Made by a program: the position numbers and the translations under genes. Shown in pieces: positions 1 to 64,000 of a stretch of 64,000 nt of DNA. Source of the DNA: Vermamoeba vermiformis (taxonomy: Eukaryota); contig JBEWZL010000011.1 in the NCBI GenBank assembly GCA_045837725.1, positions 682,001 through 746,000 of the forward strand, given 5' to 3'. Below the pieces are notes generated by a model, which searched no databases, was not told where the DNA came from, and worked only from the letters and a program-made list of their open reading frames with translations. Numbering within the stretch: position 1 is the stretch's first letter; each line of letters starts with the position of its first letter.

Positions 1-164
1 CGTCCCTTGCGGGAGGCTGCCCGGGGCTCGAGGACTCCTGGACGCTGAGTCGTCCCACCTCATCACGCTGCCGCCCTGCCTCCGGAGAGACTAGGACTGC
101 ACAGGTTCTGAGAGATCGGTTCAGAAAGCTGAGCTGACTAGTCGCTAGACCTGTCTGCTTCATT

Positions 165-200
165 TTTCTTTCCCTCTCATATAAGCCAAAAGTGAGGTTC
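165..200 (-). promoter_or_regulatory. Putative RNA polymerase I initiator / rRNA transcription start; bases 1-~178 would then be 5' ETS
   Basis: Minus strand reads GGCTTATATGAGAGGGAAAG, resembling TATAT-purine-GGG rRNA initiators. It lies at the distal end of the spacer repeats, in the same orientation as the LSU fragment. Confidence 0.45.
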
Positions 201-399
201 ACTTATTTTTTCTGCCCTGTCAGAAACCTCCACGCGAATACCCCATGGTCCAAGGGAGCATCCAGTCATTGACCCCTCCCATCACCTGGAGCATATTTTT
301 GACCACCCTCCATCACTTCTGCTTCCTTCGTCATGGGAGGCTTACTGTCCTGGCATGACCTCCCATCCTTCCCCCCTGACCTTCCCCCCCCGACCCCTC

Positions 400-1030
400 G
401 CCTCGGTCGTACCTTCCCCCACCCGGACACCCCCCGGGGGTGGGACTTGGGACCCTGAGGGGGCATGACCCCTGACCTTGGTCCAACACCTAACCTCCCC
501 CTTTCTTCATGCAGGGGATACCCTGGTACCTCATGCATATCCCCCTTGAAGTCCCCACTCAATTTGGTTGACCCCCCCTGACCCCCCTCCCGACCCCCCC
601 TGACCCTTGCACTTCCCCACCCGGACCCCTCGGCTCCCCACCCGGACCCCTCTCGGGACTGACCCGGGTCTTGACCTTGGTCCAACACCTAACCTCCCCC
701 TTTCTTCATGCAGGGGATACGCTGGTACCTCATGCATATCCCCCTTGAAGTTCCCACTCAATTTGGTTGACCCACCCTGACCACCCTCCTGACCCGCCCC
801 CACCCCTGTACTTTCCCCCTCGGACCCCCGTCTTTCCCCATCGAACCCCTCTCCGGACCCACCCGGGTCTTGACCTTCCTTCGACACCTAACCCACCCCT
901 TTCTTCGCACTGGGGATACGCTGGTACCTCGTGCATATCCCCCTTGAAGTCCCCGCTCGATTTGGTGGACCCGCCCCGACCACCCCCCCGACCTGCCCTG
1001 ACCCTGTCCTTCCCTGGACTTTGATGTTTT
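400..1030. repeat. About 3 copies of a 199-bp C-rich rDNA intergenic-spacer repeat
   Basis: TGACCTT...ACACCTAACC recurs at 473, 672 and 871. CTGGTACCTCRTGCATATCCCCCTTGAAGT recurs with the same 199-bp period. Confidence 0.9.
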
Positions 1031-1035
1031 CATGC

Positions 1036-2035
1036 CACGGAAATTTAGGTGCCCACGGAAATTCAGGTGCCCACGGAAATTTAGGTGCCCACGGAAACCT
1101 AGGTGCCCACGGAAATTTAGGTGCCCACGGAAATTCAGGTGCCCGGCGGAAATTTAGGTGCCCACGGAAATTTAGGTGCCCACGGAATCCTAGGTGCCCA
1201 CTCTCGGAAATTTAGGTGCCCACGGAAATTTAGGTGCCCACGGAAATTTAGGTGCCCACGGAATCCTAGGTGCCCACTCACGGAAATTTAGGTGCCCACG
1301 GAAATTTAGGTGCCCACGGAAATTTAGGTGCCCGGCGGAATCCTAGGTGCCCAGAATTGGGTACCCCTCTCCTTACGGAAATTTAGGTGCCCACGGAAAT
1401 TTAGGTGCCCGGCGGAAATTTAGGTGCCCACGGAATTCTAGGTGCCCAGATGGGGTACCCCTCTCCTTCCGGAAATTTAGGTGCCCACGGAAATTTAGGT
1501 GCCCACGGAATCCTAGGTGCCCAGATGGGGTACCCCTCTCCTTGCGGAAATTTAGGTGCCCACGGAAATTTAGGTGCCCGGCGGAAATTTAGGTGCCCGG
1601 CGGAAATTTAGGTGCCCACGGAATTCTAGGTGCCCAGATTGGATACCCCTCTCCTTACGGAAATTTAGGTGCCCACGGAAATTTAGGTGCCCGGCGGAAA
1701 TTTAGGTGCCCACGGAATCCTAGGTGCCCAGATTGGGTACCCCTCTCCTTACGGAAATTTAGGTGCCCACGGAAATTTAGGTGCCCGGCGGAATCCTAGG
1801 TGCCCAGATGGGGTACCCCTCTCCTTGCGGAAATTTAGGTGCCCACGGAATCCTAGGTGCCCGGATTGGGTACCCCTCTCCTTACGGAAATTTAGGTGCC
1901 CACGGAATCCTAGGTGCCCGGCGGAAATTTAGGTGCCCACGGAATTCTAGGTGCCCAGATAGGGTACCCCTCTCCTTATGGAAATTTAGGTGCCCACGGA
2001 ATCCTAGGTGCCCGGATTAGGGTACCCCTCTCCTC
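1036..2035. repeat. Tandem 18-bp spacer repeat (CGGAAATTTAGGTGCCCA and variants) interspersed with GGGTACCCCTCTCC boxes
   Basis: The unit repeats directly dozens of times. About 9 GG(G/A)TACCCCTCTCC boxes occur between 1359 and 2035. Confidence 0.95.
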
Positions 2036-2253
2036 GAACTTATCTCTCAAAGTCCTCGTCGCTCCCCCTCTCGGTGCTTCGTGGTGCCCTTTTTAATCAG
2101 GGTTTGTATGTTTGTTTGGGTTCTTCTTCTCGTTCTCACAATAATAATAATAATAAATAAATAAATAAAATAAATGAAGGGGGGGAAGAAACACCGGGCC
2201 CCTGGGCCCCATATCACGGTCACTCTACGACTTTGTCGTTTCCGGGTGGGTGA

Positions 2254-2350
2254 GGGTACCCCTCTCCTTAGGACTTGGGTAAAAAAAATAAAAATTTATT
2301 ATTAGGGAGGATACCCCTCTCCTAATAATCTTATAAAAAAAAAGAATAAA
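2254..2350 (-). terminator. Two tandem candidate Pol I terminators (T-run followed by AGGAGAGGGGTA box)
   Basis: On the minus strand just downstream of the LSU 3' end, T-tracts (2335-2343 and 2281-2294) each precede the box by about 10-12 nt. Confidence 0.5.
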
Positions 2351-2392
2351 AAGGGAGTTTTAATTCCTTTTTAATCCTTTTTTTAAGGTTTT

Positions 2393-2705
2393 GCGAATCT
2401 CGAGAACGGAGGCTTAATCTCAGCGGATCGTGGCAACGTGGCCACTCTACCGCTTACAATACCACGTTCCTGACTTAGGTCGTCTACGAAGGATCCGTGC
2501 CTCGCCGACGCACGAAACGATTATTCGGGGACTCGAGGCGCCAGGCCTTTTTCGCCCTGGCGACCCTGTCCCCAGTTGGTAGGACTCCGGGCCCGAAGGC
2601 CTATCGGGGTTCTCCGCCCGAACCTCGACGAGGCGTAAGCACCGTAGCGTTCTAGAGAGGATTCTGGCTTAGAGGCGTTCAGCCATGATCCCACGGATGG
2701 TAGCT
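2393..2705 (-). rRNA. 3'-terminal ~310-nt fragment of 28S/LSU rRNA (5'-truncated)
   Basis: The reverse complement contains conserved LSU 3' motifs AGCTACCATCCGTGGGATCATGGCTGAACGCCTCTAAGCCAGAATCC, GTAGACGAC and GTATTGTAAGCGGTAGAGTGGCC...CGATCCGCTGAGATTAAGCC. Homology stops before the sarcin-ricin loop. Confidence 0.93.
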
Positions 2706-2841
2706 GACGCCAAGGCCCAGAGTGCTGGTTAACAGCATTGTATCACAAAAAAAAATGTACTGGGAGTCAACACCAACAACTACAAGTGTCAACAATCCAC
2801 ACACCACTGCTGTGATTAATGTGACACTTTATTTGACATGC

Positions 2842-3724
2842 TTAAGTTCTGACAATCTTCTTTGACAAAATGTAGCAGTCGGGAGGAGTGACATCGTGAT
2901 AATAACCAGGCTTCATGCCTGCAACAAACACAAAATGTTATTAGAAAACTATTATCCCAAATAACTCAACGTACCAATTTCTTCAAAGCCATTCTTTTTG
3001 TAGAAGCCAATAGCAGCCTCATTGCTGACTTGCACGTGCAAATAAATGTCGCTAACATTAGCGTTGTCCTTGGCGAGGTTGGACACGAATTCGAGCAGCT
3101 TGGCACCTGCGAAACAAATAGGCCGTTAACCAGGGCTCACAAACTCGCTGCGTGTTAACGCGTTGATGCATCAATGTTTCTAAGCACTTACCAATGCCCA
3201 ATCTTCTGTAAGGTTCCAAAACGCCGAGAGTCATAATGTACAAGCGAAGGCCCTTTGGGTCGGATTCGCTTCGCTCCAAGCGACAGCAAACAGCGCCAAC
3301 AATAACGTCGTTAAAATAAACTGTAGATTTACATAAATATTAGTACACCACTATTTGACTATCGCCCTATTAATGGACGTTCCGCTGATCAAATCCGAAA
3401 AAATATCAAAAATAAAGGTAATAATTATTAAAATAATTATTTAACGCCTTTTAAATACGTAACATACCTAATTGAGTTAATTCTGGTGTAGGAATAATAT
3501 TTTGATAAAATCTCTCGCCGTAATTGACAGGCAAACAAGCTTTGTTGAGGATTTGAACTTGTCTCCAATTTTTTTCGGTGAGTTGACCGAAGCTGAGTTT
3601 AACTTCCTTTTGTTTGCCTTTTTTGGAAGACGATCTGAACGGATAATTAATTATTAGCGCAGATTCGTTGTCGCGTTCGCTGAATAAATTATTCTTACGG
3701 TCCGGGAGAAGTGGGTGTACTCAT
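2842..3724 (-). CDS. NAA50: N-alpha-acetyltransferase 50 (NatE), multi-exon
   Basis: Spliced translation contains LNKACLPVNY, VGAVCCR, LYIMTLGVLEPYRRLGIG, IYLHVQVSNEAAIGFYKKNGFE and YYHDVTPPDCYILSK. Confidence 0.9.
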
Positions 3725-3958
3725 TATATTCGTTTATTATATAACGTGTATTTGTTTAGTTGAAATGATAAAAATAAGTTTAAAACTGGTCGAATTTTAG
3801 GCGGGCGAGCAAAACCGACCAATGTCGGTCAAGATCGGTCCTGCCAACCATTTTACCTTTGGCGTGCTCATTTTCTATTTATGTTACGCACTACAACACG
3901 TGTCTTACGCGTATTCGATAAATCACCGGTCTCCTTCACTGTTGCTCGTAGATTCAAG

Positions 3959-4862
3959 ATGTCAGCACAAAAGCCCAAGTTGGTCTTCGTCACAGGCAAT
4001 GCCAATAAATTAAAAGAAGTTCAACAAATTATCGGAGATGATTTTGAATTGATCTCGCGTAGTCTTGATCGTAAGAGAAATTTTACAATTTAAATTAGAA
4101 TTTTTGAATTAATTGTGCATCCAGTTCCCGAATTGCAAGGCGAGCCAGAGCAAATTTCGAAAGAAAAATGCAAAATTGCCGCCAAAGAGGTAATTATCAA
4201 AAATATTGCAATATTGAGCTCAGTCTTTGTTCGAAGGTTGGAGGTCCAGTTATTGTTGAGGATACCTGCCTCTGCTTCAACGCTCTCAAAGGTCTTCCAG
4301 GTAAGCAAATCATTAGTGGTGTCACATAGATTACTAATTCGCGTTGTAGGTCCTTACATGTAAGTCTTAACGTAAAACTAGAATTCCCGATCTGATCGGT
4401 TACTCCTTGTAGCAAGTGGTTCTTGGACAAATTGGGCCACACTGGTACGTTATAGGCACGTCATATTGTTGTACGCTCGTACTTACGGTGCAAATTTAGG
4501 TTTAAACAACATGCTTGCCGCGTACGAAGACAAATCCGCGTACGCGCTCTGCGTGTTTTCTTTCTCACGTGGACCCGAACACGAACCCATCACCTTTGAG
4601 GGCCGCACTGAAGTAAGTTATATAGGCACCCATCGTACTATTATTGCTCTTTCTAACCACGATCAATGCGCAGGGCAAAATCGTTCCCGCTCGTGGTCCC
4701 ACTAACTTTGGTTGGGATCCAGTGTTCGAACCTGCAGGCTACGACAAGACATATGCAGAGTTGGACAAGGAAGTGAAGAACTCGATCAGCCACCGCTACA
4801 GATCCCTCGCCAAGCTCAAGGAATATTTGTTGCAAAACACGCACTTGTTGGAGAAGCACTAA
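3959..4862 (+). CDS. ITPA: Inosine triphosphate pyrophosphatase (HAM1 family), multi-exon, including a 10-nt microexon at 4350-4359
   Basis: [55 protein letters not shown]. Confidence 0.96.
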
Positions 4863-5034
4863 AGAAATAAACGCCCCGCGTTATTCATTACGATCAAATA
4901 TCGCATGCAAATATTCGTCTACGCATTGGCACTCGATATTTGCACGGTGTGAAATTCACCGCCAAAACCTCGAACTATCCGTTGCGGAATATTTAAAATT
5001 AATTTGTTTCAAATTAGGTTGTAGAAGCAACGCA

Positions 5035-8013
5035 ATGTCTTGTCACGGGCGTATAGTAATTCTCCATCGTGTAAGTAGATCAATTAATTTGAGCGAAGTA
5101 TTAACGGCCTTCGATCTAGAACGGCAAAGATGGGCCAACTTATTGTTTACGACAGCGAATATGCACGATTGGAAGGTACCCCGAAATAGTTAAAATTACG
5201 CACGAAATATCTCCTAACAATTATTACCAGGAGTCGCTCGTGTAATATTCGGATGAACATCGATCAGGTGGCCGATCAGCACGCTTGGATTACAGTAGAT
5301 TCTAAAAATCAGGTAATTTTTTAGAATATTCATTCTATTAAAAATTCTAAATGAACCTTTTGGGTGTCGTTTAGGTGTGGATCGCGAACGCCACGGAAAG
5401 CCAGGAATTGCGTGTCAACTCTAAGATTTTACCCGCTGGTGCGCGTCCAGTACAACTGTTTCATAGTTCAATTATCTACATCGAAGGCAGAGCGTTTCGT
5501 TTTGAAGAGGGTACGTTCGAAATGTTCGCAACTTTTCCGCGAGCAAGATCTAACACCACAATAGAAACGATGATTCAAGAGAAACTCATCGATAAAGACA
5601 CTCCCGAGAATATGGTCGTGGAAGAGAGTCCCGTCAAGGAAAAGCACCCGCCAGTTCTGGAGAGTTCATCGCCGAAGCAAGAGAAACAACCGAACAACGT
5701 TGCAAAGAGCACGATATTGAGTTCATTGTCGGCAACACCCCTGGCATCAAGCACCACCATCACCAAAGAGGCGACCCCTCGTGTGGGTGTCAAGCGTTCA
5801 CTAGCGCAAAGTTTCGATGAAGTAGAACACTCGCCCGCCAAACGACAACGCCTCGAAGACCCTGCTACCATTTCACGATCAGCTGAAATACCTGCTAGCA
5901 CCGTCAAGAAATCGTGCTTGAGTCCTGCAAAGCACACGCGCTCTGAACCAAAACAAAAGACGTTGCATCAAGTACGCTTCATGTTGCCAAGCAAATTGAT
6001 TGTCAAACCACATGCGAGTAGCGAGACTGAATCACCTGCTAAGAAACAGACCAATAGCAGCTCTAGCGATAACTCTCGCCAGTCTTCAAAGGATATTTCT
6101 TCTTCCGAATCGGATCGTGCACCTCGACCTTCAACCAAGAAAACCATTGCACCCTTTAAAAAGAGCAAGTACAAAGCTCGCTACGTTGAAAGCAAGAGCA
6201 AGCGCAGCAAGACATCGCAAAAGAAATCCGATGGCAAGTCAAGCAAGCGACAGAGTTTGATCTCCGTCATCCTCGAGAGCTCTGAATCGGAGAGCGAAGA
6301 GAGCTCACACAGCGAGTCCGAAGAAGATCGTAGAAAAAAGCACAACAAACGCGACAAGAGCTCTAAGAAAAGATCGGCACGCGACGACAGCGAAGAGAGT
6401 GTCAGCGAGAGTGACAGCGAAGTCAGAAGCAAAAAGAAGCGAAGTCAATCTCGGTCAAAACACTCGTCGTCCTCCAAGAGCAAATCAAAGTCGAAGCACA
6501 GACGTGCTGACAGTTCTGAAGACAGCGAGAGCGATGGCGATTACAGCGGCAGCAATCAATCGAGTTCGTGCAGCGACAGTGAGAGCAGTAGAAGCGACGA
6601 CAGCGACAGTGAACGCAGCGATGCAAGTGACAGAACGGATCGCAGTGACAGCGAGTCCGAATCTACTGTCGAAGATAAACGAAGAGATTTGTCCGATAAC
6701 TCCAACGAAGCGATTAAAGCTGTTCCAAACAAGGACGGTAAGTATTGATAGGTCCGTGGCCGCGATCGCCGTCAGTTCTAACCACCCCACCGCAGTGCTG
6801 TCTTCGGACCTCTCCAGTCAGCCCGTCAAAGAAAGTGCCACTGCGGAAGATCCCTCCTCTGACAACAATGCCTCTGTGTATCGAAAGACCTCTTCCGATA
6901 TTTTACGTGAAGAAGAAGCGGCGGAACAACTCTCTGCTCAACAAAATCCGACAGCGAATGTCGTCGAAACTAAGGACAAGACAGACGAAACCTCATCGCT
7001 TGCCTCCTCGCAGACTGTTCCTGTTCAGCTGACCCTTGAAGAGCGCGTCAATCAAATAACTGCCAAGCCCGCTCTTGACGCTGTGTCGAGTGTTGAGGAT
7101 TTGAAGGCAGTGCTGATTGTCGTGTTCAGAAGACTTGGCTGCGACAGAGCGTACTTGATCAAAGAGATTATGGAGCACACGCTGCCGTAAGTAGCTCGAT
7201 GTTCGCCGAAACTCAGCTAATTATGGCACAGACTGTTGCCTGAAAGCTACACTTCCGTGGACCCCAACTGGGAAATCAAACTGACTGACACGCTGCTGGT
7301 CATCACCGATGTTATCCCGCGACCGAATGCCCTGTATTATCGCCTCAAAAATGAGTTCTTTCCGAAGATTAGTTTGGAACAAAAGTTGCAAGTTGAGCAC
7401 TGCCAGAGCGAGGAAAGTCCGTCGTCTGATTCACAATCAAAGCAAGTCCACACCCCCTCACCTCCTGTCATCGTCAGAGACAGCGAAGAAATTCTCATCC
7501 ACGGCTCGTACGAGGAGATCTTCGTGCGACTGAGAAAGAAAAAGGCCCTGCTGGCAGATATAACGAAAAGAAGAATGGAACCCGAGTCCATCAAGGCGTT
7601 GAAAAGATGTAAGTGACTAGCAATGCTCTAAGAATTATCACTGACTTTTAATAACAGCACACGGGGTTATTGACAAGAAAGATCGCCTTCTTTGCGGCGG
7701 ACTATCGGACGACGGTACGCTTTACCTTGCACCCCAACCATTTATTCTAATGCCGTGCACAGAGGTTCGGTTGGTCCTATCTGCATTGGCTGAATTATTT
7801 CCCAGGGTTGCCTTCGAGTTCGTCTCGTCCTCGCTGTTCACTACTGCCGTGGCAATCATTCTCTTGTCACGTAGGCCCGGCACACATCACGATGACATCC
7901 TCGCCAAAATTGGCACTAGATGCGTTGAAGTGCAGTCGAGAGTGACTGGCAGCGATGACGGCTTTGTTTTGACACCAGTGGAAGTGCAAGAAGGATCGAC
8001 TCGCTTCAACTAA
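5035..8013 (+). CDS. Protein with N-terminal Ki-67-like FHA domain, long Ser/Lys/Asp/Glu low-complexity middle and helical C-terminal region
   Basis: Exons splice in frame to MSCHGRIVILHRNGKDGPTYCLRQRICTIGRSRSCNIRMNIDQVADQHAWI...LRVN...IIYIEGRAFRFE. This continues into ORF 5375-6748, then the exons in ORFs 6399, 7236 and 7750. Confidence 0.75.
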
Positions 8014-8038
8014 TTGCGCGGATGAAATCTAAATATCC

Positions 8039-9423
8039 TCACTCCCAACCAAGATCAGATGGTCCGTGAACGTCGTTGGCAATCAGCAAATCAATGGCAC
8101 CCGAGAGCGCGTCAAGCACATCCGCACGTCGAGACGAAAAGAGGACTCCGGACTCGGAAATGTTTAGTTGTTTCAGACGGGTCATCTTGCCAAGTGTTTT
8201 CACGGCTAGAAAAGAATAAATTAACACCGAGAACATCAGCCTTGTTCTGCTTACCTTTGGAGGTTGTGCTTCTACAACCACAAATGTTTAACACCTCCAA
8301 ATTTGGCAATGTAGCCAGGAGCTCGATGTCGGCGTCGGATATCTTGGTGTGGCCCAAGTTGATCTTTCTCAAATTGACCAAATTGCGGATCCAAAACAGA
8401 TCTACATAGCGTTAGAAATGGTAAGGTCCCAAAACATCTTACCTTTCACGTGACCATTTTTTGTGATTGTCAGCTCCCTCAAGTCCGTCAAAGCGCCAAG
8501 TTTTGTGAACGAACTTGCAGTAGCTCTCGAGCACGTCAAATGCAATCGCGTCAGATTGGTCCACGACTGAAACGTCAAGTATTCGTCCGTCACGTCGAGT
8601 GATTGCAGCTCCAAGTCTACCAGTTGCGTGTACTGCGAGATGGATGTGAGGTCGGTAGGTGTCTTCAATATCAAGGCTAGTGATCGCATTCGGGGCCACC
8701 GCATCGCCGCCACAAACGTTTCACTGGGCACGGAAGGCAGGACTGGCGCATAGAACGTGAAGTGCGTCAACTGCGTGAGATACGACAACGAATCAAAGTG
8801 CACAAGTGTCACGCAGGCGGTGACGTCAATCTCGAGACTGCTTAGTTCCGTGAGTCTAGTCAGGTGCCGCAAGTCTACTTCGTGCTCGTGCCACAGACCT
8901 AACGTGAGGTGTTGAAGGCGCGTGAGTGTTGATAAAATACTGTCTAATTGCGATAAATTGGTGTGGCGCGTCGTTTCGAATGGTTGCTCGTAGATGAGCG
9001 AATTAATGTTGGTGAGGCGACAGATCTGCGCTACATCGTTTTCTAATAGCTCGTACTCGTACATATGAAGCTCTTGAAACACTCTTTGATTGAATTTGGC
9101 TAAAATATTGTGCAGATCAACAGAAAACTTGTGGTTTTCAGTAACCTCGAGCCAACTCTGAGTATTCCACAATTTCTCCCGCCATAATTTACTAACTGCT
9201 TGGCACCTTTATGGGGTTCGTCAGAATAAGCCAGAGAGAGATCGGCGTATTTTTAATAATTTAAACAAATTTTAATATTCGGATCCAACACAACTAATCA
9301 AATTGAGGTATCCCAAGCCACGACTCGATATAAATCATACCTTAATAAATCCTTCAAAGTGATTCGCTCGAACACATCTGCGATCAGCTCAAGCGGCAAT
9401 TGGAAAAACCAAGGCTCCTCCAT
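8039..9423 (-). CDS. F-box / leucine-rich repeat protein
   Basis: N-terminus splices to MEEPWFFQLPLELIADVFERITLKDLLRCQAVSKLWRE (F-box). LxxLxxLxL repeats follow in ORFs 8402-9172, 8112-8381 and 8039-8281. Confidence 0.85.
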
Positions 9424-9732
9424 CTGTGCATGATTCGACGTTGAATTGTGTAATGCAAGGATGCGTGATTTAATTAGTGTTGTGTAATGCTATTTTACGA
9501 TCACATGACATCGATGAACAAATTTTCGGTCCGGAGATCGATTTCATTTGTCAGTCCTCCCAAAGCCAGAGCAATACAAGCAGAAACGTTGCGTAAGTGT
9601 TCTCGTGATCTAATTAATTGTTTGCAAAATCGTCCCTGCCTTGAGCATTGGGGCAAGATAACTTCTCCGTAATCTGAAAAGTATGAAACTCCTGATCCGT
9701 TTATTAATCGTTTATTTATTTCTTCTAGTATC

Positions 9733-11248
9733 ATGAAGAGCAAAACGATTGACACGACGTACGAACAACTTAAAAAGGAATACACTCCTCCCTTCACAGT
9801 TAAAGATCTGAGGGAGTCGATCCCCGCCCACCTCTGGGTAAGATCAACAATGAAGTCCTTTGCATATACGTTGTACGATCTTGTAATCGTCATCGCTCTG
9901 GGATGGATAGCGATTAATTATTTGGATCATCCGAATCTGCCCCTTGCCGCCAAGTTTGTTCTTTGGCCTGCCTACTGGTTCGCGCAAGTAAGTTTCGATA
10001 GCCCTTAAATGTAAATTAATCACATTGTGGCGATTCGGTTTATTTCGATGCCCATCTGCTGGTTAAAATCGTGGTGACGGGTGTCAAAATATTAACTTGA
10101 CCTTTGCTTTGCTAGGGATTATTTTGCACTGGTCTTTGGGTTATTGGTAAGTCCGCGATGTTAATCATGAATTCGAGCCGAATGTTGAACATTTTGACCT
10201 GACTCTTTTTGCCTCAGCACACGAGTGTGGTCACCGTGCCTTCAGCGCCAACCAATTCATTTGCGACGTTGTTGGTCTCGTGCTCCACTCGGCACTTCTC
10301 GTACCTTACCACAACTGGCGCTTGAGTCACCACAGACATCACATGGTACGTCGATCACCTGCAACACTTCTCGTGCTTAACTAACACTTGCGCTAGTACA
10401 CTGGCAGCATTGAACATGACGAAGTCTTCGTGCCCATCAACCGCTCAGAAGCCAAGCCGTACATGCCCGTGACCAAGGTCAAGGTTCTGATCAACATCGT
10501 AAGTAACGCGGCTTCTCCTCTAGTCCATCTAACCTGATCGCAGGTACTGACTTTGTTGCTCGGCTGGCCTTTGTACCTGTTGTTCAACGTCACTGGTAAT
10601 AAGAGCTATGGTGACAAGCACGTTGATCACTTCAACCCGAACGTATGTAATTAGGGTGTGTTGTAAGAACACATAACTAACGCTTGCACAGTCGCCTATC
10701 TTCAAGCCAAAAGACCGCGCTGCAGTCATTTTGAGCGACGTAGTTCTGAGCGTCGTTTTGTTCACTCTGGCCTACTGCAGTAAGTTTCTACTCCTTGTCT
10801 AGGCAATACAAAATTAACACTGCTCTCAGCTTACAACTTTGGTTTCCTGCCCGTGCTCAAGATCTACGTTATCCCGTACTTCGGTGTCAACCTCTGGCTC
10901 GTTCTGATCACCAAGCTGCACCACACTGACAAAGAGCTCCCTCACTACAGAGACGATGAGTGGAACTGGTTGCGTGGTCAATTGTCGACTAAGGATCGTA
11001 CTTACGGCTACATTATTGACACCATCTTGCACAACATTACAAACACTCACGTCTGCCATCACTTGTTCCCTCAATTGCCGCACTACAATGCCGTCGAGGC
11101 CACTGAGCACTTGAAGAAGAAACTCGGCAAATTTTATCGCGAAGATCCTCGCAGTCTTTGGGCACAGATCTACGCCGCCTTCGAAGAGTGCCAATTTGTC
11201 GAGGAAGAGGATAAGATCGCCATGTTCAAGAGAGATCTTGACGAATAA
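9733..11248 (+). CDS. FAD2: Delta-12 (omega-6) fatty acid desaturase, multi-exon
   Basis: [15 protein letters not shown] and three His boxes HECGH, HHRHH and HVCHH; also [13 protein letters not shown] and PHYNAVEAT. Confidence 0.92.
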
Positions 11249-11415
11249 ACCTGTTGTGAATAAAACTTGAAAATTAACCGGAACAATGTAATTTACCTCC
11301 CGCTCGGGAGATTTTTCCCTTGTTTTGTCACCAGGATTACACTCCGCACCCACAAAACGTGATCACATTCCAAGTTTGAATTTACATCAACAAACCATTA
11401 GGAACACATCACAAC

Positions 11416-12566
11416 ATGCAGAGATTTGAATGGTCACCAGAGTTGTGGATCCGCGACTCCAGCCTAGGGCAGGGCTCTGATAGCAGTGAAGGGACCTTAA
11501 CCTTTTCAGACATCGTAAAAATAGGTAAATAAGATATTATAAGAATAATTTAACCAAAATTTACGGTTATACTTTTAAATTGCGTACGCATCTAATTACA
11601 ATATGTTTATGTGCACGCGTTTCAACAAAAAGTAATTACAATAATATTAATATGCGGGTATATTTTACCTTTGTGTGAAAGTCTGACTTGATTTATCCAA
11701 GTGTTTCAATTTAAATTGCAATCTGATCTTGTTCTGTTTGACAGTGAACCAGACAATTATGGAAACCGACAAAATAGTACCTACAGTTACCAACCTGGCT
11801 GACAGACAACGATTTATCGAAGCCAAGCGGAATTTGGTTAATGCAGCGGCGAGATTTGTAACATCAGGTGAGTCCAGAAACAATCACAAGCCAATTAACA
11901 ACAATAGTGTCCTTTAATTCGTATTTAACGCGGTCAATTGGTTAGGCAAAAGCTTTAATGCAAATCCTACCTCAGCTAACCACAAGCAAGTCGAGGATGC
12001 AGATCGTGTTCTTCACGCCTGTCACAATCAGCTCACACTGCTCATTAAACAACACCTCGGCATTGGACCTGCTGAAAGTCAATCAAAGAAGAAGGAGAGG
12101 CTGTTGGCGCAAATGATACAGAGCGCGAGAACATTGACCGCGTGGTACGTGCGTAGCCAGCTCATCGAGCCTCCCACACTAGTACTAACCTCTGCTTCTC
12201 AATGTAGGCAATATCGCCTCGCTGAAGTTCGAACCTATATCGAGACATTCGATCAGGCATTCGCTGATTGCGTAACTGCCATCGCGGGCGTAATCCAAGA
12301 TTTGATCCCGCTGCAAGTAAGGACGTTTACGCTGAGAAAATCCTTAAATGATTTGTGTTACGTGTATCTAAGTGATGTATTTGCAGAATCAGCTCGAGCT
12401 TCTATTGAAGGTAGAAGAGTTGACCCATCTTGGCGGGGATTTGATAGCAAACGATTTAATGAACCCAGCAATCGATTCAAATATAATATTGGAGCGCTGG
12501 CAATCGTTCTGGGACTCGCTGAAAGTCGTCTTGGCTCACACAACCCGTATCTTGAAACAAACATAA
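11416..12566 (+). CDS. Hypothetical, predominantly alpha-helical protein, multi-exon
   Basis: Exon 11416-11524 splices in frame to VNQTIMETDK..., with later exons ending ...TTRILKQT*. All junctions are canonical GT-AG. No family was recognised. Confidence 0.6.
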
Positions 12567-12813
12567 GTCGCCGGCGTAACCCTCGGAGTCCAACAACGTG
12601 TAAATATCGGAATTGCAGTGGCATCATTAATTTGGTGTTGTTGTATTGTACATAAAACGTGATAAGGAATGAAACGGCCGATTTGTTAGCCCAGAAAACA
12701 ATTGGCCTAAAATTTTAATGCGGAAATTTGGCTGGCCGCGCAATCTTGTTGCGAAGATTTTTTTTATTAGTTCGTACAAGTACCTAAACACCACCTGTAA
12801 TATAATTATAATT

Positions 12814-13937
<1,124 letters not shown>

Positions 13938-14417
13938 TCACGCTACAAATGTAGTACCTGCTTCTTATTTAAGATTACTATAAAAAGATGTATGATAGAA
14001 CCCTTACCGCGTCCATTTTGTGTGCACAGATCACGTGCTTCTTCGAACAGTATCTCGAGTGCAGTTAACGTTAAGCACGACGTTGATCGACGAGGTCGTG
14101 GTAATCATGCCCAAACATGATTAAGCACGAACGGCGCGGTACTTAGGCGTACAACGCTGGGCCGTTGCAGATCCACAGGATGGTGTTTCATATCAACGGC
14201 AATTGCTCACGAATGTTCTACTGATCACAGCCACAACGTGAATCTGTCTGCACTCACATCCACAAGTGTGGTCATATATGCCCCAATTTCGCGCTACTTG
14301 TGCAAAGGTTGTCGCGCATCACGTGCCTTCCCAGAAGGGTTCAAAGAACACACGCCCACAACGAAAAAATATTTAAATCAATTTTGACAACTAGAACGCA
14401 ACAAATCTCCAACGATA

Positions 14418-16472
14418 ATGTCTCTGAAGGCCAAGTTTAGCTGGGGTGACAACCGTTTGGTCGTGCCCATCCGCCATTTAAAGCAAGAGAAGGTTGCTCG
14501 ATTGCTAAACGACGTTTACGAAAGATTCAGCCGTGAATTTGGTCTTTCAGCCGACAATCGCTTCATTACTATTCGCACTGCTGATGGCTACACTCTAAAC
14601 CTGAACGATATTGTTGAAGATGTCGTTAGCGACGGAGAATGCTTTGTGTTGGTGGATTACGGAAGCTGGATGAAGGAACATACTAGGTAATATTTAATAT
14701 CAATTTTAATTATTTTTTCAAATTTGATTCTGTAGTTCTTGGTTTTTTTGTTAGTTTTGAAATTTCGAAAAGGGACACGATCTATGTGTGTGATACTAAT
14801 TGTGATGTAAATTAGCCATTGCAACAAAGATTGGCTTTGCGTGGACCAGTTGGATCTCGTCGGTAAGCTAAAAATAGTAATTCTCTGAACCACGTGCACC
14901 CCAATTAATTGTGTAATTACAGACGAAGTTGACAAGTGGGCTGGTGTTGGTGTCCACGCTAAGAGCGGCTCGTTGTACGTCCGCCTTGGCAAAGGTAAGG
15001 CAGCGCAGGTGCTTACAATTTCGATCTGGTGCTAACAACGCTTTGCTAGGTAACGGCGTTACTCGTTTGGAGCTGCTCACTCGCGACGAGTTGACGCACA
15101 TGGCCAAGCCAGGCAAGCACTTGGCGTCGCAATTGAGCGGTGTCAAGGCCGGCTTGAGCTGGTCCGTGGATGCATACCTCGTCGTCGAGGGTTCAACTGT
15201 CATCGCCGTCGAGCTCGGTGTTAAGACCATGTCTAGCCCCACTGCTGTCGTCAAGGTAAGCAAAGAGTCAGCATTCAAAGATGTGAGAATCAGTACTCAA
15301 ATCTCGTGCAGCGTGTCGAAATCAAGCGCGACGAGGATGGCAAGTTGGTCGCAGGAGAGATCACCACAGTGTCCAACGCCACTCTGCACGCGCACAAGAG
15401 CGCCAACCCTCGTTTGCCTCAAAGCCAAGCGCAAGGCCCCGTCTTCACCGTGCTGCCTGTCTTACCCGAGGCCCCTCTCGTGGCCAGCACTGGTGACTCG
15501 CCTGTCACTTTGAAGCAAACCGAAAAGATCTTCGTGCAACAACGTACGTACAGACCGTAACTTTCATTGAAGTATTGAGGCTGATTCTGTGCCATTAGAA
15601 TGGGCTCGCGATGATAAAATCCCTCACTACATCTTCACCGAAGTGCTCGTCACGAACAACACCAACAAGAAGGTCAACTTTGTCAAGTTAAAGGCCGAGT
15701 ATAAGAACGCTGCCGGTGAATGGGTCGAGACTCGTGGTTGGGTCGGCTACAAGGCCAGCAACTTCGACTACCGCTCGTACAACAACGACATTGTGCCCAT
15801 CGAAGAGTCCAGCACCGACAAGTTGGTCTTGGCCATGGACATCTCCGTGCCGGGCAAACAGTTCGACCGTGAACGTCGTGTGCAACAAACCTTGCCCCAA
15901 CCCCTGCACTTGCGCTACACCTGGACTGACAGCGAGAACAAAACTGCCGTCTTGGAGACCACTTACGTCAATCCTCCTCACGACTTCCCCTCCAAGGAAA
16001 AGATTAGCAAGGACCAGAAGAAGAACGTAAGTTGCGCGAATTCCCTCGCAGTGTCCGTGTTACTTATCCTTGGTTCAGGTCATCGACTGGGCTGAATGCG
16101 ATGACTCCGCCGCTGAGACTAAGATTGTCGCTTGGGTAAGCTCGCACCTTATTCTATTTATTGCAGCAATCACTCATACTTTGCTAGTCCCACGTGAACG
16201 AAGAAGGCACTGAATACAACATTCACTTGCCCAACACTAGCAGCACTTTGACCAACGAGTACTTCCGTCGCATTTGCTGGCGCGCAGCTCGCGAGAACAC
16301 GCCCGAAATTGAAGTCAACAAGTGGGAGTCACAAGGCACTTGGTCCATCGTGGTCCACTTGCTCGTTGACTTGGAACACAAACAAGTGCGCGGATTCAGA
16401 GTGTCGCTCAAGACTTCAACTTCCACCGCCGAGTACTACTGGCCTTGCCCTGAACTCAAGGAGAAGAACTAA
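14418..16472 (+). CDS. Hypothetical protein with N-terminal ubiquitin-like (beta-grasp) domain and beta-rich C-terminal region
   Basis: N-terminus RLVVPI...IRTADGYTLNLNDIVEDVVSDGECFVLV fits a beta-grasp pattern. Exons splice in frame, with strong C-ending codon bias. Confidence 0.65.
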
Positions 16473-16521
16473 GTTGTAGATAGTTTGTTAAACACGTTAT
16501 ATTTATAATCAACCAAGTATG

Positions 16522-18539
16522 TTACAGTATGATACATTCGGGAAATTCCTTCTTGGCTTTCTTCGTCGGTCGTTCGTCGGCCTCCTCGGCAACCGGTTCT
16601 TTTTCTTCCTCGCGCTTACGTTTTGTACCTCGCCTGGGCGTGCTATTATTATTGTTGTTGTTGTTGTTCGTTGTTTTCGAATCTCCATTCTGTGCATAAT
16701 AGCCAGCAAAATCAACAATCTTGTACTTGCTTCCCGCTTTCAAAATTTGTTCGCGCAGCTCATCGTTCACTTCGAACGGAGCACCAGTGTCTGACGTGAA
16801 GATGACAAACGCAGTCGTCTCGCCAGTCCACTTAACTCTGATCTTGCCAATGCGCGAGAAGAGGTCCACGAGATCATTGGTCTTGACCTCTTTTGTCAGC
16901 TCGCGCAAGTAAAACACATTGTTGCGGTCAGGCACGTCATCTGGACCGGCCAAATTCAACAGTCCGTCGTAGTGCATCACGAAGAACTTGTTGCGAACAG
17001 CTGACAGCTCTTCGTGATTGAAATCAACGCGTGCACCACAGCCAATCTTGTTGGCCAGTGCTACGAACACTGCACCTGTCGCGTACGCGTCAAATCCTGC
17101 CTCGTGGTACGCATCGCCATCGACGTAAGAGGCGAATGCTTCTTCTAAATCTGCATGGATCACAGTTAATTCAGCGTGCCTTTACAACGACCGAAACATA
17201 CGGATAGGCGTTTTGTTGCCGAACTCTTCGGCCTTGTTGACCGTGGAGTGCAAGTCACCCAAGTGCGTCGATTGCAACAGCGCGGCTAGTGCTTGATGCG
17301 TCGAAGATAACGTCTTAGTGTCCAATATCCTAATGAATTGGTCAGATAACGATGTATTAGGATGCAACAACGTACTGTGGGAATGTGGCGTGAAATTTCT
17401 CTTTGAACTCGGTCAAGTTGTCAGGCAACGTAGCGCGGAACTGTTCGAACAAGTGAAAGCAATCGAGCAACATGTTGTGTCCGAGGATGGGCTTGCGTGA
17501 CTCGGCCATGGCATCGATCACCACTTTGAATCCCGACGCTTCTCTGACCTCGTTCAGCTCCGCTTGTCGCTTCTCTTCTTCGTACTTTCTGCGCTGTTCT
17601 TGATCGAGTTTTTTGAACTCCATCCACTTGTTGAACGAGCCTGGCACGGCCACCGCATCGATGTGCAGTACTTCATTGAACCTATTGTAGCTTAGTAGTG
17701 CTGCGATATGGTTGATAATTCGTCTCTACGCACTTCTTGCCGAGTTCTTGATAAATAATGCGTCGTTGATAGCCGTTGTAGGCTCGTTCTAGCCGCAATG
17801 TCTCGCCTTCACCGCTCTCCAGCCACGCTGTCACTTTGGCACTGTGAGGTACGACACGTATTAATAAATAATCATAGTATTGTAACAAATAGCGTACATA
17901 ATCTGCTCGATAAACTCCTTGTCAGGTCCGCTCAATGCAACTGTGTCGCGCACTTCTTCCGTGAGCTTTTGTTTGGCACTGATCTGTTCGACTAAGGCGT
18001 CTTCTTGTGCTTTGGATAAATAAGGAATGCCTTTGTATATCCATTTGTTGAAATCGAATTTGTGTTCGGTTAAAAACTTGAGCGATGAAGACAAGCTCAA
18101 AAAACTCGGATCTACCGTCTTGTATGAGCCACGGAAAAGGAAGAAGTTGAAAGGTCGCGCGATGTATCTGCGGAATTACTATTAGATATTTTCGAGTAAT
18201 TTTGAGTGAATCAACGGCCAATAACTTCGCAGAATCGACGCGCGATAAAAATATTCTGGATAAATTAACAAAAAATCGCTAAAATTATATTAGCGCTTGT
18301 AATACATACCTTTTATTTTCTTCGTCCCAACTGAATGTGCACAGTCCAAATTGGTTGGGTAAGAATTGTCTGGCTGAATCTCGCCATCTCGGGTAGCGAT
18401 CCTCCAACGAATCAATGAAACTCCAGCGATCGAACCACAAACCAGTGAGTTCTAAATCAAAGCACATAAAATCACATTCGGAGATCGACTGCCGCACAAG
18501 CTCAAGCGACTCTTTGAAGTTGTCCTTAGTGATATCCAT
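16522..18539 (-). CDS. PARN: Poly(A)-specific ribonuclease (CAF1/DEDD nuclease + R3H + RRM)
   Basis: MDITKDNF, FDLELTG, QFGLCTF, FDFNKWIYKGIPYL, NGYQRRIIYQ, GHNMLLD, DTK, HEAGFDAY and an RRM-like KWTGETTAFV; ends ECIIL*. Confidence 0.93.
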
Positions 18540-18680
18540 TGAAACAACTTGCTTAAAGAAATGAGAGCTGTGTTGGTTCGTCAAAAGGCTATCGTGAAAA
18601 AATGTCTATAACGGATTTGACATCACGTGCTTGCCCACCAGCCACAAGTAGTGACCCGAACACGATATTGCGCTCCTCTC

Positions 18681-18799
18681 GGGCACGACCACACTAACAA
18701 GAATGCACCGCTTCCCGTCCGATCAGCGAAGTTAAGCTTGTTCAGGCCTTCTTAGTACTGGGGTAGGAGACTACCTGGGAATCGGAGGTGTTGTGCTCT
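18681..18799 (+). rRNA. 5S rRNA gene (solitary copy)
   Basis: 119 nt. 5' GGGCACGAC pairs with 3' GTTGTGCTC. Contains CCCGTCCGATCAGCGAAGTTAAGC and TTAGTACTGGGGTAGGAGACTACCTGGGAA, followed by a TTTTT Pol III terminator at 18804-18808. Confidence 0.96.
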
Positions 18800-18859
18800 T
18801 ATCTTTTTGCTTTTTGCCTAGCGTACATTCGCGGTCCTGGATTAGCTCATTATCGAAAC

Positions 18860-18958
18860 CCCGAAACCTACTTGCATCGCGTCGGTCGTGCTGGTAGATT
18901 CGGTACTAAGGGTTTGGCCCTTTCATTCATCTCACCGAAAGCGGATCTAACTGTTTGA
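18860..18958 (+). pseudogene. Isolated fragment of a UAP56/DDX39-type DEAD-box helicase (motif VI region)
   Basis: Translates [32 protein letters not shown]. There is no start codon and no room for the rest of the gene between 5S and the MRE11 3' end. Confidence 0.8.
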
Positions 18959-19069
18959 CCTGAAACGTGCGCTTGTTCCTCAAACAACGCAGCTCTTTTG
19001 CAGTTAAACTGATACCAAGGTGGCATAAATACAGGTTTTTATTTACAGTAGGCGGAGGAAGCAAGAGGG

Positions 19070-22000
19070 TTAAGTGGTTTTCTTGCGCGGTCCCCAGTTA
19101 CGCGGTGTCGGTGAGCTAATGGAAGTATTTAACAAGGGCAGACCTGAATCTTCGTCGTCCGAACCTGCTGCCTCTTCAGAATCGTTGTTGTTTTTCTTCG
19201 ACGACTTGCTGGATCTGATACGGTCATGTTAGTGTTATGCTTACGAAATTACTATGCTATGAACGTACGAGGAAGATGATTTGGCTAATTTGCTCGGCTT
19301 GGGTGATTTGTCCTCTTCGTTTTCAGAGTCGACAATTTCACCGTTGCCGTCCTTTTCTTTCTTGATCTTGATCTTCTTCTTTGGCGGTCCTTCGTCGTCA
19401 TCGCCGTCCTCTTTTGCTTGCCCACCACCGAAGATCTGACCATCGCATTAGCTAATGTCCATTATAATGAGCGCTAGACTTACCTCTAGAGCACTAACAC
19501 GTGACCTCTTCTTGCCGACAGTCGGTGCAGATTTCGGTGCAGCGAATGAAGTGAGAGTGGTTTGCACGGTTGGTGAAATGGTTGCAGTGAGCGGTGTTTG
19601 TTTGGCCGGTGCTGCGCTCTTAGTGGCTGACTTGCTGCTCGCGGCTTTAGTCTTGCTCGTCGGTGTCTTCGTGGCACTACTCGCGGCTGGCTTGTCAATG
19701 TCCATGGCATCGGACTGCTATCATTAGCACGTGGACTAGTGCGTATTGAAGTGACTTACGTTGAGCGAGGCCCCGTTCGGCTGTGAGCTGTTGATGGTCT
19801 TGAGCGTGCTCGTGCGCTTAGACATCTCTTGCACCATGCTCTGCACGTCTTCAACCTTGTCAATCGATGTGTCAGCTTTGCCCAAGTAACTCTGCGCATC
19901 GTGCAACTTTTTCGCCACGAAACTAAAATGCATAATTGGTACACGAGAATGATACAAAGCAATACATACTCGGCAATGGCATTCTTTTCGTCCTTTTCCA
20001 CAAACTTGTAAAGTGCGTCGTTGAACTCGACTTCGGTCAAGAGATCGAGTGACGTGGCCGGGCCCAAGAACTGCGTGATCAAATCTTCCATCTTTTGTTC
20101 GTCCAGCGCATCGGGTCTGCTCGCGGCTGTAGCTCTGCGCAACATCTCTTCGGCGGCATCTTCTTCCTCTTGTTTGTCCTTGAACGCACGGACTAAAAAT
20201 CGCGTCAAACGAGTCACTCGCATAATATGATAGTAACTAACTTACGGTTGGTCGTTTTCTTTCGATAAAACAACAAAATGTCGTTGGGATTGGCGACTTT
20301 TCCGACAAATCTTTGCCCGAATCGTTGCGGATTGATGGTTTCGTAGCCCGCGTACTCGACTTTCAAACGGATCAGCGGCTGTTTCGGCGCTGGTGTGCCA
20401 CGTGTCTCTTCTTCAGCCTTTGCAATCATTTCGTTCACCTTTTTAGTCAACAAATCCATCACGGCCTCGTTCTCGTTTTCCAAATCAGTCGAGTCGCCCA
20501 GTGCTTCGCTCAACACAACTTCGTCGATGATGAACGGCCGCACGGTCGTCAACGGAACGGGCTTCAATCTGAAATCACTGCCGACGACTTCTAAAAGTCC
20601 GACATGCCTAATTTGGTAAGTCACGGAGAATTACAATCGGAATTTACGACGTACTTTTTCTTGGCCTCGTATTCCGATAATGACGTCGCGATTGACGAGC
20701 CAGGCTGTGTAATGTAAAAATCTCGATCGGAGCACGGTGCGGGGACGATTTTGCACTCGTGTTCGTGGCCCCAAATGATCAGATCCAAAAAGTTCTCCAA
20801 CATTTGTTCGGGAATGAAATTCTTCGGCGAATGTGCCACGCGATTTTGATGCAGCAACATGATGTTGAACCAATCGTCTGTAGCCTCACGCGGGCGCATG
20901 AATTTGACTGGCACGTTGTCGTGAGTATACTGTTATTGCCAAATAAGGAAATATTACCTTTCTTTTGGAAAAACATGCGATGCAATCTCTCATCGCGAAT
21001 ATTGCCTAATCCGTATATAGCGAGCTTCGTCTTGCCTTTTTGCATTAAAATCGGATGAACTATATATAAACCATTAGTATTAATAAGAATACTAATGTAT
21101 TAAATAAAGACGTACTGATGACTTCTTCAACGCTGTTACTCTTGCCAAAATAATTTACAAAGCTCGTGATGCTCAGTAAATCCAACGCTGCTAGTGCTCC
21201 GTCCTGCAAATATCGATCGATAAATAAAATTGATAAAATTACGACGGAGGTTTGTCGTGGTAAGTACTTACGCCAGCCGGATCGTCGTGATTGCCGTGAA
21301 TTGAAAATATAGGGATTGATACGTTGAAATTAGGGTCTTCATAATTGACGATTTTAGTGTTCTTTAATAACAAGAAATTAATAACGAGAAGCAGATGCAG
21401 CTCAAATTTGTAACGTACCGGAAAATTGATGGCTTGATCGCTGACTATTTGAATATGAATAGGAGAGTCGCCGAAGCAATATTTGCGCATGATTTCCATC
21501 GTTCTATATAATGTTCTACGAGAGGGCTTGTTGTCATGAAACAGATCGCCGCCCAGCAAGACAAAATCCACCTTTGAAAATTTCAAATTTAGATTTGGTT
21601 GGTAAATTTATAAAGGATTTCAATATAGCTAATTTACCTGCAATTTTTGTGCCATTTTCATGATTTCCTCGAATGACTCGAAGGAATCGTTGCCTCGGAT
21701 CGGATCGCGCTCCATGTAGCCAATGTGCGTGTCAGTTGCGACAAGGACGCGTATTTTATCCTCGTCACTGTAATGATAATAATTTTAGTATTACTAATTT
21801 GAATAAGCGCATTAGATCGGTCCCAAATATTTCTAGAATTAATTGATTTTATTATTCTAGATCGAAACGCAAATACGACCATTTATCGCTATTATTTAAT
21901 AATACCAAAAATTAGAAATAATAAATAAAAGTCAAAATAAGCGCGCGACATCCAGATTTTAATTCACCGAAGTTAAATCGTTTTACCTTATTTTATCCAT
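19070..22000 (-). CDS. MRE11: Double-strand break repair nuclease MRE11, multi-exon; 5' exon tentative
   Basis: [84 protein letters not shown]. Confidence 0.96.
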
Positions 22001-22226
22001 GTATTGCTATTCTATTCAATTATAATAATATATTTATTATATTTTCGTAGAACTAGCTGTTGTTCTGTGGTTGTGTAACGAGCGCAGAAATATTTATTCA
22101 AATTTATTTTTCTGCAACAAGCAACCACCAAAAAGGTACTATTCGTTGATAATAAGACGATTCGACAGTTTATACAGCTTATAATAGTCAATATAATAAA
22201 CTAGCAATATTAATAGCAACATCTAG

Positions 22227-22963
22227 ATGTCTGACGACGGCGGCTGGTTTGGAATTAAGCGAGGATTGCGCGCTTGGTTCTCCAAGAACATTCCTTCAGT
22301 TGAATACACGCACCAAGACAATGTGGAACGTTTGACTCGTATTAGTGAAGGCGCTAAAGAAAGGTAACGATAATATTGGATAATTACAATTAAAAATTAT
22401 AATTGGGTTCTAGAGGCTTCAATAATCCAAATTAATGCACCATAATTATGAATATATTATTTACAATAATTTACCGATAATTATACGGGAAATAATATCT
22501 TCTACGCTTGTAATGAACGAATCTATCAGATTTATACATAGACTACGTCGTTACCACCAGTTATTTTAAATATGCACGAGAAAAAATACATATAACATTT
22601 TAATAGCAAATTCTATTGATATTTATACTACGTAAAGCAAGATTCGGATCGGCTAACTCCAATTTCTTTTGTAGAACCAACACCACCCTATTATTCAGCT
22701 ATTTTGCCCCCAACACCAACAGATCATTCAAAAGTCCTAAATGGGCCGTTTATGATCGTACTGGTCGCTTCCCCAATCAATACGGTGCGTACTGGATGCA
22801 TCTCGCTTCTTTGCGTTTTACTTCAAAATATTATTGTTTGTTTATTATATAGAGTATATGTCAATCTAATATATTTTTATATACAGAGGCTGTTTATAGA
22901 GAATCTAAGGGCGAAGTTGTTCAAATCGATCCCATCACTTTTGTTCCTTTGAACCAACAATAA
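22227..22963 (+). CDS. Small three-exon hypothetical protein (about 107 aa)
   Basis: Splices in frame: MSDDGGWFGIKRGLRAWFSKNIPSVEY...GAKER|TNTTLLFSYFAPN...GRFPNQY|EAVYRESKGEVVQIDPITFVPLNQQ*. It is largely missed by the ORF track. Confidence 0.75.
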
Positions 22964-23106
22964 GCGCAATGTAAAATTCAATACTATAATATAAATATAT
23001 AGTGGTATTCACCCGATATACTTGCGTGCATTCGGTCGTAAATAGTTTGAATTAGTTCTGAATTTTTCATTCGTTTTAAACTGCGATCTGCAACACAACA
23101 GCCAGC

Positions 23107-25986
23107 ATGGGTAAACAAAGCAAACAAACGCGCAAGTTCGCACCTAAACTGAAGAAGGTAATTCAACGCAGACGTGAGTATCAAAAGAACAGAGATAAGT
23201 ACAAGAAGACTGGCGCTAACGGTGAAGAGGACGATCGCAAAATACAAAAGCAGCAAAAAGTTCAAGAAGAGCGTGATGATAAAGTAGATAAAAAGGACAA
23301 TAAGGATAAGAAGCAGAAAAAGGTCAATGAAGACGATGAATTGGCTGGATTGAATGCAGATGAATTTTTAGAAGAAGGATTTTTCAACGAAATGGGCGAC
23401 GATGAAGAAAGTGGAGGCGAAGAGGTAATTATTTTGACTTTAATCTTATTATACAGTCATATTTTATGGCAGTTAAATCTGATCGAATCCCGATCGCAAC
23501 TAAATGTCAACTATAAATGCATCGCAGCTGCACCAAAATTACATTAAATATCTACATTTATTACAACTCATTTAAATTACAATTTTATCGTGTTTTATTT
23601 TTCTGGATCTGATCGCGATCTCAGGCCGAAGAAGAGGAAGAGGAAGCCGAGGACGACGAGGACGAAATCGAGTCACACAAAAAGCAATTAGAAGAGCTTA
23701 AGAGCACTCAACCAGAGTTCTACGAGTTCTTGCAAAAAGAAGGAGGTGAACTGCTCGACTTTGGAGATTCAGATGAAGACATGGATGAGGACGACGAGGA
23801 AGAGGCTGAAGAAGGAGCCGCCAGAGGATTCGTTATTACTAAAGATACATTCGACAAATGGGTTCAAATTGCCATTAAGCTGGTGAGTATTAAATAATAT
23901 TATAAATTTATCGGAAGCTAAAATCTCGTTTCGAACAGAAAAGTCCCAAAGCTCTTAAGAAAATCGTTGCAGCATTTAAGGCAGCGTGCCATATGAACGA
24001 CGAGGCCGATGACGAGACAGTGACGATGAAAAAGCAATACAGAATTTTAGACAGCGGTGTTTTCAACCATTTAATCGTCGCTTCATTGAAGAATATGAGC
24101 GAGATATTAGACACGTTGATTAACCGCGACAAGTCGACCGAGACCGAGTACGTATAAGTCTTAAATATACTGCCTATACGAAGTTCCTAATGGTTTTTTA
24201 TCGCAGCACGAAAAAGTTTTATCCGGCCAAATATCCGCGCTGGAGAAAATTGGGCGGCATTGTGAAGATTTATTTGACCAATTTGTTGCACTTTATGAAC
24301 CAGCTCTCCGATCCTAAGATGCTCGGGTTCATTTTGAAGCAGATCGAAACGCAATTGCCGTACTTTGGTCCCTTCGCCAAGCTTTCCAAGAATTTGTTGA
24401 AAAAAATGTTGGATCTCTGGGGCAGTGCCACCGAAACCGTCAGAATTCTCGCGTTTATCAACATTAGACGCATGGCCCTCGATTTCCCGTACCCGTTCAT
24501 CGGCAACTGTTTGAAGGGCGTGTACTTGACCTACGTCCGCAACGCCAAATTCACCAACCCGAAGACCTTGCCGTTGATCAACTTCATGTCCAACTGCGTG
24601 ACGGAGATCTACGGCCTCGATTGGAACTTGTCGTATCAACACATGTTCGTGTACATTCGTCAGCTCGCCATCATTCTGCGCACGTCGTTCAACACGAAGA
24701 GCAAAGACAGCTACGACACGGTGTACAACTGGCAGTTCATCAATTCGATCAGAGCGTTCGTGCGCATCTTCTCCGCGTACCCGAACCAACCCGTGCTGCA
24801 GTTGTTGATTCACCCGTTGATGCAAATCATTCAGGGTGTCATCTCCTTGGTGCCCACTGCGCGCTACTTCCCGCTCAGATTCCAATGCGTGCGCATGATG
24901 AACGAAGTGGCCATGTTCAACACTGGCACGTACATCAACGGCTTGCCGTTCTTATTAGAAGTACGTTAATAGCAACCAATCTATTATACTTTTAAGGCAC
25001 AGTACTAACGATGCATTTGCAGGTTTTGAACTCGCCGGAAGTTACCAAAAAAGGAAAGCCGACGATGCAAAAACAAACGGAGTTGGTGTCGCAATTGAAG
25101 ATTGCCAACAAGATGTTGGGCACTAAAGTGTATCAAGACATGGTGCTGAAAGAGTGCGTTGATTTGGTCGAAGATTATCTCAGCATCTACGCCTACTCCA
25201 TTTCATTCCCCGAACTCGCCATTCCCGCCACCATCAACCTCAAGCGCTTCTTGAAACAATGCAAAATTCCGTTTTTCAGAAAGCGCATTGCTAGCATCCT
25301 CGAAGAGGTAATTGCCTAATTAGGAAATGATCGTACGAGCGCCAAACTAACGATGTTCACGCAGATCAATACCAACTCCAAGTACATTCAAGCGAAGCGA
25401 GTCAAGTTGAACATGAATCCCAGCGACCTCGACAAGGCCAAGCTGTTCATGAAAGACGAGTGCGACAATCAAATGGGCCTCACACCGCTCATGAAACACC
25501 GCGTCAAGTTGCAACAAATCTTGTCGGGCAAAGTCGAGCTCAATCAGAAGCACGTCGATGAATACAACGCGAACTACAAGAAGAATAGGTATACGTCAAT
25601 TATAAGGGTTGAAGATCCGGTTGTTAACGTGATGTATTATTTAGTGATGAGTCTGATTCCGAAGATGAAGGCGATGACGAAGGAGGTGATAATGACGATG
25701 ATGATGAAGGTGATGAGGACGATGAAATGTTGGACGGTGATGATGATAATGACGAGGAACAAGTCAACGCTGCACCCGCCAAACAAGCTCAAAAACAACA
25801 GTACGTATTGCTCTCAATGCCTCAATACTCATAGTATAAACTCTTCTCGACGCCGTTACTCATGTTATTATGTCTAATAGGAAGAAGAATAAGACTCAAG
25901 TGCCGAGCAATGGTGAAGATCTCGTTGCGGACATGGATCTCGCTGCTTTTGAAGACAGCGGTGACGAGGATATGAGCGACGAATAA
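23107..25986 (+). CDS. NOC2L: Nucleolar complex protein 2
   Basis: MGKQSKQTRKF, HKKQLEELKSTQPEFYEFLQ, YQHMFVYIRQLAIILR, VYNWQF, RYFPLRF, SISFPEL; acidic tail. Confidence 0.95.
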
Positions 25987-26114
25987 ACTGCGAAAATAAT
26001 AGTAAATAAACCAAACCACAATTTTGTTACTTGCACGAGTATTAAAGGTTCCTCTGTGAATTTCAAAAACATAAAAACATCGCGCGATCTAACATTTCAC
26101 TAAATGTTCTGCGT

Positions 26115-27362
26115 ATGTGGAACAGAATAGGTCACAATTTATTAAAGTGCACTAGTGCCACACGAGTAGTATTAAGTTACAAATCTAGTCGTACAGGACT
26201 ATTTCAATACAAGTTTGCTACAATGTCAACCTCAAACAAAATAATCGTGAAAAATGGCCAAATATTAAAAGAACAAATTGCCGTCAAGGATTTATTATTA
26301 CAGCACCCAAAGGGTACGAAGATTAATTTTGAAATTATTTTTATTAATTTTCAACAGGGATCTACAGCACGGCAAGAACAATCGATAAAAAATCAATATT
26401 CGACCTCGAATCTCATTATACTAGATTAGGTAATAATATCTCATTATTTGCATATCATTTTCTAATGTTGATTGTAGGAAAAATATCAAGTGTAATTAAT
26501 TTGGACGCGATCTCGCGAGACGATCTCAGAAAACTAACTTTGCCGTCGATCAAAGCAGCAATGAATGCTTTCTGCACTATTCATCCAAATCCAGATGAGC
26601 ATTTTGAGATGAAATTAACATTTCTATTGACTGTTGGCGAAGATGCGGATTCGTTGGTATGTTCAGAGAAAAATCAGTGCTTGTAATCGGTAGCGTACTA
26701 ATACCTTAATATAGCTTCACCACGACAAAAAACTCGATTTTTATACAGTAGTTGAACTTATGAACCCTCCGCCAAGCCCGCCAGTGACAGTTCAAATTCG
26801 AACTTTCCACCGACCAAATCCAACGGTCAAGAACTCGCAGTGGGTCACTGACCGCAAAACACTCGAGGATACAATGCCTAAGCATGTGAACGAGATTGTT
26901 ATGCAAGAGGCTGATGGCAGACTAAGCGAAGGATTGTCGTCGAACTTCTACGTGTTGAAGAAAGACGGAACTTTGGAGACGGCCGCGGACGAACACGTAT
27001 GTTATCTCCGCGGCATATTTTAGCTTATATAATAGTATAGGTCCTACCGGGAACAACGAGGGGCATGGTGCTAAGCGTTTGCCGAGAATTGAACATCCCG
27101 ATCGAATTCAAATTTCCGTCGGTACGCGAGATTGACGAATGGGAAGGCGCCTGCATCTCAAGTAAGTATACATAGTTCGATATAACGAGTAATCACTAAC
27201 CTGGATGCAGGTACATCGCGATTACTATTGCCGATCAACATTGTCGAACTGGTCGAACAAAACAGAACCGTTAAATTCGATCCGCTTTCGGATAAATTGC
27301 TGCGGCTGAAGGAGTTATTCAAAGTTGAAATGAAGCGATTGGGAGACCAAGTATTGGATTAG
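26115..27362 (+). CDS. Class IV PLP-dependent aminotransferase-like protein with probable mitochondrial presequence
   Basis: RPNPTVKNSQW (PLP lysine), EGLSSNFYV, VLPGTTR, WEGACISSTSRLLLP; basic, acid-free N-terminus. Confidence 0.82.
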
Positions 27363-27841
27363 GTACAAATAAATCCGAGCTGAAATTATTACCTCACTCT
27401 CGGAGATTCTTCCTCCGCAAAAGACCGCGCCATAGTCTCGCTACTGTGGCACATCGTGATTAGTACAATTAAAATTTTATGAAGATTCTCGCTAAAAACA
27501 GCTTAGTTATTATCCTAATTTGGGAATTCAAATTTACTCGCTCCCCGATATATTAACCGAAGTGCCAAAGCATCTAACACTAGGAGCTCTTTTAATAAGG
27601 TCATATGAGTATGCACTACCGGATTTTGGGACTTTACCGGAACAACGGTGAAAGCACGTGTGATCCGGAAATTTGAGTTTGTAACGTCTAGTTTTATTAA
27701 TTTGGTGCAGTTCAGTGTTACGTTCCGTTCACATCACAAGTAAATAAGAGTGACATCTTGCGAGGATTGTTATATTTTGACGTTCCACCCTCGCAATCTG
27801 GATTGCTCGATCAACCGCTTAATTTCTATTGAGAGCTTGGT

Positions 27842-30800
27842 ATGAGCGACACAACTCAACAACAAAATACAGTGCTCACGGCTGAAGAAGAGAGCCAATT
27901 AGCGCCCTCGTTGCGCGGCTACTCATTCAGCGGAGCGAATCAACGAGACAGTTTCGATGCGCTTGGCTTGGGAAGGAGAGATAAAACTAAAATTCAAGTC
28001 AGGGTACGTATATACGTTATTATAGGCTAAACTAACGTATAATGACGATAAATAAATACGTAAAATAAATAGAATAGCAATTGAATTAAATTTTTTTTTA
28101 TTGTAGGTTACGCTGCCAAATAGTACCGCTAAAGTTCTCGAAATTCCTCTTAAACATACAGTTGATCGTGTGAAGGTAATGCAAAATAAGACTGAAGCAA
28201 TTTAATTTTCAGATCACAAAAATATCAATAGAAATCAGATCAGAAACTATGCAAGGCGGGTATTAATATATTATTTAGGCTGCTGTATTTGCGGATGAGC
28301 CTTCATTGGCAGGAGAATCACATACTGATTATCAACTCGCTGTGACCGAGGTATTCCATCTGATCTGATCGCGTTTTATGTGAATCGATTAAATACTTAT
28401 ATTCAATAATATATAGAAGGAGCGATTGGAAGTAGAATTCATAAAATTAGCCGAGAGTCACGATTTAATTCGCCGAGCAGTCAATTTGGAACGGATGGTT
28501 GAAGTCCTTTTATTACCGAAAGAAACTACAGCAAAAACACCACGAAAGAATTTAGAGCGAAGGTAAGTCGCTAATGAATGAATTATCTGATTATGGACCA
28601 TGTATATTTGATACGATTTTTTTAAATTTTAATTTGTGGATCTCGCACGCTGACTTTATATTTCAATTGCAAATGAAATTTTGTGGAATAATAAAATTCC
28701 GCATACGGTAAAACGAGAAATTCGTTGCAAACAAAGTTGAATAATTATTACATGCATTGCCATCAGATCTGATTTTTCGTATTAAAATTCTATTACGTAG
28801 CTTTTCAACACAAAATGTCAATAAAAGCAAGTTGACGCGAATAGACTCGACGCACAGCCACTCGGGAAACGTCTCAAAGCTCAGCACGCAAATCAATAAT
28901 ATTGCACCGCTGCTCGAGGCGGCGAAGCCTCCGACGACAGCGAGCCCAGGCCACAAGCGGAATAACTCTCAAATGAGCGACAGCGAGGCCTCCGACATGA
29001 AGAGCAGCAGCGAGGAGGTCTCGTCGAAGAGCCAAGGCAGGAAAAAAAGTCACGACGACACGGTCTCGTCAGCTTCGTCGAGTCCAGAATTGGGCCGCAA
29101 GAAGTGGACACCGCCCGTCGATGGCGCGACAGGTCCTCAAGCATTCAGATTGACCGAGGACGACATTAAGCACTCCAAAAAGAGCCTCATCGGCAAACAA
29201 CGCGACGCCGTGACCAAAGAAGAAGGAGGAGGACGAGGACGACGCTCGAGCTCGATGATCGAACAACAGACCAGCGACGACGAACACGACAAGCACAAGA
29301 AGAAGAAGGACAAGAAAGAGAAAGAAAAGAAAGCCAAGGAGATTAAAGACAAAGACAAGGAGAAAGAGCGATCAAAATCGCCGATTTCGATCAGGAAGAT
29401 GTTGCGCAGTTCGAGCTCGAGTTCGATTGAACGCAAGGGCATCAAGAAGACCGCGAGCACCACGACAGTCACGACGAGTCCGACCCTCGCCGAAGAGCCA
29501 GACAAAAAGGCGCCGGCCTCAGACTCGCCCGACAATTCACCGAACGTCAAGCGACGCGTGCCGCAGATCGTGATGACACCGTCAACACCGCCAACCCTCA
29601 ACTTGTCCACGAATTCAGTGGCGCTTTCATCCCACTCGATCAACTCCATCACCAACGCACTCTCATTGGACAACACGCCGATCTCATCGCCGCACTCGTT
29701 CGACGTGAAAAAGTTCCAAAACAGCTCGGACTCGTTGGGGTCATCGTCCGAATTGCGAAAATCGGGCAGCGGAATGTCGGAGACAGGAGAGATCGAACTC
29801 GAAGTTGAAGACTTGAAGAGCGCTAATTTCATCACGCTCTCCATGAGCAGAAAGGGCACGATGAGAAATAACTTTGCCAATTCACGCGCACGCAGTAACT
29901 CTGTCGTCGCCTCACGTCCCGGCGGCGAGGTTTTGGCCAAACGAAAACCAACCACAGCTAGTAAGCCGCATCTTTATATCACTGTAGTACATTAATATTA
30001 ACGAATTGGTAATTTTGAAGATGGCGGCATCAAGCCTGAAGATTTTACCGCGTCATTTGAGCCCACGACGACTACACGCACGAGACGAGGTTCATTTTCA
30101 CTGCTCGAAGACCAACGATCGGCCATTAAAGACGGCGCAAGTGTAAGTGTCAAGTTGTTGCAATATTTATCCTCGGTGTACAAACTGACACATCGATGGG
30201 ACACGAAACTTTCCATAAAAGGAAAGCTAAATAATTGAATCACACAGGACGAAAAGAGCTTGCCGCCGCTGATGAAGTCGTGCAAGGGCTTTTGGGTCGA
30301 AGTGGCCAACAAACTGCTGCCGTACGACCAGCTCAACATGTCCATGCTCGAAGTCGAGAACTTGTCCAACGACGTGCTGTGGTACAAAGACTTCTTCGTC
30401 AATCACGAGCATCAGAACTACATTGGCATGGACGAGAACTTGGGGCCGTACATTGTCTCGGTCGTGCGTGAAGTCAACGCCAGCAATCAAAACGCCAAGT
30501 TGATCCGCGTCTTGTTGCGCACGAAGAAAGAAGACGAACGAAAGTGCATTCGAGAGAAGTTGATTAAGAACAAGAGCAAGTTGTTCAAGTGGGGTGGTCC
30601 TTCTATTCAAGATATTTTGAAGGCCGTGCGTCCGTCGTTGAACAAACAGAAGATCCGCATGGTCAAAGCACCTGAACTCGTCGAAGACTTGCAATTATTA
30701 GAAGAACGATTGGTACGTTATTACTCTTGGCGAGCACGTGATTTTTAACGTTATTTTACAGATGGTGAAGAGCTACAAGTTTGGAGTTTTGTTCTGCAAA

Positions 30801-31520
30801 GAGGGACAGACGCGCGAAGAAGAAATGTTTTCTAACGTGCACGGCAACGAAGCCTTCGAGACCTTCTTGACGTTCTTGGGCCAAAAAGTCGTGCTCAAGG
30901 GCTGGGAGGGTTATCGCGGTGGTCTCGATGCGCGCAACGACTCCACGGGCACGCACTCGATTTACACGACCTACAGCGACTTTGAGATCATGTTCCACGT
31001 CTCGACGTACTTGCCTTACACGCCCGAGAACCCGCAGCAATTAGAACGCAAACGACACTTGGGCAATGACATCGTGGTGCTCGTGTTCAAGGAGGGTAAC
31101 ACGCCCTACGTGCCCAACACCATCACCTCCGAATTCAATCGTACGTATTTGCAGTGACTTTGTTCGTCTGTCGCAGTCGTTAATATCGTTGTTACAGACG
31201 TGTTTATTGTCGTGCAGCCGATGACAGTGAATGGCAAGCAGAAGTACCGCTTGTCGTGCGGTTCTAAAGACGGCGTGCCTGCCTTCGGACCCGACATCCC
31301 CGACCCCGCCATATTCGACAAGAACGAACTGTTCCGAAGCTTCGTGCTCGCTAAACGTAAGTTACTGCCACCCTCTTAATAATATTTTTAATACGATGGT
31401 TAATATTCTCTTGCAGTGATCAACGCAGAACGAGCAGCGTATCGTGCCCCAGCATTCTCTAAAAAGATTGCACGCACACGTCTGTCGCTCTTGCAAGAGT
31501 TGGAAGAGAGATACTCGTAG
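27842..31520 (+). CDS. Rap GTPase-activating protein (RapGAP domain) with N-terminal ubiquitin-like region and Ser/Lys-rich linker
   Basis: YKFGVLFCKEGQTREEEMFSN, YRGGLD, EIMFHVSTYLP, QQLERKRHLGNDIV, INAERAAY. Confidence 0.92.
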
Positions 31521-31683
31521 AAAAGAAGACTAGCCAGTTATTTATTATTATTTATCATACGCGGAACTCTCTAGATATCAACATGTTTATTATTGTTTAT
31601 TATTAGCAAAATAATTGCCGTCCCTTGTACAGAACGAATAAAAAAAGAAATTATAGGATAAATTCATTGAGTAGAGCACCATA

Positions 31684-33017
31684 ATGCTCGCAAAATTGAA
31701 TAATATTGGTGCTAGAATTACTAAGATCTTGCAGTTATCGAGCAATGGAGCGCAATTGCAGCGGCATCTGGCAACTAAGATCAAAAAGAAGAGTAAGATC
31801 GACACGTGCTTCCTTATAATCATAATATTTAAATAATATTATTAGCAAAATCGGTAACAACTAGCAAGAAGAAAGCAACCAAGCGCAAGATAGCGAAAAC
31901 TGAAGCGTCAAGTGCCAAATCTACCACTGAACGATTACCAATGGGTCTATACGTTGTAAGTTGAATAGTACGATCATATCACTATTTTTAAAAATAATTT
32001 GAACATTTTCTGACTCGATCAAGGTTGGCACTCCGATCGGCAACATGTCTGACATTACTAAACGAGCCTTGAAAGTATTGGTACGTAATATAATAATTAA
32101 ATTTATTAATTTGATAAAATTGTTCATATATCGTATAAGCTAACAGCGTTGCCCTAGAAACAAGCAGATCTCGTTTGCTGTGAAGATACGCGTGTAACGG
32201 GACTATTATTGAGTCGACTAGGCATTAAGAATCACCTATCTTCGATGCATCAGTTCACTGCTCCCGCAAAGATCGATGCGATCGTCAAACGGATCCGAAC
32301 CGAAAATGCAGCGGTGGCTATTGTCTCTGACGCTGGTACGTACGACATTATAGTCGCCAATATAATAAGAGATAATAGTAATATTTGTTGCTAGGCACGC
32401 CTTTAATAAGCGATCCAGGCTCGTCTTTAGTAACGAAGCTACAATACGAGAAAATTCCTGTCTATGCAATTCCTGGGCCTTCTGGTGCGTATAATACGAT
32501 ATTATCGTACATGTATATAATTATAATGCCTATGATTATTCTAGCTGTTACTGCTGCATTGAGCGTGACCGGATTTCCAGCGGAGAAGTTCATTTTCGAA
32601 GGATTTTTGCCAAAGAAACCGAACAAACGATTGGCCTTATTGAAGGAATTGCATTCGATATCGGAATTCCGCTGCGTTGTTTGTAAGCACTTTATTTCAA
32701 CAACGAATCCAGAACTAATTTCTCGATCAGTTTTCGAATCCAAATTCCGAATTGAAGAGACGATGAAGATGTGCGCAGAAGTATGGGGCAATCAACACGA
32801 AGGAGCTATTGTTCGAGAATTAACCAAGATGCACGAACAAGTCATGCGAGACTCGCTACAAAATATTCTTGCCGAAGTTACGGTAAGTACATCCGCTCAA
32901 AAACATATTCATATATATTTTCATATGTACCTAATGCGTTATTATTCGTAGAAAAATGCGCGAGGAGAATACACGGTGATTATTGGCCCGCGAAGTGCGA
33001 TCAAGAACAGCGACTGA
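31684..33017 (+). CDS. rsmI: RsmI-family rRNA small subunit 2'-O-methyltransferase, probably mitochondrial
   Basis: VGTPIGNMSDITKRA, CCEDTR, VSDAGTPLISDPG, IPGPSA, FEGFLP, FES, RELTKMHE, RGEYTVII. The N-terminus MLAKLNNIGARITKILQ... resembles a presequence. Confidence 0.9.
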
Positions 33018-33051
33018 ATTTTTTGTTCTTTTTCATTTGCAAGCAGCACAA

Positions 33052-34866
33052 ATGGCTGACAACGAGTTTAATAACCCCGACGAGGCGTTTGAACCCAATA
33101 ATAACGCGTTATTCGAAGAGGTTAACGACGTGAATCCGGATGTAGATCAAGTACCCGGCGAGGATGCGAATGTAGATGAAAATAACGATGTAAATAATAA
33201 CAACAATAATGGCGAAGACTATGTCGAGCCATCTTCTTATAATCAAGATGAAGGAAACGAAAATGAAAATGCGAATCAAGCAGAAAGCAATAAACAAGTA
33301 ATAAACGTAAGAAAAAATATATTTAATGTTGTATATTGTAAATATATAATATTGGAATATTAGGATATTATGGAGAACATTTTTGGAGGCTCTGACGAGG
33401 AAGATTCGGTTGGAAAACAAGATAAACCTTCTGACGCTCATTCAGGTTCGTATAATAATTTAAAAATATTAGTAATATCGAATATAACGATAGAAGAATT
33501 ATTTTGCAGCGTTATAAAATTTTTCACAATAAAAGCTAAATTTGTGGTTATTTACAGATCTGGATGACGACGAGTTGGAACGAGAAAATAACAAAAAGAT
33601 GGAAAAGATCAAACAAAAGAAAAACAAAAAACGAAAAAAGTCCGACGACGATGACGAAGGCTCTGAAAAAAAGGTACTTTAAAAATTCAATTTCTTTTGC
33701 AGATCGCGCATTTACTAAGGCTACCGCTAAATATAGAAGCGCAAAAAGCGAAAGAAGGAGCGACAAATCGAAGAAGAAGGACAAGACCAAGACGACGCAC
33801 CACGACCGAGCAGCGACGCGCAACAACAAGACGACTTTGAGGTCAAGTTTAAGGAGGTCTTGGAGCGGAGCAAAAAGAAGCGCTACAAGGGCCCCAGCGA
33901 ACAAGAAGTCGACGAGACGGTTGACAAGACACTCGACATGATGCTCGAGGCCTACGAAGACGACATGAACGCCATCAACAACAAACAACCCGCACTCAAA
34001 CGACTCGCGATATTGCCCACGATCTTGGAGCAGTTAGCAAGGTAATACGATCGTATTAATATTATCAATATTGTGGCTTATAATCTCGTTAGAATTCCTT
34101 TGCACGATAAATTCTTGGAGAAAGGTGCTTGTGAACAAATTCGCGCGTGGTTGCAGCCCTTGCCTGACAACACATTGCCCAACTTGAAAATTCGCGAAGG
34201 ATTGTTGCGCGTGCTGTTGAAGGTACTGTCGTTCATGCTCGTAATGTCAAATATACTAATACGCAATGGGTAGTTCAACGGCATCAACTCGCAGCACTTG
34301 TCGGAGAGTTTGTTGGGCCGCATTGTCCTGTTGTTGTCTCGTCGTCCCGATGAGACGAAAGAAAACCGCAAAATGGCTGCCACGCTAGTGACTAAATGGG
34401 CCCGACCCATCTTCGGTCTCGATGAAAAGCCTAATGCTGCAGACATGATCCCACAACAGAACTTCGCACCGTAAGTATCAATATATCAATATTATCATAG
34501 CCTATCGTTATTGACGGTGTTGTCAGTGCGCCGAAAGCGGTGCCGAAGAAGAGCGTGACAGCGAGTCAGTTGGACGAACTCGAAGCTGAGCGCAACACCT
34601 CGATCACCGCACCTCGCGCAGCTATTCCCGAGTTGTTAGCGAAGAAAGGTCACGGATACGTCCGCGCACGAGCAGCGGTCCCCGAGAAGGCGCGCATGGA
34701 TTACACGATGAAACCGACCTCGAAGCTGGACGACTCGGTGCCCATCAAAAAGAGCACGGGGGCACGTGTCAAGAGCAATCGATTGGAGAAGTTGATCAAG
34801 GGCAAAGAGGTCGCTAGCGGTGGTCGCGCGAGTTCAATGAACATCACGAAGGGATCGCTCGAATAA
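33052..34866 (+). CDS. IWS1: IWS1/Spn1 transcription elongation factor
   Basis: Acidic N-terminus; DMNAINNKQPALKRL, WLQPLPDNTLPNLKIR, LGRIVLLL, KWARPIFG, RAAVPEKARMDY. Confidence 0.9.
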
Positions 34867-35026
34867 GGCAATGCAGATCGATCGAGAAATAGTTGCAAAG
34901 CTAAACTTGCCTTTGAGCACTTTTTTGTTTACCAGTGCAATTTTGTAAAATAAACTGATTACCGTTTACTGGTAACGAAAAAAATAACTATGTACATGGA
35001 AGAGGTATAATAATAATGTAGCAATA

Positions 35027-36249
35027 TTATTGGGTTGTTGTGGTGGATTCGGTTGTCGTTGTAGATCCGCCATCCGGATTTGCACTCGGTTGTTGAGGAC
35101 TAGTTTCAACAGGTATATTATTATTATTATTATTACTAGCGCTATTATCGTTATTATTATTTGCAGCTGTAGTCTGATTTGCATCGCTTTTCTTCTCGTT
35201 GGTGCTGATGGAAATATTGGCATTGATGGACTGATTGATGATCGTTACGAGCCAATCGAGACCTTCCTCGAGACCCCAGCCCTTGAGACCTGAGCACTTG
35301 AATATCGCCCATTGTCTGTCGCGAATGTTCGAGAGACCTGTTTGGTGCAACATCCGGATCTTAGTACAACGAACAAAAAATATTTATACATTAAATATCA
35401 TCACAATAGTATTTATATATCGATATATATATTAGTATAGTAATAATAATGCCATATAGTACCTAAATCGGCGCTAATTGTCGCTACTGGCAGTGCGTTG
35501 GGCAGATCTTGTTTGTTTGCAAATACGAGCATTGGACAGTTCTTCAATTCATCCTCCTATCATTATTATATATAAACATCATAATAATCACACTAATATA
35601 ATAATTTTACTTGTAGTAGCTGCGCTAATTCGCTTTGAGTGATCCCGATCCGTTCAGTATCCGCAGTATCAACGATGAAAATAATCGCATCTGTGTGTTG
35701 ATAATAGCATCGCCAATAAGGTCTTATAATATGATTATTATATGGTCGATATTAAATGTAATTGCACCCCGTACCGAATGTTAGTTTGACCGCCCAGATC
35801 CCAAACTAAAAATTTCGTTAGAAAATTCGTATTATCATGGTATTATACACCTTATAATACTGATATATTTTTTCGATAATTACCTTTGAAATTTATATTT
35901 TTGTAAGCCACAGTTTCCAAATTGAATCCAACAGCTTCACGAAATCAAAATATAGGTTAGAAAATTGCCTAAAAAAACTATAATAATTATATCAATAATT
36001 ACTTGGTATTGTTTGAACGGTTTCGCCACTCGCCAATCGATATAAAATTGTTGTTTTACCAGCGGAATCCAACCCTGACGTCAGCAACGATTAAAATCGC
36101 GAAATACTATAAGATTATGTAGTATACCAACCTAACATTAATATTCTAACCTCTTTTTTGAGATTGAATAACGACGAAAAGAACGACAGCAGATTGCCTA
36201 CAAATCTGTCAGCAATTTGCTATTAATGCACGTGATAACACCTACCCAT
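35027..36249 (-). CDS. ARL1: ADP-ribosylation factor-like GTPase (ARL1-type) with low-complexity C-terminal tail
   Basis: MGN..., [46 protein letters not shown]; first coding exon is ATGG. Confidence 0.85.
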
Positions 36250-36440
36250 TGAATAAACAAACGATTTGCTATGTATGTGATATTATATACACTAGTGTTC
36301 GACAGATAAACTTATTTTAAAAACACAGAATCTTTTTCGTTCTTTTCTCTTGGAAGGACCAACACGACAATCTACATATATGTATTTGATCCATATATAT
36401 TTGTACTTATAAAACTAATATTAGAGCAGCTGAATTTTCA

Positions 36441-39079
36441 ATGCTTCGCGTTTGTTTATTTGGCCGCTTAATAACCGGAAGAACGGTGTTTCGCGCTAAG
36501 AAAAGTAAGCAAGATAAAAATATTAAATAATTCAATTATTATAGGCTTAATTTTACAATTTTTAGATCTTTCGCCGTGTTCATTTGGTGCATCAGTTTTG
36601 AAGAGGATGCAAATCCGAAAACCAACAATAGGAAGGACTATTTTGAACGTTGGAAGCAACCAAGGCGCTAAACTAGTATCATCAATACGTAATTATGTAC
36701 CGGAAAGGCCAATAGCAGGGTACGCACTTTCTTTTTGAAGTTGTAGATCTGATCTAAGTTTCAGCAATTCTGTCGGGAGCTTACGCGAAATACTAGCAGA
36801 GACGCTTCAAGGAGTAACATCATATCAGTATACTACAGGACCCGAATTGAGATTGCCGTACGATTCGGACTCGCAAATCCACAACGTTTTTCGCATTACC
36901 AATGCATTCGCCAATTCAATTGGTACGAGAGACAAGAAGCGAGAGCGGGCAGTAATAGTGACGGGCATTAGCGGCGCTGGAAAAACGCGATTTTTAATGG
37001 AACTTCCGGGGCTGATCTTGCAAGCCTGCGAGTATCCTGAACAGATCCGATCTGCATTGCTCTTGCGACCGCACGAAATACCGACCGACCAGCTGTTACA
37101 AGCAACATCCCCAGCTCCTCAACAATATGCACAACAGCGACCAGAGCCATCTGCTCCTTCAAATTCTTCGAAACATGGAGTACCAAATCCGGATGCAAAA
37201 TCGTTCGAGGATAAAGTGCAATCACTAAAAGCAGCGCTGAGCAAAAATTGCAAGAAAATCTACATTGAATGGCGACACAACGATCGAGTGTATTTAGACA
37301 GCATTGAACGCAATTGGCCTTCAAGCGTCAGATTAGGCTTGCGCGTAGCAGCGCAGTATTGGTTCCCGAACATCAATTTTGGAAAAATACGCGAGAGGAT
37401 GAGGACTAGTCCTTATTTGGAAAAATTCACTTTGTTAGAAGTGCTCAATGCCATGCACCGCGAAGACGAATCGATTTCAGCAGTGTACATTGCACTCGAT
37501 GAATTTCACACCACGACGCAGTTTCAAGTACCGTCAGAGCGCACAAACATTGGCGACGCGACTGAGATGTTGAGCTGTAGTTTGGCTCGTGCGCTAGTAT
37601 CCGCTGCACGCATGCACGGCAAGTGCTTTGTGTTCGGTGCAATTGCTGGCACGGCACTTTTAGCAGAGGATATTGTCGCAGACACGACGGACGACACTTT
37701 CGTACGCGCACCTATACAACGTCTCAGCTATCACAACGTTCAAAATATCATTCGCCGATCAGATTTCGACGGCACATCTGGCTCTGAATGGATTGCGCTC
37801 AAAGGCTTTGACGCATTAATTAAAATTGTCGCTGGCGTACCCCGAGCAGTTGAATTATTAGTGGAGTTGATCAAGGAGTATCAAATTCTACCTGCAAATA
37901 TCGATGTCGATCGGTGGAGCGCTTGGTTTTTAGCGAGGTACGAACAAAAGTTCAACGTTGCCGCTGTGTTGAACGAAAATAGTTCAAGAATTTGGTCTTT
38001 ATTGCTAGGTGTTGCCGGTTACAATGTAGCCTCTCTTAAAGTCATTGCGGGAACTCTCGATGCTCCATCCACTGTCGCTTCATTGGAGAAAGTTGGTTTT
38101 TTCTCTACCGTTGACAAACCAACGGGCAGTGACTGGGAAAAATGCTACAATGCTTGTCGACGCTTGCGCTCAATCACAGTGTTAGATGTTCCGCTTCCTC
38201 TTTTGTTAATAATGGTTCGTAAAAAGATCCAGATTAGCAGTCCGGATCCCGCTCGTCCATTCTCAGAGACTGAAGGTACGTACACATATATCGACTGTTC
38301 TATTTTACTAACTATTCTTTTGTAGCTACAGAGCTGGGGAACCAAGTGGCAGATCTGGCTTACTACATTAATCTCAGCTGGGATGAAAAGCTCCCCCTAA
38401 TTCATTTGTTATTCCGCTGGAATATTTTCAACTTTGCGGACAATAACGAGTACATTAGCGCTGCTGATTTGTTTGTTGGCGGTCTCTTCAGCCCAGAATT
38501 TGGCGCTAGACAGTTTGTAAAGGAACCGACGGTCATTGGGATCAATCGCAATCCTGTACAAGGCGTGTGTGCTACAATGGGCAAAAAAAAAGGGCGTTTT
38601 TCAACTGCCGGCGTTCAAAAAGTAACGGATTCGGTGAGTCAGATCGATTTTTAAAGTAATTTCGTACTAATATTATGATTATTTAGGTGGAATTGCACGG
38701 GTCAGTGCTCAAATTCAGCGACATGTCGTCACAAACTCGCGGAGTTGTCTTTGGCGGCACCGATTTGTTCGACAGTCACATCCGCTTGTGGATCAAAGAA
38801 GGACGTAAGAAGCGTCGAGCCATCATTTGGATTGATGCAAAACATACTGTTCCAGGCAGTAGTGAGCTGACATTGCGAGAAGTCCGTAAAATCATCAAAA
38901 AGCGCAAATTCTTGGAAGAGAACTTGCCGCAGTACGTGCACTTGGCGGTCATTTATTCCAATCGGGCGTACAACGGCGGAGTACCTCCAGATCCGAACAC
39001 TTGTGTCATAAGCAAAGATGGCATGTCGTTCTCGATGTCAACTCTGATGAATCGGTGGCTGTTAGGCGAGAACATTTAA
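36441..39079 (+). CDS. P-loop NTPase + C-terminal PD-(D/E)xK restriction-endonuclease-fold protein (Crinkler CR-NTPase/REase-like), 5 exons, N-terminal presequence
   Basis: Walker A GISGAGKT, Walker B YIALDEF, GVPRAVE, C-terminal FDSHIRL...IWIDAKHT...AVIYSN. All four introns splice in frame. Confidence 0.8.
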
Positions 39080-39234
39080 GTCATCATAAGCAATAAAAAT
39101 ACCGCAATTTAAAAATTAACAATATTTGTCGCTAATTTTGCAATGCAGACCCTGGTCAAATAACCCTTATATGGAATGAAGTGTGGAAACGTTAGGATTG
39201 CAATTCTTTGTTACTGAAGCCTGCTTTGTGTCTG

Positions 39235-42035
39235 TCAAACAGTCTTCCGTGGGCCTCTTATGATCTCGGTCAGGAACGGATGTTGCACTGCTTGTGTAGC
39301 GGAGAAGCGAACCGCCGGATCTGTTTCGAGCAACCATCTAAACAGATCCACTGCATAACAAGGATCAGTATTCGATAATATCAAGTCATTTTGTACTTAC
39401 CAGCGCTCGGCGTTGCCACGTGGGTTAATTTTCCTTCCTCGAGCCAATCAATCATCAATTTAATGTCGTCTTCTGTATTTAATTCAATATCGTACATCTA
39501 TATATGAATAATATTATTAAGATCTATATGATTTATAAGAGTTTCATACGTACCAATGACGCGCAGACTAACGCAGCAGAATAACTGTCGGATTTGACAG
39601 AGCCGTACCGTTTAGAGCGCCTCATGTCTTCGATGGTGAAGCAACACATTTCCTGCAGCTCAGGTGGCTTGTAATAATCGGTGCCGAAGAATATATCGAA
39701 CTCTTCTGCATCCTCGTTCATTGCAAACTAAAAATTTGTAAGCGAAATAAGAAACTTATTAGGATTGATTCAATCGGCCTTAATTTACCTCAAAGCCTGT
39801 TAACTTGTAGTTCTTTTTCTTGTCCATCATAATATTGCTTGGTTTGATGTCGCGATGCAGGTAGTTCCTTTTGTGGATGCGCGCCAATGACTATTCAAAA
39901 TGTTAGACGTGGCTACATCGTTACATTACTTACGTGCATAATATCTATAGTAATGTTTTGAAGCTCTTTTGCGCTATCGATGCGTTTAGGCAATGGATAA
40001 AGTCGTTCTAAGATCAAGTAGCCTAATGTACTGTTCTCGATCTGCCCCCACGTGTGCAACCATTCAATTCCCGGACCTAATATTATAACCAATCAATAAA
40101 ATATTATCGTTTCGAAACTTAATTTGAACTTTTGAAGCGAGATTCGGAAGACAAGATCCTGAACCAAAATTGTAGCATTACATACCTCTTAATTTTGCTA
40201 GTACCGCTGATTCTTTTTCAATACGACGCCACGGAGCTATTTTAATAATACCCACACCTTTGTCTTTACGACACTCGAATATTTTTACTTCGCCATTCTG
40301 CATCCGAAGAATTAGTTCCATGAAAAAACGATTAAATAACGAATGACTTACGTCTTTAATCAGGTCAATATGACTGAATCCATTGGTTATTAGTTTATCG
40401 CAGAACTGTTTTATATGCGCTGAATCTTCGACGGATGTAGCAGCTCGATCGTGTAACGTATCGACTGGTCTTAGGCCCAGCTTATTTTCTATACTAATAG
40501 GGTTCTTCTTATTCAAAGCTCCATTTTGAGTAGCATTGCTATGTGGTAGTATGACGTTAGGACTATGATTTTCTTTGTCGGCTTGATCCACATCCGCTGC
40601 TCGTTTAATAGACTCGATCTTGTTCGAATACGATTGCTTCTTCTCAACTTTATTAATAATACTCTCTTTAATGAACGGATGGTGCAGTGCTTGTGTTGCC
40701 GAGAAACGTACGGTCGGATCTTTTTCGAGTAACCATCGAAACAGATCCACTACAAAGCGTACAAGTTTAATAACAAGTAATAATAATAACGCGCGTTGAC
40801 CAAGTTTGACCGATTTTCACTTACCAGCACTAGGCGTGGCCACGTGTTCTAGTATTCGGTCGTCGAGCCAATCGCTTATCGTTTTAATGTCATTTATCGT
40901 GCCCAATTCGATATCGTACATCTATATAAGAATAGTATTAAGAGCTATATGATTTAAGATAGTTTCATACCAATGATGCGCAGACCAACGCAGCAGAATA
41001 AGTATCGGATTTGGCGGATCCATACCGTTTAGAGCGTCTCATGTCTTCGATGGTGAAGCAACACATTTCCTGCAGTTCAGGTGGCTTGTAAAAATCGGTG
41101 CCGAAGAATATATCGAACTCTTCTGCGTCCTCATGCATCGCAAACTAATAATTTGTAAGCGAAATTTAGTTTTATTAGTATTAATTTGTGAAGAGTTAGA
41201 AATACCTCAAAGTCTATTAGCTTTATGTGCTTATTCATGTCCATCATAATATTGCTCGGTTTGACGTCGCGATGCAGGTAGTTCCTTTTGTGGATGCGCG
41301 CCAACGCCTGGAGTTAAGGTTAATCATTACCATACCTTAAATAACTTTGTTCTTACGTCCATGATGCCCGCAGTAATATGTCGAAGCTCTTGTATGTTAT
41401 CGACGCGTTTCGGTAATGGATAGAGTCGTTCTAAGATCATGTAACCGAACTTGCTGTTCTCGATCTGGCCGCTCGTGTACAAACGTTCAACGCCTGGACC
41501 TAGCAACATCATTATTAATATAATGCAAGATTGCAATCCAGACTAAGATGGGCTTTAACTAACTTAGTAGCCAAGATCTGATGCTAAAGATCGTTTCGAC
41601 GAATATTCTCTACTCACGTACCTTGTAGTTGCGTTAATGCAAGAACCTCCTTTTCAACGCGCATCCATGGAGCCAATTTAATAGCATACAGCTCAGTCTC
41701 TTTGCAGCATTCGAAGATCTTGGCCTCACCGTGCTGTGGCCTCAATTAGAACAACAGGAAGCAATGCGATCTATGACGTACCTTTTTAATCAGCTTGATA
41801 TTATTAAAGCCATTGGCAACTAAAACATCGCGTAATTGCTTCTCGTGTGCTGAATCTTCTTCGATCAAAGCTGCATCTTCTGCTGTAATTAATCGTTCGT
41901 CATCTGTCTATTTTATTAATTATTAATCGGCTATTTAATAGCACTTAATACTTTGTTAATAGCTTGCCCATAATTTAAATTTATTCTGGCGGGATCTATG
42001 CAGTTCATTGCTTCCATTGTCATGACTGATTCCAT
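39235..42035 (-). CDS. Tandem two-domain atypical protein kinase (kinase + probable pseudokinase)
   Basis: Two near-identical modules: YAIK/HRDVKPSN/LIDFE/GTDFYKPPE and GIIK/HRDIKPSN/LTGFE/GTDYYKPPE. They are joined in frame by ORF 40178-40750. The start codon is tentative. Confidence 0.85.
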
Positions 42036-42456
42036 ACTTGCGCTACAATATCTAATAACATTAATTATTAATTTTGATCGTTTGGCGCGTGCTGAAGAAA
42101 GATTATAAGAAGTTTACCTCGATTTGTTAGATCTAGTAGAGCGTGTTTGCGTTTAATGCCAAGAATTTGCCTTAAAATTGCTTGACAATTATAACTTCGC
42201 TGCTTTGAATGGTTTGAAATCGGATCTACATTCAAAACTGAAAGTTGAACAAAACTTAATTTTTAGGTTTACCAGATCCGTCGGAAAAAAATACCTCGAC
42301 AAATCCTAGGATCAAATAGCGTTATTAAAGTATGCTCTCGGTGCGGCGTTGCAGCGCTCAAACGGAATTTTCAATGCTCTAAATTTGGCTGTTGGTTTTT
42401 GTGACAAACAGTTGCAATGTTATTTTTTTCTCGTGCAGAACTACAGCAGCAACACG

Positions 42457-45898
<3,442 letters not shown>

Positions 45899-46280
45899 GC
45901 GGATTTGCTACAGCATCCAAAACTCAAAACCCTTATTTAATTTAATTTATGCCTGTAAAGTGTAGAATATTCTTGTTTGTTATTATTTAATACCATTATT
46001 ATCATTGTAGACGCTAGTGTGCGAACTCTGCGGCAAAAAAATAAAACCTTTGCATTTTGACGTCAGATTTGCTTTCAAACTCTCATTAAACGCGTAAATA
46101 ATGTCATAAATACTTAATACTGGTCTTAATTAGCCTATTTTACATCTTTAGCGGTGAAATACAAAGTTTTCAACCGGATCTTGTTCGTTTAATTTTTTTG
46201 AGACGAAGAACAGGAGAGATTTGGATTTATAATCTCCTAATTAGCTTCGTCTTGTATATACACCAATCTATATATTTACG

Positions 46281-48405
46281 ATGACCGATCGTCGATATAT
46301 AGCTGATATTGCGAACAGTTTAATACCCGAAACGGATGAAGAAGCAATCTGGATAGATCACAGCAGAAATAAGCCCAAAAAGAACAAAAAACGGTCAAAT
46401 TTATTTGATTTTACAGTGGGCACTGGCGGCATATTTATTTGCTACTTAATCTACGGTATCTTGCAGGAAACGATGTAAGATTATAATTTAATTTTAAAAA
46501 TTATCAAAATAATAATAATACGCGATCCCTATTGCTAACTCGCTGTATATGACACTAAGTACGATAAATATAATAATTTTAATTATTATTAACGCGGATG
46601 TAGCACGGGCACAAAACGAGGAGAAACAGGCGAACAATTTCAATCTGCAACGTTTTTAATGACAGTACAATGTATTGCTAATACTATATTTGCTGCTATA
46701 CGTAAGTATTACAAACGTACGATAATTAACTTGTAATTGAATCAAGATCACCAAATCCGAAAAAATTAACCGTTATAAATTTAAATATTATTCTGAACGC
46801 GATCTTCGCTTTATAACTTCGTATACTACAATATCAAATATATTATGATTATTTTGGTATTTTACAAGTAATTTTTTTCTGATTTTTGTACTGGATGTAG
46901 TTATGCGCGGTAAAGAATGGACGAGCAGTGTGCCGCAACGCGATTACATTACGACTGCCTTTTCATATCTCGGAGGCATGGCTGCATCGTATCTAGCACT
47001 CGATTACATTAATTTTCCGACGATTACCTTGGCCAAGAGTTGCAAAATGATTCCAGTCATGATCACCGGATCCATCATGCATGGGTACGTAACTTTCATA
47101 ATATAGACATATTATACAATATAATATTACGAACGGTTACCTCGTTTATGATAATATCGAAAAATTAAAATATTCAAATCCGGATCTTGAACAAAAAGCT
47201 TTGCTTTTATTTATTATATCGCCGTATTAGGAAATTTATTCTACCAATATTTATATTTTCGGTTATTAAACCTTTGGCACGATAACTATAATTACTTATA
47301 ATTTTGATTTTACTACGCGTTGTTCTTATTTCGATGGTTCGTGTACTAATTAGGCAATTATTTCCAAATATAGCAAAAAGTATTCACGCGTGGAGTACGC
47401 ACGAATGGCACTGATAGCAGTCGGCGTGACGTTTTTCATGTTGAAACGATTGGATTTTTATCCGACGAGCGAACTCATGTCCGACATTTCCTCGTCGATC
47501 GATCTATCAGTCCTAATCGGGATTAGTTTGACAGTACTGTCACTCGCATTTGACGGCTACACTGGCTCCACTCAAGACACCTTCATTGCGCAGCACAAAC
47601 CGTCCACGCAACAGCTCATGTTTTACGTAAGTCACGCTGAACTCTACAAAAATTATCAAGTTTATGTTAATATTATCGTGATTAATACCAAATAAGGAAA
47701 TATCATTGAATCGACCCATACAAATTTAACTTCAAAATTCTTTCGTACAAACTACGTTTTTTTCACGCGTCATTCATAGACTCGTAATAATATTACTACT
47801 AATATGGACAATATTATTTTGGATCGAGGTCATAGTTTGACACGTGTCAAAGAAAAATACTTTTCGCGGTGCAAATTGGATCCGGATTTTATACAAAACT
47901 AACGTGTTAATTTGTTCGTATAGACGAACTTATGGTCCGTCGTGATCCTATTGGTCAATTCGCTGTTCATTCAAACCAGCACCATGTCGTACTCCATCGA
48001 CTTTTTGGCGCGACATCCGAGCGTCATTTTAGAACTCATGCTGTTTTGCGTTGTGTCGTGTCTGGGTCAAATATTTGTATTTTTTACCGTCAATCATTTA
48101 GGTAAGTCGGAAACACCTCCATTTTACCAAATAAGGAAAACGAAAGACCGATCCTTTATCAGATTCAGATCCGCTTTCCATACCAAATTAATTCTCAATT
48201 TAACACTTTTATAGGCGCACTTACATTGAGCGTGATCACCACTACGCGCAAGTTCTTCACAATTTTAATGTCCGTGCTGCTGTTCGACCATGAGCTGAAG
48301 TGGCACCAACACTTCGGCATGCTGTTGGTCTTTGCAGCGCTTGGCTGGGAGATTTACATGAGATACCACAGCAAAAAAGACAAAAAACAGCAAAAAATAC
48401 ATTAA
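46281..48405 (+). CDS. SLC35B1: Nucleotide-sugar transporter, SLC35B1/UAA family
   Basis: GGIFICYLIYGILQE, ALDYINFPTITLAKSCKMIPVM, LAFDGYTGSTQD, GQIFVF, ITTTRKFFTIL. Confidence 0.88.
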
Positions 48406-48559
48406 AATGTACATTAATTACTAAAAACGAAAACATACTTCCTTGTCTGTCAGCACTTGGTTAGGCTTGCAAAGTTTTACCATGCAGCTGGTTTGTACAA
48501 GCACCACTTTGTAGTATCTACATGTAGTCTGTTTTTTCTTTCAAGGCCAGACTGGAGAA

Positions 48560-51221
48560 TCAGGACTTGTCAAAGAACTGGTGTTGCAGTATTTGCGATG
48601 CTGAATATCGCATGTGTGGTGATGGATGCAACAATTTGCAAATCATATCGACTGGTGCAAAAAGTAATGGTTAGCATTATCTTAGACTAATTACAGTTGT
48701 ACATACGTGCCAATTCTGTCATGACACCAGTGATTTTTCCCTCATTGATCCACTCAAGCATGTCTTCAACATCACCTTCCCATCGCAAATTGATGCCATA
48801 CATCTGTTACATTGTATTAATACCAACATTTAAGCAACATCCTTGCCATACCATTGATGCAATTACCAATCCAAGAGCATAGCTGTCGGCTTTGTCTGAT
48901 CCTTGGATGTGCCCTTGAATCAACTTTTGTGCACTGTAACCATGTGCATAGCATGTATCGAATAGCTCTGGGGGCTTGTACATTGCCGTGCCATATAAGG
49001 TTATAAAGTCTGTGGCTGCCACATCCATTGCACACTTAAGATTGTTATTAAAACAGTTTGTCATATCAAATCATTACCTCAAAGTCAATCAATCTTATTT
49101 GATTATCTTTGGTCATCATGATATTGCTATGCTTAATGTCTCTGTGGATCCAATTCTTTTTATGAATAAAAGCAAGGGCCTAAATATTTATAGGTAAGAA
49201 AGTACACCCTACACATTCAAAATACTTACCTCAAGCATTTGCCTTGATATGACTCTACTTTCTTCAGTTGATTTAAATGCTTCAGGCAAGTTGTACAATC
49301 GTTCAAGAACTATGTAGCCCAACTTCTCATGTCCAGGTATTTCACCTTGTGCATAAATGCGTACAATGCCATTATGTTCTACAACAAATTGTGTTAAATC
49401 AACCTTTAGAATGAGCACCTACTTTTGTTGAATACTTTCAAGGCAGCAACTTCATATTGAATTTGAAGCAGAGAGTTGATTTTAAATGCAAATAGATTCG
49501 TTCCTCCTTTCACTTCAAACACAGTAGAAAGTCCATACTGAAACTATTAATCAAGGGTTGGACATTGAAAACAATACTTACTTGATGCACAAATTTGATA
49601 TCAGTGTAGCCTCTCTTTTCCAGATCAGCACAAAATTCTTGAATTTGCAACAACAATTTTGTTTGTTTGACTTCATCTTTGCTTTCAGTGCATGAGTTGC
49701 TTTTGTCATTGGTATTGTTGCTTGGATCAGATGCATTGAGGCCAATAATGCCATCAAGAGTTTGATTCAGTGAAGTCATTTCTGATTCTGTCAATTTGTT
49801 CTCTTCTGCAAGCTTACGAATCCACTTGATTAAAGTGTTGTAATTGGGTGTGAGCTTCTTGAATACTTCTTGCAAGTATGCAGCCAGTCTGTAGACTATT
49901 GCACCGCAATGGAAAGCAGCACTCAAACTGTCAAGCTGTCCAGCCCAAACAGTGTGTACTTCTTTTTGATTATTTCCATTGAGATCTTTAGTCATGACTT
50001 GTAGAGACCAATCATAGCCATGAGAATAAATTCCAAAGGTGAATTCTGGTGGTTCAACCCAAACCAATTCATGAATTTGTTGTATGCAATTCATTTCACC
50101 GGCAAGTTTTGAGCTGATAACAATTAATTTTCTTCAACACTGCAAAAGCATACTTACATGTCTTGAGCATCATCTGACCCTGTGAATTCAGCTACAACAG
50201 TAGGCAATAAAACTTCATTTGTGCCCAAGCAGACTCCAAAGTCAAGCAATAACTCCAAGCATGTACAAAGATCTTCCATATTTGGCAATAGTGATTCGAC
50301 GTAACTGTCACCACCAACCTTCTTAACTATGAAAAGCCCCATAACAGCATCTGGTCTTAGATCACTGAGCTTTGGATTGACATTCACTGGTGAGAACAAC
50401 TGCTTATCTGGCCCACAAAAATAGCCAAAAGATTGTGCTAATAACGCGTTTGCAAACAGTGATACGTGTGGCTCGCTTAATTTTTCGTTACCACGCCAAA
50501 TTGTGTTGTAGATGGTTCCAAGAGACATAAATAGTGCATCACGATGACAATTAGAGGTCTCTAGAGCAAAAGATTCTTTTGTGCCCATTGCGAGCAAATC
50601 TGGCGAGACTTTCAGCAACAGATCGCCATCGTGGAACTTAATTAACCCGTCAGAACGCTGCAACAAAGATGAGAATATGGTTACTAATAAACGTAGATGC
50701 CTAACGCTTACCAATTGAAAGATCTTGCGAATCTGCTCGGGCACAACGACATCCGTAGAAAGTATTTGCCAAGGGAAATGTGGCATTGCTCGAATAGAAC
50801 TTGCCAAGGAATTTTGCGATCGTGCAAAAAGCTCTATAACATTATCTGCTTTAATAAAACCTTCTGAAACACGCTCGGATGTCGCAATTTCATTTTGCTG
50901 GCGAGTGTTTTGTTCTATACTCGCCTAAATATATATAACAATTAGCATCCTTCATAATAGTAATATTTAGTAATAAATGGACTTTCATTCAAATGAACTG
51001 GCGTCCGAAAAAGCCTTCTTCGTATACTTTTTGGCTCTATGAAGTAATAATTTAAATATACTATACCAAGAAATATGTTGCAACTTATTGCTTCATTTAC
51101 CTTTATTCGGCGTGATTGCAATGTGAGGCAGAACGTCCAAGATTTGATCTGTCGCATCCCGTTGTAGAGAATTCAGTACGGAATTGGTGTTAAAAGCAAG
51201 CTCATAATTATTCTCTTCCAT
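48560..51221 (-). CDS. REase-fold domain + C-terminal atypical 'DFE' protein kinase (Crinkler-like architecture); 5' exons uncertain
   Basis: RPDAVMG...VVAEFT...KLAGEM...FGIYSHGYDW, then FAFK, GYIVLERLY, HRDIKHSN, LIDFE, GTAMYKPPE, ADSYALG, RYSASQILQHQFF. The kinase exons splice in frame. Confidence 0.78.
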
Positions 51222-51684
51222 ATATTCGTTTCAGGTCTTATTGAAGGCTAATTACCAAACAATTGTTTAGTTTGCGTTTTTAGGGCCGCTTCTAGTCATT
51301 TGTGCACGTAACTATTCGAACCGCTTTACTAATAATATAAATAAATTAATCTGCAGCAAAAAGTCAACAAAGATGTTGTGCACGATCAGATTCGATTCAA
51401 AAAAGACCGCCAAAATTTGAATAGCGTGCAAATTCGGGCCTAACAAATTGTTTTGCCTGCTTTTCAACTCATAGCACCATGGCCGAGAACAATAACAAGG
51501 CTAAGGTGTCGGTAATTAAATTATCTGCCAGTTGACCAAGTAAGAACGAATAATCCAAGTCAAATCAGATCGGTTTGCCAGTTTGAGCATTTTTATTGAG
51601 ATATTTATTAAGGTAGCATATGGACATACCAATCCGATTTAGAGACGAATTAAGAACCAGCCACGCCAAATCCGGGCGAAAGTA

Positions 51685-53211
51685 CTGATAAGTCGGAAGA
51701 AATTGACCAAAAAAATTCTTAAATTTCGTTTTGCATAATTTCAGTTTTTCTCGCCTTTGTGGCATTCAATAATGCCAAGCAAACTGAAACGACGTGGCTC
51801 GCCAGGCCAGCCGTACAAAAATGAAGTTGTGCAGGCAGCGCTGCGACTCTTACGGGAGCGGGAGAGGGCCCCTAAGAAAAGGGGTTTGACTTACCGCGCT
51901 ATTGCAAATCGTGTGGGCGTTTGGTCTCACGCTACGATTCACAATTGGGCCAATCGTGATATGAGAGTTCGCGAACAGAAGAAACGGATCCTTAACAGAG
52001 GCCACAAAAGATTGCTCAGTCGCCGAGAAGAACGTATTATTGCAGGATACACGATTTTGAGGTCTATTAATAGCCTCAGCGCCACAACGAGAGATGTGCG
52101 ACTTTTTCTACTAGAAGGCTTCGGAATTCGTGCCAAACCCACATGGTTGAAGGAATGGGCCTCTCGAAACCATTTATCATGGAAGCGCCCTCAAAGACGA
52201 ACATTTGGCCGTCCTCTTCGTGACCAAGAAGAAAAATTAGTGAAATTTCTAGAAGAGATCAGATCTTTGAACAAAGCTCCACGTCAGATTGCCTGTGTGG
52301 ATAAAGTATATTTTCAGAGTCAAGCAGTTGCAGGAAGGCAATTATCAATGGTGGGTGCGTAAGTTGAACCAAGAATTTCTGAATCGTAAATGAAGTTTTC
52401 GCTAATCGCACTTGAAATGGAAATTTCAGCGGCACTCCGAAGCTGAACGCAATTAAACGGTCTTTCACTGACTGTTTATATGTCATGCTTGTGGCTGATG
52501 GTTCCGTGGGGCCATTTTATTATTCAACGAAAGACAAAAACTTTGCCGAGCCTAAATTTAGTCATGATTTTGGTTTCGTAGATGTGCAGAGCAAAGGACG
52601 AGGATTTGGCGAAGAGTCGTTCCTTAAATATCTTCAACTGGTGCTTGATCAAAATTACCTTCAATCTGGCGACGTATTGCTGCTTGATAACGAGAAATCT
52701 TTCAGTACGAAAAAAGTCACGGATCTCTTAACCAAAAAAGGAATAATTGTCAAGCATTTCCCGGTCAGCCTTGGCTCTATCGTTGATCCGTGCGACAATT
52801 CGTTTAATGCGGAACTCAAAGAATCGGTTTATGAAGAAATGGCCTTCACCACCAACTCTTCAACACAAAATAAGATGTCAATAGTGGAGAAATGCTTTTG
52901 GCGGATCTCGGAACAATCAATCGAAAATTACTTCAAACATTGCGGAATTATTGGACACAAGTATCGCGAACAGGTTCGTCGAATAATACGAGAAGGAATG
53001 ATTCCCTCTTCGCAATACACCTCACTGCATCGAGACCAAATTAGTCAATTCCTAAAATGGGCACGAGCGAATAAATTTAACGTCGCGCAGTTCGAAACGA
53101 AACACCTGCCAAGGGTAACGAAGGAAAATAAATAAATAACTGAAATTAATCTCTATTGCAAGTCAAATGATTAATAAATAAATTTTTGGTCAATTTCTTC
53201 CGACTTATCAG
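51685..53211 (+). mobile_element. pogo-like IS630/Tc1/mariner DNA transposon, 1527 bp, 29-bp TIRs, TA target-site duplication
   Basis: CTGATAAGTCGGAAGAAATTGACCAAAAA at 51685-51713 with an exact reverse complement at 53183-53211. TA flanks both ends (51683-84 and 53212-13). Confidence 0.96.
51772..53135 (+). CDS. Transposase (~430 aa; HTH + CENP-B-type HTH + DD35D), one intron at 52359-52429
   Basis: Removing the 71-nt GTAAGT...TTTCAG intron fuses the two ORFs in frame. Candidate triad is CVD, LLDN and DPCD, with 35 residues between the last two Asp. Confidence 0.9.
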
Positions 53212-53589
53212 TAATTTACCAAAATCATTTTGCTGAAGTTTTTTCATAAAATAGGTGCGGAGTAAGGTCAAACCATCAAATAATAATATTTGACAATAGT
53301 TACTTCTTCCTTTATCGAGCAACCGGTTGCTTGGGCTTTCCTAAAACTCATCGCGTATCTGAAGAGTATTGAGCAGGTTGTTTAGTATCAATTGCTACGC
53401 CGAATAGGTGCAAGTCACTAGCGAATGGCGATTAGTGTTAGCGGAAGTATTAGTGTTGGTGCGTGGTATTAGTAACGGTTACTAAAAAAAATTTATTGTG
53501 CTCGCGTATTTTTATTGGACAACAGAACAGCTTGTATATTATTATCAACCTTATTTGTATATTAATGACTTCAATCTTGCCATTATAAA

Positions 53590-56500
53590 ATGGAACTTAA
53601 TGGCAAGGAGCGTAGGGAGCATGCTAACGCTGTAACATCCTTCAACAGAGATCGAGATGAAAAAGACGACATTGAGAAGGAAAAAAATAATAAATACAAT
53701 ACCAATCGAAGACATAAGACCTTGTTTAGCGAAGAGCGATTTGAAACAAATGCTGTATTATTGCCGAGTCAAAAACGAAAAGTTGTTCAATGGCGCATGA
53801 AAGATAGGGTAAATATTCGTATTTATAAGTGAAATATTATTTTTAAATTAAATTGATTGTATTGCACGTGTATTTATTCAATTAAGCTCGAATAGTATTA
53901 CATACAAAATTATTTGATTATTTATTTGTAAATCCGCTGCGTACATGCTTGTTCAACGTACTAACTATGTATTCAAACAGATTAAAAATGCTGATCAGGT
54001 AACTATATTATTTACATCTCGCACTAAGAAGATTTTTCTTGAATCCACTTTTCAATTTGAAATTTGCTACTTTCTGTGCTATTTGCAAATTCTTAGTTAA
54101 ATATATTTTTATTAAATCGTGTTAAAGATGAAGACGGTGAGCGTTGCTCTGGTTATGTGCTTGAATATTGGTGTAGATCCTCCAGATGTGATCAAGACGA
54201 CGCCTTGTGCTCGCTTGGAATGTTGGGTTGGTATGTGCATTTTCACTACGCTAATACTCACTACCACTACTCACGCTATTTCCCATTTTCAGACCCCACT
54301 AGCATGCCTGCACCAAAAGCACTCGACACGATCGGTAAAACTCTACAAATGCAATACGAACGGTGGCAGCCAAGAGTAAGTTACCAACATATCACAATAT
54401 ATCAGTTATAACCTTTGATGTGATGTATCGAGGCGCCAAAAGCCTAGAAAGCCCAATCTAAAAATTGTTCGCGTTCGATCTGCGACTGATCTGTTGACCT
54501 TACAGGCCAAATACAAGTTGTGTCTCGATCCCACCGTTGAAGACGTGAAGCGACTATGTGTCGGGCTGCGACGTAATGCCAAAGAAGAGCGAGTTCTGTT
54601 CCATTACAACGGGCATGGAGTACCCAAACCAACCAACAACGGTGAACTTTGGGTGTTCAATAAGAACTTCACACAATACATTCCGTGCTCTATTTACGAG
54701 CTCCAGTCGTGGCTCGGCACGCCTTCAATCTACGTGTTCGATTCATCGGCAGCTGGCTTGATTGTCAAGTGGTTCAACAAGTTCATTGATCAACGACAAG
54801 GCGAGTACGAGGTACGTAGTATTTTAGTGTCAAGGCAGCTATCACTCACTAATTCCTTGTCAATAGCGTAACGCCAAAGTTCAAGTCAACCCTCAAGCTG
54901 TCAAACAACTGCGAGACTACATTTTGCTCGCGGCTTGTGGCACCAATGAAACGTTGCCCACGAACCCTGACTTGCCTGCAGATATTTTCACAGCTTGCTT
55001 GACCACGCCTATTAAGATTGCCTTGCGTTGGTTCTGCTCTCAAACTATTATCAACGGTGTCAAAGCCGAGCTAGTCGACAAGATCCCCGGTCGATTGAAC
55101 GATCGTCGTACTCCGTTGGGTGAATTGAACTGGATCTTCACCGCAATCACTGATACCATTGCTTGGAATACTTTGCCTAAACGTAAGTTAGACATTTTGG
55201 ACACATGACTCGATCCACGTTCTGACATTCTAGAAGCGCTCTTCCAAAAGCTGTTCCGTCAAGATCTGTTAGTGGCCAGTTTGTTCCGTAACTTCTTGCT
55301 CGCTGAAAGAATCATGAGATCATGCAAGTGCACGCCGATTTCTTATCCCAAGCTGCCGCCGACATACAACCATCCCATGTGGTACGTGTTAGACTGTCTT
55401 ATTTCGTAGCCGAACGCGACCTGACCTTTCATAATAGGCAAGCATGGGACTTGGCAGCTGATCAGTGCTTGTCTCAGCTCTCTAAATTGATTTCAGACCC
55501 GTCATACGAGTTCAAAGTACGTGACTTCACGCGTCCGTTATCAAAATTACGCTCGTTCTAACGATTGTTTAGCACTCAACGTTCTTCACTGAACAACTGA
55601 CGGCCTTTGAAGTGTGGCTCGAGTTCGGCACTGAAGAAAAGAAGCCGCCAGAGCAATTGCCTATCGTGCTTCAGGTCTTGTTGAGTCAACAGCACAGACT
55701 TCGCGCACTCGTTTTGTTAGGCAAATTTTTGGACCTCGGATATTGGGCCGTCAATCAGGTACGTCACGACAACTACGGTTAGGAAAGAGGCAACCCTCCA
55801 TTCCCATAACTTGTTCGGATGTGATCTATTCGCGGACTATCGATCTGCGACGTAGAATTTCTTCCGAAATATTATGCGTCTTACTAGGAGTGATACATAG
55901 TTTTTCCCTGACGTATTGCTTATTCCAACGGCGCTAGATCTCCTCTTATTGGATCTTTTTTTGCCGACTCCTGGTTCTAATTATTTTTGCTAGGCTCTAT
56001 CTGTGGGTATTTTCCCTTACGTATTGAAGCTGCTACAAAGCCCTGCAGTTGAGTTGCGCGAGATTTTGGTCTTCATTTGGGCTAAGATTTTGGCTCTTGA
56101 CAAGGTAACGTGATTGTCGACGCTAGATCAAGATCTGGTTTTTATTGACGTTATTTTATCCAGTCTTGCCAATTGGATCTGATCAAGGACGGTGGCCAAC
56201 ACTACTTCATCAATGTTCTGGGCAATACTAAAGTGCCTCCTGCTCAGCGCACTCAAGCCGCGTTCATTCTGAGCGTCATTTCCAACAACTGCCGTCCAGG
56301 CCAACAAGCTTGTTTGAATGCTCGTATGTTGCAGATCTGCTTGGGTCAGCTTAACGAACAAGACTCGATGTTGCGTCGTTGGGTCGTTTTCGCCTTGGCC
56401 AAGTTCTGGGAGAACTACGAAGAAGCCAAGTGGGCAGCCATCAAAGAGGGTGCGCACGAGAAGTTGTGCAGTTTGCTGCAAGATCCCGTGCCCGAAGTGC

Positions 56501-58937
56501 GCGCTGCCGCTGTGTACGCCTTGGGAACATTCATTGGTGGCGGACACTCACCGGAACCTTCATCCGTATGTTACTTAAGTTCGATATCAATACCTTACTA
56601 ATGACAAGGCGCAGGCTCAAATGGGTCAACCAAGTCAATCAGGACAGCCCCAAGGAGCGCCTTCTCCTCAACTTCCACAAAACAACCCTGCAGGCCCAGG
56701 AAATCCTCCTCAAACTATCTCCAGCCACCGTACCTCTGGCGGTGCTGCGTCTCAACCGACATTTGGCAGCGCGTCACGTGCTCGTAGTGAGCAACGCACG
56801 AGCATCGAATTGAACTTAGCTGTGACTTTGCCCGTCGTCACCACAGACAGCAGTCCTATGGTCCGCAAAGAGTTAATCATCGCCTTTGCTCATTTGATCC
56901 AAGCTTACGAAGACGAATTCAAGACGTTAATCAAGACCATTCAACGCAAGGAACAAGCTAAAGTTGCCTTGGACAAGAAGAAAGAGGCTGACAAGAAGAA
57001 GGCTAAGCCTGGTCCAGCCAAGGGAGCTCCCAACCAACCTCCTTCGCCCGAAGCCGAAGAGCTGCCCAACGCTAATGCCGAACAATCGTCAATCTACGAG
57101 TTCGTTTGGGATCACTTGTGGAACTTGACCACCGACCCTTATCCCGAGCTCGCACGCGTTGCTATTGCTCTCGTTAACAAAGTCAAGAGCCAAGCTGGTG
57201 ACACCTCGTTGTTGCCCATGCCACCTGTCGAAGCACCTCGTCGTATGAGCGAGGACCTTCAAGCTTCTCCAGCTGGCAAGTCACCACGACCGGGTGCCAA
57301 GAAGATCCAGCACAAGAAGGTGCCGAGCTTCTCCAACTTGTTGATGTTGAAGAAACAGCCGAGCATGAACGATTTGCGCAACAGTGGTGGTATCCCTGCC
57401 ACACCTAGCACTCCTAAGGCCGCGTCACTTCATCACCACGACGAGTAAGTAACAATATTTGGTAGTGTTGTAGAGCGAATTCTAACGTGAACTAGTGACT
57501 CTCGTGACGATGACAGCGACAGTGCCGCTGAAGACTTGCGTTCTACTTTGTACGAGTGGAGCTGCAACTACTTCTCGTTGCCATTGATGACGCCGAAAGA
57601 AGAAGACGAGACTTCACCGCAATACAGCGAGAAGCGTTGGCGTCAACAACGCATTGAGCACTTGAAGAAAGAAGCTCTCAGCCTCAACGACAAGGCATTC
57701 CAGATTCTCGGCTGCCGCAAGCTTGAGAACGAAATTGCCATTTTGGAGAACGACAATGAAATGGTATCGCTGTTGGCCTTCCATCCCTTCGAGAACATCA
57801 TTGTTGTGGGTGATGAGAAGGACGGCATTAGCGTGTGGAACTGGGAAGAGGGAGGCAAGATCAATCTCTTCTCGAACTGCAATCCGCCAGGCACGCGCTT
57901 GACTGCTCTTTCTTTGTTGAACGAGCACGATTACCCGTTGATTGCTACCGGCTCTGGTAAGTTAAATGGCATAACGGGTACTTGTCCCTATTACTAACGG
58001 TTACATGCACGTGTAGACGATGGTGTTGTGCGTATTTGGAGTGGTATTTACGAGCCCGAGAGCGTGAAGCTTGTCACCGCGTGGCGCGTTTTGCTCGGCC
58101 TTGCCCCGTTGACCAAGGGTACTGGCGCCGGTCTCATCGTGGATTGGCAACAACAGAACGAGCTCATGGTATGATAGGACACGCCATGTTTGACTTCAAC
58201 GCACCTAACTCTTTGTCAGATCGCATCTGGAAATGTCGGATCTATCAGAATTTGGGACGTCAACAAGGAGCTTAAAATTCAAGACATTTCAACTGCATGC
58301 GAGGCCTTCGTAACAGCGCTCGCCAGCGATAAGTCGGGAGGATCTGTCATCGCGGCTGGTTGTGCTGACGGATCGGTTCGTTTGTTCGACAGAAGAACAA
58401 GCTCCAAGTTTGGGTAAGTGCGATATCAGTCACGAGGGACTTTGCTAACGTTGCTTATTGCAGTCCTGTGGCTACGTTCTCTGAACACAAAGGCTGGATC
58501 GTGAGCGTGTCAATGCCTAAGAGCATCAATCAAATCATCTCTGGCTCGACGAGCGGTGAGATCAAGTTCTGGGACCCAGCCAAGTCCTCGTCAGTGCGCA
58601 CCATCACTGCCCACAGCGGCACTGTGATGACAAGCTGCACTGTTCACGATCAAGCACCACTGATCGCTACGTAAGTCGAGCAATGAATGAGGCCGATTCA
58701 ATGTATTAATGTCATTTAAAACGTAGCGGCTCACAAGACCAACGTATCAAGGTCATGAACTTCAACAGCGAGGAGTTGAGTCTTATTCGATACCACGACG
58801 GTTTCTTGGGTCAGCGCATCGGTCCAGTCTCCAGCCTGTCATTCCATCCCTTCCAAATTCTCTTGGCTGCTGGTGCTACTGACAGCATTGTTTCGATTTA
58901 CGCTGGAGAAACATTCAAGACTACTCCCTCGCCGTAA
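53590..58937 (+). CDS. RPTOR: Raptor (TORC1 scaffold), multi-exon
   Basis: [89 protein letters not shown] repeats, and WD40 ending [17 protein letters not shown]. Confidence 0.98.
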
Positions 58938-59147
58938 AAAACTAATGTGTAGATAGCGTCATTCTCGTTGTACAAATCTTTCTAAATAACAATTTTATCA
59001 ACCAAAATCTTATGGTCAATTCAGCCATCCACCTGCGCGAAATCCTCTTGTCAAAGCTTTATTCAAACTTAATTGAACAGAATAAAATAGACAAAAATAT
59101 CGCACATTTCATTTGGTGGGCAAATACACACTGCCACGTTGACCCAA

Positions 59148-60853
59148 TCAAAAGTTAGCGTTGAACAAGAAAGAGCCCATTTCCAAGATAGCCTTGCGAT
59201 AAATGCCGCCTCCAGTCACGATTCGCGGATCAATTTCCTTCTGCTTTAAGTCCATTGTTACCATCAACCAATCCAGTAACATTCCGGCACCGAGATTTTT
59301 GGGTGGGGTGTTGGTTCGTTTCATTTGATGAAAAGCGAACAGACTTGCGAGCGTCTTATCAAATCGAGCGTGATAATCGCGGCCCGGAAAGTTGATGAAC
59401 TTGAAAATGTTGAGCCAAATTTCCTGCGGGAAGATGTCCAAGGCTTGATCACTTGATGCAATAGTCAGCATTGCTTTCTGAGTTATTGCGTGGTTTTGTT
59501 CTTGCTCTTTCTTGTTCTCTTGAAGCAATTTAATGAGTTCAGGACATTCGACGTCGTCTACTGGACTGAGATCGGTGAGCGCTTTGTTGCTTGCGAGGAG
59601 GTCGATCATGTCGTCCTTGACTAGGTCTGTCTCCAATTCATCTGTCCAGAATTGCAGTGAGTGCACCGAGTCGTTGTTTTTCAGTGCCTCTCCGAGAAGT
59701 CGTCCTGCTTCTTCGAGGTGATACATGTAGGCATCATCACCCTCGTTCTCGTCGTAGCGTTTGGTCAGGTTGACTTCGGTCAGGCTTCTATTGACCTTGA
59801 GAATGTCTGCAACGGCTTGAACTTCCTCGACAGCGACCGTTGATATCGCCAAGCTGCGCATTCTCGTGTTCGTTTTCATGACTTCAGTGAACGCTTGCAA
59901 GCCTTTCTCATCAAACCCGGCGACGGAAAGCATGAGATCCGTCAACGTCGGGTTGACCTTCAACAAATTGGCAACGGGCAGATAAGGGTTGGTGATGTGC
60001 TTGCTAGTGATGTGGAGCGTGTTCACCGAGGTGTTCTTGGCAAGGGCGGCCATCAACTTGCTGCAGTGCTCGTCGTTCATGCCACAATCCTGCAGTTCGA
60101 GCTTCACCAGAGATTTGTTGAGTGTGAGCGCCTCGCTCAGCTCTTGAAAGGCTTTATTCGACAGACCAGCGCCGTATGTCTTGCAATCGGCGAAGATCAA
60201 GTCTTTCAATGAAGTATTGGTCTTCAACGCCTTGGCAATCTCCTCGCCTATGATGCCGTCGGCGAGTTTGAGGTGCAGCATAGTGATGTGATTCAGAGAA
60301 TTGCAAAACAGTTGCAGCGAGTCGTCAGAGCCGAAGGTGAATTCGCCGCCGAGCTTTAGAACGAAGAATTTCTTGCCAGCTTGCAACGCGTTGCAGAGGT
60401 ACTTCATACCAGATTCGTGGATGCTGGACAGAGTCAAAACCATCAGAGTTCTGTTGTCCTTCATAGCTCTGGCAAAGAGACGAGCAAAGCTACTAGAGAG
60501 TTCTCCCTCGAGCTGAAGAGAGACCATGGCCTTGTTTGTTTTCAGGATGCCGCAGAAGTAGCGCCAGTCAGCCTTCGAGAGTTCGGCGCAATTAACAATG
60601 ACTGCAGATTCTTTCCATTCGGCTTCTCTGTTCTTGATCTTAGCGACGACCTAAATATTGAAGCAGTTAGAAGCGAGATCGAGTTGCTGGATTCGTTCTA
60701 TTTTTGACATTTCGAGGTAAAATTGCAAAATTAAGTTATTGATAATACGTTGAAAATTTAATGCTCAATATACGAAACATAGTCAAATTTGTCCTGCAAC
60801 ATCGAATTTCCTCAGATTTAGAATTTGTAGCGCCTTACGTTTCGTGGGTTCAT
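59148..60853 (-). CDS. RNI-like leucine-rich repeat protein with C-terminal F-box-like motif
   Basis: MNPRN|VVAKIK... splices into ORF 59148-60527. It has repeated LxxNxSLxxLxL units and C-terminal IFPQEIWLNIFKFI. Confidence 0.85.
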
Positions 60854-61506
60854 GAGTGCTTAGGGTAGGTAGATTCCAAGTAGATTACGTAGATTGACGT
60901 TTTGAGGATCAAAAACAACAGGAGGTTTGTTGTTGTTAGTAGTTTAAGTTTGAACGGAAGAATGAAATTCAGGCGCCTAATTTTCTAAACTAGGTTAGTA
61001 AGGCCGTTAGTAAGTCTGCAGACTGCTCTGATTGTAATAGATAGACAGGTTAGTATACAATATTTTTGGCTAGCCATCAGCCTTACATTTCAAGGAAACT
61101 AAAACCGCGATCAGCTGAACGAAGTCTTAAATAAACGTCGAAAATAATCAACAAGCAAATAAAAGGTAATTTTAATGGTAACCAGTTTAAACTAAACCCT
61201 TAAAAATTAATTTTGAAATGTTGATCGAGATTTGCCTTGACAGGTGGAACGCAAGTAAAGCGATTGTGCAATAAAGGCACGAAACGATTATAAAAAATAT
61301 TCTCTTAATTTTAATACCTTATTTGTTGAAGTTCCTGCTCTAGCCGGCTTCGATCAGTACCTTCATTTGGTCCGGCTCTGGTGGAACAAGTAAGCTCGTA
61401 ATTAAATTGCTATTGCTTGCATGGCTTTGCTAATTTCTGTAACGTAATTGTTGTTTACAAACAACGCGCAAATTGTCTTCTTGGGTTGAAAAGTACGCCG
61501 TTTATT

Positions 61507-63720
61507 CTAATTTTTCTTGATGGAGACGTAGTACGGATCCTTGGCGAACAAATATCCTCCACGGGCCCAATCAATCGCTGGGAATCCTTCTTGCAAGGGA
61601 GTAAACTTGTAGTCGCTAAGGTAACGTTGTTAGAAAGGTCCAATTACACCCACAAGTAACAACTTACATTAGTAATTTAGGAATAGCGTTGATCATGATG
61701 GTGTACGCGATCTTTTCTCCCATGCACGGGTGCAAGCCAGTGCCGAACACGAAGTGGTAAGGCATGTATTTCTCTTGTGTTTGATAGCGCTCAGGTCGCC
61801 ACTGTAACACGGGTTATTAGCTTCGTATCAAAAAGGTTTGTTGTTGCTACGCGTACCTCTTCGGGATTATCGACGAGATCCGGGTTGTTTCCAATAGTCC
61901 ACGCGGACAGCACAACAGTCTTGTCCTTGGGAATAAGATAGTCACCAATCTGAGTGTCAGCTACAGTTTTTCTAATGGCACGATTAATATGAGAAAGGAA
62001 TTACAAGCCTAAAAAATACCTCAAAGTCATGAAAGCGCCGTATCTTCTATTGGTCTCCAGAATGACAGCCTTCAAGTACGGGAAGTTATTGATATCAAAT
62101 GTTGACACGCCCTTAGCGATGTTCTCTTGGTACTCTTTAATCACTTTCTCGCGAGCTTCTTTGTGGTTGGCGAGGCGCAACAAAGCCCAGGCAAATGTTC
62201 CGGCGGTGTTGGCGTGGAACGCGAAGATCATGCCCATCAAATGGCCGGAGATGACCTTTGTTATTCAAGGTGAGCAATATTAGTGTTAAATCGCACCGCT
62301 TACGTCTTGGTTAACGTCCTTAGTGTGACCGTTCATAATCATGTTGGTAACGTATTCAGGAGTAGTCTATTGAAGAATAAGAGCATATTCGTTGTTAAAT
62401 ATGAAGTTCTCTTACAGTATTTTGCGCGTGATTGTCAGCGTCGTTTGTCAAAAAGTCCATAACAATTTTGGAAACGCGTTTTCTGGCTTCTTGGACCTTC
62501 TTTGGCTTACCGAAAGGTAGGTACGGGATAATCATAGTTAAAGCGGCAAAACCTGAATTTATAAATTATTATCCGAAGTACATCCGCTGAAAATTGAAAA
62601 ATTTTACCGTCGATTTCAAGAGTTCTGAAGTCTTCGACAAGATTATCGCGATGTTTGTTGTAAATAATCTCTCCGAGAATAATACGAATGGCAGTGCGCA
62701 ACATGAACTTGCTGGCCTCGTGGAATAATTCGAGCTGTCATGTGTCAAAATTAATTAGGCTACATTTGGACTTTGTATTTGTGGTACACGTACTTTTTCT
62801 GTGCTTGCGGTCCATTCATTGACGATTTTATCCGTTTCCTCTTTGATAACAGTAAAGAATATTTCTAATTGTTTGGGAGTGTTGATGCCTTGCTTAACGA
62901 TGCTCGGAATTTTTTTGTTGAAGTTGGGATCTGAGTACAATTTGTCGTCCAAAATGTGGCTTACGAAATCGAGAATGCCACTATAATAATAATTAGTATA
63001 CATGTTAAGTATTTACAGCGATCTTACGCTTCAAAGCTGACTTCTTTGGGGTTCCAAGAGTAAAGTTTGCGCAACAACTCGGGATCCAATACATAGGTGA
63101 ATTGCTTCAAGCCCAAATCGAATTCGACGACGTCTCCGTACTTAACAATATTTTGATTAATATGAAATCACGGGATTTTGCGATTTAGATTTGTACCTTC
63201 TTTTTAGCCCACAACAGCAACTCTCCGGGACGTTCACCGTACTCGACCGCAAGTGGTTTCCAAGACGGTGACTTGACTTGATGAGGCAACTTAAGACCAG
63301 CAGGAACGGCGACCTGTTTAATTTGTGTTAAAAATCCTGCAATTTACAAAAGATTTCATGACGATCCGTCAGCGGAATAACTATAGAGCTTGGCGGTTTC
63401 ATAGCATAGCGAGAATGTTGCAGTTAATTATTACAATATGAAGAGCTCTTTTACTTGATGTGCACAAGAAAAAGATCCGATCTAGCTGATCGCAAGCCGA
63501 AAATTTGTTGAAAAAACGTTGGTTGTCCAGTAAATCATTTAAAATAATTCTATGATTTTTAGCCAACGATTCAGTTGCCTGACATGCGCGAGTCACGCGA
63601 TCTTGATCAACAGTAAAAAACAACAGTTGAAGTCAAACTTACTTGTCTCTTGCCACTGAGTAACTTGATAGCCAACAGAACTGCAATACCTCCAGCGATG
63701 ACGATAATTACGGAGACCAT
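61507..63720 (-). CDS. Cytochrome P450, multi-exon
   Basis: N-terminal anchor MVSVIIVIAGGIAVLLAI, I-helix MIFAFHANTAG, ETNR (ExxR), PER and heme motif FGTGLHPCMG. Confidence 0.93.
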
Positions 63721-64000
63721 TGAAAAATTAATACGAACGATTGTTCTATCGTGGTGCTCTCTACAAGAATAATGAAAATCTAACGGCCGCCAAACATTTT
63801 AATTTTATTTCGGGTGTTCGCGCTCCGGATTTTTCGGGTTATTGAAGGAGTAACAGTAATTCCGATCTGACCCGAAGTGGAAGTATGCGTGTACATTAAT
63901 TGCACGCAGGTAATATCTCTGTATACATCGCGTTTAGTATTCCTATAAAACAACTAAAGCATTTATTTCTTGGTCACAGTAACATAGTACGGATCCTTCG

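Follow-up and report, generated by a model that had tools for sequence, protein, structure and literature searches.

The interval between the ARL1 and Raptor genes of Vermamoeba vermiformis, within the 64,000-nucleotide stretch of DNA analysed here (the window), holds three intact, intron-bearing and lineage-restricted genes (genes 1, 2 and 3) and one transposon amid housekeeping genes, and raises the question of whether the three genes form a single defence system or are separate residents of the same interval. What is known of Crinkler-type NTPase-REase and REase-kinase modules comes mostly from pathogens of plants and animals, which secrete them as toxin heads; to our knowledge, the roles of these modules within the organisms that encode them have hardly been studied. 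The initial annotation had described a neighbourhood made of an NTPase-REase gene, a tandem kinase-pseudokinase, a REase-fold and kinase gene of the same kinase family and a transposon. All of these were recovered except the REase fold of the last gene (gene 3). Their positions in the window were as follows.

36607..39079, + strand: gene 1, 774 aa in four exons, hand model (ATG 36607, TAA 39077-39079)
36607-36719, 36765-38275, 38326-38633 and 38687-39079, + strand: exons of gene 1
36765..38275 (exon 2), + strand: AAA+/STAND-like P-loop NTPase with helical and winged-helix modules (fold matches, weak Pfam)
38687..39079 (exon 4), + strand: PD-(D/E)xK (REase-like) nuclease core (AF2 model, pLDDT 72)
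42035-39235, - strand: gene 2, tandem kinase-pseudokinase, 659 aa in 14 exons (stop 39235-39237)
about 41907-40660, - strand: gene 2 domain 1
about 40420-39235, - strand: gene 2 domain 2
42457..46065, + strand: NDR/LATS-type AGC kinase, housekeeping (Pkinase 1.6e-33)
46281..48405, + strand: UAA/SLC35B-type nucleotide-sugar transporter, housekeeping (UAA 2.8e-10)
50924-48560, - strand: gene 3, N-terminal region of about 430 aa followed by a kinase of the gene 2 family, eight exons
51685..53211, + strand: Tc1/mariner-pogo-type DNA transposon, 1.5 kb, intact and TA-flanked

In the gene 1 protein, an AAA+/STAND-like NTPase was followed by helical/winged-helix modules and, at the C-terminus, by a PD-(D/E)xK (REase) domain. 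The NTPase displayed a Walker A (GISGAGKT) and a Walker B motif (YIALDEF), the family consensus being G.SG.GKTR and LHIA.DE.Q. Pfam returned weak matches to AAA_16 (17.1 bits for a cut-off of 32.6), nSTAND1 (14.2 bits for a cut-off of 27.1) and nSTAND_NTPase5, every one below cut-off. The fold was compared through the AF2 model (pLDDT 72.5) of P0002, a full-length collinear homologue of 772 aa (40% identity, HMMER), which resembled ORC/Cdc6, archaeal ATPase_2, NLR/Apaf-1/CED-4 and TnsC structures (VIA Z 10.7-12.7). The matches included 2qen (Z 12.7, 305 aligned, rmsd 4.3), 1w5s / archaeal Orc2 (Z 12.6), the ZAR1 resistosome (Z 12.2, within a range of 11-12.2 for NLR, Apaf-1 and CED-4), TnsC (Z 11.6) and BrxC (Z 11.4), and Foldseek gave 141 matches at E ≤ 1e-3. 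In the P0002 model, the AAA+ core was followed by a helical lid and a winged helix, which is the arrangement of ORC/Cdc6 and STAND proteins.

The model of exon 4 showed the REase core fold (alpha-beta-beta-beta-alpha-beta) and its strand order (E30-38, E41-53, H63-79, E83-91). Its matches in a wide VIA search were modest (Z ≤ 6.0, under the VIA caution line of 8) and were headed by 1y88 (Z 6.0, 80 aligned, rmsd 2.8), NucS (Z 5.6) and PaqCI (Z 5.2); 20 of the best 50 VIA matches listed were nucleases by title, and the N-terminal region of Avs3 also aligned (Z 4.3). Foldseek with the same model gave no match at E ≤ 1e-3. An Asp lay before strand 30-38 and D-A-K ended strand 41-53, forming a D...(D/E)-x-K motif; the first Asp was kept in all five whole-domain sequences and D-x-K in four of them, P0019 having D-Q-T. 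The Walker motifs, the fold matches of P0002 and the exon 4 fold with its D...D-x-K motif together bear out the earlier description of an NTPase-REase gene. As predicted from these models, gene 1 most likely encodes a nucleotide-gated DNA endonuclease. Binding of nucleotide and DNA, oligomerisation and licensing of the C-terminal PD-DxK nuclease would fall to the AAA+/ORC-STAND-like NTPase and winged-helix modules. We infer this gating mechanism, as well as the enzymatic activities of genes 1-3, from sequence and models.

In architecture, the order of P-loop NTPase, helical/winged-helix and PD-(D/E)xK domains in gene 1 was that of NTPase+HTH+REase, the commonest C-terminal module of Crinkler-type (CR) toxins. 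The recurrence of REase, NTPase and kinase modules in Crinkler-type proteins, already pointed out for this locus, is in line with the review PMC5289972, according to which more than one quarter of Crinkler-type C-termini are of the NTPase+HTH+REase type and about one sixth of the REase+kinase type (Zhang et al. 2016, via that review). Gene 1 differed from CR effectors by the lack of a recognisable Crinkler header (such as a Ubl domain with LxLFLAK) and by its small family. The header profile PF20147, which detects profile-recognisable headers only, did not match any of the exons searched in the window (E ≤ 0.1), and neither a Pfam Crinkler nor a Pkinase domain was found in any of the 24 NTPase homologues (E ≤ 0.01). 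Since no recognisable header was present, gene 1 probably acts inside the cell that produces it. Fold likeness also extended to BrxC-type ATPases, Tn7 TnsC and the nuclease region of Avs (Z values above), but gene 1 differed from prokaryotic STAND/AAA+ nuclease defence proteins in being eukaryotic, in having introns and in placing the NTPase first and the nuclease last; PADLOC models gave no match at E ≤ 0.01. The NTPase family is small and unexpanded among representatives, with 25 relatives at E ≤ 1e-3, 15 at E ≤ 1e-10 and two at E ≤ 1e-30 among 1,835,955,588 of them. N-termini varied across the family, P0021 beginning with a Cys/His-rich stretch. No locus related to this interval was found in metagenome or viral contigs.

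Gene 2 proved to be the tail-to-tail tandem kinase-pseudokinase reported before, its stop codon on the - strand lying 155 nt from that of gene 1 on the + strand. Its two domains were 72% identical to each other, and the HRD exon matched Pkinase (8.1e-11, 42.2 bits for a cut-off of 31.7). Domain 1 retained K/E/HRD/D(FE), while a G replaced the DFG Asp in domain 2 (TGFE where domain 1 has IDFE). The beta3 Lys, alphaC Glu, HRD...N and DFG Asp were all present in gene 2 domain 1 and in gene 3, with D-F-E for D-F-G. No glycine-rich GxGxxG loop was seen, a single Gly being found there in each domain (HGEAKIF, NGEVKIF, YGLSTVF). A chain with a pair of kinase-like domains, of which one is a pseudokinase, recalls plant tandem kinase proteins (TKP class), a resemblance of layout alone. 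The gene 3 kinase shared 37-38% identity with each of the two gene 2 domains; intron positions and phases matched across all three domains, as did exon lengths (102/183/97 nt in gene 3 against 102/174/97 nt in gene 2). Genes 2 and 3 are best explained as paralogues that arose locally from an atypical RD-type kinase without glycine-rich loop, and their proximity is explained by local duplication because the exon lengths and phases of the kinase match. Gene 2 would later have duplicated internally, giving an active-looking domain and a DFG-less pseudokinase. Word-index searches, which miss spliced or ORF-fragment predictions, returned no relative of this kinase family.

For gene 3, the kinase paralogy that had been claimed held, but the claimed REase fold came down to a readable PD...E-F-T (PD...E-x-T) pattern in the N-terminal region. 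This region had no match in Pfam, NCBIfam, PADLOC or PDB sequences and showed no homology to the gene 1 nuclease family (hhalign probability 0.7%). In the Atlas, it displayed low recognition (1106) and helical-repeat rows only, the first 150 residues or so being helical-looking. As in the CRN8-type REase+kinase module, an RD-type kinase was C-terminal in a longer protein (CRN8 being an RD kinase according to PMC3426532); gene 3 differed from that module by the absence of a header and by a REase that is putative, consisting of the above pattern.

Only the NDR kinase and the UAA-family transporter separated gene 2 from gene 3, as first noted; STK38 was the best PDB match of the former (2e-53; Cbk1 2.5e-50) and the latter matched its family profile. 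GC3 of genes 1-3 was 0.466, 0.476 and 0.371, with higher values in 12 of the 12 neighbouring ORFs tested (0.51-0.73), which fits weakly expressed accessory genes. Along with the short convergent gap between genes 1 and 2, this low GC3 speaks for some special status of the genes, within indirect evidence that is mixed overall. In RNA runs X21 and X23, depth was zero over genes 1-3 while ARL1, the NDR kinase, the transporter (at low depth) and Raptor were covered, which is weak evidence as the RNA came from a strain 90-95% alike, at a depth of 1-10.

The transposon, located 760 bp from gene 3, was intact as had been stated. Its inverted repeats of 35 nt (97% complementary) were found as 51679-51713 and 53183-53217, its TA flanks at 51683-84 and 53212-13, and its 430-aa transposase (51772-52358 + 52430-53135) was open after removal of a 71-nt intron (52359-52429). 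The second exon matched Pfam DDE_1 (6.8e-6, 26.2 bits for a cut-off of 22), and HTH matches were weak. Inverted repeats, TA target duplication and a DDE transposase with N-terminal HTH are shared with Tc1/mariner-pogo transposons, from which the element differed by the spliceosomal intron in its transposase gene. A 409-nt piece was 100% identical in a water metagenome, where gene 2 and 3 pieces were 93-95% alike. The transposon is young; no further copies were found within the window.

The reading that we favour, with roughly even chances of being right, is that genes 1-3 are accessory genes of conflict type, separate from one another, which occupy a permissive interval beside a young transposon and are probably not one co-evolved system; we infer that functional coupling among them is absent. 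If the genes prove unlinked, the interval would be a clean example of accessory genes settled between conserved housekeeping genes. Against this reading stand the presence inside 14.5 kb of both of the commonest CR-type architectures, or at least of NTPase-REase and X-kinase, and the short distance between the stops of genes 1 and 2; if both families are small in the genome, chance would be an unlikely cause of such co-location. Gene 2, perhaps together with gene 3, might instead sense an invader or effector and activate gene 1, which would oligomerise and degrade DNA, a scheme that we hold to be unlikely. It would agree with the convergent adjacency of genes 1 and 2, the kinase-pseudokinase layout, the ties of the gene 1-family NTPase fold with NLR resistosomes and Apaf-1/CED-4, and the alignment of the nuclease model with Avs3. 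A counterpart would exist in wheat, where tandem-kinase sensors switch on NLR partners; such pairs (WTK3-WTN1, Sr62TK) have been described in two preprints (bioRxiv 10.1101/2024.08.30.610185, 10.1101/2024.08.30.610287): here too a kinase-pseudokinase adjoins a STAND-like NTPase gene, a likeness of layout only, but the NTPase bears a nuclease rather than LRRs and the functional link is putative. However, adjacency by itself says little when a genome is so compact that its intergenic gaps mostly span a few hundred bases, a kinase domain was found in 0 of 24 NTPase homologues, which gives no sign of fusion or co-occurrence, and a repeat-type sensor domain was absent from gene 1. Further observations are against any joint system or neutral to it: the gene 3 N-terminus showed no homology to the nuclease family of gene 1, local duplication alone accounts for genes 2 and 3 being neighbours, and reads on genes 1-3 were absent from both RNA runs, which came from a diverged strain. 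The full version of such a scheme, a linked immune pair in a non-plant eukaryote in which a kinase-pseudokinase sensor or decoy is coupled to a headless Crinkler-type AAA+/STAND-winged-helix-REase DNA-degrading executor, with a second kinase paralogue nearby whose N-terminal region would serve as a separate effector or sensor domain, appears quite improbable. If true, it would have parallels in the tandem-kinase/NLR pairs of wheat and the Avs nucleases of bacteria, and would suggest that Crinkler toxin modules had begun as, or been re-used for, cell-autonomous defence.

Delivery of genes 1 and 3 into other cells as offensive CR effectors, through headers unseen by current profiles, is given a low probability. 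According to PMC5289972, no CR C-termini are commoner than NTPase+HTH+REase and REase+kinase (the latter putative in gene 3), and alpha-helical domains of various kinds occur among CR headers. The start of gene 3 looked helical in the Atlas, at low recognition; the kinases of genes 2 and 3 are of RD type like that of CRN8, and an Atlas Crinkler-family cluster (PF20147 in 45% of members, Mucoromycota) came at rank 25 with a score of 0.89, as a lead only. On the other hand, Pfam Crinkler was absent from the exons and homologues searched, the gene 1 N-terminus was a short basic stretch without Ubl domain (residues 1-40 of the P0002 model being disordered), the NTPase family has not expanded and the gene 3 REase is only putative. 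There is also a small chance that gene 1 has no part in conflict and serves organellar (mitochondrial) DNA maintenance as a lineage-specific nuclease. Asp and Glu were absent from the first 32 residues of gene 1 (five Arg/Lys) and the first 45 of P0002 (eight Arg/Lys), P0001 being similar; gene 1 and P0002 are collinear from end to end (40% identity), as a constrained orthologue would be, and the Atlas pointed to a mitochondrial mS29/DAP3 cluster (score 0.90, lead only). Yet the N-termini differ widely in the family, and low GC3 with zero RNA reads would be odd for a housekeeping gene. Finally, genes 1-3 could be cargo or remnants of mobile elements inserting into a hotspot, which seems rather improbable to us. 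The intact transposon beside gene 3, the perfect identity of a 409-nt piece of it in the water metagenome, the NTPase fold ties with Tn7-type TnsC and the reported derivation of CR C-terminal modules from prokaryotic transposon proteins (PMC5289972) would suit such an origin, but no terminal repeats, target duplications or transposase flanked genes 1-3, their introns were of host spliceosomal type (41-122 nt) and no GC break was seen.

The locus offers a small, tractable and header-less NTPase-winged-helix-REase family (25 representatives), one member of which lies beside a kinase-pseudokinase. It raises the questions of whether header-less modules serve as cell-autonomous nucleases (in immunity, addiction or organelle DNA processing) and whether the cereal logic of tandem kinase and STAND NTPase is older and wider than plants. 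As for gene models, the alternative acceptors of gene 1 exon 2 (36747 and 36759) likewise preserved the frame. Gene 3 encoded at least 632 aa counted from the first in-frame Met (50786), with a possible extra 5' exon (ATG at 51157) and a possible in-frame intron (50711-50658); its introns were all GT..AG and 43-55 nt long. The splicing of the NDR kinase was visible as GT..AG joints in RNA reads and in a 1665-nt spliced contig from run X7.

Genes 1-3 were real, intact and unusual. They were likelier to be individual accessory genes in a permissive interval, genes 2 and 3 being local paralogues, than parts of a joint system. The window was gene-dense and eukaryotic, with short GT..AG introns, and its gene order was read from six-frame ORFs and Pfam matches:

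Left side, in order: LRR protein, fatty-acid desaturase, PARN/CAF1, Mre11, Noc2, class IV aminotransferase
Then, up to the genes 1-3 interval: Rap-GAP, TP_methylase-type gene, Arf/ARL GTPase
36607-39079 (+): gene 1, NTPase, winged helix and predicted nuclease
42035-39235 (-): gene 2, tandem kinase and predicted pseudokinase
42457-46065 (+): NDR kinase
46281-48405 (+): UAA/SLC35B-type transporter
50924-48560 (-): gene 3, N-terminal region followed by a kinase
51685-53211: transposon
Beyond the genes 1-3 interval: Raptor and, further along, a P450

Gene 1 comprised four exons encoding 774 aa in a hand-built model. Intron 1 was in frame with three alternative acceptors, each of which kept the frame, and the matching stretch was open in a close relative (P0001). 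Exon 2 (503 aa) harbored Walker A (GISGAGKT) and Walker B (YIALDEF) motifs and matched only AAA_16, nSTAND1 and nSTAND_NTPase5 in Pfam, each below cut-off. Among 1,835,955,588 representatives searched with HMMER, relatives of the NTPase numbered 25 at E<=1e-3, 15 at E<=1e-10 and 2 at E<=1e-30. The two best were P0001, about 90-92% identical to gene 1 and an ORF-style call ending at the intron, and P0002 (772 aa), 40% identical and collinear from end to end. Weak P-loop matches, below the Pfam cut-off, were found in 8 of the 24 other NTPase homologues, while a Crinkler header or kinase domain was found in none of the 24 (Pfam scan, E<=0.01). A word-index protein search with the NTPase exon recovered P0001 alone, which is weak evidence as the collection holds ORF-style calls for the relatives. 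The N-termini of gene 1 and P0002 look by composition like a mitochondrial presequence: acidic residues were absent from residues 1-32 of gene 1 (exon 1, 36607-36719) and residues 1-45 of P0002, and these stretches held 5 and 8 Arg/Lys, respectively.

The AF2 model of P0002, built on a 28-row family alignment, reached a pLDDT of 72.5 and a pTM of 0.76, and most of its NTPase portion exceeded a pLDDT of 85. A Foldseek search with this model returned 141 matches in the PDB at E<=1e-3, headed by ORC1/Cdc6, NLRPs, NOD2, NRC4 and ATPase_2 proteins of archaea. VIA scores were tied between PAB2304 (Z 12.7), archaeal Orc/Cdc6 (Z 12.6-12.3), the ZAR1 resistosome (Z 12.2), Apaf-1, Dark and CED-4 (Z 11-12), TnsC (Z 11.6) and BrxC (Z 11.4). 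From these matches of the modelled homologue, the N-terminal two thirds of gene 1 were assigned to a predicted AAA+ NTPase of the ORC/Cdc6-STAND neighbourhood, with helical and winged-helix modules.

The C-terminal columns of the family alignment held 8 rows with at least 90 residues, and the domain was whole in 5 (gene 1 and its homologues P0002, P0013, P0019 and P0021). All 5 shared a conserved acidic residue within a helix, a DLF.G stretch, an Asp and then, about 20 residues on, the D-x-K position; the first Asp was present in all 5, and D-x-K was retained in 4, P0019 having D-Q-T. Modelled alone (AF2, 130 aa, 5-row alignment), the last exon reached a pLDDT of 72 and a pTM of 0.66 and folded in the order strand, strand, helix, strand, the Asp lying directly ahead of the first long strand and D-A-K ending the second. 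Foldseek returned nothing for this model at E<=1e-3, its weak rows including XisH, Bax1, DdmD, BbvCI and NucS. The independent VIA comparison gave AF1548 (Z 6.0), NucS (Z 5.6) and PaqCI (Z 5.2), as well as the N-terminal region of Avs3 (Z 4.3), all nuclease values falling under the VIA caution line of Z 8. Nucleases by title occupied 20 of the 50 VIA rows shown (restriction or nicking endonucleases, Can1/Can2/Card1, NucS, McrBC and Bax1). PADLOC and NCBIfam models gave no match to gene 1 at E<=0.01. The fold matches were suggestive by themselves; combined with a conserved motif located on the strands where it was expected, they led to acceptance of the C-terminus as a predicted PD-(D/E)xK nuclease.

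Gene 2 comprised 14 exons encoding 659 aa with two kinase domains, 72% identical to each other, across which exon lengths of 112, 143, 102, 174 and 97 nt were repeated exactly. The HRD exon matched Pfam Pkinase above cut-off (42.2 bits). Domain 1 retained the beta3 Lys, the alphaC Glu, HRDVKPSN and the Asp of D-F-E; domain 2 retained these catalytic residues except the D-F-E Asp, which was replaced (T-G-F-E), and is predicted to be a pseudokinase. The GxGxxG loop was absent from all three kinase domains of the locus (both domains of gene 2 and that of gene 3). Nucleotide identity between the two halves ranged from 65% to 91% with a peak in exons 5-6 (41307-40971 against 39890-39554), which were 87-91% identical as against 65-78% elsewhere. 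The intron after exon 6 was similar too (43 of 49 aligned bases, 88%), and this, with the high identity of exons 5-6, suggests gene conversion between the halves over a tract covering these exons and the following intron. Kinase exon 6 had no candidate words in common with longer proteins in the word index, weak evidence from an ORF-style collection.

Gene 3 had eight exons and was open across 678 codons, with 632 aa from the first Met, a candidate 5' end. Its kinase was 37-38% identical to either domain of gene 2, its introns had the same phases and its exons (115, 149, 102, 183 and 97 nt) were almost the same in length, from which genes 2 and 3 were recognised as paralogues. No additional copies of genes 1-3 were found within the window by tblastn with all three proteins. 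The initial annotation had also seen a restriction endonuclease fold in gene 3, its putative core being the pattern RPD...VVAEFTG in the N-terminal ~430 residues. The PD-type pattern was indeed present, interrupted by a 44-nt intron, but the fold found no support from Pfam, NCBIfam, PADLOC, PDB sequences or profiles. The N-terminus had no Pfam match and no NCBIfam or PADLOC match at E<=0.01, a PDB sequence search with exons A and B gave rows at chance level or none, and hhalign against the gene 1 nuclease family gave a probability of 0.7%. For exon A, Atlas returned helical-repeat rows only, with low recognition, and the word index returned no relatives among longer proteins, weak evidence as the collection is ORF-style. 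Exon A also contained a candidate 54-nt in-frame intron (50711-50658, GTAAGC...TTGCAG). Gene 3 and the transporter converged, with stops ~154 nt apart (48406-48559); the stops of genes 1 and 2, noted earlier as ~155 bp apart, were placed at 155 nt by the gene models. Given this like spacing, the 3' ends may overlap in both convergent pairs.

The initial annotation had read the interval 36441-53211 as a candidate eukaryotic defence neighbourhood, and its observation was sound, the gene 3 endonuclease excepted. Crinkler-type (CR) effectors offered the closest architectures: over a quarter of CR C-termini were of the NTPase+HTH+REase type and about a sixth of the REase+kinase type (Zhang et al. 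2016, as cited in PMC5289972). Gene 1 resembled the former type but without a recognised header, and gene 3, its endonuclease being putative, may share the architecture of the latter. As described in PMC5289972, the CR nuclease is thought to be toxic and under regulation by the NTPase or kinase, the headers are of many kinds, and the modules originated in prokaryotic proteins linked to transposons; CRN8 is described as an RD kinase (PMC3426532). The Crinkler cluster stood at rank 25 of the Atlas leads (score 0.89), the top being uncharacterised Mucoromycota and Basidiomycota clusters (0.94-0.97). A second analogy was that of wheat tandem kinases, presented as working with NLR partners (bioRxiv 10.1101/2024.08.30.610185, 10.1101/2024.08.30.610287).

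A joint system was less likely than separate accessory genes. With the NTPase family alignment and the kinase alignment as queries, neither JGI metagenome contigs nor IMG/VR viral contigs yielded a related NTPase or kinase locus, statements on family size and synteny resting on protein collections and one mapping of read runs to the window. In the literature searched on Crinkler, pseudokinase, STAND and CR-toxin NTPase/restriction endonuclease, no publication was found joining these elements at one locus.

Water metagenome run X5 yielded contigs of 300-430 nt, too short to show linkage, with 93-95% likeness to gene 2 (40911-41246 and 41678-42038) and gene 3 (48604-49030), as well as depth over the 3' portion of gene 1; these genes thus exist in a close relative. 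Run X7 (other organism label, guessed RNA) held a 287-nt contig ~92% alike over the gene 1 NTPase (37521-37807) and an NDR contig ~99% alike, which suggests that the former comes from a paralogue of gene 1 or from a divergent allele, perhaps that represented by P0001. RNA runs X21 (200 reads) and X23 (318 reads), bearing the same species label as the window, had a depth of 1-10 over ARL1, the NDR and transporter genes and the side towards Raptor. Their depth over genes 1-3 was zero in every bin, weak evidence since most reads were only 90-95% alike to the window, and this silence may reflect no expression, absence or divergence. The transposon received nothing save 0.06 in the bin directly upstream. 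Same-species-label RNA runs differed by 5-10% from the window in housekeeping exons (35800-54000), and the label seems to span lineages that have clearly diverged.

GC3 was 0.466, 0.476 and 0.371 in genes 1, 2 and 3, respectively, and between 0.51 and 0.73 in all 12 neighbouring ORFs tested; codon usage was not claimed as a mark of foreign origin, low expression explaining low GC3 equally well. Elsewhere, open frames at 5375-6745 (+, 457 aa), 28745-29992 (+, 416 aa) and 59151-60650 (-, 500 aa) had no Pfam match at 1e-5, so unnamed genes were not rare within the window. GC at positions 1-2000 was 0.577 (GC skew -0.18), well above the 0.35-0.50 usual for the window.

The NDR kinase between genes 2 and 3 matched STK38 (2e-53) and Cbk1 (2.5e-50), its splicing being confirmed by a 1665-nt contig in X7, and the transporter matched Pfam UAA. 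The transposon was flanked by TA on both sides and had 35-nt inverted repeats (51679-51713 and 53183-53217, 97% complementary); its transposase (430 aa, open after removal of a 71-nt intron) matched DDE_1 above the Pfam cut-off, with weak HTH matches. A transposon piece (51731-52139, 409 nt) was 100% identical in X5, as against 93-95% for the X5 pieces of genes 2 and 3. As 21 of 60 X5 contigs were at least 99% identical to the window, this run may also contain a near-identical strain.
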